DNA from: a virus
Length of the DNA stretch: 64,000 bases
Strand: one strand, 5' to 3'
Virus genome (UHGV): UHGV-0072281
Below are positions 1-64,000 of the stretch, piece after piece. The notes beneath the pieces are model-generated. The model was not told the origin of the DNA and did no database searches. It saw nothing but the letters and a program-made list of their open reading frames with translations. The position numbers and the translations under genes were made by a program. Position 1 is the stretch's first letter. The number at the start of each line of letters is the position of its first letter.

Positions 1-1
1 A

Positions 2-217
2 CGGGTAGAAGAACAAGGTAAGAATTGGGACGATGAGGTTCTTACCGTTAAGTATTTAAAAGACAACCAAAGCTGGGAAGCGTTACGTGATCACTACCGT
101 TTCGCCCACCACATTCTCACTGAAGGCGGTTGTCTGCACCATTTATTACTCGTGAAGCAAGACGACGATTACCGTTTAAAAGCGGCTGAAATCGTTGCTT
201 GTATTTTAGAGAATTAA
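2..217 (+). CDS. 3' end of an upstream CDS (5'-truncated by window edge), hypothetical protein
   Basis: Frame 2 is open from the window start to TAA at 215-217 and is followed by a hairpin terminator; no start codon in window. Confidence 0.4.
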   Translation, partial: RVEEQGKNWDDEVLTVKYLKDNQSWEALRDHYRFAHHILTEGGCLHHLLLVKQDDDYRLKAAEIVACILEN

Positions 218-224
218 TCACATA

Positions 225-259
225 CCCCTACCTTCGGGTAGGGGGTTATTTAATTTTTT
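225..259 (+). terminator. Rho-independent terminator
   Basis: Hairpin ccccTACC-ttcg-GGTAgggg followed by T-rich run. Confidence 0.6.
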
Positions 260-260
260 C

Positions 261-300
261 TCAGATATATATTACCTTAGTGAGATTACACAGTAATCTC
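261..300 (+). promoter_or_regulatory. Promoter-like motif TCAGATATATATTACC plus downstream inverted repeat (gagattac/gtaatctc)
   Basis: Same 15-16 nt motif recurs at 20149, 24537, 62581 (variants at 5299, 58236), each followed by a different short hairpin and then an RBS and gene. Confidence 0.5.
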
Positions 301-334
301 TTACGACTTGTTCTACAGATTAGGATTAATTATC

Positions 335-694
335 ATGGCTTACAATCACAACTCTATTGTTTTAGCAAAACGTAAATTCGGTCTTCATCTTTCTTACGTG
401 ATTCGTCATTTGACAGCGAAAGACATTACACAGCGTGAACTTGCCCAGCTTGCGAAAGTTTCACAACCGGTTATTTCATCTATTAAGAACGAACGCAGCG
501 AATGCCTGAGTCTCCCAATAATGATGAAGGTTGCTGATGCGATTCGTCTGAAATATCAGATTACGTTTAATTCTGTTAAAGGGAGTTGCTCAGTAACGGT
601 TCACGTAGAGTCTGCGTTGGACTACGTTGCAAATACGTCCCTTAAACGTACAGCGAAGAATATTCGTTTTGTTACTAACGGCGCAACACACTAA
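335..694 (+). CDS. Helix-turn-helix (XRE-like) DNA-binding protein
   Basis: HTH-like segment ITQRELAQLAKVSQPVISSIKN; AGGA RBS 10 nt upstream of ATG 335 (track ORF begins at in-frame TTG 308). Confidence 0.5.
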   Translation: MAYNHNSIVLAKRKFGLHLSYVIRHLTAKDITQRELAQLAKVSQPVISSIKNERSECLSLPIMMKVADAIRLKYQITFNSVKGSCSVTVHVESALDYVANTSLKRTAKNIRFVTNGATH

Positions 695-715
695 CCAACC
701 TAAAGGAGTATTATC

Positions 716-1402
716 ATGGCACCGAAAACTAAGAAAACTGAAGTTAAAGAAACTGAAGAAAAACCGGTTAACTTCTATAATGACGAACAGGTTAAGCAGA
801 CTGAGCCTAGCAAGAAGCTTGCGCTTATGCCGCCTACCACAGAAATACACGGGGATAAAATCTTAAGTTACACTCCGCGCATGAGTTTAGCGATCGATAT
901 TTACCATTACCCGGTATTCGACCTGTACACGCTTGTCTGTCGACTCGACGATGAGATACTGGCAGTCGTTCCAGGTATCCACAAAGAAAAACTGCTTACG
1001 GGTTCAGTCATTAGCGAGATTTTCCTGCGCCTGATGTTTAAATCAGACGATAAGAGAATCAGCCAGATTGCTGGTAAAATGACTGACTTCTTTGTTGAGG
1101 CTTCAACGTGGTTAGGCTTTCACCCAACGGCTTATTTCATTTTCGACACCAAAATGTTGTATGCTGAAATGGGCGACAGCGTTAAGTATCCTATCTTACT
1201 TAATGAAGAAGTCGTTCCGTTTTCCCTTTCCAGTCCTAACAAACATCTTCGCTTTCATCCGGCGTTAGAAAGCCTGATCGAACACCAACGGTTGGAAAAA
1301 TATTACGCTTATCATCGCATGTTCTTTGAGCTTCTGCGTGATAAATTAAGAGGCAAAGTTCCAGATTCTAGTGTATCGTTCACTAGTTCTAAGCTTTGGT
1401 AG
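716..1402 (+). CDS. Hypothetical protein
   Basis: 228-aa ORF with strong RBS AAAGGAG upstream of ATG. Confidence 0.65.
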   Translation: MAPKTKKTEVKETEEKPVNFYNDEQVKQTEPSKKLALMPPTTEIHGDKILSYTPRMSLAIDIYHYPVFDLYTLVCRLDDEILAVVPGIHKEKLLTGSVISEIFLRLMFKSDDKRISQIAGKMTDFFVEASTWLGFHPTAYFIFDTKMLYAEMGDSVKYPILLNEEVVPFSLSSPNKHLRFHPALESLIEHQRLEKYYAYHRMFFELLRDKLRGKVPDSSVSFTSSKLW

Positions 1403-1414
1403 TTTGTAACAAAC

Positions 1415-1443
1415 AGGGAGCTTCGGCTCCCTTTTTCTTTTTA
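1415..1443 (+). terminator. Rho-independent terminator
   Basis: Hairpin gggagc-ttcg-gctccc followed by TTTTTCTTTTT. Confidence 0.7.
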
Positions 1444-1488
1444 CAACTTTTTCTTTTGTTGTGAGGAAAGCCGATAAGGAGTATTAAA

Positions 1489-2475
1489 ATGGTATATCGT
1501 AAAACGATAGAAAGAACCTCTTCTGATTTAACAGTAGGACGCTTAGCCCGTAGAGATATTCGCAATCCTCAACTTCAGGCATGTTTAATGGGTCCTAACG
1601 GTGCGGTGATTCGTGAAGCACTGTGTAATACCGAGCTGAATACGTTCTCTTTACAAAAAGGAAAAACAATCCAAGGGTTTATCATCACAAAACACATTTA
1701 CGGTGATCCAACGTTACACTGCTTGTATATGCACGAAATTGTACCAGGCTGTTTGAACAAACTGAGTCTTCTATTGGTACTTGACTATACGGGTTTTACG
1801 TACCTTAACCGAATTGCCAGAGGCGTGGAAGAAATTGCTGAGCTTAACGATTTAGGGTTTAGACATACCCACACAGCATATCGTTTAGGTACACGTACGC
1901 TATCGGATGTCACTTTACCGACGAACGTGAAGAACGTCTCCGGCGACTTCTATAAAGACTTAACCGGAGCACAACGTGAGCAGCTCATGACATTGTTTGG
2001 CACTAGTGTCGTTGAAAATATCAATGCTGACCCTGTAACGCGTTCTCGACAAATAATGCCGCAAGTTGAAACATTGGTGGAGTTAGTGCGGCACGTCAAT
2101 CACTACACTTACGTTTGGATGGGCGGTAATGACGTTGTGGGTGTGGTGCAAGTTAAATCACGTAATCTTAGTGAGTGCGAACTAAAAGCCATTGCGGTAA
2201 GTGAATCACACCGGGGCCGTGGGATTGGGCGTGCGTTGCTGTATCGTGCTTTACAGATTGCATCGACAACAGCGGCACCATTAGAAATAGGGTGTTACAA
2301 TAACAATTCAGCATTTAGACACCTGGCTGTAGATTTGTTTAAATTCCGTCCCTACGAGTACGAATTTGTTTTAGTGCGCGACGACGATGTCGTCAGTTGG
2401 GAGCGTCGGAAAAACCGCGTCGCGTTAGTGTTAGGCGACGAAATGTCAACGTTACAAGGCGGAATTAATGCATAA
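1489..2475 (+). CDS. Protein with C-terminal GNAT-like acetyltransferase motif
   Basis: 328-aa ORF; segment IAVSESHRGRGIGRALLYRAL resembles the GNAT acetyl-CoA binding motif; RBS AAGGAG. Confidence 0.45.
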   Translation: MVYRKTIERTSSDLTVGRLARRDIRNPQLQACLMGPNGAVIREALCNTELNTFSLQKGKTIQGFIITKHIYGDPTLHCLYMHEIVPGCLNKLSLLLVLDYTGFTYLNRIARGVEEIAELNDLGFRHTHTAYRLGTRTLSDVTLPTNVKNVSGDFYKDLTGAQREQLMTLFGTSVVENINADPVTRSRQIMPQVETLVELVRHVNHYTYVWMGGNDVVGVVQVKSRNLSECELKAIAVSESHRGRGIGRALLYRALQIASTTAAPLEIGCYNNNSAFRHLAVDLFKFRPYEYEFVLVRDDDVVSWERRKNRVALVLGDEMSTLQGGINA

Positions 2476-3283
2476 ACCAATTATAAAGTGGATGGGTGGC
2501 AAATCGCGGATCATCGACACCTTACTACAAGTCTTACCTGAACGTACAACATTCGTTGAACCGTTTGTTGGTGCAGGGTCGGTGTTTTTGAACACACGTT
2601 ATAAACGTTACATTCTTGCTGACTCTAACCCTGACTTAATACAGTTGCTGAACGTGGCGAAAGACCAACCTGAAGAACTTATCTTAAAGTCGAAACCGCT
2701 ATTCGAAGACGGTAACGATTGTATTAAGTATATGGAGAGACGAGAACTGTTTAATCGCGAAACGGATATGGCCCCGTTAGACCGTGCTGCAATGTTTCTG
2801 TACTTAATGCGTCATGGTTTTAACGGGATGTGTCGTTACAACGGCGGCGGAGGTTTTAACGTTCCGTTTGGTCGCTATCCTAACGGTGTGTATTACCCGT
2901 TAGAAGAGATTCGTGGTTGGGCTAAACGTTGTCAAGAACCGGAATACTTAGAAATTGTTTGTGAAGATTTCCGAACAGTTTTAGAGCGTACACCGGAAGA
3001 CAGCGTGATTTACGCAGACCCACCTTATATACCGCTCTCAGAGACCGCTAAACACGCCCAATACCATCGGAAGGAGTTTTCCCAGGCTGACCATCGGGAA
3101 CTCGCCAGAGCGCTGTTTAAGCAGGTTGAGAAGGGGAATAGCGTTGTGTTGTCCAATGCAGATACGTTACTAACGCGTGAGATTTATTACGGGTTCGAAT
3201 GGCGTTCTGTGGAAGTAGGGCGGTATATGGGTGCATCGGGCGCTGCTCGTAAAACGGTAACGGAATTGTTAGGAGTGCTCTAA
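2468..3283 (+). CDS. dam: DNA adenine (N6) methyltransferase, Dam family
   Basis: Close match to E. coli Dam signature blocks: KWMGGK, VEPFVGAGSVFLNT, YILAD, and catalytic DPPY; overlaps upstream gene by 8 nt. Confidence 0.9.
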   Translation: MHKPIIKWMGGKSRIIDTLLQVLPERTTFVEPFVGAGSVFLNTRYKRYILADSNPDLIQLLNVAKDQPEELILKSKPLFEDGNDCIKYMERRELFNRETDMAPLDRAAMFLYLMRHGFNGMCRYNGGGGFNVPFGRYPNGVYYPLEEIRGWAKRCQEPEYLEIVCEDFRTVLERTPEDSVIYADPPYIPLSETAKHAQYHRKEFSQADHRELARALFKQVEKGNSVVLSNADTLLTREIYYGFEWRSVEVGRYMGASGAARKTVTELLGVL

Positions 3284-4056
3284 TGCGTATAGTGGATATC
3301 CACGATTATCGTAATGACCATTTAGCGATTGGTGTAGAAGGTAAAATGGTTTCGTTAACCCGTGTACGTAAAGGGTTAATGGAAAAGGAAATCATTCGGG
3401 AATCTGAAGACCCTACTTTTATCATCCTTTCGAATACTAACCAGTTACAGGGCATCTTTTCAGGGCGTGCAGACGGTAAGATTTTCTATATGTCCGCGAT
3501 CGTTGTGTTTGCGAAGAAGAACATCAACTTCGCCCAACTCAAACGTTTGTTAAACGTGAAGATGTTCGATGTCACGTACCCTGCTAACGACCTAAAACGT
3601 CGTAATCAATTAATGACGTTTTTAGGTATGCAACCAACGTCTATCGATTATGACCTTACGATTACTGAAAAGCCGGAAGTGCGCACTGACTTACCTGACG
3701 TAGACGATGTTGAATCCTTAACGTTAGAAGAGACGTTTACGATTCCTAAGGTTGTTAATGTCAACCTGGACACGCACTGTTTAGGGTTGTTAGCCGTAGG
3801 TGCAGCAGAAGGGTTGTGTTGTCGTAAAGACGGTAAGGTTGAAGGTATCTTAGTCTATTCGAAAATCAACGAAAAGACATTTGCCACCGAAGGCTTTTTC
3901 TATAACGATTGCACTTACGGAAACGCTCTACTAACCACGTATTTCCGTATTGCTTATCTGAAAGGCGCAACTGTACGCCTCACGTTTCCATACACAGCTC
4001 CACCGTCTATGGGTGGAGTTGAGGTAGAAGCATTAACCGGTCACTTTATCTTTTAA
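3283..4056 (+). CDS. Hypothetical protein
   Basis: 257-aa ORF, start overlaps previous stop (ATG/TAA overlap). Confidence 0.6.
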   Translation: MRIVDIHDYRNDHLAIGVEGKMVSLTRVRKGLMEKEIIRESEDPTFIILSNTNQLQGIFSGRADGKIFYMSAIVVFAKKNINFAQLKRLLNVKMFDVTYPANDLKRRNQLMTFLGMQPTSIDYDLTITEKPEVRTDLPDVDDVESLTLEETFTIPKVVNVNLDTHCLGLLAVGAAEGLCCRKDGKVEGILVYSKINEKTFATEGFFYNDCTYGNALLTTYFRIAYLKGATVRLTFPYTAPPSMGGVEVEALTGHFIF

Positions 4057-4065
4057 GGACGATGA

Positions 4066-4293
4066 ATGGAAATCAAACGTATTGTAACCAAAAACAAACA
4101 GATTGTTTACGTCGCAGGTGATAACGAATTCTCGGCGGTAATTAACAGCGAAAATGCGCTCATTATCGGTTATCCGGGTAAAGTTATTACGCGCAGTCAC
4201 CAACGTGCGATTGACAAACTTATCGCGAAAGCGAAAGCGCGCGACGGTGTTGGTTCAGTACAAACCCACACAGGGTTAACGCTGACCCTCTAG
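4066..4293 (+). CDS. Hypothetical protein
   Basis: 75-aa ORF with GGA-rich RBS. Confidence 0.5.
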   Translation: MEIKRIVTKNKQIVYVAGDNEFSAVINSENALIIGYPGKVITRSHQRAIDKLIAKAKARDGVGSVQTHTGLTLTL

Positions 4294-4332
4294 TCAGCAG
4301 GTAATATGACCTCTTAACTGGAGACTTTAATA

Positions 4333-4839
4333 ATGAGTGAGACTCTGGATTTTAATCAGCTCGAACAACACGATTTTGATCTCGGTGTTCGTGATATCGA
4401 TGCTGATCATGAAACACGTTGTAAAGAGCTGTTTAACCGTTACGGTCAGCTCATCACCGGTGCCTCTGATGACACCGAATTCAGTTTAGATGAGTTTGAA
4501 AAAGTTTTGTCGTGTTTTATCACCGATTGCCTGGCGAAGAAAGCGTTACTTGTAGAACTGAACTTAGACTCCGTCGAACCTACCGATGCCCACGCGGTGT
4601 TGAAAGAATCCATTATCCCAACTGATGAGATTATGGACACGGTAGCAGGTATTCGTGGTACGTTTGAAACCGCTGTAGATGAATACACGGAACAGCTTCG
4701 TGAGTCAGGACTGACGTTGTGTGCGCCAGCAGGCGAGCAATTACCGTCCGACGCAGAAACTGAAGAAGCGCGTAGCCGCTTAGCACGTTATGTTATCACG
4801 TCTATCTTGGTAGATGATCGCGAAGAGAATCTGCTGTAA
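4333..4839 (+). CDS. Hypothetical acidic protein
   Basis: 168-aa ORF, very acidic; followed by terminator. Confidence 0.6.
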   Translation: MSETLDFNQLEQHDFDLGVRDIDADHETRCKELFNRYGQLITGASDDTEFSLDEFEKVLSCFITDCLAKKALLVELNLDSVEPTDAHAVLKESIIPTDEIMDTVAGIRGTFETAVDEYTEQLRESGLTLCAPAGEQLPSDAETEEARSRLARYVITSILVDDREENLL

Positions 4840-4845
4840 GCTGCA

Positions 4846-4880
4846 CCCTCTCTCCAGACGGAGAGAGGGTGTATTTTTTT
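4846..4880 (+). terminator. Rho-independent terminator
   Basis: Hairpin ccctctctcc-agac-ggagagaggg followed by T7 run. Confidence 0.75.
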
Positions 4881-4935
4881 ACGCGTATAGCCGTAGTTAT
4901 GCACAAGTAAACAAAATTAATTGAGGAACAATCTG

Positions 4936-5253
4936 ATGTGGTTAAGTGCTATTCATCGCGATTTACCGAAAACGGCAGTGAGTTTTGCTAAGAAAACTCC
5001 TGTTCCTAACGTTGGTGTTGCTAAATTTGAACGAGTGGAAGAGGGGCAATTCGTTGTAACGGATCATAAAGAAAACGAATTTATGTTGTATCATCCAGAA
5101 GTGGATACCTCTGAAATTTGTGAGGGTGTTTTTTTATTGTCCTGGCAAGACCCTGAAACTAAAGAGTGGAAGTGGTGCACCGCTAAACCATTAAAAGAAA
5201 TCGAAAACGGTTATGGGATTGGAGAAATTTATGTCGAACCAGAACCACACTAA
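4936..5253 (+). CDS. Hypothetical protein
   Basis: ORF with GAGGA RBS before ATG 4936 (track begins at in-frame TTG 4921). Confidence 0.5.
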   Translation: MWLSAIHRDLPKTAVSFAKKTPVPNVGVAKFERVEEGQFVVTDHKENEFMLYHPEVDTSEICEGVFLLSWQDPETKEWKWCTAKPLKEIENGYGIGEIYVEPEPH

Positions 5254-5298
5254 TTTCGATATAACATCAGCATTGCGTTGTTAACGGTCTAAAAAATT

Positions 5299-5331
5299 TA
5301 AGATATATTTCATCTATGTGAGAATTCTCAC
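5299..5331 (+). promoter_or_regulatory. Promoter-like motif variant (AGATATATTTCATC) plus palindrome gtgagaattctcac
   Basis: Resembles the TCAGATATATATTAC family; sits 25 nt upstream of RBS of gene at 5355. Confidence 0.35.
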
Positions 5332-5354
5332 TTAACTAAATGGAGTAATCTAAA

Positions 5355-5624
5355 ATGGCTAAGATTTACATTGTTGAAAAACGTTCAGGTAATGTTCTTT
5401 CTTATCACGAAGAAGGCAAACCCGAAAGAGTTAAAACGCTCAAGCTTGAAGGTTTTGATGTGAAAAGCCTGCGTAAAGGCGTGAAGATTACTTTCAAAGG
5501 TTTGATTCGTGCAAGTAACTTACACATCATTAAAACGGACGGAACGATGGTTGCATTAGCACCGGCTACCGCTGCGAAAACGACAGCCGGTCGGGGTTGC
5601 TACGGCAGCAGTCGTAAGATTTAA
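5355..5624 (+). CDS. Hypothetical protein
   Basis: 89-aa ORF with RBS TGGAG. Confidence 0.6.
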   Translation: MAKIYIVEKRSGNVLSYHEEGKPERVKTLKLEGFDVKSLRKGVKITFKGLIRASNLHIIKTDGTMVALAPATAAKTTAGRGCYGSSRKI

Positions 5625-5630
5625 GCAGTG

Positions 5631-5669
5631 CCCCTCTCTCCTAGCGGAGAGAGGGTACTTTTATTTTTC
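5631..5669 (+). terminator. Rho-independent terminator
   Basis: Hairpin cccctctctcc-tagc-ggagagaggg followed by T-run; near-copy of the 4846 terminator stem. Confidence 0.75.
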
Positions 5670-5682
5670 TTCGAGGTGTGTG

Positions 5683-6171
5683 ATGACAACGGTATTAGTA
5701 ACAAAGGATTACATTTTAGCTGATCGTTTAGTGGAATATAGTGGAACAGTTAAAGAATTGCCCAAACTACACAAACACAAAAACAAGTTTGTTTTCTACA
5801 CGGGGGAACGTGTACTGGACACCGAGTTTTGGAAAATGTCGATGACCGTTACTATAGAAAAATATTTAGACGAGGATAAACGCAAGAAAGTTGAGCCGTT
5901 GCTTGTGGAACTTTTCGAAAAAGAGCAATTGTTTGATCAAATCGTCATTTTTACGGTCAGAGAAACCTATTGGCTAGGATTAGTATCAGATAAGTTTAAA
6001 ACGTTTGTAATAAATAAAAATGCGGTCTGGACGACGGGATCTGGTGGCGGCTTTGCGCGGGCAGCTTGGGCAACAGGAATATCAGAAAAGAAAATTATGC
6101 CATTGGTAGGATCAATTGATACAGCATCATCACAAACGTACGACTTGTTTTACAGGAAGCATTTACGATGA
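5683..6171 (+). CDS. Hypothetical protein
   Basis: ORF with GAGG RBS 6 nt before ATG 5683 (GTG at 5680 also possible). Confidence 0.6.
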   Translation: MTTVLVTKDYILADRLVEYSGTVKELPKLHKHKNKFVFYTGERVLDTEFWKMSMTVTIEKYLDEDKRKKVEPLLVELFEKEQLFDQIVIFTVRETYWLGLVSDKFKTFVINKNAVWTTGSGGGFARAAWATGISEKKIMPLVGSIDTASSQTYDLFYRKHLR

Positions 6172-6689
6172 AAATAAATGCGGTTTTAATTGGCGATGAA
6201 ATATTCGTTAATACAAAAACACAATATATGTGTTACGAAGGTATTACTGTAATAGACGATTATTACGGTAAATACGGTTGGTGGGTTCCGTCTCCTAATT
6301 CTTTACGATTAGAAGAGGCATTAACTGCCGAAGAGAACAAACTGGATGACGAATGGACTTATATCAGCTCCGTAATTGACGTCAGTGGACGAATTAAAGA
6401 CGTCTTCTGGGCTAAAGATATAGGGTGGCGTGTTACACTACACCAACCAACCCCGGTAAGATTGCTCTACGACCACGCCGATACTTCAGAGTTAGCGTTT
6501 ACCATTGAGACGCTCTCGGTACGTAAAGATTTAGATAACGTAGGTAAAGGGAAGTGGTCTATTGAACGCGTAGAGGAAATTCTTAGTCACTTTAAAGCCA
6601 ACAACAAATTTAAACGTTGGTGCACGTTACCTGAATTAGTAGAGGAGTTGAAAAAGCGGGATTGCAAGCCGCTACCTTTTAATCCGTAA
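6168..6689 (+). CDS. Hypothetical protein
   Basis: 173-aa ORF, ATGA overlap with upstream gene. Confidence 0.6.
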   Translation: MKINAVLIGDEIFVNTKTQYMCYEGITVIDDYYGKYGWWVPSPNSLRLEEALTAEENKLDDEWTYISSVIDVSGRIKDVFWAKDIGWRVTLHQPTPVRLLYDHADTSELAFTIETLSVRKDLDNVGKGKWSIERVEEILSHFKANNKFKRWCTLPELVEELKKRDCKPLPFNP

Positions 6690-6733
6690 CTTTTTACGAA
6701 TGTAGCTATTTTAATGATTAGGAGAATATAGAG

Positions 6734-7129
6734 ATGACAGCAATACTAGGTGTAATGACAAGAAAAGCCGATGCCATTGAAACGTTTATTGAACAATACA
6801 ACAACTCACCGTATACGCGTTTTAGATTGCATAAACCGAAGAATAGTACAGAATGGGTTCGTTGGTTTAGGATTTGGGATAAAACAATAAGTAAAATTGA
6901 TCCGTTATTTAGAATAACGGTTGAACCTGCTTATTGGATAGTAATGGAAATTTCGCTATTGCGTATTATCGAAAAACGTCCTATTGACACAAAGACGATG
7001 TTTGGGAATGATACGTATAAAATGTTGACTAACGGTTTTGTAGGTAATGGAGAACACACTTTGTATCAGGCGATGCTGGAAATGTGTTTGTTCGATTTAG
7101 TTACATACGAATTGGAGATTTCAAAATGA
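6734..7129 (+). CDS. Hypothetical protein
   Basis: 131-aa ORF with AGGAG RBS. Confidence 0.6.
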   Translation: MTAILGVMTRKADAIETFIEQYNNSPYTRFRLHKPKNSTEWVRWFRIWDKTISKIDPLFRITVEPAYWIVMEISLLRIIEKRPIDTKTMFGNDTYKMLTNGFVGNGEHTLYQAMLEMCLFDLVTYELEISK

Positions 7130-7590
7130 ATTGCTTCGAATCTAAAGAAATTGTTGAGTTGTTTAAACAGCGTGAGAAAACCTCTTTCCGTGACTTGTAC
7201 GATTCTGATTATCGTCCACTATTTGCGGTATTGTTGAAACTGGATAAAGAACCCGAAATCGCGTTAGCAGAAGTCCAACACCATCATGTCAGTTTCGTGT
7301 TAACTGAAAACAAGGAACGTTGGGTAGATGACATACTGAACCGTATCGCGCTTTTGGAAACGCCACATCGCTGGGAAGTGGTTATTCAGAAATCGTTGTT
7401 CCCGCGTGAAGACATTTTCAACAACTATCGTCCGAAACAATATTACAACCACGATGGGTCGCCAAAACGTGCTTTCCTGGCACCCCAGCATTTCGTAACC
7501 TACGTAACGTTGCGTTACAAAGACACCGTGGTGCCGTTTGACACCTATTTGGAAATGCGTGAGATAATTTTAGGGAAGAATCCGATATGA
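7126..7590 (+). CDS. Hypothetical protein
   Basis: ATGA start/stop overlap with upstream gene at 7126-7129; track ORF extends to 7084. Confidence 0.55.
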   Translation: MNCFESKEIVELFKQREKTSFRDLYDSDYRPLFAVLLKLDKEPEIALAEVQHHHVSFVLTENKERWVDDILNRIALLETPHRWEVVIQKSLFPREDIFNNYRPKQYYNHDGSPKRAFLAPQHFVTYVTLRYKDTVVPFDTYLEMREIILGKNPI

Positions 7591-8069
7591 TTCAATTTTG
7601 TGTTGACGCAGAAAGATTGGCGTCATTTAAAGAGCGTGCTCAGTTTGCAGTTAAAAACGGTTACATTGAGAAAGGTGTTCGTGATACTTGTAAACTAATC
7701 AACGACCATCCGCACCTGGCGACAATGTGGAGCTGTGAAGGCCACGGTATGTATTCTAAGTCGCCTGGAATTCTGCACATTGTTTTTGCAACAGATGCTA
7801 TTGGAAGCCAGCTTCCAATGCAGATTACGTCTGAACTTGCAAAATGCGATCTGCCCAATTTCTGGAATCTTAGTTTGCGTCGCCTTTTTTTACCTGACGA
7901 ATTTTCGGATTTGGTATATCTTGAACCCGATTACGGGTTAAACACAGACGACACTTCCTACTGGGCTTGGAGAGTCGGATACATGCGCTTGATTAATCGT
8001 CCTGCGTTAGTTGAAGCACGACAAGCTCTTTATAAAGCATTTCACACAGTATTAGTTGAGAATAAATAA
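7587..8069 (+). CDS. Hypothetical protein
   Basis: 160-aa ORF, ATGA overlap. Confidence 0.6.
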   Translation: MIQFCVDAERLASFKERAQFAVKNGYIEKGVRDTCKLINDHPHLATMWSCEGHGMYSKSPGILHIVFATDAIGSQLPMQITSELAKCDLPNFWNLSLRRLFLPDEFSDLVYLEPDYGLNTDDTSYWAWRVGYMRLINRPALVEARQALYKAFHTVLVENK

Positions 8070-8761
8070 TGGCTACCAAGCAAAAGAAACCTCGTAACAA
8101 AAAGTATAACCCGAAAGCAGCTGCTAACCGTACAGCACACGCCATTGCTGAAAATGCGCTAAACCGCATTACTTTCGTCGGTAGCTCTATTCGCCCCATC
8201 GGCCCGTATGCAGGACGCGGTTTCCAGTTTACAACGTCGCCGCGTATGCGCATGGCAGCCACCGATATGTTAATCGGTGGTTTGTTTGATGAACCGCGTA
8301 ATTGGAAGCTATGGGTTGCGCATTTGTACGAGATGGATAATGGCGTACAAGCAGAAACCATCGTTGCAACACTTGACGATTATACGTTGGGTGATTTCTG
8401 TCAACATGGTGATAAAATCATTAAGTCGCTACGTGAGACAGAAGAAAATTACTTCGGTTATGCTTTTGTTGCTGCACCTAACGAACGTTATGATTTCGAC
8501 CAGGGAGAAGAGCGCTTACTGGAAAACTTCATGCATTCTGGACTGTTAGACAAATCCTTACACTTACCTGAAGAAGAACTGGTGGTTACGCGTAAGGATA
8601 TGGTAACGTTGCTACTAGCCGATCGTGGTCGTTTTGATATTACTGAACCCCATGTACGTAAAGTACAGAAACTCGTGGATAAAGTAGACGAAACTGACCT
8701 GGACACTAACGAAGTCGCAACACGACTTCAGTCTGTGGTAAACCAGATTGAGGATTACTAA
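8069..8761 (+). CDS. Hypothetical protein
   Basis: 230-aa ORF, TAATG overlap with upstream gene. Confidence 0.6.
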   Translation: MATKQKKPRNKKYNPKAAANRTAHAIAENALNRITFVGSSIRPIGPYAGRGFQFTTSPRMRMAATDMLIGGLFDEPRNWKLWVAHLYEMDNGVQAETIVATLDDYTLGDFCQHGDKIIKSLRETEENYFGYAFVAAPNERYDFDQGEERLLENFMHSGLLDKSLHLPEEELVVTRKDMVTLLLADRGRFDITEPHVRKVQKLVDKVDETDLDTNEVATRLQSVVNQIEDY

Positions 8762-8763
8762 AC

Positions 8764-9294
8764 GTGATAGCGAGACTTATGAGTTGGTTTAAGCAATGTC
8801 GGGCAAAGGCGGTCGAATGGCCGCCTATTACGCACGATGAAAAGGTGGTTGCTTTTCTGAATTATAACAAAGACTTGAAGAGATTAGGCGAGTTAATGCG
8901 CTTAACGGAATGTCAGGTTTTTGCTAAGATTTCAAGTAGTGCTTTACGTAAACAGGTAATTCCCTACCTATCCTTTTCAGGGCAGGTTTATGCAATAACA
9001 GCAGAAGAATTTTTATCGATGGTGGGCAATGAAACCCCACGTATACGGTACTCGGTTGCGGGTTCATCTGATGCGGTCGGTACAGTTGATTTCGGACGGT
9101 TGTATCAGAGCATTAAAAGTGTGGGGCATATACATGTTAAGCGATTATCAGAAACTTCTGTAGTGATTTATCATCGCACTGAGCACGATTTGTTAGGGTG
9201 TGTTATAAGGCTAACAAATTTACATAGTTTTTACGTTGATTTACTTACAGAGTTTTATCCAGAATCATGGTGCTATATAGATGAAAATAAATGA
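8764..9294 (+). CDS. Hypothetical protein
   Basis: 176-aa ORF; GTG 8764 or ATG 8779 start, unresolved. Confidence 0.5.
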   Translation: MIARLMSWFKQCRAKAVEWPPITHDEKVVAFLNYNKDLKRLGELMRLTECQVFAKISSSALRKQVIPYLSFSGQVYAITAEEFLSMVGNETPRIRYSVAGSSDAVGTVDFGRLYQSIKSVGHIHVKRLSETSVVIYHRTEHDLLGCVIRLTNLHSFYVDLLTEFYPESWCYIDENK

Positions 9295-9493
9295 CGGATA
9301 TATCATCTCAGCAATTGTTTCAACTGCGTTGATTGTAGCGATGTTGATGTTCTACGTTAAGACGTTCGACGAATCACGTAGAGAGTCCCTTTATCGTGAA
9401 TGTATGTCAGGTACTACTGTAGATAACCCACGTTACGCTGAATTAGTAATGGCGTGTACGGAATACGCTAAACGAATGGGAGGCGGACGATGA
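9281..9493 (+). CDS. Small membrane protein (one predicted TM helix)
   Basis: 70-aa ORF with hydrophobic stretch IISAIVSTALIVAMLMFYV. Confidence 0.5.
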   Translation: MKINDGYIISAIVSTALIVAMLMFYVKTFDESRRESLYRECMSGTTVDNPRYAELVMACTEYAKRMGGGR

Positions 9494-9687
9494 AAATTTG
9501 GTTGCCGATTGTAGTTTTTATCCTTATCGCAGGGGCACTAGCGAACGCCGAGTACGAGAGTCGTGTTTTAGAAACGAAACGCATGTTGTATCTGAATTGT
9601 ATAAAGGATTATACACCAGGCACAGAGCTTCATGCACAGGCTGTAAAAAGCTGTGCATTGATGGCTGAATCACAGACTCGCTCCTAA
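9490..9687 (+). CDS. Small membrane or secreted protein
   Basis: 65-aa ORF; N-terminal hydrophobic segment WLPIVVFILIAGALANA; ATGA overlap. Confidence 0.5.
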   Translation: MKIWLPIVVFILIAGALANAEYESRVLETKRMLYLNCIKDYTPGTELHAQAVKSCALMAESQTRS

Positions 9688-10061
9688 TGCGTATCTGGAC
9701 GCTACAACTTGCTAAGTGGCGGTTAGCTAAGCAGAAAGGATTTCACGCAGTGGATATTACTGTGAAGTCAGGGCGAAAGGAACTCGCCCCCGACTGGGAT
9801 TTCCTAATGGCGTATAAAGTTTCTGCCCAGGACGCTACCGCTGAACGTGAGTACACGATAAAGTATTTGTACAAACTCGAACAACTGTTAGATACTGATG
9901 CCGAAGTTTTAGTGTCGTTACTCAGGCACGATGACTTGGTTTTGATGTGTTATTGTCCCGCAGGTAAGTTTTGTCATCGTTACTTACTGGCGAACAAACT
10001 TCAAGAAGTAGGAATGATATTCGGTATCGACGTTGAGTTATGTGGAGAATTAACCGAATGA
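9687..10061 (+). CDS. Hypothetical protein, possibly DUF488-like
   Basis: 124-aa ORF; motif LMCYCPAGKFCHRYLLA resembles the C-x-C...CHR block I associate with DUF488 (from memory, unverified). Confidence 0.45.
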   Translation: MRIWTLQLAKWRLAKQKGFHAVDITVKSGRKELAPDWDFLMAYKVSAQDATAEREYTIKYLYKLEQLLDTDAEVLVSLLRHDDLVLMCYCPAGKFCHRYLLANKLQEVGMIFGIDVELCGELTE

Positions 10062-10495
10062 AAGTAAAAGCAGCAGTAGAAGTTATTCCCAAAAAAGAAA
10101 TCGTAGTGTGTTCCGGTTTAGTATTCGAGCTGCCGCGCACTGAATGTTATAATAGCACCAATCCTGAAACGATAATTAGACGCCTTTCAAGACATTGCCT
10201 AAACTACTGTCAAGTTGTTACACCGACAAAGGATGGCGATATAGTCCAAGAACATTTGATTATTAATGAACTCGTGGGCGGTGTCCTTAACGGAATGGAG
10301 CTTGAAGAAGTGAATGGTTCGTTAAAGCTTTATGCCAACTTTCGTCCATGTGGACCACTGGGCAATAAAGTAAATGAATTTATTCAGTCACACGGGTATG
10401 TAAAGCTTAAACCACGTTTACACTATATCGATTCTAAAGTAGCTATGATTTCAGCTATCGATATTGACCTATCAAAACCTTCTGAAAATCACTAA
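10058..10495 (+). CDS. Hypothetical protein
   Basis: ATGA overlap with upstream stop at 10058-10061; track ORF begins at 10040. Confidence 0.5.
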   Translation: MKVKAAVEVIPKKEIVVCSGLVFELPRTECYNSTNPETIIRRLSRHCLNYCQVVTPTKDGDIVQEHLIINELVGGVLNGMELEEVNGSLKLYANFRPCGPLGNKVNEFIQSHGYVKLKPRLHYIDSKVAMISAIDIDLSKPSENH

Positions 10496-10526
10496 CCGTC
10501 CTTGATTTTCAGCTACAGATTAGTTT

Positions 10527-10572
10527 CCTACCGCCCGATTCTATGGGCGGTAGGTGTTTTATTTTTTTTTTT
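10527..10572 (+). terminator. Rho-independent terminator
   Basis: Hairpin cctaccgccc-gattctat-gggcggtagg followed by a long T-run. Confidence 0.8.
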
Positions 10573-10588
10573 GATCTTGGAGGGTTAA

Positions 10589-11152
10589 GTGGCCACATCT
10601 TACGTACCTGATTTGAGTCTGACCTCAGCAGAGCTAGTGGTCGCTTTAATCAATCATGATAACGGGTTACAGCTTACGCTAAACGAAATCCGTATTAGCG
10701 GAACCGTAACAAACCCATCACCAACAACTTCGCGTCGTAACACCATCACCGAAATCAGTAAAATCAGAAAACCGGATGGTGCGTCTGTTGTGGTCTACTA
10801 CGACAGACTTGACGCCGATGAGGTATTAACGTCTGAACCTATTTTGATTTCGTTAGACGGTACCGAAGCGAATATCCGTGACGTTCTGAGTGTTGTAAAT
10901 GAACACTGCGGTACGAACTTACAGCCTGAAGACTTACGCGTTTCTGATATTACTTCAGGTAACGATCCTATTGCCGTTAACGTTGCCGACGATTCACCTG
11001 CGTGGATGAATGCGTTTATGGTGACGTTATTTGATAAAACTGAGCGTGCGTTAGCGAACGAAGAAGATGAAATCTTCTGCATCGGTGACGATAGCGTTCT
11101 TACCTTTGAGGTTCCAGATGACGACTCAGCTGAAGAAAACCCGACTACATGA
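10589..11152 (+). CDS. Hypothetical protein, member of fibre-adjacent paralogue family
   Basis: GTG start with GGAGGG RBS; paralogous to 16883-17395 (shared PDLSLTS...NHD...YYDRLxA...GDDSV(V)LTF). Confidence 0.6.
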   Translation: MATSYVPDLSLTSAELVVALINHDNGLQLTLNEIRISGTVTNPSPTTSRRNTITEISKIRKPDGASVVVYYDRLDADEVLTSEPILISLDGTEANIRDVLSVVNEHCGTNLQPEDLRVSDITSGNDPIAVNVADDSPAWMNAFMVTLFDKTERALANEEDEIFCIGDDSVLTFEVPDDDSAEENPTT

Positions 11153-11357
11153 ACTTGATGATTTTTACCGGTAATGGAGGACAAAGCAAACTTTTATCAA
11201 GACTTAGCAAACCAAAATCATGAAAACGCGAAATTGAACATCGCTTTCACGTTAGAAGATGATGTATTAAAACCAGGGCAATAGTAACCCGCTTATAAAA
11301 AATTGGGGGGTAAACTACTCTCCTGATCTTTTAGCTCCCGATAGAGAATTAAATATC

Positions 11358-14300
11358 ATGGCTAAAGCGGTAAAGAAAATTCGTTTACACGATTTACGTC
11401 CATACACCGGTGATATCGGTGAAGGCGTTTTACTTTTCTCCAAGGATGAGAAAGATTATAAGTTACCAGTCCGTGAGGTTATTGCAGATATTGACACCGT
11501 ACGTAATGCGGTGGCTGATGCACAAACAGCAGCAGCACAATCACAAGAAGCTGCAACTCAGGCTACGCAAGCAAAAGTTTTAGCAGAAGCAGCAAAACAA
11601 CAAACTGACACAGTTGCGGCAACGGTTGCACAACAAGCGCAAACCGTAACCGAAAAAGCAACAGAAGTCAGTACAAAACATACCGAAGTGTTAGCCGCGA
11701 AAACGGCGGTAGACGCTCAGGCTGTGTCCATTAATGAGAAAGCACAAGCGGTAGCGACAAGTGAGGCAAACGTCACACAAGCAGAAACTACCGTTACGAA
11801 GAAAGCAGAAACTGTTGCCACACAAGCCGGGCGGGTCGAACAGTCACTTACGGCAGTTAACGAAGCTGTTGCGTCGGTAGAGTCGTCGAAAGCTGCCGTA
11901 GAAGCTAAAGCAACACAAGTTACTTCAGACAAAGAAACCGCAGAGAATGCGGCAACTCGTTCTGAGGCAGCCGCTAAGCGTGCGGAAGAAATCGTTGCTC
12001 AAGGTACTGTTGATGCAACAACGACCAGTAAAGGTGTCGTTAAACTTAATAATACCTTAACCAGTGACTCTGTTACTGAAGCGGCTACACCGTCAACGGT
12101 TAAGCAGTTAAATGATGAATTGCAGTTAAAAGCAAACCGTCACAACCCAACTTTTACCGGTGTGGTAAAAGCACCGACTCCTGCTTCGGATTCTAACGAC
12201 ACGAGCGTCTCAACGACTGCATGGGTACGGCAAGCGATTGCTGAATTAGTGGACTCTTCACCCGAGACGTTAGATACGTTATCAGAAATTGCAGCCGCGT
12301 TAGGAAACGATCCTAACTTTGCGACAACGATAACGAACCAACTAGCGGGTAAACAGCCGTTAAGTCCGTTACTGACAGCGATTGCCGCAGTCACCACCGC
12401 TGCAAACAAACTCCCTTACTTTACCGGTAGTAATCAGGTAGGGTTAGCGGATTTCACCTCGACTGCTCGCGAATTATTAGCGAAAGGGTCGACGGCCGAT
12501 ATCATCAGCTTCCTGGGGTTGAAAACCACCGTTGATAAAGCTGCGGGCGCTATGCAACGTAGTTCTAACGGTGCCGATATTCCCGATAAAGCCACCTTCG
12601 CGAAGAACATCGGGTTGTCAGCAGAGACGTACCTGAAGTTTAATGGGGAGATGCCAGTAGATGCAGACATCAACACCTTCGGCCCGGTTGAAGCGTTTAT
12701 GGGCGTTTGGTCTAAAGCCACGTCTACGAACGCAACAGTTGCAAAGAATTTTCCAGAAGAAAACGCAGTTGGTTGTTTAGAAGTTTTCAAAGCGGGTAAC
12801 TACAGCGGAAGTCAACGTTTTACTGTACGTAACGGTAACATCTATACACGTCATCTTACTGCTGCATGGAATGGGACAAACGGTCCTTGGTCAGAATGGC
12901 GTAATGTTGCTGGTTCCGCCAGAACGTTGAACGAACAAAATAATCTGAATGACTTGGGTGGTGAGGCCGCACTAGGTGTTTGGAGAAACAGTTCGAGTAC
13001 ATTAGCAACAACCGCGCTGAATTATCCTGAAGAAGGCTCTTTTGCCCAGGGCGTATTAGAAGTTCTCAAAGGTGGCAACTATAGTTACACACAACGCTAC
13101 ACTACCCGCAGAGGCAATGTATACGTTCGTTGTCTACAAGCCACGTGGGACGCTTCAAACCCGCAATGGGAAGAATGGCGCTGTGTTGGTCATCAATCTG
13201 TCAGCACATATTTCGAAGGCGATCTCGACACGTTAACTTCGCCTAACCGTTATAGCATTACTGATAAAGCGACAAACGTTCCTTTAATCGACGGTACTAA
13301 AATTATCGGTATCTTGGACGTCAGTCGTCGTTTTGATAACATTAGTGTCGAACAAAAATTCACCTCGTTTGGTTCTGGGAGCAAAACTACAGGGCGTATT
13401 TTCACACGTGTATTCTCCGGTCAATCAAACGGTAAATGGAGTGAGTGGCGAGAGGTTTTCACCTCGTATTCACTTCCGTTAGTTTTAGGTATCGGTGGGG
13501 TTGCAGCTAAGGTTGACCCGTTAGACTGGCAAACCTACGACTTCGTTCCTGGACAGATGTTAACGACGCCGTTGAACACCATGAAAAACATTCCTGCAGG
13601 AATGGATTGGGGTACTATTGACGGTAACTTAGTTAACATCCTTGTAGGGCCGTCTGACGACACCGGTACTGGTCGGAGTATGCTGGTTTGGCGTAGCACA
13701 GTGTCTGTTGCTAACTATCGCTTCTTTGCGGTACGTATCGCTGGTGAGAAGGGTAGTCGTACGATTACGCCGCGTCAGATGCCTGTGTTGAACGCAGCGC
13801 ACACCTGGTCAGAGAAACAAACGTTCTCTAAAGGTTTAGCGGGTGAATTAACCGGTAATGCTTCTTCAGCAACGAAACTTCAAACAGCCCGTTTAATCGG
13901 CGGCGTAAGTTTCGACGGCACCAAGGACATTGCACTCCCTGGCGTTAACGCACAAGGTACGCAGAACACCACTGGGAATGCGGCTACCGCAACCAAATTA
14001 CAAACGGCTAGAAATATCAACGGTGTGAAATTCGATGGCTCTGGAGACATCAATATCAACACCTTAGTAGGTCGTGGACGTGTCACTGCTCTGGCTGGAT
14101 CAAACAAAGGTACACCTGGTATCCAGATGTACGAGGTTTACAATAACGGTTATCCGACCGCGTATGGTAATTTACTGCATTTAGGTGGTGCTACTGCCGT
14201 AGGTGAAGGTGAACTACTGATCGGTTGGTCTGGTACCAGTGGCGCACACGCACCTGTTTATATCCGTAGTCGTCGAGACACTACAGATGCGCCGTGGTCA

Positions 14301-15674
14301 GAATGGGCGCAAGTTTATACTGCACGAGACAGCATTCCGGGTGTCAACACCACAGGTAATCAGGATACGACCGGAAACGCAGCTACCGCTACAAAACTTA
14401 AAACCACACGTAAAATAGGCGGGGTTAATTTTGACGGAACGGGTGATATTAACCTACCAGGTGTAAACCAGCAGGGCAACCAGAACACAACAGGTAACGC
14501 TGCGACAGCGACTAAACTCCAGACTGCCCGAAATATTGGTGGTGTGGCTTTCGATGGTACTAAAGACATCAGTTTACCTGGGGTAAACCAAACAGGGAAT
14601 CAGTCAACTACGGGGAACGCTGCTACTGCAACGAAGTTGCAGACAGCAAGAAGTATCAACAACGTACCATTCGATGGTTCGAAAGATATTACTCTAACGC
14701 CAAGTAATATCGGTGCGGCTGCCTCCTCAATGACTTGGTTAAATACCGGGGATAATGGTGCAGCGCTTAGTACAGATTCTTTTATTACTTTGTTGCAAAA
14801 TAACGGGGCTTTTAATTCCAGAACTTGGATAGCCCGATGCTCTTGGGCGTATGCTCAAAATGGCGTGATTCCAGATAGTGAAACAAAGTGCGGTACTATT
14901 CCACTTGCAGGCTCAGTTATTGAAGTTGTAAGTTTTGGGATGACCAACTACACCATTCGTATCACAACCCCTACGACGACATCGGTTAGCGGAGCAAAAA
15001 CCAACTCTGAGTTTATTTATTGCTATAATGGTAAAGATTATTCTCCAGGTTGGCGACGGCAGTATAACACTGTTAATAAACCGTCTGCTAGTGACGTTGG
15101 CGCTCTACCAACTGGTGGCGGTACTGTCAGTGGCGATTTGACGGTTAATGGTAAACTGGTTACGAAAAATGCCGATTTTCGAATTGCTTACGGTAGTTAC
15201 GGTTTCATTTTACGTAACGATGGCAATAGCACCTATTTCTTAGTAACAGCATCTGGTCAAGCTGCAACGGGTTCCTGGAATAACTTACGACCGATGTATT
15301 TTAGCAACTCTACCGGTCAAGTAACCTTCGGGCACAACGTTACTGGTAACGGGAACGGTTCGTTTAACGACGTACAGATTCGTTCTGACCGTCGTAACAA
15401 ACGTAATCTGGTGAAACTGGATAATGCATTAGACCGTTTAGAACTCCTTACCGGGTATCTGTACGAAGTTCAACATCCTGACGATGGATGGAATACTTCG
15501 GTAGGCTTAATTGCCCAGGATGCATTAGTTGCGTTACCTGAATTGGTTACTGAAGACGATGACGCTATTTCTGGTGAAAAACGTTTACGTTTGAACTATA
15601 ATGGTGTTATTGCGTTGTTGGTAGAGGGCATTAAAGACCTTCGTCGTGAGCTTAAGGAACTCAAGGGGAAATAA
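11358..15674 (+). CDS. Long tail fibre protein with C-terminal intramolecular chaperone (peptidase S74-like) domain
   Basis: 1438 aa; Ala/Thr/Gln-rich coiled-coil-like N-terminal region, about six copies of a ~30-aa repeat (TTGNAATATKLQTAR...FDG..DI.LPGVN), C-terminal block resembling the self-cleaving chaperone of endosialidase-type fibres. Confidence 0.8.
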   Translation: MAKAVKKIRLHDLRPYTGDIGEGVLLFSKDEKDYKLPVREVIADIDTVRNAVADAQTAAAQSQEAATQATQAKVLAEAAKQQTDTVAATVAQQAQTVTEKATEVSTKHTEVLAAKTAVDAQAVSINEKAQAVATSEANVTQAETTVTKKAETVATQAGRVEQSLTAVNEAVASVESSKAAVEAKATQVTSDKETAENAATRSEAAAKRAEEIVAQGTVDATTTSKGVVKLNNTLTSDSVTEAATPSTVKQLNDELQLKANRHNPTFTGVVKAPTPASDSNDTSVSTTAWVRQAIAELVDSSPETLDTLSEIAAALGNDPNFATTITNQLAGKQPLSPLLTAIAAVTTAANKLPYFTGSNQVGLADFTSTARELLAKGSTADIISFLGLKTTVDKAAGAMQRSSNGADIPDKATFAKNIGLSAETYLKFNGEMPVDADINTFGPVEAFMGVWSKATSTNATVAKNFPEENAVGCLEVFKAGNYSGSQRFTVRNGNIYTRHLTAAWNGTNGPWSEWRNVAGSARTLNEQNNLNDLGGEAALGVWRNSSSTLATTALNYPEEGSFAQGVLEVLKGGNYSYTQRYTTRRGNVYVRCLQATWDASNPQWEEWRCVGHQSVSTYFEGDLDTLTSPNRYSITDKATNVPLIDGTKIIGILDVSRRFDNISVEQKFTSFGSGSKTTGRIFTRVFSGQSNGKWSEWREVFTSYSLPLVLGIGGVAAKVDPLDWQTYDFVPGQMLTTPLNTMKNIPAGMDWGTIDGNLVNILVGPSDDTGTGRSMLVWRSTVSVANYRFFAVRIAGEKGSRTITPRQMPVLNAAHTWSEKQTFSKGLAGELTGNASSATKLQTARLIGGVSFDGTKDIALPGVNAQGTQNTTGNAATATKLQTARNINGVKFDGSGDININTLVGRGRVTALAGSNKGTPGIQMYEVYNNGYPTAYGNLLHLGGATAVGEGELLIGWSGTSGAHAPVYIRSRRDTTDAPWSEWAQVYTARDSIPGVNTTGNQDTTGNAATATKLKTTRKIGGVNFDGTGDINLPGVNQQGNQNTTGNAATATKLQTARNIGGVAFDGTKDISLPGVNQTGNQSTTGNAATATKLQTARSINNVPFDGSKDITLTPSNIGAAASSMTWLNTGDNGAALSTDSFITLLQNNGAFNSRTWIARCSWAYAQNGVIPDSETKCGTIPLAGSVIEVVSFGMTNYTIRITTPTTTSVSGAKTNSEFIYCYNGKDYSPGWRRQYNTVNKPSASDVGALPTGGGTVSGDLTVNGKLVTKNADFRIAYGSYGFILRNDGNSTYFLVTASGQAATGSWNNLRPMYFSNSTGQVTFGHNVTGNGNGSFNDVQIRSDRRNKRNLVKLDNALDRLELLTGYLYEVQHPDDGWNTSVGLIAQDALVALPELVTEDDDAISGEKRLRLNYNGVIALLVEGIKDLRRELKELKGK
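13850..14700 (+). repeat. In-frame tandem repeats inside the tail-fibre gene (coordinates approximate)
   Basis: Recurring nucleotide/peptide unit encoding NTTGNAATATKLQTAR-IGGV-FDG; repetition gives spurious antisense ORFs at 13880-14107 and 14360-14569. Confidence 0.7.
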
Positions 15675-15677
15675 AGG

Positions 15678-16220
15678 ATGGCAGTTGTTGAAGTTCCAGG
15701 TTATATCGGTTCTTCTGCAAAGGAAGTTACTGGCGAAGAGATGATGTCTGAAGCGATGACCGAACTCGGCGTTGTCGTACCAGGGATGATGTCTGAAATG
15801 GCAGGTCTGTCAATGGGTTGCTATGTAACGTTTGAGGAGTGGACTACCGTTGAAGATGGCCTTGATGTTCGATGGATCGGTGCGTCTACTTCCGAGTGGA
15901 CAGACGGCTACGGCAAACCGGTCGTTAAAGGAAAAATATCCGGGGCGAAGATGTTTGGTTTGAATGTCGAAGCGGAGCTGATCGGAATGCACTATAAAAA
16001 GCATCCGCGATTCCCTTGGTCAGTCGAACTAAAATGTCGCTGCGAAAAAGGTAGCAATTTCAGTTATACGTTAGACGGTGTAAGCGGTTCTGTATCGAGT
16101 GATGGTACCGGTACAACCGGAATGCAAATTCGTACATTCAAATTTAACAATTTCAGTGCAGCATTTAAGGAAAAGATAGAGCAAGTTGGTGTCAAGATGC
16201 CAACATCACGTAAATATTAA
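15678..16220 (+). CDS. Small Gly-rich protein immediately after the tail fibre gene (possible adhesin or assembly factor)
   Basis: 180 aa; paralogous to 16277-16780 (shared N-terminus MAV...G.SAK..TGE..MS.A...LG...P.MMS.M.G.SMGC). Confidence 0.6.
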   Translation: MAVVEVPGYIGSSAKEVTGEEMMSEAMTELGVVVPGMMSEMAGLSMGCYVTFEEWTTVEDGLDVRWIGASTSEWTDGYGKPVVKGKISGAKMFGLNVEAELIGMHYKKHPRFPWSVELKCRCEKGSNFSYTLDGVSGSVSSDGTGTTGMQIRTFKFNNFSAAFKEKIEQVGVKMPTSRKY

Positions 16221-16227
16221 AAGAGTA

Positions 16228-16253
16228 GCGTAGGGGTGACCTCCCCCCTACGC
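16228..16253 (+). other. Stem-loop (gcgtagggg...cccctacgc) in intergenic region
   Basis: Inverted repeat with 8-nt loop; no clear T-run. Confidence 0.3.
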
Positions 16254-16264
16254 GAATCTTAACA

Positions 16265-16274
16265 GGGGGGGGGG
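16265..16274 (+). repeat. Homopolymeric G10 tract 2 nt upstream of ATG 16277
   Basis: Direct count of 10 consecutive G; occupies the RBS position. Confidence 0.9.
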
Positions 16275-16276
16275 TA

Positions 16277-16780
16277 ATGGCGGTTAACTCGGGTTGGGTC
16301 GGTTCTTCGGCTAAGAGCGAAACGGGCGAACAGTGGATGAGCGCTGCGGGTGCCAAATTGGGATTGGGTAAACCTTTTATGATGAGTCAAATGGTGGGAC
16401 GATCTATGGGCTGTAAAATTTCAACTGCTGCATATAGTGATTCTTTAGGTAAGAAATGGGGTGCTGTGGGATCAAGTTGGCCATTAACTCAGAAAAATCA
16501 GGGAACCATTCAAAACGCGGGTAACTGCGGGGTGGGAACTTTAGTAGGTATAGAGTTACAATTAACGACGGTAGTTGCCAACGCAACGCCTACTCTAGCG
16601 GTCTATTTACAAGGCGGCAGGGCCTCTAACATCACTGCAAATCTAGGCGGTAACACTTGTGCGCTGACCTATCAGCAGGTTATTAATGGCCAACATTATT
16701 ACTGGACCAATAACATTAGTGCCGCGTTCCAAAACGTGATGAAATCGACCGGTACACTAAGAGATTTCAAAATTAGTTAA
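16277..16780 (+). CDS. Small Gly-rich protein, paralogue of 15678-16220
   Basis: 167-aa ORF; N-terminal similarity to upstream gene; poly-G immediately upstream. Confidence 0.6.
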   Translation: MAVNSGWVGSSAKSETGEQWMSAAGAKLGLGKPFMMSQMVGRSMGCKISTAAYSDSLGKKWGAVGSSWPLTQKNQGTIQNAGNCGVGTLVGIELQLTTVVANATPTLAVYLQGGRASNITANLGGNTCALTYQQVINGQHYYWTNNISAAFQNVMKSTGTLRDFKIS

Positions 16781-16817
16781 TTATTTTTCAAACGAATGTG
16801 TTTGAAAACGTAATCGA

Positions 16818-16827
16818 GGGGGGGGGG
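16818..16827 (+). repeat. Homopolymeric G10 tract in intergenic region
   Basis: Direct count of 10 consecutive G between genes 16277-16780 and 16883-17395. Confidence 0.9.
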
Positions 16828-16882
16828 TGAAGTGTTTTTAGCCAACATTTTATGTCTCCCCAACCGTAGGAGGTAAATATAC

Positions 16883-17395
16883 GTGGAACAATTCACGCCA
16901 GATTTGTCGTTAACTTCACTTAACATGGTTATTTCACTGGTTAACCATGACCTCCAACTTGACTTGCAAGAGAATGAGGTCGAAGTCAGTGACGTAAAGA
17001 CCAGTGACGAAATGGAACGTGACACCACTGCTGTTGTAAAGATAAAACGTTCTGGTAACAGAACGTTACAAATCTACTACAACCGTTTAACTGCAGAGCG
17101 GTGGTTAAACCGACAACCTGTACTTGTAAAAGTAACAGGCGAAGGGTTTAATGCGCACGATCTAATCGAATCCATCAACACCGTTTGTGGTGCTAACTTA
17201 CAAACCGACGATTTAACCGACCAGTCGTTCACGGTGGGTAAAGACGCGGTAATATTTAGCATCGCTCCGAGTTCCCTCGGCTACAAAGGTCAGTTCTCCG
17301 TGGTGGTTTTCGGTCCAGATGAAACACCGTGTGGTATCGGTGACGATTCTGTCGTGCTAACGTTTGACAATAAAATCTTAACCTTTGGAGAGTAA
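16883..17395 (+). CDS. Hypothetical protein, paralogue of 10589-11152
   Basis: GTG start with AGGAGG RBS; shared motifs with 10589 gene; precedes second fibre gene. Confidence 0.6.
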   Translation: MEQFTPDLSLTSLNMVISLVNHDLQLDLQENEVEVSDVKTSDEMERDTTAVVKIKRSGNRTLQIYYNRLTAERWLNRQPVLVKVTGEGFNAHDLIESINTVCGANLQTDDLTDQSFTVGKDAVIFSIAPSSLGYKGQFSVVVFGPDETPCGIGDDSVVLTFDNKILTFGE

Positions 17396-17398
17396 TAG

Positions 17399-19531
17399 AT
17401 GAGTCAGCCAATTGGAAAGAAGCGTATTCATGAGCTGGAAACATTTGAAGGTGAATTAGCAGGAGTCGTTCTGCTGATGTCCAAAGACGACAAAGAATAT
17501 AAACTTGACGCATCTCGTTTACAAAACGATAAGCTGTATCTAGCTTGCGGTACACCTTTTCCTAAACTAGTATTCCAAAACGATAAAACACTTTACAATA
17601 TTAATCCGTACAGTGACTACGACACTTATGAAGTTTCTGCAAATAAAGGTCGGGTATCTAAAGTTACTCGTGCCACATTTAGCGTGATGGCTGGGTCTTT
17701 ATCGGTTGGCGAGAAAATACAACTTACAGTTACGCGCAATGGCGTACCATTTCAATTTGAAGTTACCGTATCGGGACCGCGTATCACTACTCCCACTTGG
17801 ACACTTCCAGTTAATGGCGGTAAATTGAGCGTAACGCCAACCTTTGAAGTAACTGACTATCAAGCCTATCCATATACCAACACCGGTAATCAACAGACCG
17901 CTGCCAGTTGGGAAATTTCCACTAGTGAAGATTTCTCAACTACAGTTTTCCAATCACTGAACGACACCGTCAACAAAACAACCATCAGTATCCCAGAAGG
18001 TAAGTTAGAACCAGGTCAAACTTACTACGCACGTGTTCGCTTCCATAACGCAGTAACCGAAAGTGATTGGTCCGTTGTTCAATTCTCAGTCGGCGAAGCA
18101 TTTATTCAGCGTCCTGCACTGATCGAACCCACCGTAGACATGGTGTTAAGCGCATCGAATATTACACTTAAAACTGATGTTTTTAAATGGGTCGGTGACG
18201 AACCTGCGGAGACCCACGTATCGACTGACTGGCAGGTTACTTACGGTAGCAACGATTTTGACGAAATGAATAATCTCGTTAACCAATTAGAAGATGCGAT
18301 TAACCTGACGTCGCTTAAATTACCGTCTGATCGGGTTTACGTTAATAACAGTTATCGTGCACGCGTGCGTTTTCGTGGTGAGAGAAGCGTCAGTGATTGG
18401 TCTGAACCTTTAACGTTCCGTGTAAGTCGCGGGAACGTACCAACAAGTGAATTCCAGTCAATTTCTGCTTCTGGATTTACAGGTAATTCAATCGGTGCTG
18501 AGTTGGCATGTACTGACGACGGTTTGCTGTTTGCTGCTACTGGCGTTGCACAGAAAGCGAAATTCTTACATATCTTTAAGAAAGACTTCCCGTCTTACAA
18601 CAAAGTTGCCTCTTTAACAGCTGCTACTGAGGTTGACGCAGACAGAGATGGTCGCTGTCCGGTCAGTATGTCAGCCGACGGTAAGATTATTGTTGTCGGT
18701 GTTAGCGCATCTAAAGCTAACGAAGACCACGGCGAAGTTATCGTTTACCGTAACCCAGATAACGCTGAGTGGAGTACAATCAACGGAATAACTTTAGCGG
18801 GATTACCCACAGAAGGGTTCCATGGCCTTGCAGTAAAACTGTCAAAAGACGGCAATCGTTTGATTGTGGGTAACGGTACGAAAGTGCTGTCTATGTATTC
18901 CAATACCGATCAATTTGCTACACGTACGGCTGTGTCGCCGACACTAAGTGCCGAAGACGCCACTTGTGGTGGTATTGGTAGCATTGCAATGTCTGAAGAC
19001 GGTAACGGTTTAGTGCTTGGCGAAACTAACGGAACGAAATTCCACGTACTGGCTTGGGAATCGGATAGTTGGGTGACTAAGGCATCTATTACACCAAAAG
19101 ACTTGACTGAGAAAGCAACGATTAAAGTCGCTGCTTCTTCTGACTTGTCTACGATTCTTGTTTCTGTAGTTGAGACACACAAATACTACGTTTACAAGAA
19201 AACCGGTGATAGTTGGTCTCTGTTCCAAACCTTGGATTATACCGAACTGGATTACTCCATTACTTCTACCCGTTACCCGACGGGAGACATTAATGTTGCG
19301 CCTTCCGGAAGCTGGTTAATTTTCGGTATGGTGGGTTCGTTGGGTTCTATTTTCGAATTTCGTAATAGTACCTACCAACGACAAAATAGCATTTACGGCA
19401 GTAGTCTTAGCGATCCTGAGAATTACCACTTCTATACGTCACAAGCCATCAGTGCACAAAACGATTTGTTCGTCGGTGCTGATGTTAAAGAAAGTGCTTC
19501 GTACTTCCCACAAATCAAAGTTTACATGTAA
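17399..19531 (+). CDS. Tail fibre / tail spike-like protein with probable fibronectin type III-like repeats
   Basis: 710 aa; N-terminus (KKRIHELETFEGELAGVVLLMSKDDKEYKL) parallels N-terminus of 11358 fibre (KKIRLHDLRPYTGDIGEGVLLFSKDEKDYKL); repeated ~90-aa beta-rich units ending ..YYARVRFHN.., ..YRARVRFRG.. Confidence 0.65.
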   Translation: MSQPIGKKRIHELETFEGELAGVVLLMSKDDKEYKLDASRLQNDKLYLACGTPFPKLVFQNDKTLYNINPYSDYDTYEVSANKGRVSKVTRATFSVMAGSLSVGEKIQLTVTRNGVPFQFEVTVSGPRITTPTWTLPVNGGKLSVTPTFEVTDYQAYPYTNTGNQQTAASWEISTSEDFSTTVFQSLNDTVNKTTISIPEGKLEPGQTYYARVRFHNAVTESDWSVVQFSVGEAFIQRPALIEPTVDMVLSASNITLKTDVFKWVGDEPAETHVSTDWQVTYGSNDFDEMNNLVNQLEDAINLTSLKLPSDRVYVNNSYRARVRFRGERSVSDWSEPLTFRVSRGNVPTSEFQSISASGFTGNSIGAELACTDDGLLFAATGVAQKAKFLHIFKKDFPSYNKVASLTAATEVDADRDGRCPVSMSADGKIIVVGVSASKANEDHGEVIVYRNPDNAEWSTINGITLAGLPTEGFHGLAVKLSKDGNRLIVGNGTKVLSMYSNTDQFATRTAVSPTLSAEDATCGGIGSIAMSEDGNGLVLGETNGTKFHVLAWESDSWVTKASITPKDLTEKATIKVAASSDLSTILVSVVETHKYYVYKKTGDSWSLFQTLDYTELDYSITSTRYPTGDINVAPSGSWLIFGMVGSLGSIFEFRNSTYQRQNSIYGSSLSDPENYHFYTSQAISAQNDLFVGADVKESASYFPQIKVYM

Positions 19532-19540
19532 GGAAACGCG

Positions 19541-20101
19541 ATGAAATATGCTTATTTAAAAGACGGTAATGTGATCGACTGGAATGTTACCGAAGACATG
19601 ATTGCTTTGCGTGGCCACACTGTAGATATTTATACGCCTGTAGTAGAATCTGCTAAACCGGTTGTTAACCCTGATTGTTATATCGTGTTCGAAACAACAC
19701 CAAAACTGGTAAAAGGCAAGCTGGTTCAACAGTGGGTGACTGAAGTGCTGCCTAAAGAAACGGTAGTACGTAACCAGAAGGCACGTTTAGCGGAAATTCG
19801 TTATGCGAAAGAAACTGCCGGGATTACGTTTAAAGACCAAACTATTCCTACGACACGTGATGTACGTTATCAGTTAATTCAGTCTAAACACGTTGATTCT
19901 ACGCAACCTATTAACTGGAAGCTAGGCGATACGTGGCTAAGTCTTACTCAGGAAGACATTGATGCGCTGCTGGTTGCAATCGCAACTTATGTTGAGAAAT
20001 GCTACGCGGCAGAACGCACAGTCTCCGAGAAAATCACTAAGGTGAAAGCACCTGAAAAACTGGATGTAGAAACCTTATTTAACGACGCTTTCGCAGCGTA
20101 A
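19541..20101 (+). CDS. Hypothetical protein (possible fibre assembly factor by position)
   Basis: 186-aa ORF immediately downstream of fibre gene; function inferred only from position. Confidence 0.5.
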   Translation: MKYAYLKDGNVIDWNVTEDMIALRGHTVDIYTPVVESAKPVVNPDCYIVFETTPKLVKGKLVQQWVTEVLPKETVVRNQKARLAEIRYAKETAGITFKDQTIPTTRDVRYQLIQSKHVDSTQPINWKLGDTWLSLTQEDIDALLVAIATYVEKCYAAERTVSEKITKVKAPEKLDVETLFNDAFAA

Positions 20102-20104
20102 CAC

Positions 20105-20148
20105 GGTAGCAGGGGCTAAGCCCCTGCTACCTTTTTCTTTATTTTTTC
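20105..20148 (+). terminator. Rho-independent terminator
   Basis: Hairpin ggtagcagggg-ctaag-cccctgctacc followed by T-rich run. Confidence 0.8.
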
Positions 20149-20194
20149 TCAGATATATATTACCTAGAGGAGAGTGAAATTTACATTCACTCCA
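20149..20194 (+). promoter_or_regulatory. Promoter-like motif TCAGATATATATTACC plus downstream inverted repeat (gagtgaa/ttcactc)
   Basis: Exact motif copy; precedes gene 20222. Confidence 0.5.
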
Positions 20195-20221
20195 TTAGTT
20201 ATAGCCGAAAAGGAGGATTAG

Positions 20222-21073
20222 ATGTATCACCCGTATTATCTCCCGCACATTCTAGCAAATAGAGACCCTGGTTATTACTACGAACAAACAAAAGGATCTT
20301 TTAATCGGCTCTACATTCGCGAATTTAATACTGATGAAATGACCGATGACCAGTATCTGGAGTATCTAAAAGACCTCTACGGTTTTTCAAAATCGAATAA
20401 AGGTGGCTTTGGACGTTCCGCAGTTATTAGAGTTGGTGAATATCGTCATTTGGCTAAGCCCGTTACGTATCCTATTGTTACACGCGCTTATACATCGGAT
20501 AGGCAATATATTGCTGAACTAAAATTTCCTTTACGGATAGACGGGCCACAAATTAGCGCTATAGAAGTAGAAATTCAACCAATTGCTGAAGACTATATTG
20601 AAGTCTACTTCAAGAAAGCTAAAGAGGTACTCGAGGAGGGTTTAAGCTACTATGAAGAAGGAACGATTTGTCTTCTTTCGTTACTCACGAAGGCTTATGT
20701 CACAGCAAATTTCCGTATCTCCGACTCCAGTGACTATAACACATTTACCCCCTCTAAGGCAAAACCTGTTTATTGGGACGATCAGTTAGTCGACAGACAA
20801 CGCTGGCTTACTATCTTAGATAAAGTAAAATTCGAACCCCCTAAACACACTGAAGACAACTTTATTCTATCCCACAACTTCGAACCGATCTATATTCCGA
20901 CGCATTTTGAGCAAGCCTTACGTCATCGATTGAAGTATGTGTTGGAATTACGGTACGGGAAGATAAATGGGCTAACTTGTTCTGGTGAATTGAGTGAAGA
21001 AGAACGCGAGAAGATAAAAATCGTGTTTGATAAGTTGGTTGAAGATTACATTAAGAAGGAAGGACAGTTATGA
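20222..21073 (+). CDS. Hypothetical protein
   Basis: 283-aa ORF with AAGGAGG RBS. Confidence 0.65.
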   Translation: MYHPYYLPHILANRDPGYYYEQTKGSFNRLYIREFNTDEMTDDQYLEYLKDLYGFSKSNKGGFGRSAVIRVGEYRHLAKPVTYPIVTRAYTSDRQYIAELKFPLRIDGPQISAIEVEIQPIAEDYIEVYFKKAKEVLEEGLSYYEEGTICLLSLLTKAYVTANFRISDSSDYNTFTPSKAKPVYWDDQLVDRQRWLTILDKVKFEPPKHTEDNFILSHNFEPIYIPTHFEQALRHRLKYVLELRYGKINGLTCSGELSEEEREKIKIVFDKLVEDYIKKEGQL

Positions 21074-21513
21074 AACCAAATACTACTAACGGCATTATGT
21101 TACTTTGTGATTCTGAAACGTTAGCAAACCGTATTCGTGGTTTGATGCAAGTACGTTGGCAGCAAAAGGTTCGCGTGGATTATGCTGCTCCGTTTGTTCA
21201 CGTTAGTTGGTTGCCAGAAGCTAACGATTTCAAAGAAAATATCACCACGAAAAGAATTAAAAATTGGTTAATGGCAATCATTAACAAACAGATTACCGTT
21301 ATCAATTTCCAGTTGTTCGGTAGTAAAGAGGAACATGATACCTTAAAACGCTGTTTAAGGGGATTGGATCTTGCCTTTTCTGTTCGTGGAAATTGTTACA
21401 CAGCGTTCTTCATCGGTTCTCTCGAGTTATTTCAGGGAACATTAAACATTCAACTAAAAGAAGATTACGGGATTGTAAATAAGATTGATTTCGAATTCCC
21501 AGCAATGATTTAA
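21070..21513 (+). CDS. Hypothetical protein
   Basis: 147-aa ORF, ATGA overlap. Confidence 0.6.
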   Translation: MKPNTTNGIMLLCDSETLANRIRGLMQVRWQQKVRVDYAAPFVHVSWLPEANDFKENITTKRIKNWLMAIINKQITVINFQLFGSKEEHDTLKRCLRGLDLAFSVRGNCYTAFFIGSLELFQGTLNIQLKEDYGIVNKIDFEFPAMI

Positions 21514-21524
21514 GGAGTAGTAGC

Positions 21525-22352
21525 ATGTTACAGTTCGAACTCACCGAAGAAAGAAAAGTCGTTAACGAGTTTAAAATTTCCCCTATCCCTACCGAAAAAC
21601 AAATTAAAGAAATCGCTGAGTTACAAAATAAGTACAGCTTTTACTATAAAGTTAAATCGGAAACATTTAATATTTTCTGGACCGAAGACGAGGTCAATTT
21701 CCCTAACAAACTCATTAATGCGGCTCTAGATATTTTAGTACGGCCTGTTGAGACGTCTAAAGATCCAGAACAAACCACTTGTAGGTTGAAAGTCGAGCGC
21801 CCAGCGAAGGATGTTGCTTACTTCACAGACGAGATTCTACTTACCTCCAAACAGGCAGGTAAAATTGGATCAATATTATACCTTTTTTACAGCGACAAAT
21901 TCACTTATCTGGTTGAAAACAACGTACTTAAAGTGAACTATGAATATGCTAGTTATCGTGTTCTTTTAAATCAACTATTGGAAGACATAGAGGGAGAAAA
22001 TGTTCTGGTATTTACAGTTGAATATATTAGCAAAGCCGATGCTGGCGAGTTTATCCGCCGCGTGAAAGATGAACTCGAAGACCGTGAATTTATGATTTAT
22101 CAAAGCAAATATCTTGAAGGTAACTTGAATCTCTTGATCAGAAACGAATCATGGATTCTTAAAGTTTTGGAATCCCATGCGCAGAAAATTAAGAGAGGCA
22201 GTGATTGTTTTAAACAAATTTTCGAGAAATACGAAACGGAAATTAGACAACGGCTTGCATCCCACTGGGCCGTAGATCAGGATGTGGAATACGCCCAGCT
22301 ATTTGATAAGTTTTATAACGAGATGAGGAGGGTTTGGGATCTTAAACAATAG
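21525..22352 (+). CDS. Hypothetical protein
   Basis: 275-aa ORF with AAGGAG RBS. Confidence 0.6.
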   Translation: MLQFELTEERKVVNEFKISPIPTEKQIKEIAELQNKYSFYYKVKSETFNIFWTEDEVNFPNKLINAALDILVRPVETSKDPEQTTCRLKVERPAKDVAYFTDEILLTSKQAGKIGSILYLFYSDKFTYLVENNVLKVNYEYASYRVLLNQLLEDIEGENVLVFTVEYISKADAGEFIRRVKDELEDREFMIYQSKYLEGNLNLLIRNESWILKVLESHAQKIKRGSDCFKQIFEKYETEIRQRLASHWAVDQDVEYAQLFDKFYNEMRRVWDLKQ

Positions 22353-22432
22353 GCCGAAGATCATTTCCGTAAGTATTAAACAGGGGGATTTACGTCCCCT
22401 CAACACAGAGCAAACCCCTAAAGGAGCATTAA

Positions 22433-22948
22433 ATGTCAGTAAATATTAACATGAATCTTTATACTAAACGTGAACGTCAGATTCTGGCGAATCAACCCGG
22501 TGTTACGACTATTGACGGTAAACCCATTGACCGTTTAAAAGTTATCGTTGCGCGAAATTGCCATGAACGCGATTGGGACATTACCTACTTCCGTTGTTGT
22601 TCGGTCGCAAACGCGCTTACCCAACTCTCCAACTACCACCCAGGGCCGTTATTAAAAGACTGGGTTTGGTTAGTACCCAAAACACCTTCGGCGATTGAAT
22701 ACCCCTCAGGGTTGGTTTATATCCGTCCTGTTGCTTATCCAGAACGTCTGAAAGAGTATCTTGAAGTTATCTGGAACCGTCCTCGTAAAGAGCTGGTGAC
22801 GATCATTAATTTACTGCAACAGATCGATATCCCCGGAGTTTTGAATTTGAAACTCACGTCTCGCGATATTAACCAGGCTTACTGGGAACTAGAGTGGACA
22901 GAACCGAAATTCGAAAACACTAACCGTATTTTCTTGCACCGGGGGTAA
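22433..22948 (+). CDS. Hypothetical protein
   Basis: 171-aa ORF with AAAGGAG RBS. Confidence 0.6.
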   Translation: MSVNINMNLYTKRERQILANQPGVTTIDGKPIDRLKVIVARNCHERDWDITYFRCCSVANALTQLSNYHPGPLLKDWVWLVPKTPSAIEYPSGLVYIRPVAYPERLKEYLEVIWNRPRKELVTIINLLQQIDIPGVLNLKLTSRDINQAYWELEWTEPKFENTNRIFLHRG

Positions 22949-22950
22949 AA

Positions 22951-23232
22951 ATGTTAAATTGGTTGTTGGGTTTAATTAACTCACGTCAACAGGAGCTTTA
23001 TAAAGAAAACACACGATTACGGCAGGAACTTAATAACAATCGTCAGACCAAACGACAATTAATTCGGATGGTAAAACAACAGGCGCGTTGTATACGGGAT
23101 ATCGATTATCAGTATCACCGTCTGAATACCTTAGACCCAACAACAAAAGCTTTAGGTAGTACGATTGGACACGCACGTAAAGTCAGTCACGATGCGTTAG
23201 TTCGAATCGATACAATAGAAGAGAAACTGTGA
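22951..23232 (+). CDS. Hypothetical coiled-coil protein
   Basis: 93-aa ORF, basic/Gln-rich heptad-like sequence. Confidence 0.5.
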   Translation: MLNWLLGLINSRQQELYKENTRLRQELNNNRQTKRQLIRMVKQQARCIRDIDYQYHRLNTLDPTTKALGSTIGHARKVSHDALVRIDTIEEKL

Positions 23233-23275
23233 TTAGCACTCCCTCGGTTTTCCCGAGGGAGATAAGGTGTTTTGC

Positions 23276-23665
23276 ATGAAGCGTTTATCTTACTTAAAAA
23301 GACGTTTGTTACTAAAGGTCCAATTATTCATCAATGGGAAAGTTAAAAACTGGCTATGTGGTGAAAGGGTACAACGTATCGTCAGTGAGGGCGACTGGTA
23401 TACGGAAATCGTGGTTTCCCCAAATGGCGAGCTTATAAACGTTACCATTCGTGACGTTTTGGTTAAGATTGGCAGGGAAGGTGGTTTGCTGTTTGAATCG
23501 GAAACTACAAAAGTCGTTGCTAAACAATTGAAAGAAGGTCGGATTATATTCAACGTTGCTGCCCAAAAATACTACGACAATTTATTCGAATGTCAACGAG
23601 CAATAGGCAGAATGACTCGTGAGATGCGAAGAATGCACATCACGGAGATCACTATAGGAGTTTAA
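23276..23665 (+). CDS. Hypothetical protein
   Basis: ATG 23276 with TAAGG RBS (track begins at GTG 23267). Confidence 0.5.
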   Translation: MKRLSYLKRRLLLKVQLFINGKVKNWLCGERVQRIVSEGDWYTEIVVSPNGELINVTIRDVLVKIGREGGLLFESETTKVVAKQLKEGRIIFNVAAQKYYDNLFECQRAIGRMTREMRRMHITEITIGV

Positions 23666-23667
23666 CG

Positions 23668-23976
23668 ATGGAAAATAAAATCGCAAACACAACGGCACCT
23701 GAGAACATCGTCAACTATATTCTCAGTGGCGGGTTATTAGAAGACAACAAAGAAACGTGCGATAAACTCGTTTCACAACTACTGCCTATTCGTTCAGAAT
23801 ACTGCGAAATCGTTATCTTAGGTTCTGAGTATTGCGTACGTTCTTACTGTCGTCGTTTCGAAGCCTTACGCGTTCCACGTACGTTAGGTGGCGTGATACT
23901 CTTAGTCTCTAACTTTCACAGTGCACACGTTCGTGTTGCAACCTGGATTGCAAACGGTGGCGATAATGGTTTTTAA
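23668..23976 (+). CDS. Hypothetical protein
   Basis: 102-aa ORF, TAACGATG overlap region. Confidence 0.5.
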   Translation: MENKIANTTAPENIVNYILSGGLLEDNKETCDKLVSQLLPIRSEYCEIVILGSEYCVRSYCRRFEALRVPRTLGGVILLVSNFHSAHVRVATWIANGGDNGF

Positions 23977-24065
23977 TTTATTTAAACGTAAGGAATGTCC
24001 TGTCTGCGAAACCTGCGAAAAAAATTATCTCTACGCAAGATGAGCTAATCAAACAGCAAGATAAG

Positions 24066-24254
24066 TTGCTCACTGAAATGGGCGAACTCTATTTTAAACT
24101 TTGTGCTATTACCGAACTGGTTAGTGAAGGTGTGTTAACGAAAGACGGTGGATTAGAGTTGGTCAAGAAGGCAACGATTCACTGTCGTCCTGAAGTAGAA
24201 AAATATAAACTTGAAGTGAAACGTGAAATGTGGGAGATTATTAATGAAGCGTGA
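24066..24254 (+). CDS. Hypothetical small protein (start uncertain)
   Basis: 62-aa ORF from TTG; weak RBS. Confidence 0.3.
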   Translation: MLTEMGELYFKLCAITELVSEGVLTKDGGLELVKKATIHCRPEVEKYKLEVKREMWEIINEA

Positions 24255-24525
24255 AACAGTTGTATTTCGTAGTAATGGTGATGTGGTTTTGTATCGTGGT
24301 AAGAAACGTATTCGTACGTTAGAATACCGTGAAGCAAAACGTTTTGTTGAAGAGTGTGCATGGTTAATGCATTACGAAGGGAACTATCGTGCTATCTTAG
24401 AAGCTCCGCGTTTAGAACGTGCGGTTGCACAGATGGCAATAGGTAATCCTAAGAACTGTTACCTGGCCCGTAAGCCAAAATACTTACAGCGTCTTTCGTT
24501 AGGCAGCTTTATTGCTGGATTTTAA
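24244..24525 (+). CDS. Hypothetical protein
   Basis: ATG 24244 with GGAG RBS, overlapping upstream stop; track ORF begins 24223. Confidence 0.45.
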   Translation: MKRETVVFRSNGDVVLYRGKKRIRTLEYREAKRFVEECAWLMHYEGNYRAILEAPRLERAVAQMAIGNPKNCYLARKPKYLQRLSLGSFIAGF

Positions 24526-24536
24526 TAAAAATAATT

Positions 24537-24577
24537 TCAGATATATATTACCTAGGTGAGAGTTCAGTTACTCTCAC
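24537..24577 (+). promoter_or_regulatory. Promoter-like motif TCAGATATATATTACC plus downstream inverted repeat (gtgagagt/actctcac)
   Basis: Exact motif copy; precedes gene 24608. Confidence 0.5.
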
Positions 24578-24607
24578 TTAACCAAAACCATTTTAGGAGC
24601 ATATACC

Positions 24608-25102
24608 ATGAACTTCACTAGACTTGACTACACTAACGAATTAGTCGACAAAGAAAAATACAAATTCACCGTTGGCTTGGGTTACGGATTACTGGACGTA
24701 GAAAAAGACGTCCTGCACAAAGAATTCCGTGAACAGTTCGGTGCTCTGTTCTGCGCAGGTTTCCGCAGAAACACTATCGATATCGGTTATAGCGCAACAG
24801 CGTATACCGACGAAGAAATGTTTAAGCTGGTAACACAGATTATCGGTACGCGTGGAGCCAAACGACTCAACTATTCCAACGAACTTGTTTCGAAAGAACA
24901 TTACAAGTTCACCGTTAGACTACCTGTTCCCCTCACAGAAGAGGATAAGAACATCCTCTATAAAGCCCTTCAAACCGAATTCGGTAAAACGCTCAAAGTA
25001 GGGTTCCGTAATCGTAGTATCGATATCGGAATTAGTGTAGACGTATGCAGTGACGATGACCTTTACGAACTAGTTTCGGAAGTTATCGGAAAACATCTTT
25101 AA
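24608..25102 (+). CDS. Hypothetical protein built from two tandem ~80-aa repeats
   Basis: Two internal copies: L(D/N)Y(T/S)NELV(D/S)KE(K/H)YKFTV.L....E.....L...F...FG...(C/K).GFR(R/N)(N/R)(T/S)IDIG(Y/I)S..........(M/L)(F/Y)(K/E)LV(T/S)..IG. Confidence 0.65.
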   Translation: MNFTRLDYTNELVDKEKYKFTVGLGYGLLDVEKDVLHKEFREQFGALFCAGFRRNTIDIGYSATAYTDEEMFKLVTQIIGTRGAKRLNYSNELVSKEHYKFTVRLPVPLTEEDKNILYKALQTEFGKTLKVGFRNRSIDIGISVDVCSDDDLYELVSEVIGKHL

Positions 25103-25145
25103 CGTAAATTAACACTTCGACTTGTAAATCTAAAAGGAAAATAAA

Positions 25146-25937
25146 ATGGCTACTTTAACTATTGCTAATACTCTTACTCCTCGTAAAATGAAACGTCTTA
25201 CGACTTTTATCTCTCGCTGCACACCTAGCGTCAAATTGGAAACGACCTCTGACAAAATCACGTTTTGGACTTATAGTGACGTAGAACTTGAAACTGTGAA
25301 AGGGTTTGTTAATGGGCTAGTTGAAAATACCGCATCATCACTCGTTATTAGCTTCACTAGCGAAAATAGCGAGATGAACGAAGCAACAATTTCGGATGCA
25401 ATCTATTACGCGACTGGCAATAATTTTGATACCGCCGACAGACTTAATCTTTCTAATAACCTTTGTAAAATCGACGACAAGACTTACATCCTGTATTTTA
25501 ATAGTCCGTTCCCACAAATCGGAGGTTTTAAACATTATCTTTCAATGAAACCTATCTTGGGTATAGAAGTTTTCTCTACGGATCTTGAAGACAATGTACA
25601 GCTAAACCGTATTCGTTATCGTGGTAAACGTCCAACCGAAACAGATTCTGAATACGGTGCTTGTGCTGAATGTATTCTGGTTCATAAAGATCGCTTCGCT
25701 TACTACAACCAAGACGATATTGAACGTCTTGTAGAAGCCGTCAATTTATACACTCGCGATTTTGCATTCCGATTGGTTTATAACACTTATCCGAATGGTG
25801 TAACGGCTTTCTATATCCCTCCCTACCTTTTCGACAAGGTTTATTGTATTCTGTCTAAAGAACTGGAAAAAATTAAACCGGTTTTCGTGGGCGAAGACGC
25901 TATGGCTTATATCAGGAGTGGTGCTAATGTCCTCTAA
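25146..25937 (+). CDS. Hypothetical protein
   Basis: 263-aa ORF with AGGAAAA RBS-like region. Confidence 0.6.
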   Translation: MATLTIANTLTPRKMKRLTTFISRCTPSVKLETTSDKITFWTYSDVELETVKGFVNGLVENTASSLVISFTSENSEMNEATISDAIYYATGNNFDTADRLNLSNNLCKIDDKTYILYFNSPFPQIGGFKHYLSMKPILGIEVFSTDLEDNVQLNRIRYRGKRPTETDSEYGACAECILVHKDRFAYYNQDDIERLVEAVNLYTRDFAFRLVYNTYPNGVTAFYIPPYLFDKVYCILSKELEKIKPVFVGEDAMAYIRSGANVL

Positions 25938-26358
25938 ACTTAAAGATGAATTGCGTGATTACATTCGTAAATACCCAGCCAGTATTCCGGTACTGGCTTC
26001 ACTCTCTCTGTCGGGTATGGACCTTAATACCTTAACGGTAGAAAAATTCCACGAAGTGGTAAAATCATCGTACCAAATTGTTACCGATATGTCAGTGCGG
26101 AAACGTGCTGACTACCCAGACGGTGATTTCGGTACGGAGATGTTCACAGACTACGCAGTTGCGTATCTGATGGGACGTCACTTTATCGATAAACTCAATA
26201 CGGCTGTAGAAGGAGAAACAGTTTCGGAAATTGTCAATGCTTGGCAACAACGTACTGTGAGTGATGCTTACTGTCGTCAAGCCTTAAAGAAAATGTCGGC
26301 AGTAGCGCTAACCAATGACCAACGTGCTTTAGAGTTCCTTAAGCACAATTACGAATAA
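25927..26358 (+). CDS. Hypothetical protein, paralogue of 27642-28073
   Basis: ATG 25927 with GGAG RBS; N-terminus LKDELRDYIRKYPASIPVLA parallels LKDDIRNYIRNNPIALGVLA. Confidence 0.55.
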   Translation: MSSKLKDELRDYIRKYPASIPVLASLSLSGMDLNTLTVEKFHEVVKSSYQIVTDMSVRKRADYPDGDFGTEMFTDYAVAYLMGRHFIDKLNTAVEGETVSEIVNAWQQRTVSDAYCRQALKKMSAVALTNDQRALEFLKHNYE

Positions 26359-26379
26359 TTTACCAAAAGGAAAAGTACC

Positions 26380-27564
26380 ATGTTTAATATTGAAATTACC
26401 CCGCTCGTTAAAACTAAAATCCGTCCGGTTCCCGAAGCACAATTACTCGTACAGCTTTATCATGTATTCCTAGATAAAGGTGTGGATTTCCGTGTAGAAC
26501 AGGTCAACGATGAAAGCATCGTATTCTACTGGACTCACAGCAATGATTACCTTTACACTATCGTGAAAGAAATCGGTGAGTTACTCAACCCAGTAGCCAC
26601 GAACGCCTGGGTAGAATCGACCGAGACTGAACAACCGAAAGTCGAAGAACAGCAACAGTCTATAAACAAGAGTCACGACCCGTACGTTTGCCGATATGAT
26701 GTCGAAACGATCGAGAAAATTAAAGAAGTGTTAGAGATCTTCTATCCTGATGACTTATACATCAGTCGGCAATACGACATGTTAGCTGTCAGTATGAAGG
26801 AATTCGATCCTAAGATCATGAAAGATATTCGTAGCATCATTGCTTCGATTGTTTACGACACCGTTCGACTTATTTCGTTTCAAGGTATCGGAAAAGGTGA
26901 AGCGGACGAATTCATGCGTATGGCTGTTCACGAACACAAGGAGAAAATTCGCCAGTCTAATTACGCTAACGATACTTTAACTGTGCTTGTTGATAATGAC
27001 CCTGTTGTTATTAACCAGCTGAACATCCGTATGCGTCAGTTAACAAAGAAAATTTTTCTTAAAGAGGAGCAATCGCTTGAAGAGTCCAAAGTGTCGAAAG
27101 TCTTTACTTACACTGGCCCAGATGCCAAAGCGATTGACGATACTTTGACAGCTTTCTATTCTAGCAAAGTGGAGACTAAACTCGAGGGCGAAGAACTCAC
27201 TATTAAATGGAAATGGTGGGACATTGCTCTTGAAGAAGAAATTCATAGTCTCATTAAAGAGATTGTTGACGACCGTCTACGTCTTCTAACAATCACTACT
27301 ATTGGGAAAGAAGATGCCGATACGTTTATGCGTGGTATCACTCGTTGGTTCCCTGAGAAAGTCCGTCAGTGGACTTACACAAACGATACACTTACCATTC
27401 TGCTCAATTATGAACCCGGTATTATTGGAAAGTTAAAAACTCATCTGCGTGACTTGTGGTCAGTTCGTTTTCTTAATAATAACGAGCACTTACTCGACGC
27501 GTACTTTAGAGAAATATCTTCTGGCGTAGGTTGCAACTGCCCTAACTGTCAAAAACGTCGTTAA
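26380..27564 (+). CDS. Hypothetical protein with internal repeats and C-terminal Cys motif
   Basis: 394 aa; repeated (I/T)GK(G/E)(E/D)AD.FMR.......EK(I/V)RQ..Y.NDTLT(V/I)L(V/L) units; ends GCNCPNCQKRR. Confidence 0.6.
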   Translation: MFNIEITPLVKTKIRPVPEAQLLVQLYHVFLDKGVDFRVEQVNDESIVFYWTHSNDYLYTIVKEIGELLNPVATNAWVESTETEQPKVEEQQQSINKSHDPYVCRYDVETIEKIKEVLEIFYPDDLYISRQYDMLAVSMKEFDPKIMKDIRSIIASIVYDTVRLISFQGIGKGEADEFMRMAVHEHKEKIRQSNYANDTLTVLVDNDPVVINQLNIRMRQLTKKIFLKEEQSLEESKVSKVFTYTGPDAKAIDDTLTAFYSSKVETKLEGEELTIKWKWWDIALEEEIHSLIKEIVDDRLRLLTITTIGKEDADTFMRGITRWFPEKVRQWTYTNDTLTILLNYEPGIIGKLKTHLRDLWSVRFLNNNEHLLDAYFREISSGVGCNCPNCQKRR

Positions 27565-27587
27565 TTAACGACTTTCTAAATTCATCT

Positions 27588-27625
27588 AGAGGGGTGGTTT
27601 ACCACCCCTCTATTATTGTATTTAC
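27588..27625 (+). terminator. Rho-independent terminator (probable)
   Basis: Hairpin agaggggtgg-ttt-accacccctct followed by T-rich sequence. Confidence 0.6.
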
Positions 27626-27641
27626 CTAAAGGAGTATTAAA

Positions 27642-28073
27642 ATGTTTTTCGTATTAAAAGATGATATCCGTAACTACATTCGTAACAACCCTATTGCTCT
27701 GGGCGTTTTAGCAGGTTTCTGTCGTCCAAATACTGATTTCGATTTAGTTAAGTTAGAAGAATATCAGGAAATTGTGAATACTAACTACATGCACATCTGT
27801 AGCTGGGGTAAACGTCCTCGCGAAGAGTACCCTGTAGGTGAGTTAGGTGACACTATGCATCGTGACCAGAATCTGATGCACGAATTCGTTGAATACACAC
27901 TGGAAAATCTTAACTATCCGCTTCTGGTCGACACTGTACCAGAAATGGTTGACGAATGGTTAAGTCGTGTTTACAATGACCCTACTGCCAGCACTCTACT
28001 GAGTCAGATGTCGCAAACTTCTCGTGATATCGACACCCGGACCCTGATGTACCTAGCACACAACGTTCGCTAA
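27642..28073 (+). CDS. Hypothetical protein, paralogue of 25927-26358
   Basis: 143-aa ORF with AAAGGAG RBS. Confidence 0.6.
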   Translation: MFFVLKDDIRNYIRNNPIALGVLAGFCRPNTDFDLVKLEEYQEIVNTNYMHICSWGKRPREEYPVGELGDTMHRDQNLMHEFVEYTLENLNYPLLVDTVPEMVDEWLSRVYNDPTASTLLSQMSQTSRDIDTRTLMYLAHNVR

Positions 28074-28080
28074 CCTTACT

Positions 28081-28140
28081 CCGCTATAGGCTTCGGTCTA
28101 TAGCGGAATTAATTTTCTTTCCCTTTTCTTTTTTGTTATT
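28081..28140 (+). terminator. Rho-independent terminator
   Basis: Hairpin ccgctatagg-cttcgg-tctatagcgg followed by long T-rich tract. Confidence 0.7.
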
Positions 28141-28239
28141 TTGACACCACTTTACTTACACCCTACCCGACTATTCCTATGCTGGCTGAGGGATGTAAAA
28201 CGACCTCTTAAACCTTTTTACTTACTGTGAGTTAACGCG

Positions 28240-29088
28240 ATGTCTCTTACGTCAAAACAGAAACTGCTAAAACTCATCAACACTGAAAACAATATTAGTC
28301 CACCGTTGACTTTCAGTGATGTTGATATCGGAGAACCTACTGGTACTGGGGTTGATACCCAGGTGGTTCTGACCTCTAAACTCAAAGGCGATGAGTCTAC
28401 TACTTTAACAGTGACTTACCACCGTCGTAATTTACCTGACTACTTAACCGGTGAGTTGGTTTTCGGTAACGACAGTGTGGTAACCGCATCAGATTTGCTT
28501 AATGCGATCAACGCAAAATACAACCTAAATATTTTACCCTCGGATATCGTTGACGCAAAAGTTGAAGGTGAAACCCATCAGCTTACCGCTAACGAGAAAT
28601 CTTACGAGTGGTGCGGTGTAGTAACACTTACGCTGCGTGATCCTATTGACCTGACTGAACTGTTACCAGTTACTCAATTAGAGAATCTGGTAGAGTATCC
28701 GTCCACTAAGAAAGGTAACGCTGCGGTTTATTCTCACCCGATCGATTTCACCGCAGAAAAAGATTACCTTGACCCGATTACTATCAACGACACCGTAGAC
28801 TTGGTCGAGTTAGCCGCTAAACTGGATGGCGTCGTTGACGAGAAATGGGTAAGTGTGCCTAAGAACGCGACTAACAACCTGTACGGTGCGAAGGTTATTT
28901 ACGATGGCCCAACCGCAGGTTACGAAGGCGCAAATACGAAGTTCACTCGTGTGTTGGTGCTGACGCTCAGCCCGCTGTGTTCTAACCTGACAGGTAATCT
29001 GTTAATCCACTTTAACGGTACCGATCGTCCGAAGTCGAAGATTGAATTAGCACAGACTAATCCGGTCTTACCGGGATTCTTAGATTAA
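28240..29088 (+). CDS. Hypothetical protein, fibre-adjacent-type paralogue family
   Basis: 282-aa ORF; N-terminal region similar in pattern to 29102 and 32238/32820/33394 family. Confidence 0.55.
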   Translation: MSLTSKQKLLKLINTENNISPPLTFSDVDIGEPTGTGVDTQVVLTSKLKGDESTTLTVTYHRRNLPDYLTGELVFGNDSVVTASDLLNAINAKYNLNILPSDIVDAKVEGETHQLTANEKSYEWCGVVTLTLRDPIDLTELLPVTQLENLVEYPSTKKGNAAVYSHPIDFTAEKDYLDPITINDTVDLVELAAKLDGVVDEKWVSVPKNATNNLYGAKVIYDGPTAGYEGANTKFTRVLVLTLSPLCSNLTGNLLIHFNGTDRPKSKIELAQTNPVLPGFLD

Positions 29089-29101
29089 GAGGATTACAGT
29101 A

Positions 29102-29581
29102 ATGACCAATCAAGAAACTATCTTCGACCTTATTAAAAAGGCTAACCCAGACGCTGAGTTCGACACCACCAAAGTCACACTGGGTGACCCGGTCGTAACC
29201 ACCGGTACGTACAATACCGAAATCACAGTTGCGTCAATTAAGAATCTCGGTTATACTAACGAACAAACGTTCCAGTATAACCGGATCGACGCAGGTTTGT
29301 ATTTCCTGAACGTATTACCGAAACTGTTGGTGGAATCGGCAACAACGACCGCTGACTTACTGCCTGTCATTAACGAGCAGTACAGCCTAACCCTTACAGA
29401 AGACGATGTATGGGTAGAGCAGGTTGGTGAGTTACCGTTAGACGGAAGCGCAATCGAACACGGTATTTTCTTCCGTCCTGAGTGTCTGACCTGGGTTGGC
29501 GGTTTTACAGTGCGAGTTGCGCGTAAACCGGCTGGCGCTACGCCACCCGAGACGGGGGCTCGCGCTAAGAAGAAAAAATAA
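29102..29581 (+). CDS. Hypothetical protein, same family
   Basis: 159-aa ORF, GAGGA RBS; basic C-terminal tail ARAKKKK. Confidence 0.55.
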   Translation: MTNQETIFDLIKKANPDAEFDTTKVTLGDPVVTTGTYNTEITVASIKNLGYTNEQTFQYNRIDAGLYFLNVLPKLLVESATTTADLLPVINEQYSLTLTEDDVWVEQVGELPLDGSAIEHGIFFRPECLTWVGGFTVRVARKPAGATPPETGARAKKKK

Positions 29582-29585
29582 TTAC

Positions 29586-29620
29586 AGGGTGGGGTAATCC
29601 CCACCCTCTTTTCTTTTTTG
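29586..29620 (+). terminator. Rho-independent terminator
   Basis: Hairpin agggtgggg-taat-ccccaccct followed by T-run. Confidence 0.8.
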
Positions 29621-29643
29621 TGTAAAATAGGAGTTAAACGAAA

Positions 29644-30234
29644 ATGGCTGAACGTTGGACTAAAGAAGGTATTATTGAATCCAAAACCGATTTGGAAGGT
29701 GGGTACGTAAACGACCCTGACGACAAAGGTGGAGAAACCTGTCACGGGGTAACCTTAAAAACTGCACGCGAGTACGGATACACAGGGAAAATGAAAGACC
29801 TAACGCGCGCACAAGCGTTTGATATTTACGATCGGGGTTGGTGGAAGAAACTCAAACTCGATGAAATTTTCGCTATCTCACCGTTACTCGCAGACCGGAT
29901 GTTTGATTTTGGTATTAACGCAGGGCGTGCTAACTGTGTGAAATCGTTACAACGTATTCTCAACGTTTTAAACAACGAAGGGAAACTTTACGCAGATATT
30001 GACACCGACGGCGGTATGGGTCCTAAGACACTGGGTGCGTTGAACGCGTACCTGAAATATCGTAAAGATGAAGGATTGAGCATTTTAATCTTTGCGTTAA
30101 TCTCTCACCAAGTAACTTACTACACGGAAATCTCCGAAAAACGTAAGAGAAACGAGAAATACACCTACGGCTGGTACGCACGTGTGTTTAGAGAAATGGC
30201 AGATTATACGGTAAAAGCGGGATTAGTAAAATGA
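29644..30234 (+). CDS. Endolysin, glycoside hydrolase family 108-like with C-terminal peptidoglycan-binding region
   Basis: N-terminal motif EGGYVNDPDDKGGETCHGVT matches GH108 signature (EGGY..DP.D.GG.T..GIT); C-terminal W/G-containing region. Confidence 0.75.
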   Translation: MAERWTKEGIIESKTDLEGGYVNDPDDKGGETCHGVTLKTAREYGYTGKMKDLTRAQAFDIYDRGWWKKLKLDEIFAISPLLADRMFDFGINAGRANCVKSLQRILNVLNNEGKLYADIDTDGGMGPKTLGALNAYLKYRKDEGLSILIFALISHQVTYYTEISEKRKRNEKYTYGWYARVFREMADYTVKAGLVK

Positions 30235-30335
30235 ACTGGTTTGCTAAACTCTTAGCGTTATTGTGGAAAGCGTTAACGTCTGGTCGAAAACGTAAAGACG
30301 AAAAACGTGGGCAAGAGTTCTTCTGGTTTTTGTAA
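30231..30335 (+). CDS. 34-aa amphipathic/basic peptide (MNWFAKLLALLWKALTSGRKRKDEKRGQEFFWFL), candidate lysis accessory
   Basis: ATG overlaps endolysin stop (ATGA); too short for ORF track; hydrophobic N-half and highly basic C-half. Confidence 0.35.
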   Translation: MNWFAKLLALLWKALTSGRKRKDEKRGQEFFWFL

Positions 30336-30350
30336 GGAAAGGTGTGGGTA

Positions 30351-31016
30351 ATGGAGAAGCTTCAATATAAACGTTTAGACAATAAGTGGTTTGTATTAAC
30401 GGAGGATTACCATTATCCGTTTACGTTACGTGAGATTTATCACGACCACGTACACTTAGACCGTGCGGTTTATTTAACGGGTGTATTGCCTGACACGCAA
30501 CTGTGGTTAACAGCACCTAAAGGGTTCGTTACTGATTTAGCGTCAATTCCTGAACACCTCCAGGGAATTTTCCATCCTGACGGACCGTGGGCACCTGCGG
30601 CCTGCATTCACGACTTACTGTATCAAAAATGTAACACGGAGCGTAGCTATCCCATGACACCGGGTGGTAACGTTTCGCGTATTATCGATAAAGAGTTCTC
30701 TGACTTAACATTCCTGCGTATTATGCAGTCGTTGGAAATCTCACCGTATATCTGCCAAACGTTTTATAAAGCCGTGGCGGGGTTCGGTTGGGATGCTTAC
30801 GTAGACCCTAACGCGAAACCGTCTTATACCACTAACGATTACCGTACGTTAGATTACAATCGAAACTATTTGTTCGTTCGTGAGTTTAAGGAGCCTGCTA
30901 TTCCTGACCACGAACGTGTTGATATCACCACAGGTTGTCCCGTTAATGTCAAATACCTGAACATCAAACGGGCTTTTCTGTCTGGGAGGGAAGATGTTTC
31001 ATCCAAATCCGAGTAA
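30351..31016 (+). CDS. DUF1353-like protein
   Basis: Motif FVTDLASIP resembles the TDxASIP block of DUF1353 (from memory); ATG 30351 with AAGGAAAGG RBS (track begins at GTG 30342). Confidence 0.45.
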   Translation: MEKLQYKRLDNKWFVLTEDYHYPFTLREIYHDHVHLDRAVYLTGVLPDTQLWLTAPKGFVTDLASIPEHLQGIFHPDGPWAPAACIHDLLYQKCNTERSYPMTPGGNVSRIIDKEFSDLTFLRIMQSLEISPYICQTFYKAVAGFGWDAYVDPNAKPSYTTNDYRTLDYNRNYLFVREFKEPAIPDHERVDITTGCPVNVKYLNIKRAFLSGREDVSSKSE

Positions 31017-31509
31017 CTTTAAACTCAAAGAGTTAGTACCACAATCGTACATCGCCAAATACGGTGATTCTGCAATTCGGTTTATGAACCCGTTGTTAAT
31101 GATCTCCCTACAACAGATTCGTAACCGTTTCGGCAGAATGGTGATTAACTCGTCTGCTGCGCAACAGCGTGGCCTAAGAACCTTAGACTTTTTCATCAAC
31201 CAAGAAAAGCCTAAGGGTGGTAACTATAAACAACGTGCGTTACAACTCTACTCTGATTCAGGGAGTCAACACAAGTTCGGTAATGCATTTGACGCGACAC
31301 TGTTAGACTCAACGGTAAAACAAGTCCACGACTATATCGCCGCTAATCCTGACGAATTTCCGTTCATTCATTTTATCGAATGCGACATCAGTTGGTTGCA
31401 TATCGACGTTCGTAACCAACCGAATATCACGTTCTGGTCACCGAATCGCGGTACTGTGAAAGTCGTGAAACAAAGCCCTATCGATTGGAGCGCCTTAGTT
31501 AAAATCTAA
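30994..31509 (+). CDS. Peptidase M15-like cell-wall hydrolase (L-Ala-D-Glu endopeptidase / carboxypeptidase fold)
   Basis: Motif SQHKFGNAFD fits the Zn-binding S.H..G.A.D block of M15 peptidases; GGGAGGG RBS. Confidence 0.5.
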   Translation: MFHPNPSNFKLKELVPQSYIAKYGDSAIRFMNPLLMISLQQIRNRFGRMVINSSAAQQRGLRTLDFFINQEKPKGGNYKQRALQLYSDSGSQHKFGNAFDATLLDSTVKQVHDYIAANPDEFPFIHFIECDISWLHIDVRNQPNITFWSPNRGTVKVVKQSPIDWSALVKI

Positions 31510-31579
31510 GCGCATAATCCTTAACTTAGGGTGATTGTACCTTATTTTGTATAAACCGTCTTAGAACGCGTTCTACGGA

Positions 31580-31625
31580 CAAAATAAGCCTACCCTCCTG
31601 CTAAGCAGGAGGGTATTTATTATTC
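31580..31625. terminator. Bidirectional rho-independent terminator between convergent genes
   Basis: Hairpin accctcctgc-taa-gcaggagggt flanked by A-run upstream and T-run downstream. Confidence 0.75.
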
Positions 31626-32099
31626 TACCGGGTGCAGCATAGTGCCGGTATCCGGAATGCTGCCTTCGTGACATCTGAAGAACGTTACACCTTTACCTTC
31701 ACCCGTTTTGTAGCTGATGCTAGAATAGGCAAACGTTGGGGTTTTTGACAGTAACCCGTTTACACGGTAATAGCGCTCACCGGTAACGACGTTTAAGTTA
31801 CTGTCCACCTTACCTAACAAATCTTTATAAAGTTGCGGAGATTCGATTTTACCTTCGTTCCATGTAGCGACCCAATTCGCCCCTGTATCCATGACTAACA
31901 CCGAAAGGGGCATCAGTTTTAGACTAGACGGTACCGGTTTAAAATCCACGAATTCTTGAGAAGCACCTGTACAGGTGTAAATGACCATATCGTGTTGGTC
32001 AACAGGTACGGTGGAGAACTGACCTTCTGCGTTCGGCTGAATAGCACAACTTGCCAATGTCATTACAAAAGCAACGACCACGAGAATGCGTTTTAGCAT
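31620..32099 (-). CDS. Putative lipoprotein
   Basis: N-terminus MLKRILVVVAFVMTLASC has signal peptide plus lipobox-like LASC; lone minus-strand gene among plus-strand genes. Confidence 0.6.
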   Translation of the reverse strand: MLKRILVVVAFVMTLASCAIQPNAEGQFSTVPVDQHDMVIYTCTGASQEFVDFKPVPSSLKLMPLSVLVMDTGANWVATWNEGKIESPQLYKDLLGKVDSNLNVVTGERYYRVNGLLSKTPTFAYSSISYKTGEGKGVTFFRCHEGSIPDTGTMLHPVE

Positions 32100-32237
32100 A
32101 ATCTCACCCTTATTAAAATTAAGAAAAAATATTTTTTCAGGTTAGCGCCTACTGCCAACCGTCATATCTATATTTTACGAAATGTCTAAAATAACATTCT
32201 TATGCAATCCACCCCTACCACTTACGAGGTAAAAACG

Positions 32238-32768
32238 ATGGCTAAAGCCTTCAATCAGCAGCTTATCGAAGCTGTAAAAGCCAAAAACCCTGAAACTTCT
32301 TCTAATCTAACCGTAGAAGACGTTGACTTTGGTGCCGTGGAAGCACATAGCGGAAATGGTGGCCGTAACACCAAAGTTACGCTGACTGCAAAAGAAGAAA
32401 GTGCTAACTTTACTGGCAGCAAAGAATTCCACTACACTCGTCTGGCTTCCCAAGACTTGATCGGTGCCAAAGCTTACGAACAAGCTGGTAATCTCGATCT
32501 GGAAAACTCAGCCATCGTAACCAAACTCAACGAAGAAATGGTTACTAAAGGTTATACCGACGACGCGTTTGTCGAAAATGAACTGACAATTGAGAAAACT
32601 GACGGCGATAGCGGTGCTAAAGTTTACACTATCAAAGTAAAAGATGCCCACATCAAATTCTTGACCGGCACCATTGCCACTTTCACTTATACCAACCCAG
32701 CGCCTGAAAAAGTAGCCCTTAGCGGTCTGGAAGGTGAACTTGATGGCTTCACAGCCCCAAAAGACTAA
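32238..32768 (+). CDS. Hypothetical protein, first of three tandem paralogues
   Basis: ATG 32238 with GAGG RBS (track begins 32202); shared core ..NTKVT(L/M)TA...S.NF.G...(L/F).Y.RL....GELDGF(T/K). Confidence 0.6.
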   Translation: MAKAFNQQLIEAVKAKNPETSSNLTVEDVDFGAVEAHSGNGGRNTKVTLTAKEESANFTGSKEFHYTRLASQDLIGAKAYEQAGNLDLENSAIVTKLNEEMVTKGYTDDAFVENELTIEKTDGDSGAKVYTIKVKDAHIKFLTGTIATFTYTNPAPEKVALSGLEGELDGFTAPKD

Positions 32769-32819
32769 TGCTTTAACAACCAAACTAAGGCGGTAAATCC
32801 GCCTTATTAGGAGAAAAAA

Positions 32820-33359
32820 ATGGATAGTCAAGCTACTAACCAAATGCAGCTAGTCGAGTTATATAACGCTGCCAACACTGGTTTGCCGCACAAATTGGTG
32901 TCGTCTGAAGTAAAATTTGGTCTGCCCTCTGCAAACGACGACGGTGAAAAAAATACCAAAGTTACAATGACCGCTTTACCCGGCTCAGAAAATTTCCGTG
33001 GTCAGATTGAACTTAAGTACGACCGATTAAACCCCTCCATAATTTCTGATTCTCTGGGAGTGGTCAAACTCGAGGGGGAGATAGAAAAATGGCGGGAAGA
33101 TAACTATGTTCGCGCCTATCTGCAACATTATATTAACCAAGTAAAACCCAGAGACACAATAGCCACAGGCGATATTGTTTATAGTTACGAAGAAGTAAAA
33201 GAACAGGATAAACTTGTCGCACTACGAGTTACCTGCACTGTCGCTGAAAGAAACCATAAATATCTGCAAGGCGTAATGCTTGTCTTTGAAGTTAGTCCAG
33301 AAAAGATCGATCTTTCCACCACTAACGGAGAGTTGGACGGCTTTAAACCGACCGAGTAA
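32820..33359 (+). CDS. Hypothetical protein, tandem paralogue
   Basis: 179 aa; strong similarity to 33394 gene (QM.LV.LYNAANTGLPH...KNTKVTMTAL.GSENF.G.IELKYDRL). Confidence 0.65.
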   Translation: MDSQATNQMQLVELYNAANTGLPHKLVSSEVKFGLPSANDDGEKNTKVTMTALPGSENFRGQIELKYDRLNPSIISDSLGVVKLEGEIEKWREDNYVRAYLQHYINQVKPRDTIATGDIVYSYEEVKEQDKLVALRVTCTVAERNHKYLQGVMLVFEVSPEKIDLSTTNGELDGFKPTE

Positions 33360-33393
33360 CCACTAACAACCAACTTTTATAGAGATTAAATTA

Positions 33394-33924
33394 ATGGCAG
33401 CTACTAACCAGATGATGTTGGTCGCGTTGTATAATGCTGCTAATACTGGGCTACCGCATCAGATTACTGATAAAGAAGTGTCCTTTGGTCAACCTGTTGC
33501 GCTGGAAGGCGAAGGTAAAAACACCAAAGTTACCATGACAGCATTGGCGGGTTCCGAAAACTTTAAAGGCTCAATCGAACTGAAATACGATCGACTGGAA
33601 CCGGGTGTTGTAGGGCGTATTGAACTAACTGACGATCTGTCTCGTTGGGTAGAAGAGAACGAACTGCGAGCCTGGTTACAGTATTATATCAACAAAGTAA
33701 AACCTAACGACACGATCGCGCCGGGAGATGTTGTTTATTCTACAGAAGACCAAAAAGACGAGCATGAAAACGTTACTCTGCGAACAGTAACGTGTACCGT
33801 TACCGAAAGAAACCTCCGTTATAAACCAGGTGTAATGGCAACTTTCGTAATTACACCGAAGGTTGTCGATAATCGTATTGACCTGGCCACCACCAACGGT
33901 GAATTGGACGGTTTTACTGCTTAA
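33394..33924 (+). CDS. Hypothetical protein, tandem paralogue
   Basis: 176 aa; see previous. Confidence 0.65.
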   Translation: MAATNQMMLVALYNAANTGLPHQITDKEVSFGQPVALEGEGKNTKVTMTALAGSENFKGSIELKYDRLEPGVVGRIELTDDLSRWVEENELRAWLQYYINKVKPNDTIAPGDVVYSTEDQKDEHENVTLRTVTCTVTERNLRYKPGVMATFVITPKVVDNRIDLATTNGELDGFTA

Positions 33925-33944
33925 TCGCTAAGTCAACTACTATA

Positions 33945-34000
33945 ACAAAAAAAAACAATAAGTTTACCTACCTCCTTTACGGAGGTAGGTATTTTTTATT
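33945..34000. terminator. Bidirectional rho-independent terminator between convergent operons
   Basis: A9 run, hairpin cctacctcc-tttac-ggaggtagg, T-run. Confidence 0.75.
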
Positions 34001-34670
34001 CTAATCCCATTTCCAGTGCAAGTGCACGGATAGTGTCGTAGTCACGCTGTTCAGCTAAGAGGCGAAGCTCTTTTTTCTGTGCGGTCATTTGTCCATGCAA
34101 CTTCTGATCACGTTTTACGATCTCGGACAATAATTCCTTACACTCTTCTAATGTAAAGGGTTCTAAACGTGTATTGGCGGTATCCAACCAATATTCTGGC
34201 GCAGTTTCAGATTGGATGTATTGCCCTAACATTTGTCGGGAGATTGCATCAGCCTGAAAATGACGTTCATTTAGCTGAATTGGTTCGTAACGTTGTGCTT
34301 CGTAACGCTTCTCCAACGCCATCATGATCTTTTGAACATCTAAATAAATATATCGTGCTGTTGAACGAACGTTACTTCGAATCTCATCCAGATCTATCTC
34401 CAATTTATCTGAAATGAACTCTTTTGCTTTTTTCAAGGTGAAATTTGCTTCAATATCTGACATATTGTAACTACGCATTTGATCTAACGCGTCTTCATCG
34501 GACATGCCGTCGAGTAGTTTGTAATGAAGCAGTGTACAAAAACCCGTTCTGCCGCGATCTTCAGTACCTATATGGCCCAAAAAGTTTCCGTGGCGATCAA
34601 TTGGGGAAAGTCGGCTAAAAAATCTGGCGCGAATATCTTCGTTTATTAAGCTTTTGTCAAGAGCAGGCAT
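33996..34670 (-). CDS. Hypothetical protein, last gene of the radical SAM/peptide locus
   Basis: 224-aa ORF, overlaps upstream gene by 25 nt (translational coupling). Confidence 0.55.
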   Translation of the reverse strand: MPALDKSLINEDIRARFFSRLSPIDRHGNFLGHIGTEDRGRTGFCTLLHYKLLDGMSDEDALDQMRSYNMSDIEANFTLKKAKEFISDKLEIDLDEIRSNVRSTARYIYLDVQKIMMALEKRYEAQRYEPIQLNERHFQADAISRQMLGQYIQSETAPEYWLDTANTRLEPFTLEECKELLSEIVKRDQKLHGQMTAQKKELRLLAEQRDYDTIRALALEMGLE

Positions 34671-35218
34671 TCGTCTTCTCCTTTAATTAAACCCAGCTCG
34701 ATCAGAAGATCAAAATCGATTTTACGAAACTTACTATCAAAATTTGAGTCCCAGTCAATATGTAGTCCTTGACGTTCGTCTTCTGTAAACTCGGGATAAA
34801 CTAAACTATGAAAAGTTTCCCTTTCATCGTAAAAACCATCGATGGTGGACTCTGGGTTTCGTGTGACATAAATTGTTACACCGGGAAACGATAAGCCTAG
34901 GGCGGCTACAGATTCAACACTCGGCTCTTGCAAAGCGCGTCGCAAAAGAACGATTTTATGTTTAGGGAATTCCAGCACGCGCTGTTCAAAACCTGGGTTT
35001 CGTTTCTCGATTTCAGCCACAGAAAGATCGGTAAGTTCTGTACAATACATCGGAATAACAACGGTAACTCCGTGACGAATTAATAATCGCTTAACATCGT
35101 CATTGAAATCTTCGCCGTTAATCTGTACATAACAGCCAAACAGTTTCGTAGTTTCTAAAAACTTTTCCAGAAAACGGAATTTACGCTTCGTAATATTGTG
35201 GATCAGAATTGGCTTCAT
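34646..35218 (-). CDS. Hypothetical protein in radical SAM/peptide locus
   Basis: 190-aa ORF overlapping the SPASM rSAM gene end. Confidence 0.5.
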   Translation of the reverse strand: MKPILIHNITKRKFRFLEKFLETTKLFGCYVQINGEDFNDDVKRLLIRHGVTVVIPMYCTELTDLSVAEIEKRNPGFEQRVLEFPKHKIVLLRRALQEPSVESVAALGLSFPGVTIYVTRNPESTIDGFYDERETFHSLVYPEFTEDERQGLHIDWDSNFDSKFRKIDFDLLIELGLIKGEDECLLLTKA

Positions 35219-36503
35219 CTTTGGCTTCTCTCAATTGTTTTTCTTTCTGGGCGCGTTCACGTACACAGCGAGGACAGTAACACATGCTATTATCGTGAAA
35301 ATCCTTCACGGATGTTGTGCCCATTTTCTGCTTCCAATATTCCGCAACCATCAATTTTGCAGTTGTCCAACCACACTGACGACGTTCAGCGTGATATGCT
35401 TTACGGTCTTCTAACGTCCCTTCCCCATTCTCGTAGGAAGCTGCTGCACAGCTACCACAAGCGTGTTTCATTGGACAACCTAAGCACGTCTCAGGATAGT
35501 TGGTGTATTGCGTCTGAATCTCTTCCAGCAGTTTCCCACCGTCTAAACTAACGAATTCGCGACCGACTAACTCAAATACCGCAGAGCGTGACGTTACAGT
35601 CGACATGAAACGGTTACAACCGAAAATCTTCCTGTCAAACCCTAAACAAGTCATGTGCGTTAATGTCCCGCAGAACGGGCGCAAGCGTTCCGGGTTTAAA
35701 CGTACAGTATCGTTGTAAAGTAGCTGATCACGCCAGTTCGGTTCCCAGATAGTGTCGAAATCTAACCCTTCCGGGATGATATGCGAAAGGGTATTACGTG
35801 GGTTGGTGTGTAAACCCTTTTCAACCCAATAATCGACTACATCCATCATTTGTAGCGCTATCGACGTAGCCATACTCCGTGGCATAATGTCTTCGAAGGT
35901 TACGTTACCAGAAATGGTTCCACCTCCCGCCAAATCGATTAGGGATTTCATACCCGCCGCATAATGTGGGAGTGTCTCCAAAGTAAATGTCGCTTTAACC
36001 CCAAGCTCCGCGATACCTACTTCTTTTAGATAATTGTAACCACGTACAGCGGCCTCGTAGGAACCTTCGCGACTCGTTGTAAAAATACGGTACTTATCGT
36101 GCGACTCAGGTAACCCATCAATAGATACCCCGATAGAAAGTCTGTCCTTCCAACGTTCAATAATTTCCCTGTTCAACGGCCTATCTAATAATGTCCCATT
36201 AGTAGAGATACTAAACATAAACGGACGTTTATGTTCTTCACACAACTGCTCGGCTGTTTCGAAAGCAGTCATTAGAAGCTTAGGCTGCATAAACGGTTCA
36301 CCGCCGATAATGTCAATGATGACTTCTACGTTTGGTAAATCTTTATCGCGTTCAAAGCAGGCATGAAGAAAGTCTACAATATCCGCTGCTTTGTTATTGC
36401 GGGGATATTTACGCTCGTAACAATACTCACAGTCCAAATTACACGACAAGTTTGTAACAATCTGGTAAGTCAACTGTTTCGGGTAATTATTTTCTTGGTT
36501 CAT
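35181..36503 (-). CDS. Radical SAM enzyme with C-terminal SPASM-like Cys-rich domain (putative peptide-modifying maturase)
   Basis: N-terminal CNLDCEYC (C-x3-C-x2-C), IIGGEPF glycine-rich SAM motif, C-terminal Cys clusters incl. CLGCPMKHACGSC. Confidence 0.8.
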   Translation of the reverse strand: MNQENNYPKQLTYQIVTNLSCNLDCEYCYERKYPRNNKAADIVDFLHACFERDKDLPNVEVIIDIIGGEPFMQPKLLMTAFETAEQLCEEHKRPFMFSISTNGTLLDRPLNREIIERWKDRLSIGVSIDGLPESHDKYRIFTTSREGSYEAAVRGYNYLKEVGIAELGVKATFTLETLPHYAAGMKSLIDLAGGGTISGNVTFEDIMPRSMATSIALQMMDVVDYWVEKGLHTNPRNTLSHIIPEGLDFDTIWEPNWRDQLLYNDTVRLNPERLRPFCGTLTHMTCLGFDRKIFGCNRFMSTVTSRSAVFELVGREFVSLDGGKLLEEIQTQYTNYPETCLGCPMKHACGSCAAASYENGEGTLEDRKAYHAERRQCGWTTAKLMVAEYWKQKMGTTSVKDFHDNSMCYCPRCVRERAQKEKQLREAKDEANSDPQYYEA

Positions 36504-37410
36504 TTAATACTCCACTATTACGGTTGGCCATAACCACTCGTCGAATATACTCGTAGGCTTCTAACCCGATGGAACAAGCTAATTGGTTACATCCCGATTC
36601 TAATAATCTCGGGGCATTTTGCAACTGATATTCGGTTCCATCTGCTCTTAACCATAAACTATTGCTGCATACGTTACACCCACCATCAAAAACTTTGCTT
36701 ACGACATAGTCACACCTTTTCGAGTTGGAAACATTCAGTCTTTCTATATTTTCCTGAATTCTAAAATACCCGTAAATAAAGTTCATAACGTGATCGGGAG
36801 ATAACGGTTTTGGCATATTTGCGTCTAACAGCAACGTCATGGTACGATAACCGTAGTGATAGATCGCATTATGAAGCTCAATAATGTCTTCATGCCACCG
36901 TTTGTTACCCAACTGTTCTCGAGTTAAAACGGCCCATGTATGAACATTTTCAAGCTCATGCATTACTTCTAAAGCTTCGTAGCAATCATCGCTAATAAAA
37001 CGCTTAAAAGGGCGTTCAGACAACTCAAACCCGTCGATGCTAACATATACGTTATCAAATTGTTTTAACAACGGTAGATGCGTTTTACGCATCTTTAAGC
37101 CATTGGTGTATAACTGATGTTTGAGTTCTGGGCGAACTGCTTTTAACTCGTCAACAAACGCCTCAATTTTACGAGTGGCTAACAAAGGCTCACCACCCGT
37201 CCATTGAATCTCGGTAATTGTTGGGTTAGCTTCTAACGCCTCCATAATTCGGTCACGTTGAAACTCTCGAGAAGAATCTTCACGATTCATGTAATAGGCT
37301 CCGCCGCAGAAACTACAGTCCAGATTACATTTGGATGTAGTAATAACGGCTAATATAGTTGGATTATCAAATAGCTGATCTGATAATTTTGGTTCCGCAT
37401 TGGTCGCCAT
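36487..37410 (-). CDS. Radical SAM enzyme (paralogue B)
   Basis: VITTSKCNLDCSFCGG (C-x3-C-x2-C), WTGGEPLL; C-terminal Cys residues; paralogue of 39018-39929 with blocks of perfect nucleotide identity. Confidence 0.8.
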   Translation of the reverse strand: MATNAEPKLSDQLFDNPTILAVITTSKCNLDCSFCGGAYYMNREDSSREFQRDRIMEALEANPTITEIQWTGGEPLLATRKIEAFVDELKAVRPELKHQLYTNGLKMRKTHLPLLKQFDNVYVSIDGFELSERPFKRFISDDCYEALEVMHELENVHTWAVLTREQLGNKRWHEDIIELHNAIYHYGYRTMTLLLDANMPKPLSPDHVMNFIYGYFRIQENIERLNVSNSKRCDYVVSKVFDGGCNVCSNSLWLRADGTEYQLQNAPRLLESGCNQLACSIGLEAYEYIRRVVMANRNSGVLNEPRK

Positions 37411-37432
37411 TGCAGGTGACTCCGTTAATTAT

Positions 37433-38320
37433 TTAATTATAGTCGATAGCGAACAATGGATCTTCGTCGAAATTGACTCCAGGTTTTAAAACCTTAGTCG
37501 AATTATACGCCTCTAGCAACCGATTAAGATCGTTATAACGACTATTCATTCTTTTGAGGTCTTCTAAGGTCACAATACGATCAAGCATCGGCTTAACGGC
37601 CTCGGCTTCTTCATCAGTCAATTCAACCTTAGACAACAAAAAACTAACAAGTTTAGAAATATCAGCCTCGGTTACTGGACTTTGGCCAAATCGTATTTGA
37701 ACAAGATGTTGCATCCATGGTTTACGAATACGCTTCGTAATAACATGCTCATCAGTAATGGCTTTCCAAACAGAACGTTCACGAATCCATTCGAACTTAT
37801 AGCTATAGGCCATTAAATCAGCTAAATGTGCAATCCCGAGGTCCTGATAACCTTCAATGTTGGTGTATGGTTCACTGTCGGAATACTCTTCAACATCCTT
37901 ACCAACAAGAGTATAGTAATACGGAAAAGCCCCCATGTAATCTGGACTCCACCATCTCCGAACCATAGGCTTAGCGTCAAGCTCAGCAAACGGTGTAAAA
38001 AAAAGTTCTAAATCGCTACCAGCATTTAGAACTCCGTCACTGAAGAAGTATTTACCATCAACAATCATTCCATAAAGTTCATCATCTCCTGTAAAAACTA
38101 TCACACGTTCGACCGGCAGATCACGAATTGTAAAAGTATTTTCTACAGAGATATTATCACGGTTGACGATATCACGACCCCGTAATTTCGGCCATTCGCC
38201 AGGTAGCATGGTAATTAAACGAACGTCGTCACTTAAATGATAACGTACAGAATCTGGAGAAGAGATTTGCAAAGGATGGTTAAATGTAGTGTTATATGCT
38301 AAATGTAAATCGTTTTTCAT
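37433..38320 (-). CDS. Hypothetical protein between precursors and radical SAM gene
   Basis: 295-aa ORF; no recognisable motif. Confidence 0.55.
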   Translation of the reverse strand: MKNDLHLAYNTTFNHPLQISSPDSVRYHLSDDVRLITMLPGEWPKLRGRDIVNRDNISVENTFTIRDLPVERVIVFTGDDELYGMIVDGKYFFSDGVLNAGSDLELFFTPFAELDAKPMVRRWWSPDYMGAFPYYYTLVGKDVEEYSDSEPYTNIEGYQDLGIAHLADLMAYSYKFEWIRERSVWKAITDEHVITKRIRKPWMQHLVQIRFGQSPVTEADISKLVSFLLSKVELTDEEAEAVKPMLDRIVTLEDLKRMNSRYNDLNRLLEAYNSTKVLKPGVNFDEDPLFAIDYN

Positions 38321-38343
38321 TGAATACCTCTGACACGTTTCTA

Positions 38344-38553
38344 CTACTTATTACCGCCAGCACCACGGCTACAACTACCGCTACAGGACCAGCTACACCC
38401 ACCGTTACAGTTATAGTGACTCAACGGTAAACCAGAAAGGTTATTAGTGGACGACACCGTACCCTGGTTTGCAATATAGTTGTTTGCTCCTGCTGTGGTA
38501 ATGTATCCTTCCGCCGTTACTAATCTGTCGCGTATGTTTTTAAGACTTATCAT
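38344..38553 (-). CDS. Cys-rich precursor-like peptide A (leader + short CxxxC core)
   Basis: 69 aa: leader MISLKNIRDRL...HYN then core CNGGCSWSCSGSCS; conserved leader and junction shared with B and C. Confidence 0.65.
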   Translation of the reverse strand: MISLKNIRDRLVTAEGYITTAGANNYIANQGTVSSTNNLSGLPLSHYNCNGGCSWSCSGSCSRGAGGNK

Positions 38554-38556
38554 TTC

Positions 38557-38955
38557 TCATCTTCCCGTACACGATTGCGAACAGCCACCATGACAGGTAC
38601 GACTACATGTACCTGTACATGTAGTCGTACATTGACCTATACATGTCCCCGTGCACCCACCAGAACATGAACTAGTACAACCTGAACATCCAGAACTACA
38701 ACCAGAAACACAGTTTGCTGAACATGAGGAACCACAACCTCCAGAAGCATTACCGGTACAACCACCAGAACAACTGGAGCACGTCCAGCTACAGCTACCA
38801 CCACAGTCGTAATGATTTTTAGGTTGCCCGCCAAATAGGTCGACATTATTCGTAGCCTTTCCACGAATATAGTTCTGTACTGCTCCAGTGTTTTTTAGCG
38901 CGGAAGAATCTATATTATCCAAGCGCGCTTTTAAAGAAGATAAACCAATCGCCAT
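38557..38955 (-). CDS. Cys-rich precursor-like peptide B (leader + long CxxxC-periodic core)
   Basis: 132 aa: ~50-aa leader then ~80-aa core with about 20 Cys at regular 4-residue spacing in G/S/T background, beginning DCGGSCSWTCS. Confidence 0.7.
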   Translation of the reverse strand: MAIGLSSLKARLDNIDSSALKNTGAVQNYIRGKATNNVDLFGGQPKNHYDCGGSCSWTCSSCSGGCTGNASGGCGSSCSANCVSGCSSGCSGCTSSCSGGCTGTCIGQCTTTCTGTCSRTCHGGCSQSCTGR

Positions 38956-39017
38956 TTTAACACCTACTGGTTCAGTGCCAGCTAAGGCACATTATAATTC
39001 ATTCTCTGTAAAAAATA

Positions 39018-39929
39018 TCACAATTTTGCCGGAATCCTATTCTTAGCCCCTACTACTCGTCGTATATAATCGTAAGCATCTAAGCCAACCTTTCTGGCTA
39101 AGTCACTACAGCCATGTTGCGTTACGATTTCAACGTTTTTTACTTGATTCTGGACACCGTCAGACTCGATACGTAAACAACGACTACATGTATTACAGGG
39201 TTCATCAAATAACGCGTTTAGCGTAAACGCGCACTCGCTTCGATTGGACGAATTCAGTCTTTCTATATTTTCCTGAATTCTAAAATACCCGTAAATAAAG
39301 TTCATAACGTGATCGGGAGATAACGGTTTTGGCATGTTTTTGTCCAAAACTAGCGACATCTCGCAAAAACCGTAATGGTAGATGTGATTATGTAGCGCAA
39401 TTATATCCTCATACCAGCGTTTATCACCGATACGTTCTCGTGTCAAGACTGCCCAGGTACGAATATTTTTCAATTCGTAAATTGTCTCCAACACCTCGTA
39501 TTGTTTTTCTTCGATAATCCGCATAAATGGACGCTCTGATTCTTTGAATCCGTCCATGCTAAAAAAGATGCTATCGAAACCCTTTAACAACGGTAGATGC
39601 GTTTTACGCATCTTTAAGCCATTGGTGTACAGGTAATGATCACAGCGAGGATACTTCTCCCTTATCTCTTCTATAAGGGCATCAATTTTACGCGAAGCGA
39701 GTAATGGTTCACCTCCCGACCACTGAATATTTGTGATGGTCGGGTTATTTTCCAGCGCCTCGATAATACTTTTCTTTTGTACTTCTGCGGTTGTATCCTC
39801 TCTATGCATGTAATAGGCTCCGCCGCAGAAACTACAGTCCAGATTACATTTGGATGTAGTAATAACATTTAACGTTCTTGGTTCAGAATACAATTGATCG
39901 GATACTGTCGGTGTGGTTAACTCTATCAT
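39018..39929 (-). CDS. Radical SAM enzyme (paralogue C)
   Basis: VITTSKCNLDCSFCGG, WSGGEPLL; immediately downstream of precursor C. Confidence 0.8.
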   Translation of the reverse strand: MIELTTPTVSDQLYSEPRTLNVITTSKCNLDCSFCGGAYYMHREDTTAEVQKKSIIEALENNPTITNIQWSGGEPLLASRKIDALIEEIREKYPRCDHYLYTNGLKMRKTHLPLLKGFDSIFFSMDGFKESERPFMRIIEEKQYEVLETIYELKNIRTWAVLTRERIGDKRWYEDIIALHNHIYHYGFCEMSLVLDKNMPKPLSPDHVMNFIYGYFRIQENIERLNSSNRSECAFTLNALFDEPCNTCSRCLRIESDGVQNQVKNVEIVTQHGCSDLARKVGLDAYDYIRRVVGAKNRIPAKL

Positions 39930-39953
39930 CAGTAATAGTACCTATCTGTTAAA

Positions 39954-40346
39954 TTAAGTCGGTCCTGAACAAGACGCACATGCGCCACTACATCCCGAGC
40001 TACAACGCCCGGAGCATCTACCACTGCATGTAGCGCTGCAACCAGTGCACCCACCAGAACACGTAGCGCTGCAACCAGTGCATTGATTACCGCAGGCGGA
40101 TGAACAGCTTCCAACACACACTGAGGTGCACGTACCAGAACAACTTGTACAACCATGCGTACAACCGTTCGAGCACGTCCAGCTACAGCTACCACCACAG
40201 TCTAATCGACCCGGTGTCCAGCCTGAAAAAGAATCTGCGGCATTGTGAGCTTTTGATGCAACCTGTGGATCGACGCGGGGTCCTGTCGCCATTTGATTCT
40301 CTACGTTGGTGATTCGATCGCGAACGTTTTTAACACTAATCGCCAT
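39954..40346 (-). CDS. Cys-rich precursor-like peptide C (leader + long CxxxC-periodic core)
   Basis: 130 aa: leader MAISVKNVRDRI...GRLD then core CGGSCSWTCS... with about 21 Cys; AAGGA RBS. Confidence 0.7.
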   Translation of the reverse strand: MAISVKNVRDRITNVENQMATGPRVDPQVASKAHNAADSFSGWTPGRLDCGGSCSWTCSNGCTHGCTSCSGTCTSVCVGSCSSACGNQCTGCSATCSGGCTGCSATCSGRCSGRCSSGCSGACASCSGPT

Positions 40347-40358
40347 TCCGTATCCTTA

Positions 40359-40400
40359 AAATAAAAAAAGAGGAGGACTACGCCCATAAGCATAGTTCCT
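40359..40400 (-). terminator. Rho-independent terminator (minus strand) after gene 40413-41618
   Basis: On minus strand: hairpin aggaggaact...agtcctcct followed by TTTTTTTATTTT. Confidence 0.6.
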
Positions 40401-40412
40401 CCTGTAATAAAG

Positions 40413-41618
40413 TTATTTCGTACCCGCTTCCGCCTGTACGTCATCACGAGACGTCAAGTTAGCGTTAACGTGTACTGGGGCCTGAACCACACCACCGTAT
40501 TTCTTGTGGAGATAACCGGTATGTGGGTTATCTGCCGCAATGTGGTTTTGTAGGTTCTGGTTCGCCTGACTGATTGCGTTCGTGTTGTTAGCAACTTGCT
40601 TTTTGAGCGCATCCAGGTTCTGTTGTAACTGATCGATTTTCTGATCGGTTTCTTGACCCTGTTGCTCTAACGCGTCAACACGCTGAATAACCTGATTCAG
40701 TTTCGTGTTCAAATCGTTAATGCTCTTTTGCAGCTGTAACACTAACGAGTTCAGGTTCGCTAACGCTAAAGCCATTTTCTGGTAGTTTTGAGCAACCACG
40801 TTAAGTTGGTCGTTCCACGCTTCCAGAGAGTTGACAACAGCGTCAATACGCTTACCTAAAGCTTCATCTGCTTTCTTCAGTGCATTGATTTCCGTAATCG
40901 TTGCGTCGATAGCAGACTGGACGTCACGAATAAGCGCACGGATTTCAGTTTCTGTTAACCCGTTAACCTGATGAATATCAAGATGGTGAACGTTACCGGT
41001 TGCGTTAATGTGTGCATTTAAAGCGTCTAAGAAGTCATTTTTCAGGCTTTCTAAAATCGCTTTAATGTTCTCTAACTGTACCGCGTCACCAGAACTGATC
41101 GCATCTTTAATACCCGCCAATACGGTAATGATATATTCAAAACCGTAAATATCACCTACGTCTTTATACGTCGGTGCAGAAGGGAATGTATCTGGTACGT
41201 TACGCAGGTCTTTAAACGCAACCGTACGGTTATCGAGGTTTAATTCAGCAATCGCCTGTTCGATAGCCACGATGTTCGCAGACTGTGGGCCACCAACGAC
41301 CTGCGCAGATACCGTAATATCTGTTGGAATCGCTGTGTTAGTGACCACCACCGCCATAACAATCTCGCGGTTTTTAGTCAGCTTTTCATAAGTCGGGTGT
41401 GCAAAAATCAACTCATAATCGGTACCACGTTCGTAGGTTGCATCCGGTCGGTTAGCAACGCGTAAACGGAACGTGTCCGCAAAGAACGGGCCGTCAGGAA
41501 AAGCAAAAGCACGGTTTACTTTACCTGTACCTAACGTAATCTGACGCTCCACAGCGTTAGACGTTAGCGAGCCCGTTAAATCTAAAGGATATTGATAAAC
41601 AATGGAGGCCATGGCCAC
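40413..41618 (-). CDS. Fibre-like structural protein with N-terminal shared anchor module and coiled coil
   Basis: 401 aa; N-terminal block (FPDGPFFADTFRLRV...GTDYEL) shared with the three giant proteins upstream; long heptad-like segment; C-terminal NPH motif. Confidence 0.6.
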   Translation of the reverse strand: MAMASIVYQYPLDLTGSLTSNAVERQITLGTGKVNRAFAFPDGPFFADTFRLRVANRPDATYERGTDYELIFAHPTYEKLTKNREIVMAVVVTNTAIPTDITVSAQVVGGPQSANIVAIEQAIAELNLDNRTVAFKDLRNVPDTFPSAPTYKDVGDIYGFEYIITVLAGIKDAISSGDAVQLENIKAILESLKNDFLDALNAHINATGNVHHLDIHQVNGLTETEIRALIRDVQSAIDATITEINALKKADEALGKRIDAVVNSLEAWNDQLNVVAQNYQKMALALANLNSLVLQLQKSINDLNTKLNQVIQRVDALEQQGQETDQKIDQLQQNLDALKKQVANNTNAISQANQNLQNHIAADNPHTGYLHKKYGGVVQAPVHVNANLTSRDDVQAEAGTK

Positions 41619-41652
41619 TCTCCTTTATTCGAGACGTCCTTGTCCCGAGTCA

Positions 41653-44600
41653 TTAAGATGTAAACATAAGATTGAACTGGAGTTTGTCGATATCGCGAGT
41701 TTCTGCTGGATTCACGCCGTCGTACGCGGTCGCTACGTAAACCGTTAGCGTACCGTCAGCGTACGAGGATATTACCGGTGGGTTAGTTCCGGTCTGACCA
41801 TCTCGCACAATGAGTGCAGGCTCGCTGGGAAGATTATCAAACTGCCCTTTAACCGCTTTGTATACCAAACCGGACTGTGCAGATAACTCCGTGTCTGTGT
41901 ACACACAGAACGGTGTATCGATGTCAGCTTGTTTGATAGTGGTACCGGATTCGACATCAACCAACTGTACTGCTCCAAACTTCGTGCGATAACTTTCATA
42001 TTCGTTCTTCGGAATAACAAAAGTAACGTGAACACGAACTTCTTCAGCGGGCTTAAAGCCAGTATGTTCTTTTTCCAAATACTGGTTGGCTGATAGTGTC
42101 ACTTTTTGTTCGGCCATCGAACCACCTGCCTGATTTATTCCGTACCGGGCTTCAACAATACCGGTTGGTGCAGCAAGTCGCAATTTCAGAGTCCGATTCG
42201 CCGTTCCTGGATTACCTGGCACTTGAACGCGCAAACTCAATGCTAAGTAAGCATACGTTCCGGTAGTCGGTTTCGTATACGCACCTATCCATTTCATGTT
42301 CGCAGACGCTGCCTGCGTGTTCTCAGAAGCAATGGCTGTCGTAATGTTAGCAGCTACCGCTTTCTGCCAGAATTGGTCGGCGCAGTTCTCATACGCTACT
42401 CTGGCCACGCTCTTATAACCCGAATACGTTTCCTGAATTGGTAACTTAGGACGCGTCGTGATGCCAGACAATGAACCCCATTTTTGACCGTCAACATACC
42501 CTTCGCCCTTCGACGCAGCCGCCGTAGGTGCTTTAACGGGCTTGTTAACCAGGGTTAATAGAGGACCCGTCTTTCTGTCAAACGCTGCTGCTACATCGTG
42601 TTGGTCGATAATTGCTGCGTGGTCTTCCAGCTCTTTCACACGACCCAAGCGTTTTACTTTGTCGATACTGATATCAGTAATACGGCTGGAATCGGTGGTT
42701 ACTGTCCCGACGAACAGTCTCGTTGAAGTATCGGCTAACTGCTCCAAACCGATGCGGTATTGTGCGGTAGAATCCGACACCTCAGCGTGCACGTAGAACG
42801 TCTGGTTAGCGTGATTGGACGGGAACTCGCTGCTTAAATCCACAGACCACGTTGGGAGTGTGTAGCTGCTGCTACCGAAGTCTAATTTGACTTCTTCTGT
42901 CAAATACAGAATCCAACCTTCCGCTGTCTCCACACCAGCAATAATAACCGCCTGACCACCGGTTGAGAACGTCGTGTCGTTAACGAACTCTGCGGCTGTA
43001 TACGCGTTACCTGAACAGAAAACACGGTCAGCTTTAGAGAAAATCAACGCCATCTTGTCCCAATTACCGGCACCCATATAGCATCCAGATTCTGGGTTAT
43101 GCGCAGGAGCCATCTGACGTAACTGCGACTTACCAGGAACGCGAGACCAACCTGAACCTGGGTCGTAGGTATACTTCGCGGCGTAACCTAGTGCGTTTAA
43201 GTCCCCGATATTTCGGATAGTTAACGTATAAGGTAGCCAGATACCGAAGTTAGTTCCATCCGCAGAAGCGAAAATAGGCTGTCCGACGCGACGGGTCTTA
43301 TTACCAGCCTCCTCTCTTAACGACTGATAACTTAAACCGTAGTCTTTATCCAGGAACCAATCCACCAACTTAAAGTTAGCGGAGTTGAACCGTAAGTAAC
43401 CATTCTCTTTAGATGGACTCACCATGAAGTAATAGATGTCAAGAATTCGACGACCGTTACTTAAGGTTTTCATGCACGAAACTTGCAACAAGTCAAATTC
43501 GCACACGGTGTTGATACCCAACATCCAAAGAGCAAACAATGCATTACCGGTTTGATGGGCAGCACTAATACGTTCGTTCGCGTATCCGTTCGCTTGGCCA
43601 GAAGGTGCACCGTCAACGATCATCCGAATCATTTTCTGTCGATCGGCTTCTTCTAGCGTTAAGCGTTCGGAAGACAACGCGAAGTTACCGTAGATGTTAC
43701 GATACGGGAACGTTTCTGCTTTGGTCAAATACCAACCGTTTAACTGTCCGTGACGCTCCTCAGGAGTCATGCACGCAGCCATACAGCTAAGCTGCTCATA
43801 TAGCGTTGGATCGACTTCACGACGGTTGTTGTTCGGACCGTATCCGCTATAACCCGGAACATCGTAAGGTTTGTTCGGATCAACTTCTACTTCGATGGTG
43901 TAACGGTTACGTGGGTTAGACATCCACACTTTGTTCGAACCACCAATCCCAACAGGATGGGAAAGACCAATGGTATAAATAGAACCACGACCTTTATCCC
44001 AGGTAAACGTTCCTTCGCCTGAGGTATTGTTTGGGTTATCGTAACGCAGATAATCGAAAAATTCTTTGCCTTGTGTTCCTTTAATAGAAACGTTAGGCAT
44101 TTGGTCCGCGTCGTTAATCTGCCAGCAGGAAAGCATCATTCCTGTTCCATTAGGCTTAGCGTACGTTGCAAAACAACGATTGTTTGCTTGACCACCGCCC
44201 CACTTACGGCTGGTTTCTACAGTTGAACCATCCGCGAAAGAGAGTGTAGTAGCATCAGCCTTGATGGGAAAGCGTTCGCGGCCTTCTAACGTAACCTTGC
44301 CCGTCGACGTATCGATTGTAAAACTTGTTGCCCACTGACGAAAGTTAATTTGTGAGCTGTCAGCCGCTGCAAACCACACAGTAGGCATATGGTTCACACG
44401 AATCACGCCGTCGCGCACTGCACAAGCATGGTTACATTCTGGACCGTGAACAAAGTTGCAACCAATTGTCCATTTAGCCCGTGCTTCCGGCGTCAAATAC
44501 GTAAAGAACTGACCCGTTTGTGACTCTTCGGTTTTCTGGCCAATGCGTAGGCAGAGGTTATCTCCGAATTGTCCCATCTCCCCGTTTAGTGTTACGCGTT

Positions 44601-46836
44601 CAAACTCCAGCGTGGTGCTAGTAGACAAATCGTCCTTACGTAGACGCCAAGCTGCTACTGCGTAAGCAGAGTTATTTACCGTAGAGCGGAGAAGATAAAC
44701 GTAATCCTCAACCAACACAACATCATCGGCTTCTGGCCACGGATTCCAGGTTTGTTCCACAGTACCGCTGGGGTTGCCGTTACGGTACACGGGCATCGTA
44801 ACGCGACATACCACCGTGTGTTTAGTGTGATCCATCGAACCATTAAACAACACCAAATAACGGTTATTATCAGAACCCAGACAAATAATCGCTTCCTGAC
44901 CACCGATCAATATAGCTTTCAGGGTCACTCCAGGATATTTACTCATCCCGGCAGGGTGATATTTCACTGAGGTCTGCTGCGGATTTACAAACGCGTTTGA
45001 CGTGTTAATGTCAGCATAGCCGTAATAAATGGCTTCTGTACCCGGTACGCCGTTAGAACCGTTACGGAGCGAATAAACCTTACCCTGCTGATACCCAACA
45101 ACCCCTTTTTGATAAGACTGGTTTTTGGTATAACCCGAATAGTTACCTAGCGCTGGGATAGGTAAGAAGTTCTTGTTACCGAACTTCGCACCACCTACCG
45201 TCCACGCCGGTAAGATGGTATTCAGTTTATCAGAGACTTTCTTAATCTCTTTTGCGAACAGCCACCCTTGACGCGACGTGACAGCTTTATCGTTAGTAGT
45301 GTCAATCGCATCCCAGAGCTGCAAGATACCGTCAACCGATGCACTACCAATTGGAATGTTATCCAAGTCAGCAGTGGTGTGTGTATGCGTCTTCAAACTC
45401 TTGTTTTTCAACACGTTCGTTAACGCTTTCGTCACCGGCTTAGCACTTGGCGTGGTGTTATCCATCTTATCGGTACCGAAATCGGTTTTCGTTAAGGTTA
45501 ACACCATACTGTCGCCTACCTTAACAAACCCTTTACCGTTAACGGTATAGTCATCGTCAACGTACAGGTCCAAGCGGTCTTTTAATTCGGTTACGGCTTT
45601 CTGGGAGATAGCAGTACCTAACGCCGCAGACGTGGAGATATTCGTAATCGAGAACAACCCATAAACTGATTCGGTCGCTGTGGGAATATTCGCGTTTAAC
45701 GTAACCGGGTTAGTCTGTTTTGCGGTACCGTACGGTTTTACAGTGTCTGACGCTTTGAAATACGCGTTTGCTTCGAGCAACGTTACTGACGTCAGGTACA
45801 TGTTCACCATTTCTGGCGTAACCAGATACACGGAGTTATAAACCGGCGCTAATACATCCTGTTCTGACCCCGAGTGAACCCAAAGCGTATTCAGACCCGC
45901 ACTGAATTCAACCGCTAAACCTGATTCGTTGTTGTCCTGGTCTGCTTTAATCACCAACGGTTGTGGCGAGGTAATTAACCACTTATCACCGCGAATACTG
46001 ATGATGTGGCCACCTGACGTTTTAAACGTTAATTCAATACCGTTAGTAGTGCCCCATCGACCGTAAACAGTACCGAGGGCTTCACCCATTAACTGGTCAA
46101 CGTCTGATTGCTCAATACCCGCTGAACCCATCAGCGTAGCCAACTCGTCAATCGTCAACCCAAACGCTTTTGTAGCGTCAACAGCGCGGCCTAATACCGG
46201 GAGAGCAGCAATGTCGTCAGTGGTATAATGATGAGCGTTAGGATTCCGGTGGTGTTGGTATAACTCTTCGTCGAAAACCTTTTTACCGTTCTCGTAAATC
46301 AGGTTAGTAACTTCACTAAACGCAGCATCTAACTCTGTAGAACGCTTAATGATTTTCTTACGAATGTCTTCTAACGCCTTAACAACCTCATCTCTCAGAA
46401 TAGCTTCTTCTAAGTTAGCAGGCGGGTCGATTGGTTGAATAACCGGCGCATACGCCATTAGTTCAGACCAGTCCACGTTACGTGGGTCTTTCAGGTCAGT
46501 ACGAACTAAGAACTTCCCGATTTCAGATTGCGGTACACGATATTGACGTGCTACCCCTAAAATCTCATATTCGATTTCTGTTGCAGTAAGCAACATAAAC
46601 CCGCCGTAAATCTGATCTTGTTCAGCTTCTGCGAGTTCTTTAAAGTAATAGCCTAAATAGTAGTCCAACCCCTCAATCAGAGTACGACGTCCGTTAGGCG
46701 CGGTATCGTCGGCTACTGTGAGTTTTAATCCGATACGATAAAAAGGTCCTTCAGGTGGAATGACCACGTTAAATCGGTTAGGGTACGTTGCTGTGCTTAG
46801 CGTACCGTTAAACTGCGCCGCGTCTTCTCTCGGCAT
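41653..46836 (-). CDS. Giant tail fibre / tail spike-like structural protein
   Basis: 1727 aa; N-terminal block PPEGPFYRIGLKL...GLDYYL homologous to neighbours; AGGAG RBS. Confidence 0.65.
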   Translation of the reverse strand: MPREDAAQFNGTLSTATYPNRFNVVIPPEGPFYRIGLKLTVADDTAPNGRRTLIEGLDYYLGYYFKELAEAEQDQIYGGFMLLTATEIEYEILGVARQYRVPQSEIGKFLVRTDLKDPRNVDWSELMAYAPVIQPIDPPANLEEAILRDEVVKALEDIRKKIIKRSTELDAAFSEVTNLIYENGKKVFDEELYQHHRNPNAHHYTTDDIAALPVLGRAVDATKAFGLTIDELATLMGSAGIEQSDVDQLMGEALGTVYGRWGTTNGIELTFKTSGGHIISIRGDKWLITSPQPLVIKADQDNNESGLAVEFSAGLNTLWVHSGSEQDVLAPVYNSVYLVTPEMVNMYLTSVTLLEANAYFKASDTVKPYGTAKQTNPVTLNANIPTATESVYGLFSITNISTSAALGTAISQKAVTELKDRLDLYVDDDYTVNGKGFVKVGDSMVLTLTKTDFGTDKMDNTTPSAKPVTKALTNVLKNKSLKTHTHTTADLDNIPIGSASVDGILQLWDAIDTTNDKAVTSRQGWLFAKEIKKVSDKLNTILPAWTVGGAKFGNKNFLPIPALGNYSGYTKNQSYQKGVVGYQQGKVYSLRNGSNGVPGTEAIYYGYADINTSNAFVNPQQTSVKYHPAGMSKYPGVTLKAILIGGQEAIICLGSDNNRYLVLFNGSMDHTKHTVVCRVTMPVYRNGNPSGTVEQTWNPWPEADDVVLVEDYVYLLRSTVNNSAYAVAAWRLRKDDLSTSTTLEFERVTLNGEMGQFGDNLCLRIGQKTEESQTGQFFTYLTPEARAKWTIGCNFVHGPECNHACAVRDGVIRVNHMPTVWFAAADSSQINFRQWATSFTIDTSTGKVTLEGRERFPIKADATTLSFADGSTVETSRKWGGGQANNRCFATYAKPNGTGMMLSCWQINDADQMPNVSIKGTQGKEFFDYLRYDNPNNTSGEGTFTWDKGRGSIYTIGLSHPVGIGGSNKVWMSNPRNRYTIEVEVDPNKPYDVPGYSGYGPNNNRREVDPTLYEQLSCMAACMTPEERHGQLNGWYLTKAETFPYRNIYGNFALSSERLTLEEADRQKMIRMIVDGAPSGQANGYANERISAAHQTGNALFALWMLGINTVCEFDLLQVSCMKTLSNGRRILDIYYFMVSPSKENGYLRFNSANFKLVDWFLDKDYGLSYQSLREEAGNKTRRVGQPIFASADGTNFGIWLPYTLTIRNIGDLNALGYAAKYTYDPGSGWSRVPGKSQLRQMAPAHNPESGCYMGAGNWDKMALIFSKADRVFCSGNAYTAAEFVNDTTFSTGGQAVIIAGVETAEGWILYLTEEVKLDFGSSSYTLPTWSVDLSSEFPSNHANQTFYVHAEVSDSTAQYRIGLEQLADTSTRLFVGTVTTDSSRITDISIDKVKRLGRVKELEDHAAIIDQHDVAAAFDRKTGPLLTLVNKPVKAPTAAASKGEGYVDGQKWGSLSGITTRPKLPIQETYSGYKSVARVAYENCADQFWQKAVAANITTAIASENTQAASANMKWIGAYTKPTTGTYAYLALSLRVQVPGNPGTANRTLKLRLAAPTGIVEARYGINQAGGSMAEQKVTLSANQYLEKEHTGFKPAEEVRVHVTFVIPKNEYESYRTKFGAVQLVDVESGTTIKQADIDTPFCVYTDTELSAQSGLVYKAVKGQFDNLPSEPALIVRDGQTGTNPPVISSYADGTLTVYVATAYDGVNPAETRDIDKLQFNLMFTS

Positions 46837-46931
46837 CGTAAAGACTCCTACTTTTTAAATAAAATGGATACCCCTCCCCATTACAGGGAGGGGTTACCTA
46901 CGGACACACAACTGCCCGCAGGCAGCCTGTC

Positions 46932-49900
46932 CTAAGTACGATCCCCTAACTGCTTCCCGTTAAGTTCTCGTTTCAGTACAGAAAGTATCCATTTCCACGC
47001 TTTACTCGTGATATGGTACGGATTGCGTTTCTCCATTAAGAACTGCTTTTCACCGCTACGCAGTTCAAAGCTCTGCGCATTAAGGTAGTCCTGACGATAG
47101 ATTTTCTCATCAAAAACTTCCAATGAACAGGTAAAGTTAAGTTCGTACCCTTCAGGATTATTACCCGGCGGGTCTAAGACAATATAGATGTCCTGGCCTA
47201 CACGTAAATCCGTTGGAGTGATGGTAATCGCTTTACCCACATCGGCGTTAGTCGACAGAGCAAACTCCGCACTGTCCGTAGACGCTAAGAATGGGTCTTT
47301 CCCTGCGTCGCCAATAATCACTTTACCTGGCCAGTTACTTTTTATCGTTCCCGTCACTTTTGCAATTCGATATTGCTGTTTATCAACACCTTGTGCAAAA
47401 CGGAGAATGAGTTTGTGACGATAACGACTTGCAGCAACCTTAGTCGTACTCCACACATTGTTCCAGGAAGTGTGCAGTTCATTGTTCTTCGCCATCAACG
47501 CACCACGAGACAGTTTACGGTCAAAGAACTGCGCAGGTAACTGCCCATCGTGAGAAACCGCAACACTTCCCTGACCAGTTGGCAAGGCAATGCTCTCCGT
47601 GGCACGGTATTTTTGACTAATCTCATAAGTCGCAGGGTCAATCACAGACTGACTATAATCAGCGTCTTTGTTATCAGCCAAATACCCAACGGATGAATCC
47701 AGATACGACTCAAACAACGAACGTAAGTAATGATACTTATCAATGTCGATATTGTTCGTAACCGGATCAATCAGTGCGTGGCTAATCGTTACTCGGCATT
47801 TCGCGCTCAGTTCTTTAAACGATAATCCTATTCCGTCACCGGTGAAATAATCCACTAAGTCGAACGGGAATTGAATTTCCAACTGACGTTGTTTAACTGT
47901 CGTCGTCCCAAACTGCGAGAACGACAACGCTAAACGTAACACACGCGTACTTACGTTATAACGGTAACGAATCATCCCACGAGGTGCATGGTTTGCAGAG
48001 ATTTTATCTCGGGCGGCGCCCCAGCCAATCAAATCGAGAATCGCAGCATTCGTTTCTTCACCGTTGAACAACACATCCTTAAACGTTGCATTCACCGCTG
48101 TTTCCCCAGACTCTTCCATTACCAACGGAATGTCAGTAACGGCAGAATCTGAACGGGAACCAATCCCCAGCTTACACGCTTTGGCAGTTAGGTCAATGCG
48201 CAGATAGCGACGTTTAACGCTACTCCCTTGCGTTGACGAGCATAGAACCAAATCCGGCGCAGCAGCAAGGGCTTGCGTCCCACCAACATCGTCAACATCG
48301 AATGCAAACGAGCCTTCGAAAGTCGGTGCGTTGTTTTCTTTCGGGTTAAACGGTGTAAACCAACAATACGGCGTAGCACCTTCAGGTATCACAACGTATT
48401 GAAGACTGGATTTCACGTTTTGGTTGTGTGCGTAAGTATAAAGACCGCGACTGACAAGATGGAAAACATCACCTGTACCGGCTGTTAACGCTTTCCTAAA
48501 GATACACGCTCTCGGTTCGGCAATAGCACGGTTTAATAACGGCAAACGTGGGTTATCCGTTAGCGTCCAGTCCACAGAACTGAGTCCGTGCGCTTTACGA
48601 GTGTCGATGTGTTCACTAACCTCGGCACTTTTCCCGAAATCGAACGTGGTTTCGAACCCAACTGTTTTATTCGCGTAATTCTCACCAGCAACAATATCAA
48701 CGTAACCGATATAACCACGTTCAGGATCAACTGCGATGCTCTGAATAGGTTCAGCACGCGAATATAGAGAGCCTGTGAGCATGTTAACGTACAGATAGTG
48801 ACGAATCCCTACGTGGGTTGTAACAAACTCCTGGAGAAGCTCTACGCGCGTTTCAGGGCCACTGAAGTAAACAGGGTAATCACCGTCGTAAACTTCAAAT
48901 TGCACAGCTGCTGATTTTGCAGTGTCACTGCATTCTGCTTTAACAGCGATTGTGTAATTTTCAACATCTAACGACGTTGTGTAGTTCATTAACAACGGAG
49001 ATTCACCGGTAGCGGCCACAACACCATTTACATAAATGGTTATCCTTCCACCGCCAGCGGCGTAAACAAACAGCCTATTCTGATAAGCTTTGACCCGTAT
49101 TTTAGCCAACACTGATACAACGGACTGTTCACCCATCTGTGTAGCGCTTTTACCTACCGGAACTGACTGAAACCCCATTGTTGGAGGATCAACAATTCCA
49201 TCCCAACTAATCCCAGTACCTCTACTAACTTTCCCCGTAGGCCAAGTCAGCTCAAGCTGGTTGTTCGGTGAGAACCAGTTAAACATCGGGGTGGTTTGTA
49301 AGTCAATCGCACCAGTAACGACACCGTCGGCCTTTCCTCCATTCAGCAAATAGAAGTATTTCAAATCCTGAACGGAGATTGTCGTACCCTGGCTATTAAA
49401 ACGCCAGTCTGCGCCTTTTACAGCAGCGAAATCAGTTACTGTTCCTTCTTTCGCGTTTGCTATCGCAGCGGCCACCACATCTAAACGTGCTGAAAGCTCT
49501 TTTAAGATGTTCGGTACCACTGCTCGGTTTTCAACTAAACCGTTCTGGTTAGTTGCGTAACGGCCAATACCGTAAATAGACTGCGAGGCTTTATAAATGC
49601 CTAACTCTGACCAGCCGTGATGGTGGCCGACATCTGCTAAACCGCTAACCGATGTATTCAATGCGGTAGACAACGGTTTGTCAAGGTCTGCGGTGTTGTC
49701 CGCTTGCCCTAATCCCAGATCGGCTTTCGTGATTGTCCTGGAACCGTCGTCCATCGCTTTACCGTTAATCATGGTCGTTTTAGTCACGTACCCTGATAAG
49801 TCGGTTGAATACGGCGTTAATGACGCAGGGGTTGCAGCAACCCCAACCGTTTCTGTGCCTTTACCGGTTTTAAGTTTAACGACACCTTTTTCAGTGGTTG

Positions 49901-51116
49901 ACGCTTTCGTCGGGTCGATAGCCCCCACGATAGGATCGGCTCGAGAACCTTTACCAGTGAAACTGATCCCATTACGGCCTTCGATATACACTTTGGAGTC
50001 ATCAGGGTCGCTACCGCCACCAGAACCCGCATCAGGGTCTTGTTGGTATTCCATAAGTGCGGTGGTGGTCAGTAACGGGTTACCGTTCAGGGTGAGTTTG
50101 TTCATCCCTAAAACATCGCCCGTTGACTCGATGCGTAACATGTTTTTACCCGCACGCCAGTTAATGTAACGTCCCGCGCTAGTGCCTTCCAAATGACCTA
50201 CCGCCAATACCACAGAACCGTTGGATTTTAACGTAAAGCCGTCATTCGCAAAAATGATTTCTGACTCACCGTTTTTCGAACGGAATTGTGCGCGGTTTCC
50301 TGACACCGTACAGTTAAACACACCCCGTACTTCCGAAGAAATCCAGTGGGAGATATACGTGTCAATAACCGACTGTGGTAAACGAAACGCTTTCAGCTCA
50401 TCCGTCAACGCTTTCAACTTTAACCCGTACGCCATAAAGGTGTCAGGGGTTTTCAGGTTAACGGGATGTGCATTAATTTGTGCACTTGTGGTTTCGTGTG
50501 GGTTCGTCGCGGCAATATGTGCTGGGTAGTTAAACGCTTCGATTTCTTTACCCAACGCGGTCACTAACGCTTTAACTTCAGCTAATTTATCTTTAATTAG
50601 CTGGTTAGCGTCATCGGTTTTCAGCTCGATATCGTGAATCGCCGACGCTAAGTATTTTTTGTTCAGCAAATCCGCCCAGGACGTTGCCGCAGGCGTAGCT
50701 GGGTATAGCGACGGTCTACCGTCTAACAACAACCAGTCTGCACTGACTGGGTTATTCAAATATTTCACCAACTCGTCGAGCATCTCAACGAACGGGTCGT
50801 AGAACGTACCGCCGAGCATTTGTCCTTCAAAGGTTACGATGCCTTTGATGGATGGGTTGATAAGGTGTACCCCACAATACACGTTGGCTGCTACCGAGTC
50901 ATCCAGTTCCGTCAGCTGATATTGTAGTTCGTAGTCCACCCCACGACTCAGTGGGGTGGTTGAACCCGGTTGTCTGACGACTAAGTCTTCAAAGAACGGG
51001 CGATGGTCTAAAATCACCACCCGGTCGTTGTTGTTTTCTGACCCGATGATACGCTCCTCTAAGAAGTGATTCTCGGTTTTCGTCCCCCGAGGATCGTAAG
51101 GATACGCTTTCATCAA
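46932..51116 (-). CDS. Giant tail fibre / tail spike-like structural protein
   Basis: 1394 aa; N-terminal block DHRPFFEDLVVRQ...GVDYEL homologous to neighbours. Confidence 0.65.
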   Translation of the reverse strand: MMKAYPYDPRGTKTENHFLEERIIGSENNNDRVVILDHRPFFEDLVVRQPGSTTPLSRGVDYELQYQLTELDDSVAANVYCGVHLINPSIKGIVTFEGQMLGGTFYDPFVEMLDELVKYLNNPVSADWLLLDGRPSLYPATPAATSWADLLNKKYLASAIHDIELKTDDANQLIKDKLAEVKALVTALGKEIEAFNYPAHIAATNPHETTSAQINAHPVNLKTPDTFMAYGLKLKALTDELKAFRLPQSVIDTYISHWISSEVRGVFNCTVSGNRAQFRSKNGESEIIFANDGFTLKSNGSVVLAVGHLEGTSAGRYINWRAGKNMLRIESTGDVLGMNKLTLNGNPLLTTTALMEYQQDPDAGSGGGSDPDDSKVYIEGRNGISFTGKGSRADPIVGAIDPTKASTTEKGVVKLKTGKGTETVGVAATPASLTPYSTDLSGYVTKTTMINGKAMDDGSRTITKADLGLGQADNTADLDKPLSTALNTSVSGLADVGHHHGWSELGIYKASQSIYGIGRYATNQNGLVENRAVVPNILKELSARLDVVAAAIANAKEGTVTDFAAVKGADWRFNSQGTTISVQDLKYFYLLNGGKADGVVTGAIDLQTTPMFNWFSPNNQLELTWPTGKVSRGTGISWDGIVDPPTMGFQSVPVGKSATQMGEQSVVSVLAKIRVKAYQNRLFVYAAGGGRITIYVNGVVAATGESPLLMNYTTSLDVENYTIAVKAECSDTAKSAAVQFEVYDGDYPVYFSGPETRVELLQEFVTTHVGIRHYLYVNMLTGSLYSRAEPIQSIAVDPERGYIGYVDIVAGENYANKTVGFETTFDFGKSAEVSEHIDTRKAHGLSSVDWTLTDNPRLPLLNRAIAEPRACIFRKALTAGTGDVFHLVSRGLYTYAHNQNVKSSLQYVVIPEGATPYCWFTPFNPKENNAPTFEGSFAFDVDDVGGTQALAAAPDLVLCSSTQGSSVKRRYLRIDLTAKACKLGIGSRSDSAVTDIPLVMEESGETAVNATFKDVLFNGEETNAAILDLIGWGAARDKISANHAPRGMIRYRYNVSTRVLRLALSFSQFGTTTVKQRQLEIQFPFDLVDYFTGDGIGLSFKELSAKCRVTISHALIDPVTNNIDIDKYHYLRSLFESYLDSSVGYLADNKDADYSQSVIDPATYEISQKYRATESIALPTGQGSVAVSHDGQLPAQFFDRKLSRGALMAKNNELHTSWNNVWSTTKVAASRYRHKLILRFAQGVDKQQYRIAKVTGTIKSNWPGKVIIGDAGKDPFLASTDSAEFALSTNADVGKAITITPTDLRVGQDIYIVLDPPGNNPEGYELNFTCSLEVFDEKIYRQDYLNAQSFELRSGEKQFLMEKRNPYHITSKAWKWILSVLKRELNGKQLGDRT

Positions 51117-51126
51117 AAAATTCTCC

Positions 51127-54100
51127 TTAATCGCGAATGATTACCGCCTGCACTAAATTGTTGGTGTCGATAAACGACATTACGCGCTCCTTGTTAAGAT
51201 AAGGAGGTATCGGTAACGCAGCGTAATCCGCCAGGTTGTTATTAAACTCGGTTGCCACTAGCGCATTAAGCGTTTCAGGGTCTGAGCTTGTCCCGGCCAA
51301 TTCCATAACACGTACACGATTTAACGAGGAATAGTTGCTGATATAATCCAACAGCGTACCGTAGAGTTTATTCCCGGTTATGCTGTCCGCCGTAGAGCGG
51401 ATATTGGCACGCACTTCGTCCTCATAAAGTCCCCCTAATCCGTAGTAAATAGGGGTATACGGATCGTTAACGATAGGCGCGAGGTTGAACCCGGTTAAAC
51501 GGTCGGTCAGCGAGATTTTCTGCGTAGTACCACCTACCGCCGTACAGCTTACGTATTTATCTGCGGCAGATAAATACACCACAATAGTGTAAACAGTACC
51601 TGCTAAGGTCAGCGTTGCGTTAAACGTTAATTCGTTATTCGCATCACGCGTATGGCTAAATGACACATCGGGTTGTAACGTACTCCACGGTGCAGGTGTA
51701 ACACGTTTCGTTGGCGTGAAACCTAACACCACAGATTTCCCGTTACCGAAGTTTAAACCAAACCCGGCGTAACAATATTCACCATTACTGTCAGTTAAAC
51801 GATAGCCGCGAGTGATAAGTAACGACAACCGCATAAACTCGCCATCGGTGTTTTTCCAACAACCTAAAATGGTTTCTAACACCGTGCCGGTTTTTGCGTT
51901 GCTTTCGGTTTCCCAACTGACTCGCATCCCCGCATTGCTAAATAGGGGGAACAGGTTGTGGATAAATCCATGAACGTTATCACTTACCCCTTTCGCGTCA
52001 AACATCCACTTCGCCGTAAGCTGATCGTATTTCACACCGTCGAGCGCTTTATAACCGTCTCCAACCACATAACGCCAGTCTGCTTCACCACGCACAACCG
52101 CTTGGAGTCCAGAAGCCCAGCAGGGCGCACCTACTGTTAAATTGCTTAACCCCAACACCGCGCGCGAGGCATAACGTTGAATGTGTGCGTTATCGTTAGC
52201 GACGTGGTCTTTCAGCTCACGGAAATCGCCTAACCGCGTCACGTTACGCAACTCCACTACGTCCACTTCGGAAAGATCATTAACAACGAGCCTTCCCACA
52301 CGCGTCATGGTATCCGTCTCAGCTTGATTATAGCTGTCGTGAATAATGTACTTCGCTTTGTTATCGACAATGTCAACAAAAATCCCTGCGTAAACTTCCT
52401 TATTCAGATTCGGGAAACGTTCGGTGACGTTAACCGACATCAACGGTACGTCGTACGTTTCACCACCAATGAAATACGTGGAAGCAGGAAGTGTCACCAG
52501 GATATTGTCTTTAACCGTAACGTCAATTAAGTCGTTACCAGACTTACCAAAACGAATAATGTCAATGCGAGCGCCTGAGTCAACACCACCGACAGTGTTC
52601 TCCAAATCTTCAATCTGGGAAGTCTGCGCCATCACCACACTACTATCGAGTGCTAAAGTGTCATCATCCACATCCAGACCGAATTTAATCAGACCCCGTT
52701 TCGTGGTGTCTGCGTTAGCAACACCGAATACGGAAGACGGGTGTTGGTGAACCTTCGGTGAGTATTTGTCCAGCTCGGTCTGCTGTGCAACAGAAATCGG
52801 TAAGTCAACGTCCGGGGTATTCGCAACGTTACCTAAACCAAAGGTAATTTTGTCGATAGTAACCGAACTGGTAAGCTGCATGTCGTTGATGTACGACTTG
52901 GCGGCAACTAACTTACCGGTAAACTCTGCGTCCAGTTTTTCAATTAACGCGGGTGTCGCTGCAAGGTTTTCAGCCGTACCGAATTCGTCCGTTAACTGCC
53001 AGCAGGCTAAGGTAGTAACGTCATTGGCAACCGGAAGGATAAACGTTACGACAAAGGGCGATGCTTTAATCCCGCTGCCAGTAAGTTCTACGGTAGACGT
53101 AGACGCACCGTAGAACAGACCTGTACCGCCTGCGGTATTACCCGGCAAATACGGCCCGACTGTAGTGGGGTCTAAGAGCTTCTTACCACGCCACAGTAAT
53201 CCACGGTCATCAGGATATAGCACAAGCTGGTTATCGCCCGCCTGTAACGTTACCGGGTTGTTACCCACGTTAACGTCAGTAGAACCTTGACCGATGAACT
53301 TAATGGATTTCGGATCAACGACAAACTGGGCACCTAAACGTGTCTCGTCAACAACATCAGGTGCTTTCTTAATGGTAACCGTGTTACCTTTGTTTTGCGA
53401 ACTAATGGTGACAGCATCAGCAACGTTGTTAATCCACGTTTTAAAATGATATTGATTTTCCAACGCTTCTAGCGCAGAATCCATGTTATCAAAATTAATT
53501 CTGGCACTGTAAGTTTTACCGTTTACCGTAACGACAGCATCGAACACGTTCCCCGTGCGCTTCAACTGGAAACGTAATGAGAAATCGCTGTTAGGTATTG
53601 CCGGATCAGGAGCTTGAGAAATATACCTTACCTGCGGAACTGTACCAACAGTATTAAGGCTTAGCGAAACTTCAATAGAGATAGTATCGCCCCAGATTCC
53701 GGCTTTTATCTCGACAAACTTGCCAGCGATTGTGCCCGGGTTCTCGTAAAACCGCATAATCGCGGAACCGACCGCCTCATTACCCGACGCAGTTTTTATA
53801 CCAGTGACAATAAAGTCAATATCTTGCAGGTTAGCGGGTACCGCATTAAAAGAAGCACTAAATCCATTCTTCGTTCCTGTGTAACGAAGCGCGCCGTGAT
53901 ACCTGTGACCACTACTAACATAGTTTTCGCTAAAATAAGGGTTCACGTATTTAGACATCGAAACCGGATCAACTTCTGTCGTGAACGAAGTAAAACCGGG
54001 CAGCGTTCCAATGGTTCCGTCGGCCGTTTTCGTAGTTGACGTGCGCAGTAGTTTCTTTTGCGCAATCAATGTTTCTTGCGTTGGATACTTAGCATTAACA

Positions 54101-55452
54101 TAATCTGTTAACTGCGGCTTCGTTTTTCCGTAAGCTAACGCTGTATCCGTCGCAATACCATTCAACTCTAACGCACGGATCGCCCCCCACGTGTCGCTGT
54201 GCGGGTTGTCCTTACGTGTAACGTGTTCGTGTGCGGGTGCGTTACGATACAACTGCTCAACTAACTGATGGTACTTAACGATTAACTGATAAACGTCATT
54301 ACTTACGTCAGCTTCTGGCGAACCAGGTAACGCAAGGAATTGAGCGTAATCGTTTTCAGCCGCCCACCAGTTTAAGTTAACGTTGGTTTTGTATTTCAGC
54401 CACTTCGCAACGTCTGTTTTGCTGTAACCTGCTGAGAATTCGTCTGGCGGTGTGTCAACGTTAAACGTATAGTCCATGGACTGTTTGTTAGTCGTCACCT
54501 CGATAACGTATACACCGTTACCCGGTTGACGGACAACGCTAAACGTTAACTCGCCTTTTAATTCATCGTCGGTCAAACCGTTGATTAACGTATAATCGTA
54601 ATCGGTTGAACCACTGCCTAACGCAACCGTCAGTCGTAGGCCAATTTTACGTTGTTTTAATTGGAGACGAAGGATACTTGCGCCACCGTTCGCGTAGCAC
54701 AACATCCAATCGATTTGTTCATTCGGGTTAATACTCCCCATATTCGGAAAAATAGCCGGAATACGGTATTTCATCGACAGGGAATATTCATTTAACGTGG
54801 TGGTTTTGTACGTAACGGAGAAACGACGTTTGGCGGTGTTGTAGGTATACCCACCTTTGTTATCGTACGTTGCGTACTGTTCAGACGTGATAACCGTACC
54901 ATTAGCACGATGTTCGATATCTAACGTGTTGCGCGCAATCGGGTCTAACCGATTCACCACGTTGCCTAACGAATCACCTAAGCCTGCAATGGCCTGCATT
55001 AATTCCAGTTCACCTTTCCAGTTTTCCCAGTCGAACTGAATGTCAACCGGTGGAAAGTAAACATCACCAATAACGGTATCCCATTGACACGCAGACGGGT
55101 ATTTATCTTTATTGAGTTCGCGTTCTGCGGTAATCTGTTCTTGGGTCGCTTCACCACAACCTACGGCGTGGTAATCTACCGTGAAATTCGATTTGTATTT
55201 GTCGTTAACAATCCAAATCATCCCGTGCACGAGATAGGCTGTGCGCAACATACCGGTCTCGTACGGGTGTGTAATAACGTAATCGTCGCCTAAGGTCAGT
55301 ATTTTGCCGCCGCTCTTGACCACCAGGGATGTGGTGAAAAAAGGGGCGTGGGCAGGTACCAACATTCGGTACTTCGTACCAATGACGGCGACCGCTTCAC
55401 CGGTTATTTTATTCCCCGGTTCTTTGAAGTGTGGGTCTAGGACGACAGCCAT
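51127..55452 (-). CDS. Giant tail fibre / tail spike-like structural protein
   Basis: 1441 aa; N-terminal block AHAPFFTTSLVVK...GDDYVI homologous to neighbours; first gene of minus-strand operon. Confidence 0.65.
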   Translation of the reverse strand: MAVVLDPHFKEPGNKITGEAVAVIGTKYRMLVPAHAPFFTTSLVVKSGGKILTLGDDYVITHPYETGMLRTAYLVHGMIWIVNDKYKSNFTVDYHAVGCGEATQEQITAERELNKDKYPSACQWDTVIGDVYFPPVDIQFDWENWKGELELMQAIAGLGDSLGNVVNRLDPIARNTLDIEHRANGTVITSEQYATYDNKGGYTYNTAKRRFSVTYKTTTLNEYSLSMKYRIPAIFPNMGSINPNEQIDWMLCYANGGASILRLQLKQRKIGLRLTVALGSGSTDYDYTLINGLTDDELKGELTFSVVRQPGNGVYVIEVTTNKQSMDYTFNVDTPPDEFSAGYSKTDVAKWLKYKTNVNLNWWAAENDYAQFLALPGSPEADVSNDVYQLIVKYHQLVEQLYRNAPAHEHVTRKDNPHSDTWGAIRALELNGIATDTALAYGKTKPQLTDYVNAKYPTQETLIAQKKLLRTSTTKTADGTIGTLPGFTSFTTEVDPVSMSKYVNPYFSENYVSSGHRYHGALRYTGTKNGFSASFNAVPANLQDIDFIVTGIKTASGNEAVGSAIMRFYENPGTIAGKFVEIKAGIWGDTISIEVSLSLNTVGTVPQVRYISQAPDPAIPNSDFSLRFQLKRTGNVFDAVVTVNGKTYSARINFDNMDSALEALENQYHFKTWINNVADAVTISSQNKGNTVTIKKAPDVVDETRLGAQFVVDPKSIKFIGQGSTDVNVGNNPVTLQAGDNQLVLYPDDRGLLWRGKKLLDPTTVGPYLPGNTAGGTGLFYGASTSTVELTGSGIKASPFVVTFILPVANDVTTLACWQLTDEFGTAENLAATPALIEKLDAEFTGKLVAAKSYINDMQLTSSVTIDKITFGLGNVANTPDVDLPISVAQQTELDKYSPKVHQHPSSVFGVANADTTKRGLIKFGLDVDDDTLALDSSVVMAQTSQIEDLENTVGGVDSGARIDIIRFGKSGNDLIDVTVKDNILVTLPASTYFIGGETYDVPLMSVNVTERFPNLNKEVYAGIFVDIVDNKAKYIIHDSYNQAETDTMTRVGRLVVNDLSEVDVVELRNVTRLGDFRELKDHVANDNAHIQRYASRAVLGLSNLTVGAPCWASGLQAVVRGEADWRYVVGDGYKALDGVKYDQLTAKWMFDAKGVSDNVHGFIHNLFPLFSNAGMRVSWETESNAKTGTVLETILGCWKNTDGEFMRLSLLITRGYRLTDSNGEYCYAGFGLNFGNGKSVVLGFTPTKRVTPAPWSTLQPDVSFSHTRDANNELTFNATLTLAGTVYTIVVYLSAADKYVSCTAVGGTTQKISLTDRLTGFNLAPIVNDPYTPIYYGLGGLYEDEVRANIRSTADSITGNKLYGTLLDYISNYSSLNRVRVMELAGTSSDPETLNALVATEFNNNLADYAALPIPPYLNKERVMSFIDTNNLVQAVIIRD

Positions 55453-55519
55453 TATCTACTCCTATAGTCCGTGGGCGTCGAGTTCATACTATGACTTGAA
55501 TCTATTGAGGAAAAGAGCT

Positions 55520-56782
55520 GTGACTACTGCTTATCAAGTACGGCCTGACAGCGCTTTTGGCTTCTCTCGAGAGACCCGTACCTGGGGAGCCATCGACGTC
55601 ACGCAACCCTTAGAAACCTTGTGTTCTGATTACCATATTTTCGAAGTCGGTCTGAGTGCGCTTGGTAAAGACTATACGTTAATTAGCCAATATCACCTCG
55701 CTGACTTACAAAACCGTACCGATACTTTACAAGACTGGCTGAATGAAAAAGCCGGTATCGTTATCTCTGAGTTGAATGACGGTTTACCGACGTTAGAGTT
55801 TGATTGGGCACACTACCAATCGATTAATGCCGATGTTCCGGTAGAAACCTACCTGTGTCCTCCCGGTTATCACTACAGTCAAGATTTCAGTATAGACGAT
55901 GCTGACGACGTTGTGATAGTGTGTGAAGATAAATGGAAAGACAAATACCGTAACGGGGTGTTGTACAACATCAACGGACAGTGGGTACCGCATCAATCCG
56001 ATACTGTTGGTGTACGTTTACCAGGTGCGGGTAAGATAGTACGTCGTGCAGGGACACCGGATATCGGGTGCATGGTCTTTAGTAAATTGGGGAATGTTAA
56101 AACGTACCCCATTGCTAACTTGACCTTAAACAAGCTCGACACCACCCGTGACTATTATTCCACGTTAATGATTTCTTTACCGGAATCTATTACGGGTAAA
56201 ACCGTGGGGTTTGTTATCGGGGGACTGATACACTGGTTGCCTGTTACTGGGTACTTCTCCGACAAAGCCATTATGGTGTCGCTACCGAACTTTGACGTTG
56301 CGCGTACTGTGTTAGAAACGCGTCGTTATTACGACTGGGATAGCATAGGCGTTGGCGATTTGTCATCACCGACCAGTGTGCAGCGTATCCGTAACCCAGA
56401 AACGTTAAAGGCGCTTTTAACCCACGAGTCGTCGTTTATCTTTACGGTGGATAATCCGTACCTGGAAGAAGAAGTTGTGGGGGTTTCTCACAACGCTATC
56501 TGGGGACGTTTATACCTTAAAGATCCTAATGACCCTGACGGTGAGAAACAACTGGGGTATCTGTTAAACCGCTTCGGTAAAACTGTTGCTTATTGGCCGA
56601 CGTGGGAAGAAGGGGAATGGGTATTTAACACCACGGAATTCGACAGTCAAAACTACGTGTTCCGTGAGGCCCGTTGGTATAACCAGAATAAAATTAACGA
56701 TGCACAGGCAATCGTAGGGCCTTTCGGTCCCTGGGAAAAAGTCTATTTGGAAATGCATCGTTTCCGTGCAAGAAAAAAATAA
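55520..56782 (+). CDS. Hypothetical protein
   Basis: GTG 55520 with GAGGA RBS; track ORF begins at 55304 but that would overlap the divergent minus-strand gene by ~150 nt. Confidence 0.5.
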   Translation: MTTAYQVRPDSAFGFSRETRTWGAIDVTQPLETLCSDYHIFEVGLSALGKDYTLISQYHLADLQNRTDTLQDWLNEKAGIVISELNDGLPTLEFDWAHYQSINADVPVETYLCPPGYHYSQDFSIDDADDVVIVCEDKWKDKYRNGVLYNINGQWVPHQSDTVGVRLPGAGKIVRRAGTPDIGCMVFSKLGNVKTYPIANLTLNKLDTTRDYYSTLMISLPESITGKTVGFVIGGLIHWLPVTGYFSDKAIMVSLPNFDVARTVLETRRYYDWDSIGVGDLSSPTSVQRIRNPETLKALLTHESSFIFTVDNPYLEEEVVGVSHNAIWGRLYLKDPNDPDGEKQLGYLLNRFGKTVAYWPTWEEGEWVFNTTEFDSQNYVFREARWYNQNKINDAQAIVGPFGPWEKVYLEMHRFRARKK

Positions 56783-56830
56783 GTAACCTCCTACCCTCTA
56801 AGAGGGTAGGAGTAGCACGTTTTTTTTTTC
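56770..56830. terminator. Bidirectional rho-independent terminator
   Basis: A-run, hairpin cctaccctc-taag-agggtagg, then T10 run. Confidence 0.75.
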
Positions 56831-56832
56831 AC

Positions 56833-57042
56833 TTAGTCTTTTTTGTAGACAATCGCGTTACCGTGCAGTTTGTTGTTACCGGAAATACCGATAACTTTAA
56901 ACGCTTCACCGCCGATCTTTTCAGCTTCGACAGCCAGCTTAGCAGTAACGTCGTCTACGGTATCACCGAAAGCGCTTACGTTACCAATTTTCTTGAACTC
57001 TTCAGGAATGTGTTCAGCAGAAGAGAATTCTTTAATAGCCAT
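56833..57042 (-). CDS. Small protein resembling the DUF1471 (YdgH/BhsA/McbA) domain, without signal peptide
   Basis: 69 aa; C-terminal ISGNNKLHGNAIVYKK resembles the conserved G.NnkL.GTA..YK end of that family (from memory); GGAGAG RBS. Confidence 0.45.
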   Translation of the reverse strand: MAIKEFSSAEHIPEEFKKIGNVSAFGDTVDDVTAKLAVEAEKIGGEAFKVIGISGNNKLHGNAIVYKKD

Positions 57043-57103
57043 AGCTACTCTCCAGTTAAAGAAAGGAAGGACTGTATCGTGTTACAACCAAAGCATATGA
57101 TAG

Positions 57104-57124
57104 CTCCTCCCCGAAGGGAGGAGA
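57104..57124. other. Stem-loop ctcctcccc-gaa-gggaggag
   Basis: Perfect 8-9 bp inverted repeat between two minus-strand genes; T-run geometry not canonical for either strand. Confidence 0.3.
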
Positions 57125-57241
57125 GAGTGCGCGAAAAAAGTGGCCTGCTTAACTAAACGATGAGGTTTAAGAAAAGTGTTGATAAGAAGCTTACCAACGT
57201 CAGGTCACAATATATAATACCAACGTAAGAAAAAGGGGAAA

Positions 57242-58207
57242 TCAGCGTGGGCCTGAAGTTGGGCCATGGACGCCGTCATGGATGTGTACGCTGAAGGTAA
57301 TACCGGAAATAACCGCATCCTTAACCGTAAAGATACCCACGCCTTCGCCCGTACCACCGTATTTGAAGTTCTTAGCAACTTCCAAATTACCGGTGAACAT
57401 CGCTTCTTTACCTTCTTGCTTAAAGTTCGGCGTTTTATACGTTGTTGAACCAGAAGCTTCAGTTAGCCAGGTTTCTGTTTTAAAGGTGACCGATTTCGAC
57501 GCTTCGGTATTCCGAACTTCGCATTTCTCATTAATCGTTTTCGTTTCCAGGTTAATCGAACGTTTTGCGTAAATGAATGCATCTTCTTTATTGATGTTCA
57601 CTTTTGAAAGCATCGCGTTCTCAAAACCTAAATCGTCTTCCACCGAGTTAATGTAATACTTATTCCCTTTATGGTCAACGCACTGCCACGACCCGTTAGC
57701 GTTATCGAATTGGAATAACCACGCCGCTTTCTCCCCATTCACCATACTTGTTCTTAGGGTAACGTGTTTGTCAATCGTTGAGACGTTTAACACATACGCG
57801 TTCGACAAGTCATCCGCCATCTGGTTTTCAGGGTCAGCCGACCACGCGTAAACCGCATCTTCTAATCGCTTAACGTTAGCGAAATTCAGATCAATCCAAA
57901 AATAAATATCCGTTTTCCCCAAACGTAACAAGATAACGTAATCTTCTCGTTTAACGTCAGGGGAATTAATTCGGTTGGAGTTAAACTTCCACCACTTTGC
58001 CGTTATCGTGTTACCCGTCTTAATGGTTAGGTTATCTGTTGCACCAGATGTTTCATGCGTCTTTTCAGTTGCTGAAGAAACAGATTGTACCACGGTAGGG
58101 TTAGCAAAGTTAGTTTCAATTGGTATCACTTTTACCCGATCTGTACCACGGGGTTTGTCTTCCGCGACGATACCAATTGAGAAAAAATCAACGCTGGATT
58201 TCTCCAT
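57242..58207 (-). CDS. Hypothetical protein
   Basis: 321-aa ORF on minus strand. Confidence 0.55.
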   Translation of the reverse strand: MEKSSVDFFSIGIVAEDKPRGTDRVKVIPIETNFANPTVVQSVSSATEKTHETSGATDNLTIKTGNTITAKWWKFNSNRINSPDVKREDYVILLRLGKTDIYFWIDLNFANVKRLEDAVYAWSADPENQMADDLSNAYVLNVSTIDKHVTLRTSMVNGEKAAWLFQFDNANGSWQCVDHKGNKYYINSVEDDLGFENAMLSKVNINKEDAFIYAKRSINLETKTINEKCEVRNTEASKSVTFKTETWLTEASGSTTYKTPNFKQEGKEAMFTGNLEVAKNFKYGGTGEGVGIFTVKDAVISGITFSVHIHDGVHGPTSGPR

Positions 58208-58235
58208 TAGGTCGTTCCTTAGATCGGAAATAGAT

Positions 58236-58290
58236 TCAGATATATTTTACTTAAGTGAATAGGAGCTGAAGTGCGAATTCAGCTCCTATA
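58236..58290 (+). promoter_or_regulatory. Promoter-like motif variant (TCAGATATATTTTAC) plus 11-bp-stem hairpin (taggagctgaa/ttcagctccta)
   Basis: Motif family member; sits in divergent intergenic region. Confidence 0.4.
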
Positions 58291-58595
58291 GGCACGTTTC
58301 TTTCGAAACGGAGTTACCACGTGATTAAGAGACAGACCAATGTCTACTGAGAAGAAAAGCGGATTGGACGAAGTCATCGAACTGTTCAAACGCTACAACC
58401 CAGCTATTCCTCGGTAATCATAGTATTACTTAAAATTTACAGATTGTCCCTTTATTCTGCTACTCGGGATACCGGTAGGGGGTAGGGGGCAATATGTATA
58501 CGGATATAAATAGCGGAGGTATACGTAGTATACCGACATACTCTTCCCAGAGGAACGTAGTGACTTCCTTATTCCAGTTTAGGAGAATAAACCCC

Positions 58596-59330
58596 ATGAG
58601 AGAATTATTAGACGATATCTTTACCAACACCAGTTTAGAACTTTCTTCTACGCTGGTTAACGAGCTAATAAAACAATACCAACCTGCTAAGTTAATCTCT
58701 GTCTGGATAGTTAAACCCGAAGAATATCCAGACAGTGACATTATCGACTGTATGATTGACGAATACGCTATAGGCAGTTACGCCAACCAGATCTACTTTA
58801 TTCTTAATACCGAAACCAGCATCATGTTAATCTATAAGTTGATCAGTGACGCCGAACTTGAAGTTGTGGCTGACCACATTCGTCTTCTTGCGAATGCGCC
58901 TACTGGTTACAAAGTTGCGCTTATTGGTGACGGTTGGCCTTTGCCACCGCTATTCACTTACTTCCCTCTGTTTAAACATGGGATAGGGTTACTCCGTCAT
59001 GCAGAAAATCTTCCCGATAACGTAGAGTTATCACTGCTTGGGCCCGGCATCGATCTTTATCCATTAAAAGACGAGGGCACGCTATATGGTTTGCGCATCT
59101 ATGTTTCTGTGTTAAAGGGATACCGCGTTATTGAATTGATTGCATCAGACTTAGCAAAACAGATCCCCGAAGCAGAAACGATTTCTAAAGCCACCCACCT
59201 GGTTGAAATTAACCCGGACGATCCGTTATTACGGTATCACAAAGAAATTGACCTTCGTAAAATCGCCACGATAAGAGGATGGGATTGTGCTGAGATTACG
59301 AATAATAACCTGTTACTAGTACGTAAGTAA
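58596..59330 (+). CDS. Hypothetical protein (possible member of tandem paralogue family)
   Basis: ATG 58596 with AGGAG RBS (track begins 58494); C-terminus GW...NNNLLLV loosely matches family motif. Confidence 0.5.
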   Translation: MRELLDDIFTNTSLELSSTLVNELIKQYQPAKLISVWIVKPEEYPDSDIIDCMIDEYAIGSYANQIYFILNTETSIMLIYKLISDAELEVVADHIRLLANAPTGYKVALIGDGWPLPPLFTYFPLFKHGIGLLRHAENLPDNVELSLLGPGIDLYPLKDEGTLYGLRIYVSVLKGYRVIELIASDLAKQIPEAETISKATHLVEINPDDPLLRYHKEIDLRKIATIRGWDCAEITNNNLLLVRK

Positions 59331-59350
59331 AAAACCTAAAGGAGAATAAA

Positions 59351-59908
59351 ATGTCTACTATTGAACTGAAACAACAAGTTATTGGGTTTATTAAGCTGGG
59401 TACAGGTAAACACCGACTTGATTATCCTTGCGTTATACAGTCTAACATTATCCCGGTCGATACAATGATTACCGGTCTTCAGGTTGAAGAATTTGATGGA
59501 GATGCTGTGGTTTGGGAACGCCATTTCACACGACTTAATTATCGTAAAGTCGGAGATAGTTTTACCGAAATATTCCGTCATCTGTTTTCCGGTACCGGAT
59601 GGAAAGTAACGAGTGCGTTCTACGGTGGCAATGTTGTTACGCTTCTAGACAGAGGAGATGCACGTTATCTCGTGAACTTTACTTTCGCAAGACACTATGC
59701 GTATTTCCCTAACCCTCTTACGTGTACGTTAAGTAACCCAGGAATACTACTAACAGATAAAGAAGCAGACGTTCTACTCGCCGAACTGCGAAAAGACGGT
59801 TGCGACGTTGACGATTGGGAAACATTAATCGCGGTTGCCAAAGCACACGGTTGGTACAGCGTACGTAAAATCGGTCAGCAGTTATTATTCTTAGCTTACC
59901 CTGTTTAA
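59351..59908 (+). CDS. Hypothetical protein, tandem paralogue family
   Basis: 185 aa; C-terminal HGWYSVRKIGQQLLFLA; conserved upstream CCTAAAGGAGAATAAAATG. Confidence 0.6.
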   Translation: MSTIELKQQVIGFIKLGTGKHRLDYPCVIQSNIIPVDTMITGLQVEEFDGDAVVWERHFTRLNYRKVGDSFTEIFRHLFSGTGWKVTSAFYGGNVVTLLDRGDARYLVNFTFARHYAYFPNPLTCTLSNPGILLTDKEADVLLAELRKDGCDVDDWETLIAVAKAHGWYSVRKIGQQLLFLAYPV

Positions 59909-59938
59909 GTAACAAAAAAACCTAAAGGAGAGTAAAAA

Positions 59939-61090
59939 ATGCGAAATATTATTTCTAAACCAGGACATGTCAAGATCCTAAAAGAACTGATGGACAGATG
60001 CTATAATCGGACTTGGCCTCTGCCAAGCTTAACCATCGAGTCTTCATTACAACGCGAGTTGTTTGGTTATAACTTGGGCTGCTGCGTACTGAGTGAATAC
60101 GATGAGATTATCGCGCCTGTCGATGTCTGTACTTACGATGAAGAAATTGAAGGTTACCAGTTCGAGGTTTACACAAATTCTGGACTAAATTACCGTAAAC
60201 TCGTTGTTAGAGAAAAGAGTAGCGGCCGGAAGATTATGTTTAAGGTCTTCCCAAGCGGTAAAGTCAGTAGTTTATGTTTTCAGCTTGAGCAAGTGTCCTT
60301 TCACGGCGCAGCTATTTTAACTAAAGCAGAACGTGCGTTATTAAGCGGGTTAATCGGCTTTGAAGCAAAAACCATCAAAGTAGAACAGGAACTCACACGA
60401 AACGATTTCGGCTCGACCTGGTACGAAAGTTTCTTCCGCTACGAAATTTTAAGTGATAAAGCTATCAAACTCACTTACCGTTCTACCGACGATCTCGTTT
60501 ACCACATTTTAATTAGCGGCGAACCCCATCTGATTATTGAAGACAAAGGAGAAAATCAAATGTCTGGCTTAAGAGACGAATTAGCCCAATTCATTCGTGA
60601 CGTCGAAGAGAAAAGCAAGAGCGATCACATTTTCTCACAACGCTATCCTGAACTTATTGACGAAACCACCGATAGTGTCGTCGATGTTATACGCATTTTC
60701 CCAAGTGGTTTTGCAATCTACCGACTGCCTAGCGTTAATCAGCTTAAAGTCATGGAAATGCTAAAAGACGTTTTAGCAGAAGCGGGTTGGGAATATCGTT
60801 TCGATTGCAATTTCGAAGGGATGGCGTTATTCGTTACAAAGAAAAATTATACGTTGTCAATCGATCTGCCCAAAAGTCAATATTACAGTTTCTTCCCAAA
60901 AGCGTATGACCGCACTGAAAAAGAACCTGCGTTGTTACTCGATGCGGCAGAATCCAATACGCTAATGATGCGTCTGCGGATGGTTGACAAAAAGTTAAAT
61001 ACCGGCCATCTAACGACGATCGGTAAAGATTACGGTTGGAAATCTGTCGAACCGTACGGCAGTCAGCTGCTGTTTGTTGCTGACCTTTAA
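59939..61090 (+). CDS. Hypothetical protein, tandem paralogue family
   Basis: 383 aa; C-terminal YGWKSVEPYGSQLLFVA. Confidence 0.6.
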   Translation: MRNIISKPGHVKILKELMDRCYNRTWPLPSLTIESSLQRELFGYNLGCCVLSEYDEIIAPVDVCTYDEEIEGYQFEVYTNSGLNYRKLVVREKSSGRKIMFKVFPSGKVSSLCFQLEQVSFHGAAILTKAERALLSGLIGFEAKTIKVEQELTRNDFGSTWYESFFRYEILSDKAIKLTYRSTDDLVYHILISGEPHLIIEDKGENQMSGLRDELAQFIRDVEEKSKSDHIFSQRYPELIDETTDSVVDVIRIFPSGFAIYRLPSVNQLKVMEMLKDVLAEAGWEYRFDCNFEGMALFVTKKNYTLSIDLPKSQYYSFFPKAYDRTEKEPALLLDAAESNTLMMRLRMVDKKLNTGHLTTIGKDYGWKSVEPYGSQLLFVADL

Positions 61091-61117
61091 TAAGTAAAAA
61101 TACACTTTCTCTAACTG

Positions 61118-61143
61118 CCGCGCTTTAGTCGCGGCTTTTGTTA
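61118..61143 (+). terminator. Rho-independent terminator (probable)
   Basis: Hairpin gccgcg-ctttagt-cgcggc followed by TTTTGTT. Confidence 0.55.
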
Positions 61144-61157
61144 AGAAGGAAAAAGAA

Positions 61158-61931
61158 ATGAAAATCCATTTAGATCACCTCTTTAAATCTGAACCGTATA
61201 TGGTTAAAGGTTCGCTGGCTTCATTGTTGCTAGACGATAGATTTCATCGAACGCTGCAATTACAATCGGTCGAATCCGCGCCAACAGAAGACGTGGGTCT
61301 TTATCAACGTATCACTTATACACGTGGAGAATATCGGCGATATAAACCTGATACGCTAACCGTTAAGCTCTGGCAAGTGGCCACAGGCAAAGTATTAACT
61401 TATCGCGCTGTTGGTCTGTACTACGTTGAACGTGCCTACGCATGGTTAGAAGAAGTTAAAGAAATGGATTACGACCGTTTAAGCAAAAGACTACGCGATA
61501 ATAACGCCAGTTTACCGCTACGTAATTATTTCTCCACAATTGAAAATAGTCGTTGTTTCGTTTCACGCGAATCCATGATATTGCCTGGGGCTGATGTTCA
61601 GACGACACTAAAAGATGTGGTTGTGAGGAAAATCTTTCATGAATCTGAACACGTTGGATTTCGTATCTATTTAACGCACAAGAGGCCATTTACCGTGATT
61701 CATCTTGTTACCGTACCCGAAGGCTCGGCAGTCGTACGTGAACTTCCTGACGCACGTGACCGTAGCCCTAATGAGCCACTTTACTTAATGTCAGGAACAA
61801 AATCAGAATCTTTGATGTCCCGTTACAGCATGGTTGATGTTGTTGATACTGCTATGAAATTAGGTTGGAAAGAAGTACAGCAACACGGCAAACAATTGCT
61901 GTTTATCGCAGATGTAAATCTCAATAACTAA
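61158..61931 (+). CDS. Hypothetical protein, tandem paralogue family
   Basis: 257 aa; C-terminal LGWKEVQQHGKQLLFIA. Confidence 0.6.
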   Translation: MKIHLDHLFKSEPYMVKGSLASLLLDDRFHRTLQLQSVESAPTEDVGLYQRITYTRGEYRRYKPDTLTVKLWQVATGKVLTYRAVGLYYVERAYAWLEEVKEMDYDRLSKRLRDNNASLPLRNYFSTIENSRCFVSRESMILPGADVQTTLKDVVVRKIFHESEHVGFRIYLTHKRPFTVIHLVTVPEGSAVVRELPDARDRSPNEPLYLMSGTKSESLMSRYSMVDVVDTAMKLGWKEVQQHGKQLLFIADVNLNN

Positions 61932-61943
61932 AGAGGTGGTACC

Positions 61944-62522
61944 GTGTACCGATTAATAGAAATGAGAAAAGACGTTTGGTTGGAAAACCTCGTCGATGGG
62001 GAGCTTGAGGGAATAGAGCTTTCCTTACCAGAGAGAGCGGACACGGTATTGGCCTTTCTGGTAAAACAGGCAGACCGTGAACCGGTAGGAATCTTCACTG
62101 TGGACTATAAAGACCCGCGAGGGATTCATTTACGGAACATTTGCAGTGGTTTGGAAAACTTACCGGCTAATCCGTTCTTAAACTACGCAAAACGTAAACT
62201 CCGACCGGGACAACACCTCTGGGTAACGTTAGCGCCTGACATTAGAATCATGCGTGACGATTACTCGGCGTTTGTACAGGCAACGAAAGTCAGTCTGTAT
62301 AACCCGAACGCAGAGCGTACCGATATGCCGTTTATAATTACCTTAGAAGACGATGGAACGCAAGAAGGTATTGAGGCAATTACGGAATTAGTAAACTCTT
62401 ATCCGGTTGCCACTATCGAGTTAGAAAACCCAGGTCGTTTACAACTGGGTGACCTGCTCGAATGGATTGAACTGAATACAGAATTCTTAATCAATTCTCG
62501 TCAGTATCGATTCGACGTTTAA
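61944..62522 (+). CDS. Hypothetical protein
   Basis: GTG start with AAGAGGTGG RBS. Confidence 0.55.
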   Translation: MYRLIEMRKDVWLENLVDGELEGIELSLPERADTVLAFLVKQADREPVGIFTVDYKDPRGIHLRNICSGLENLPANPFLNYAKRKLRPGQHLWVTLAPDIRIMRDDYSAFVQATKVSLYNPNAERTDMPFIITLEDDGTQEGIEAITELVNSYPVATIELENPGRLQLGDLLEWIELNTEFLINSRQYRFDV

Positions 62523-62526
62523 CAAC

Positions 62527-62560
62527 GGTGGGGTGTAAACCCCACCTTTTATTTTTTGTT
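62527..62560 (+). terminator. Rho-independent terminator
   Basis: Hairpin ggtggggt-gtaa-accccacc followed by T-run. Confidence 0.8.
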
Positions 62561-62580
62561 CTCTAACATTAAAAATAATC

Positions 62581-62620
62581 TCAGATATATATTACTTAGG
62601 TGAGAGTTAAGATTAACTCT
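62581..62620 (+). promoter_or_regulatory. Promoter-like motif TCAGATATATATTAC plus downstream inverted repeat (gagagttaa/ttaactct)
   Basis: Exact motif copy directly after terminator; precedes gene 62652. Confidence 0.5.
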
Positions 62621-62651
62621 TTTACTTGTTAACCCCACGAGGAGAAAAACA

Positions 62652-63113
62652 ATGAAAATTTTCACTTCCTTTTTAATCGTTCTTTTCGCAATCGGATTCA
62701 ATACTGCACACGCTGCAATCAATAGTTGGGAACAACTACAGAACCCAGGTCAGGCTGTTTACGAAATTGAAGACACCGCCGGAAACGGACTGTCTATCAA
62801 CTGTGACACTGAAACTGCGAATCGCAAATTTTACGGTCGCATGGTTTGGTATTACGGGGAACCTGTAGGTGCAACTAACGCTGAAGACAACACGCTGGAT
62901 ATCGTCGTAAATGGCAAAACTTACAACATCCCTACCGTGGATGGTAGTGACAAAGCAGAACACGCTTGGGTGGCTTTCGTTAATGCTATCGGCAATGCCA
63001 AAACTTTCAGTGTGAATATCAACGGAAACGAAGCCGCTAACTTTACCGTAGAAGGTGAACGTCTGTCTGAAACTTTCTTCCAGAACTGTGGACACACCCG
63101 TCCTAACAAATAA
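62652..63113 (+). CDS. Secreted protein (signal peptide)
   Basis: N-terminus MKIFTSFLIVLFAIGFNTAHA-A typical Sec signal with AxA site; GAGGAG RBS. Confidence 0.6.
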   Translation: MKIFTSFLIVLFAIGFNTAHAAINSWEQLQNPGQAVYEIEDTAGNGLSINCDTETANRKFYGRMVWYYGEPVGATNAEDNTLDIVVNGKTYNIPTVDGSDKAEHAWVAFVNAIGNAKTFSVNINGNEAANFTVEGERLSETFFQNCGHTRPNK

Positions 63114-63141
63114 GTATTAATCTTTTTTAGAGTGCGTGAAA

Positions 63142-63528
63142 ATGAATATCAGAACTATACTTTATACCATCATTATTTTCTGTGCAGTCGGTATTACTGC
63201 CACTTATGCTTTCGGTGAATCGGATGTCCGCTATTACGAACCGGCTCCTGACTCACCGATTATCAACCCGGATGAGACGCCTACGTTAATGCGCAGTTTC
63301 GGTAAACTGCAAGTTTATCGTTTAGTGCGTGGTGAAACGTGTACGGGATTGCTCATTGCTGACACTCGTGCACAAGTCTACCAACGTCTGACGGATATCG
63401 CCTGCGAACAACCAAAAGTCATGTCGGTCAGTATTCATCCGTTAGAGGTCGGTAACTATACTGCTGTGGACTTCTTCCATAATGCAGAACTGATTGGTCG
63501 TATTACTTTAAATCGTAGCGCTGAATAA
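63142..63528 (+). CDS. Secreted or membrane-anchored small protein
   Basis: N-terminal hydrophobic segment ILYTIIIFCAVGITATYA; ATG 63142 (track begins GTG 63136). Confidence 0.55.
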   Translation: MNIRTILYTIIIFCAVGITATYAFGESDVRYYEPAPDSPIINPDETPTLMRSFGKLQVYRLVRGETCTGLLIADTRAQVYQRLTDIACEQPKVMSVSIHPLEVGNYTAVDFFHNAELIGRITLNRSAE

Positions 63529-63546
63529 TTTAATGGAGAATTTACA

Positions 63547-64000
63547 ATGAAACGTTTACATACCCTGATGCTCTTCGTGGCTATTCTGTTCACGGGCTTT
63601 AACTTTAACGCAGAAGCGGCTAGTGTAAAACAAGCACTTAGCTGTAACCCGGAAGCCTGGGCTGAACAACCTGGTGCGTGTCCTGATATCAATACGCTCT
63701 ATACCGACGACGCTACTTATAAAGCCGCAATCGATAAAGCGTTGAAACCTGTCGGACTAGACGGGTTATTCGGTAAAGATGGCGTGATGGATGGTCCTGG
63801 CGGCGATGTTTTCCCTGTACAAATCAACGGCAAAGTCTGGCTTGAGTCTACCTCTTGCAAAAGCAATGCTTGTGGTTGGGAATACATCACGACGCTTTAT
63901 AACCCGCAGACCCATGTCGTGGTAGGTTACTATTACAACGTCGACCCAGGTTACCTGGTTTGGTTTGGCGATATCGGCGTTAATGAATTCGCCTATCTGG
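63547..64000 (+). CDS. Secreted protein, 3'-truncated by window edge
   Basis: ATG 63547 with GGAGAA RBS; signal peptide MKRLHTLMLFVAILFTGFNFNAEA; frame open to window end. Confidence 0.55.
   Translation, partial: MKRLHTLMLFVAILFTGFNFNAEAASVKQALSCNPEAWAEQPGACPDINTLYTDDATYKAAIDKALKPVGLDGLFGKDGVMDGPGGDVFPVQINGKVWLESTSCKSNACGWEYITTLYNPQTHVVVGYYYNVDPGYLVWFGDIGVNEFAYL

What the first reader, a model, noticed from the sequence alone, without database searches (positions are those of the whole stretch)
62652..64000. Three consecutive small proteins with Sec-type signal peptides
Seen in sequence: each of 62652-63113, 63142-63528 and 63547-end starts with a basic residue, a hydrophobic core and an Ala-x-Ala-like cleavage site. 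Inference: periplasm-directed phage effectors, with possible roles in lysozyme inhibition, receptor blocking or cell-wall remodelling.
Basis: partly seen in the sequence, partly recalled or inferred. Interest (0 to 1): 0.4.

Follow-up and report, generated by a model that had tools for sequence, protein, structure and literature searches.

The report
Jumbo-phage operon of exported proteins, one Ivy-like
Three neighbouring genes of a giant phage do encode small proteins sent out of the cytoplasm; one has the fold of the bacterial lysozyme inhibitor Ivy, and near-identical copies of it sit in many E. coli chromosomes, so it probably shields the infected cell wall from rival phages.

Summary
ORF1 (62652-63113), ORF2 (63142-63528) and ORF3 (63547 to the window end; 160 aa in full) each start with a basic residue, an uncharged hydrophobic stretch and a small-x-small site. 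Only 4 of 67 ORFs in the window look like this, and three of them are these adjacent genes.

The window comes from an SPN3US-like jumbo phage. A strong terminator and a repeated AT-rich motif precede the genes. The motif resembles jumbo-phage virion-RNA-polymerase early promoters. The full operon, read from an identical contig, has five exported proteins.

- **ORF1** belongs to the uncharacterised YfjT/YkfB family of E. coli CP4-type islands.
- **ORF2** is specific to this phage group and has no assignable function.

ORF3 homologues occur in 2333 of 5426 complete E. coli genomes, at up to 96% DNA identity. They lie in low-GC, phage-like blocks that keep an ORF2 pseudogene and the promoter motif. 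A preprint reports that knocking down an Ivy-like E. coli protein with the same loop as close ORF3 homologues raises T7 plating.

Most likely function: an early periplasmic envelope-defence cassette, with ORF3 inhibiting a peptidoglycan hydrolase as T4 Spackle does. That function is inferred, not shown.

The parts
62527..62556 (+). Intrinsic terminator (8-bp stem with 6 G-C pairs, then a T-run) that ends the upstream gene block and isolates the cassette as its own transcription unit.
   Evidence: the same element is in L011.
62582..62603 (+). Early-promoter-like motif CAGATATATATTACTTAGGTGA. The AT-rich core AGATATATATTAC is 62583-62595; the predicted transcription start is G at 62602, 6 nt after the core.
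   Evidence: Five copies in the window, all on the + strand and intergenic, four of them 70-73 nt before an ATG, with none expected by chance. It is conserved upstream of the SPN3US gp086 homologue. It matches the AR9 virion-RNAP consensus AAATATATATTAT-(6N)-G+1 at 11 of 13 positions (PMC5312081), and fits the general rule for jumbo phages (PMC7598289). Its promoter function is inferred.
62640..62644 (+). Shine-Dalgarno sequence AGGAG for ORF1.
   Evidence: Read directly from the sequence.
62652..63113 (+). ORF1, 153 aa: an exported protein of the YfjT/YkfB family (PF27224). Predicted signal peptide is residues 1-21 (62652-62714), with cleavage AHA|A. Two conserved cysteines (C51, C146).
   Evidence: BLASTP to K-12 YfjT gives 27% identity over 135 aa, E 3e-15. 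Precomputed PF27224 hits on near-identical proteins. AF2 model pLDDT 82; no confident solved-structure match.
63142..63528 (+). ORF2, 128 aa: an exported or membrane-anchored protein specific to SPN3US-like jumbo phages (phrog_9424; homologue of SPN3US gp086). The N-terminal hydrophobic segment is residues 5-24, and there are two conserved cysteines.
   Evidence: Only 13 representatives among 1.84 billion proteins. Family alignment.
63547..64000 (+). ORF3, truncated by the window end (160 aa in full): an exported Ivy-fold protein. Predicted signal peptide is residues 1-24 (63547-63618), with cleavage AEA|A.
63856..63873 (+). Codons for the ORF3 loop C104-K-S-N-A-C109, which aligns in register with Ivy's inhibitory CKPHDC loop.
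   Evidence: C104, K105 and C109 are invariant in the family. HMMER and hhalign alignments to Ivy 1GPQ/1XS0 and to K-12 Ivy place the loops in register.

Best explanation
The three genes are the first part of one operon of an SPN3US-like jumbo phage. The operon is probably early and probably transcribed by the virion RNA polymerase. It encodes five small proteins that the Sec pathway sends to the periplasm: ORF1, ORF2 and ORF3 in the window, then 136-aa and 129-aa proteins just beyond it.

ORF3 is a divergent Ivy-fold protein. By analogy with Ivy, its disulfide-closed loop C-K-S-N-A-C would plug the active-site cleft of a peptidoglycan glycosidase, either a lysozyme or a lytic transglycosylase. 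The most likely use is to neutralise the cell-wall-piercing enzymes of phages that attack an already infected cell. That would give superinfection exclusion and protection from lysis from without, as the unrelated protein Spackle does for T4.

ORF1 (YfjT family) and ORF2 (phage-specific) are exported partners of unknown activity. I assign them to the same envelope-defence role only because they share an operon with ORF3.

Shown here: the ORFs, the signal-peptide-like N-termini, the family and fold assignments, the terminator and promoter-motif architecture, and the shared module in E. coli. Inferred: export itself, early timing, the target enzyme and the biological role.
For: Exported character:
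- 3 of the window's 4 signal-peptide-like ORFs are these adjacent genes.
- The -3/-1 alanines and the cysteine pairs are conserved.
- The identical contig L011 shows five signal-peptide proteins in a row.

Ivy relationship of ORF3:
- NCBIfam Ivy E 6.5e-4 and Pfam Ivy E 0.046.
- hhalign to K-12 Ivy covers 87 columns at E 4.7e-4, with CKSNAC opposite CKPHDC.

Operon and timing:
- Terminator at 62527-62556, with the next strong terminators only after the sixth and seventh genes.
- The promoter-like motif occurs five times in the window and is conserved in SPN3US at the syntenic site. It matches experimentally defined jumbo-phage virion-RNAP early promoters.

Anti-phage role:
- In E. coli O121, knock-down of the Ivy-like protein Hypo_04657, which has a CKANTC loop, raised T7 plating efficiency (bioRxiv 10.1101/2024.04.20.590424). 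P0006 and P0007, 72-75% identical to ORF3, carry exactly that loop.
- ORF3 is the most divergent cassette gene between phage sub-lineages (63% identity against 96% for ORF2).

Precedents:
- T4 Spackle is a periplasmic early protein that inhibits the gp5 tail lysozyme (PMC7677548).
- Ivy proteins inhibit lytic transglycosylases in vitro, weakly in E. coli (PMC10139938).
Against: - No biochemical or expression data exist for any of these proteins.
- ORF3 scores below the curated cut-offs of both Ivy models (14.3 against 21 bits; 19.6 against 180 bits).
- The phage loop lacks the Pro, His and Asp of CKPHDC, so C-type lysozyme inhibition may not be retained.
- The ORF3 model is only moderately confident (pLDDT 68).
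- E. coli Ivy is only a weak lytic-transglycosylase inhibitor.
- The identification of Hypo_04657 with this family rests on the loop motif and the Ivy fold reported in a preprint, not on a sequence comparison.
- Early timing rests on motif resemblance alone.
- ORF1 and ORF2 have no functional lead.
- PADLOC has no match for any cassette protein.
- SignalP was not run.
Confidence: 0.5

Rival explanations
1. ORF3 and its partners act on the phage's own or the host's cell-wall enzymes rather than on rival phages. They would hold host lytic transglycosylases, or leaked phage endolysin, in check during the long jumbo-phage latent period, so the cell wall stays intact until programmed lysis.
For: Ivy proteins have been proposed as regulators of lytic transglycosylases, and E. 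coli up-regulates Ivy on overexpression of these enzymes. The phage encodes a GH108 muramidase in the window and an SLT-domain protein downstream.
Against: An early-made periplasmic inhibitor of the phage's own endolysin would work against lysis. The E. coli homologue restricts an unrelated phage, which fits defence better. E. coli Ivy is only a weak inhibitor of lytic transglycosylases and has no phenotype in vivo.
Confidence: 0.2
2. The hydrophobic N-termini, at least that of ORF2, are uncleaved membrane anchors. The proteins would act at the inner membrane, for example by blocking DNA entry of other phages as T4 Imm does, or by masking a receptor. Peptidoglycan hydrolysis would not be involved.
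For: ORF2's uncharged stretch is about 20 residues, and in the Erwinia-phage homologues the A-x-A site at that position is lost. ORF1 and ORF2 show no similarity to any hydrolase inhibitor.
Against: ORF3's Ivy fold and loop point to a soluble periplasmic inhibitor. Distant ORF2 relatives have short classical signal peptides. The A-x-A site is invariant or nearly so in the YfjT family.
Confidence: 0.15
3. The genes are passenger genes picked up from E. coli islands, with host-benefit or no function in the phage. For example, ORF3 might protect the bacterium from animal lysozyme, as classical Ivy does.
For: ORF1 and ORF3 have no tblastn match in 50,697 deposited phage genomes. Their relatives are mostly enterobacterial chromosomal genes.
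Against: The genes have phage-like GC content (44-47% against a window value of 44%), whereas the E. coli copies are low-GC islands among flanks of 52-58%. The cassette is intact in all five related jumbo-phage contigs. It lies behind a conserved phage promoter motif. A strictly lytic phage gains little from lysozyme resistance of its host.
Confidence: 0.07

Closest known systems
Ivy (inhibitor of vertebrate lysozyme; E. coli ykfE/ivy, P. aeruginosa Ivyp1; PDB 1GPQ, 1XS0, 1UUZ; Pfam PF08816)
   Different: About 14-15% identity. Below the curated thresholds of both Ivy models. The loop is CKSNAC (CKA[HN]AC or CKANTC in E. coli relatives) instead of CKPHDC. It has an extra conserved N-terminal cysteine pair (C33, C45) and a C-terminal helix. 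It is encoded by a lytic jumbo phage and by CP4-type islands rather than at the chromosomal ivy locus. Its inhibitory activity is untested.
E. coli O121 Hypo_04657 (PHAGEPACK preprint, bioRxiv 10.1101/2024.04.20.590424)
   Same: Ivy-like domain with a CKANTC loop, the loop carried by P0006 and P0007, which are 72-75% identical to ORF3. It is surrounded by hypothetical genes. Knock-down increases T7 plating, and the authors propose that it inhibits a phage lysozyme.
   Different: It is a chromosomal allele, about 225 aa, in which the first 65 codons of an upstream gene are fused to the Ivy-like part. The phage gene is the 160-aa form. The sequence of Hypo_04657 itself was not available to me, so the equivalence rests on the motif and the description.
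Bacteriophage T4 Spackle (sp, gp61.3)
   Same: A phage-encoded early periplasmic protein that blocks the peptidoglycan-cutting enzyme of superinfecting phages (PMC7677548). This is the working model proposed here for ORF3.
YfjT / YkfB of E. coli K-12 cryptic prophages CP4-57 and CP4-6 (Pfam PF27224)
   Same: ORF1 is a clear homologue: 27% identity, E 3e-15. It has the same length, the same signal-peptide A-x-A site and the same conserved Trp, Asn-Cys and C-terminal Cys.
   Different: ORF1 is only 20-25% identical to the bacterial members and forms a separate phage branch. In K-12 the gene follows the lipoprotein gene yfjS or yafY, whereas in the phage its neighbour is ORF2, which is not detectably related to YfjS. 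The family has no known function.
SPN3US gp086-gp083 and the Erwinia phage phiEaH2 gp104-gp107 block
   Same: Same genome position, between the baseplate region and the SMC-like gene. Same promoter motif. A run of small signal-peptide proteins. ORF2 is 47-53% identical to gp086 and gp104.
   Different: SPN3US has no ORF1 and no Ivy-like gene. The ORF3 slot holds gp085, a paralogue of gp084 and gp083 (hhalign 95%) that is unrelated to ORF3. In phiEaH2 and Asesino a 434-aa gene sits upstream of the ORF2 homologue, where ORF1 lies here, plus a 79-aa gene in phiEaH2.

Membership tests
Ivy family (PF08816 / NF007443), for ORF3 | N-terminal Sec signal peptide, periplasmic location | tested here: met
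   The heuristic n/h/c analysis finds cleavage at AEA|A after residue 24. A24 is invariant. Residues 1-23 are unstructured in the model. SignalP was not available and export was not shown.
Ivy family (PF08816 / NF007443), for ORF3 | Ivy three-dimensional fold | tested here: met
Ivy family (PF08816 / NF007443), for ORF3 | Disulfide-closed six-residue loop at the position of the inhibitory loop | tested here: met
   C104, K105 and C109 are invariant in 12 family members. The loop aligns in register with CKPHDC of 1GPQ and K-12 Ivy.
Ivy family (PF08816 / NF007443), for ORF3 | Strict CKPHDC motif, including the His that contacts the lysozyme catalytic residues (the role of the His is from my own recollection of the Ivy-lysozyme structure) | tested here: not met
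   The phage loop is CKSNAC. Relatives have CKAHAC, CKANAC, CKANTC or CKSDAC.
Ivy family (PF08816 / NF007443), for ORF3 | Score above the curated family thresholds | tested here: not met
   Pfam 14.3 bits against a 21-bit cut-off. NCBIfam 19.6 bits against a 180-bit cut-off.
Ivy family (PF08816 / NF007443), for ORF3 | Inhibits C-type lysozyme or a lytic transglycosylase | not testable with these tools
   Needs purified protein and enzyme assays.
YfjT/YkfB family (PF27224), for ORF1 | Significant full-length sequence similarity to family members | tested here: met
   BLASTP to K-12 YfjT gives E 3e-15 over 135 aa. Near-identical proteins carry precomputed PF27224 hits. A profile that includes ORF1 retrieves 213 proteins, nearly all annotated PF27224. 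The local Pfam copy lacks this model.
YfjT/YkfB family (PF27224), for ORF1 | Conserved family residues (signal-peptide A-x-A, W26, N50-C51, C146) | tested here: met
   These are invariant or nearly invariant columns in the 36-sequence alignment A3.
YfjT/YkfB family (PF27224), for ORF1 | Neighbour is a YfjS/YafY-type inner-membrane lipoprotein (the K-12 context) | tested here: not met
   The neighbour is ORF2, which has no lipobox. ORF2 against YfjS gives BLASTP E 0.13 and hhalign probability 1.3-2.5%.
SPN3US gp086 family (phrog_9424), for ORF2 | Full-length similarity and syntenic position | tested here: met
   phrog_9424 E 8.4e-42. 47-53% identity over 98% of its length to 53 phage records. 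Same position and promoter motif in SPN3US.
T4 Spackle, for ORF3 | Sequence or fold relationship to Spackle | tested here: not met
Spanins / lysis cassette, for ORF1-3 | Lipobox outer-membrane spanin plus an embedded or adjacent type-II membrane inner-membrane spanin, next to holin and endolysin genes | tested here: not met
   There is no lipobox cysteine at +1 in any of the three proteins and the genes do not overlap. The endolysin gene lies 32 kb away.

The most novel reading that the evidence does not exclude
E. coli CP4-type genomic islands have captured a piece of a jumbo-phage early operon complete with its virion-RNA-polymerase promoter, and kept the Ivy-like gene as an anti-phage factor. 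Because the phage-type promoter motif is still there, 63-64 nt before the first gene of the block, the host copy could be switched on by the RNA polymerase that an infecting jumbo phage injects. That would be a defence gene wired to the invader's own transcription machinery. The phage uses the same protein to exclude competitors.
Probability: 0.1. Interest if true: 0.85.

Novelty: new variant of a known kind. Interest (0 to 1): 0.55.

Why it matters
Periplasmic inhibitors of cell-wall hydrolases are known from bacteria (Ivy, MliC, PliC). In the material I consulted, Spackle of T4 is the one phage-encoded example.

Here an Ivy-fold protein with a variant inhibitory loop is encoded by a lytic, SPN3US-like jumbo phage, inside what looks like an early operon devoted to exported proteins. 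I found no match for it in 50,697 deposited phage genomes or in the BFVD viral structure set.

The same gene, at up to 96% DNA identity, lies in phage-like low-GC blocks in the islands examined, and 43% of complete E. coli genomes carry a homologue. A preprint links an Ivy-like E. coli protein with the same loop motif to restriction of T7.

If the function is confirmed, three things follow:
- A widespread y-ome-type E. coli gene gets a mechanism.
- A second, structurally independent solution to Spackle-type superinfection exclusion is established.
- Gene flow from virulent jumbo phages into bacterial defence islands is documented.

All of this can be tested directly with simple plating and enzyme assays.

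Tried and rejected
2. **ORF2 as a YfjS/YafY-like partner of the YfjT-like ORF1.** By eye the Cys-x-Gly and GR-I/L-T motifs look alike. BLASTP gives E 0.13 and hhalign gives probability 1.3-2.5%, even with a nine-sequence ORF2 alignment. This is not established.
3. **ORF2 or ORF3 as paralogues of the gp085/gp084/gp083 family.** Rejected by hhalign. gp085, gp084 and gp083 are paralogues of each other (about 95%).
4. **Known defence systems.** No PADLOC hit for seven cassette proteins.
5. **Viral structural relatives of ORF3.** Foldseek against BFVD found nothing below E 0.08.
6. **A phage source for the 180-aa protein that heads the E. coli block.** No tblastn hit in the deposited phages and no relative in IMG/VR.
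7. **Literature on YfjT.** No functional study found.
8. **A literal text search for the promoter core TATATTAC.** Uninformative. The promoter argument rests on PMC5312081 and PMC7598289 instead.
9. **Sigma-70 promoter scan.** Nothing above chance near the cassette.
10. **Spanin or lysis cassette.** Rejected: no lipobox, no overlapping genes, and the endolysin is elsewhere.
Full report
**1. What is there**

The last 1.35 kb of the window holds three closely spaced + strand ORFs exactly as described:
- ORF1, 62652-63113, 153 aa.
- ORF2, 63142-63528, 128 aa.
- ORF3, 63547 to the window end, 151 codons visible.

The contig IMGVR_UViG_3300014543_000002 (locus L011) is identical to the window tail. 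It shows that ORF3 is 160 aa and ends 29 nt beyond the window.

Each protein begins with one or two basic residues, an uncharged hydrophobic run and a small-x-small site: AHA|A, TYA|F and AEA|A. SignalP was not available, so I wrote a simple n/h/c-region test. It flags 4 of 67 ORFs of at least 80 aa in the window: these three adjacent genes and a lipoprotein-like ORF at 31620-32099(-). Three in a row is far from chance.

Independent support:
- The -3 and -1 alanines are invariant or nearly invariant in the family alignments.
- Distant ORF2 relatives keep a classical signal peptide although its sequence differs.
- AlphaFold leaves the N-terminal 18-23 residues unstructured.
- All three mature parts carry conserved cysteine pairs, as expected for proteins that fold in the oxidising periplasm.

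ORF2's hydrophobic stretch is about 20 residues, so an uncleaved signal anchor cannot be excluded.

**2. Genomic setting**

At the DNA level the region matches deposited phages only over about 55 bp of intergenic sequence. ORF2, however, is 47-53% identical to a hypothetical protein of SPN3US (gp086) and of 52 other Salmonella, Escherichia, Proteus and Erwinia jumbo-phage records, and it lies at the syntenic position. The window is therefore from an undeposited relative of the SPN3US and phiEaH2 jumbo phages.

A strong intrinsic terminator (62527-62556) closes the upstream genes. It is followed by the motif CAGATATATATTACTTAGGTGA at 62582-62603.

That motif occurs five times in the window, always on the + strand and always intergenic. 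Four copies lie 70-73 nt before a start codon, and none is expected by chance. It sits at the same place upstream of SPN3US gp086.

Its AT-rich core plus a G six nucleotides downstream matches the experimentally mapped virion-RNA-polymerase early promoter of jumbo phage AR9, AAATATATATTAT-(6N)-G+1 (PMC5312081). It also fits the general description of early promoters in RNAP-encoding jumbo phages (PMC7598289).

I therefore infer, but have not shown, that the cassette is an early transcription unit starting near G62602.

In L011 and four sister contigs the unit continues with two more signal-peptide proteins of 136 and 129 aa, homologues of SPN3US gp084 and gp083, and then a 158-aa protein. The next strong terminator follows that gene. 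SPN3US likewise has four signal-peptide proteins in a row. Its gp085, gp084 and gp083 are paralogues of each other (hhalign about 95%).

**3. ORF3 is a divergent Ivy-fold protein**

Sequence models gave weak hits in the right place:
- Pfam Ivy, E 0.046.
- NCBIfam "Ivy family C-type lysozyme inhibitor", E 6.5e-4 over residues 51-133.
- A family profile against PDB sequences aligned "CKANAC" with the "CKPHDC" of 1GPQ and 1XS0.

hhalign against K-12 Ivy gives a collinear 87-column alignment (E 4.7e-4) that pairs the helices, the beta-strands and the two loops. In the 12-member family alignment C104, K105 and C109 are invariant, while the loop interior varies: CKSNAC, CKSDAC, CKAHAC, CKANAC and CKANTC.

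ORF3 thus keeps the fold and the disulfide-closed loop that Ivy inserts into the lysozyme active site. It does not keep the strict motif, and it scores below the curated thresholds. I file it as an Ivy-like variant, not as an orthologue.

No viral protein in BFVD resembles it, and tblastn finds nothing in 50,697 deposited phage genomes.

**4. ORF1 and ORF2**

ORF1 is a homologue of E. coli K-12 YfjT, from cryptic prophage CP4-57, at 27% identity over 135 aa and E 3e-15. Near-identical proteins carry precomputed Pfam PF27224 (YfjT) hits. A profile search retrieves the enterobacterial YfjT/YkfB family.

ORF2 belongs to phrog_9424. An exhaustive search of 1.84 billion representatives found only 13 relatives. 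Its function is unknown. Tests of a relationship to the lipoprotein YfjS, the K-12 neighbour of YfjT, or to the gp083-085 family were negative or inconclusive.

**5. The module is shared with E. coli genomic islands**

ORF3's protein relatives are mostly E. coli chromosomal proteins. At the DNA level 2333 of 5426 complete E. coli genomes have a match, and 16 records match at 95-99% identity.

The gene lies in CP4-type islands. On one side are dynamin-like GTPase, YjcZ/RdcB and patatin genes. On the other are the DUF932, antirestriction, RadC, DUF987 and CbeA/CbtA genes.

- **Strain VE-T9.** A 949-bp block covering ORF3 and the 136-aa gene is 88.6% identical to the phage. The proteins are 96% and 77% identical.
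- **Other islands.** A pseudogene remnant of ORF2 lies directly upstream of the ORF3 homologue, with residues 75-128 at 81% identity and residues 4-53 in another frame.
- **Composition.** The E. coli block has 41-47% G+C, against 52-58% for the neighbouring island genes and 44% for the phage window.
- **Promoter motif.** The block is preceded by a terminator and by the phage promoter motif, 63-64 nt before its first gene. In L006 this is 7034-7055, with 3 mismatches and none expected by chance. In VE-T9 it reads CATATATATATTACC.

ORF2 and the 136-aa gene are long-standing residents of SPN3US-like phages, and in E. coli the surroundings of the ORF3 homologue are decaying. The most economical reading is that a jumbo phage of this clade donated the block to the islands and that only the Ivy-like gene is being maintained there. 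The reverse direction for ORF3 itself is not excluded.

Between phage sub-lineages ORF3 is the most divergent cassette gene, at 63% identity against 96% for ORF2. Its closest relative is an E. coli allele rather than another phage allele. This points to repeated exchange or diversifying selection.

**6. Function**

A preprint (bioRxiv 10.1101/2024.04.20.590424) reports work on E. coli O121. Knock-down of the hypothetical protein Hypo_04657 increases T7 plating efficiency. Its Ivy-like domain carries a "CKANTC" loop, the loop of P0006 and P0007, which are 72-75% identical to ORF3. The authors propose that it inhibits a phage lysozyme.

Ivy proteins also inhibit lytic transglycosylases in vitro, though E. 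coli Ivy does so only weakly (PMC10139938).

T4 provides the precedent for a phage using such a protein. Spackle is an early periplasmic protein that binds the gp5 tail lysozyme and excludes superinfecting phages (PMC7677548).

Putting this together, the best-supported explanation is an early periplasmic envelope-defence cassette. In it, ORF3 blocks a peptidoglycan glycosidase of competing phages, giving superinfection exclusion and protection from lysis from without.

Confidence is high, about 0.9, that ORF3 is an exported Ivy-fold protein and that ORF1 is a YfjT-family member. It is moderate, about 0.4-0.5, for the proposed role. For ORF1 and ORF2 there is no more than guilt by association.

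The rivals are:
- Control of host or own autolysins during the long latent period.
- Action at the inner membrane as anchored proteins.
- Passenger genes of host benefit.

**7. Novelty and verdict**

Relative to what is known, this is a new variant of a known kind: an Ivy-fold, variant-loop protein in a lytic jumbo phage, embedded in an operon of exported proteins and shared with E. coli defence-island-like regions.

The function is unproven, so interest is moderate to high (0.55). The least conventional reading still open is that E. coli kept the phage's own early promoter to drive the captured gene. I give that about a 10% chance.

Noticed in passing
window 262-283, 20150-20171, 24538-24559, 58237-58258, 62582-62603 (+): A 22-nt motif, CAGATATATWTTACYTARGTGA, repeated five times. 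All copies are intergenic, on the + strand and ahead of + strand gene blocks; none is expected by chance. It is probably the virion-RNA-polymerase early promoter of this phage, and would define at least five early transcription units in the window.
   Followed up: partly
L006 7034-8483, L019 6742-7941 and L021 (E. coli chromosomes): E. coli CP4-type islands carry a low-GC, phage-like block. It holds the promoter motif, a 180-aa signal-peptide protein, an ORF2 pseudogene, the ORF3 homologue and sometimes the 136-aa gene. In some alleles (VE-T9 and the 223-227-aa proteins P0003, P0004, P0006 and P0007) the first 65 codons of the 180-aa gene are fused in frame to the Ivy-like gene.
   Followed up: partly
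window 58494-61931 (+): Four consecutive genes (278, 185, 383 and 257 aa). The last three share a C-terminal motif, GW..V...G.QLLF.A, and the first ends in a weaker version of it. They look like a paralogous family with no Pfam match, and sit behind another copy of the promoter motif.
   Followed up: no
window 31620-32099 (-): A 159-aa ORF with a typical lipoprotein signal (MLKRILVVVAFVMTLASC, lipobox LASC). It is the only other signal-peptide-like ORF in the window and has no Pfam hit. It lies about 1.4 kb downstream of the endolysin gene, so it could be a spanin component or an exclusion lipoprotein.
   Followed up: no
window 29644-30234 and 30351-31016 (+): A GH108 muramidase with a PG_binding_3 domain, the likely endolysin, followed by a DUF1353 protein. 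This is a candidate own-enzyme target to test against ORF3.
   Followed up: no
window 35181-36503, 36487-37410, 39018-39929 (-); small ORFs at 38557-38955 and 39954-40346 (-): Three radical-SAM/4Fe-4S proteins lie on the minus strand alongside the large structural-looking ORFs. Two of them are each adjacent to a roughly 130-aa protein with similar N-termini (MAIGLSSLKARL... and MAISVKNVRDRI...). This looks like peptide- or protein-modifying enzyme and substrate pairs, which is unusual next to tail genes.
   Followed up: no
window 56833-57042 (-): A 69-aa YdgH/BhsA-like (DUF1471) protein without a signal peptide; SPN3US annotates its counterpart as a DUF1471 domain-containing protein. From memory, bacterial members of this family are normally exported.
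   Followed up: no
window 2468-3283 (+): A D12-class N6-adenine DNA methyltransferase (Dam-like), E 3.8e-57.
   Followed up: no
L011 5406-5888 against L013/L014 5406-5891: Between sister phage contigs the Ivy-like gene is only 63% identical, while the adjacent ORF2 is 95-96% identical and the other cassette genes 75-92%. This is a local divergence hot spot, suggesting allele replacement or diversifying selection.
   Followed up: partly
L016 2383-3981 and L017 2401-3687 (Erwinia phages phiEaH2 and Asesino): The slot between the gp087-like gene and the ORF2 homologue is variable. It is empty in SPN3US, holds ORF1 (YfjT-like) in the window phage, and holds a 434-aa gene in the Erwinia phages, plus a 79-aa gene in phiEaH2. 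In each case the slot lies just behind the promoter motif.
   Followed up: no
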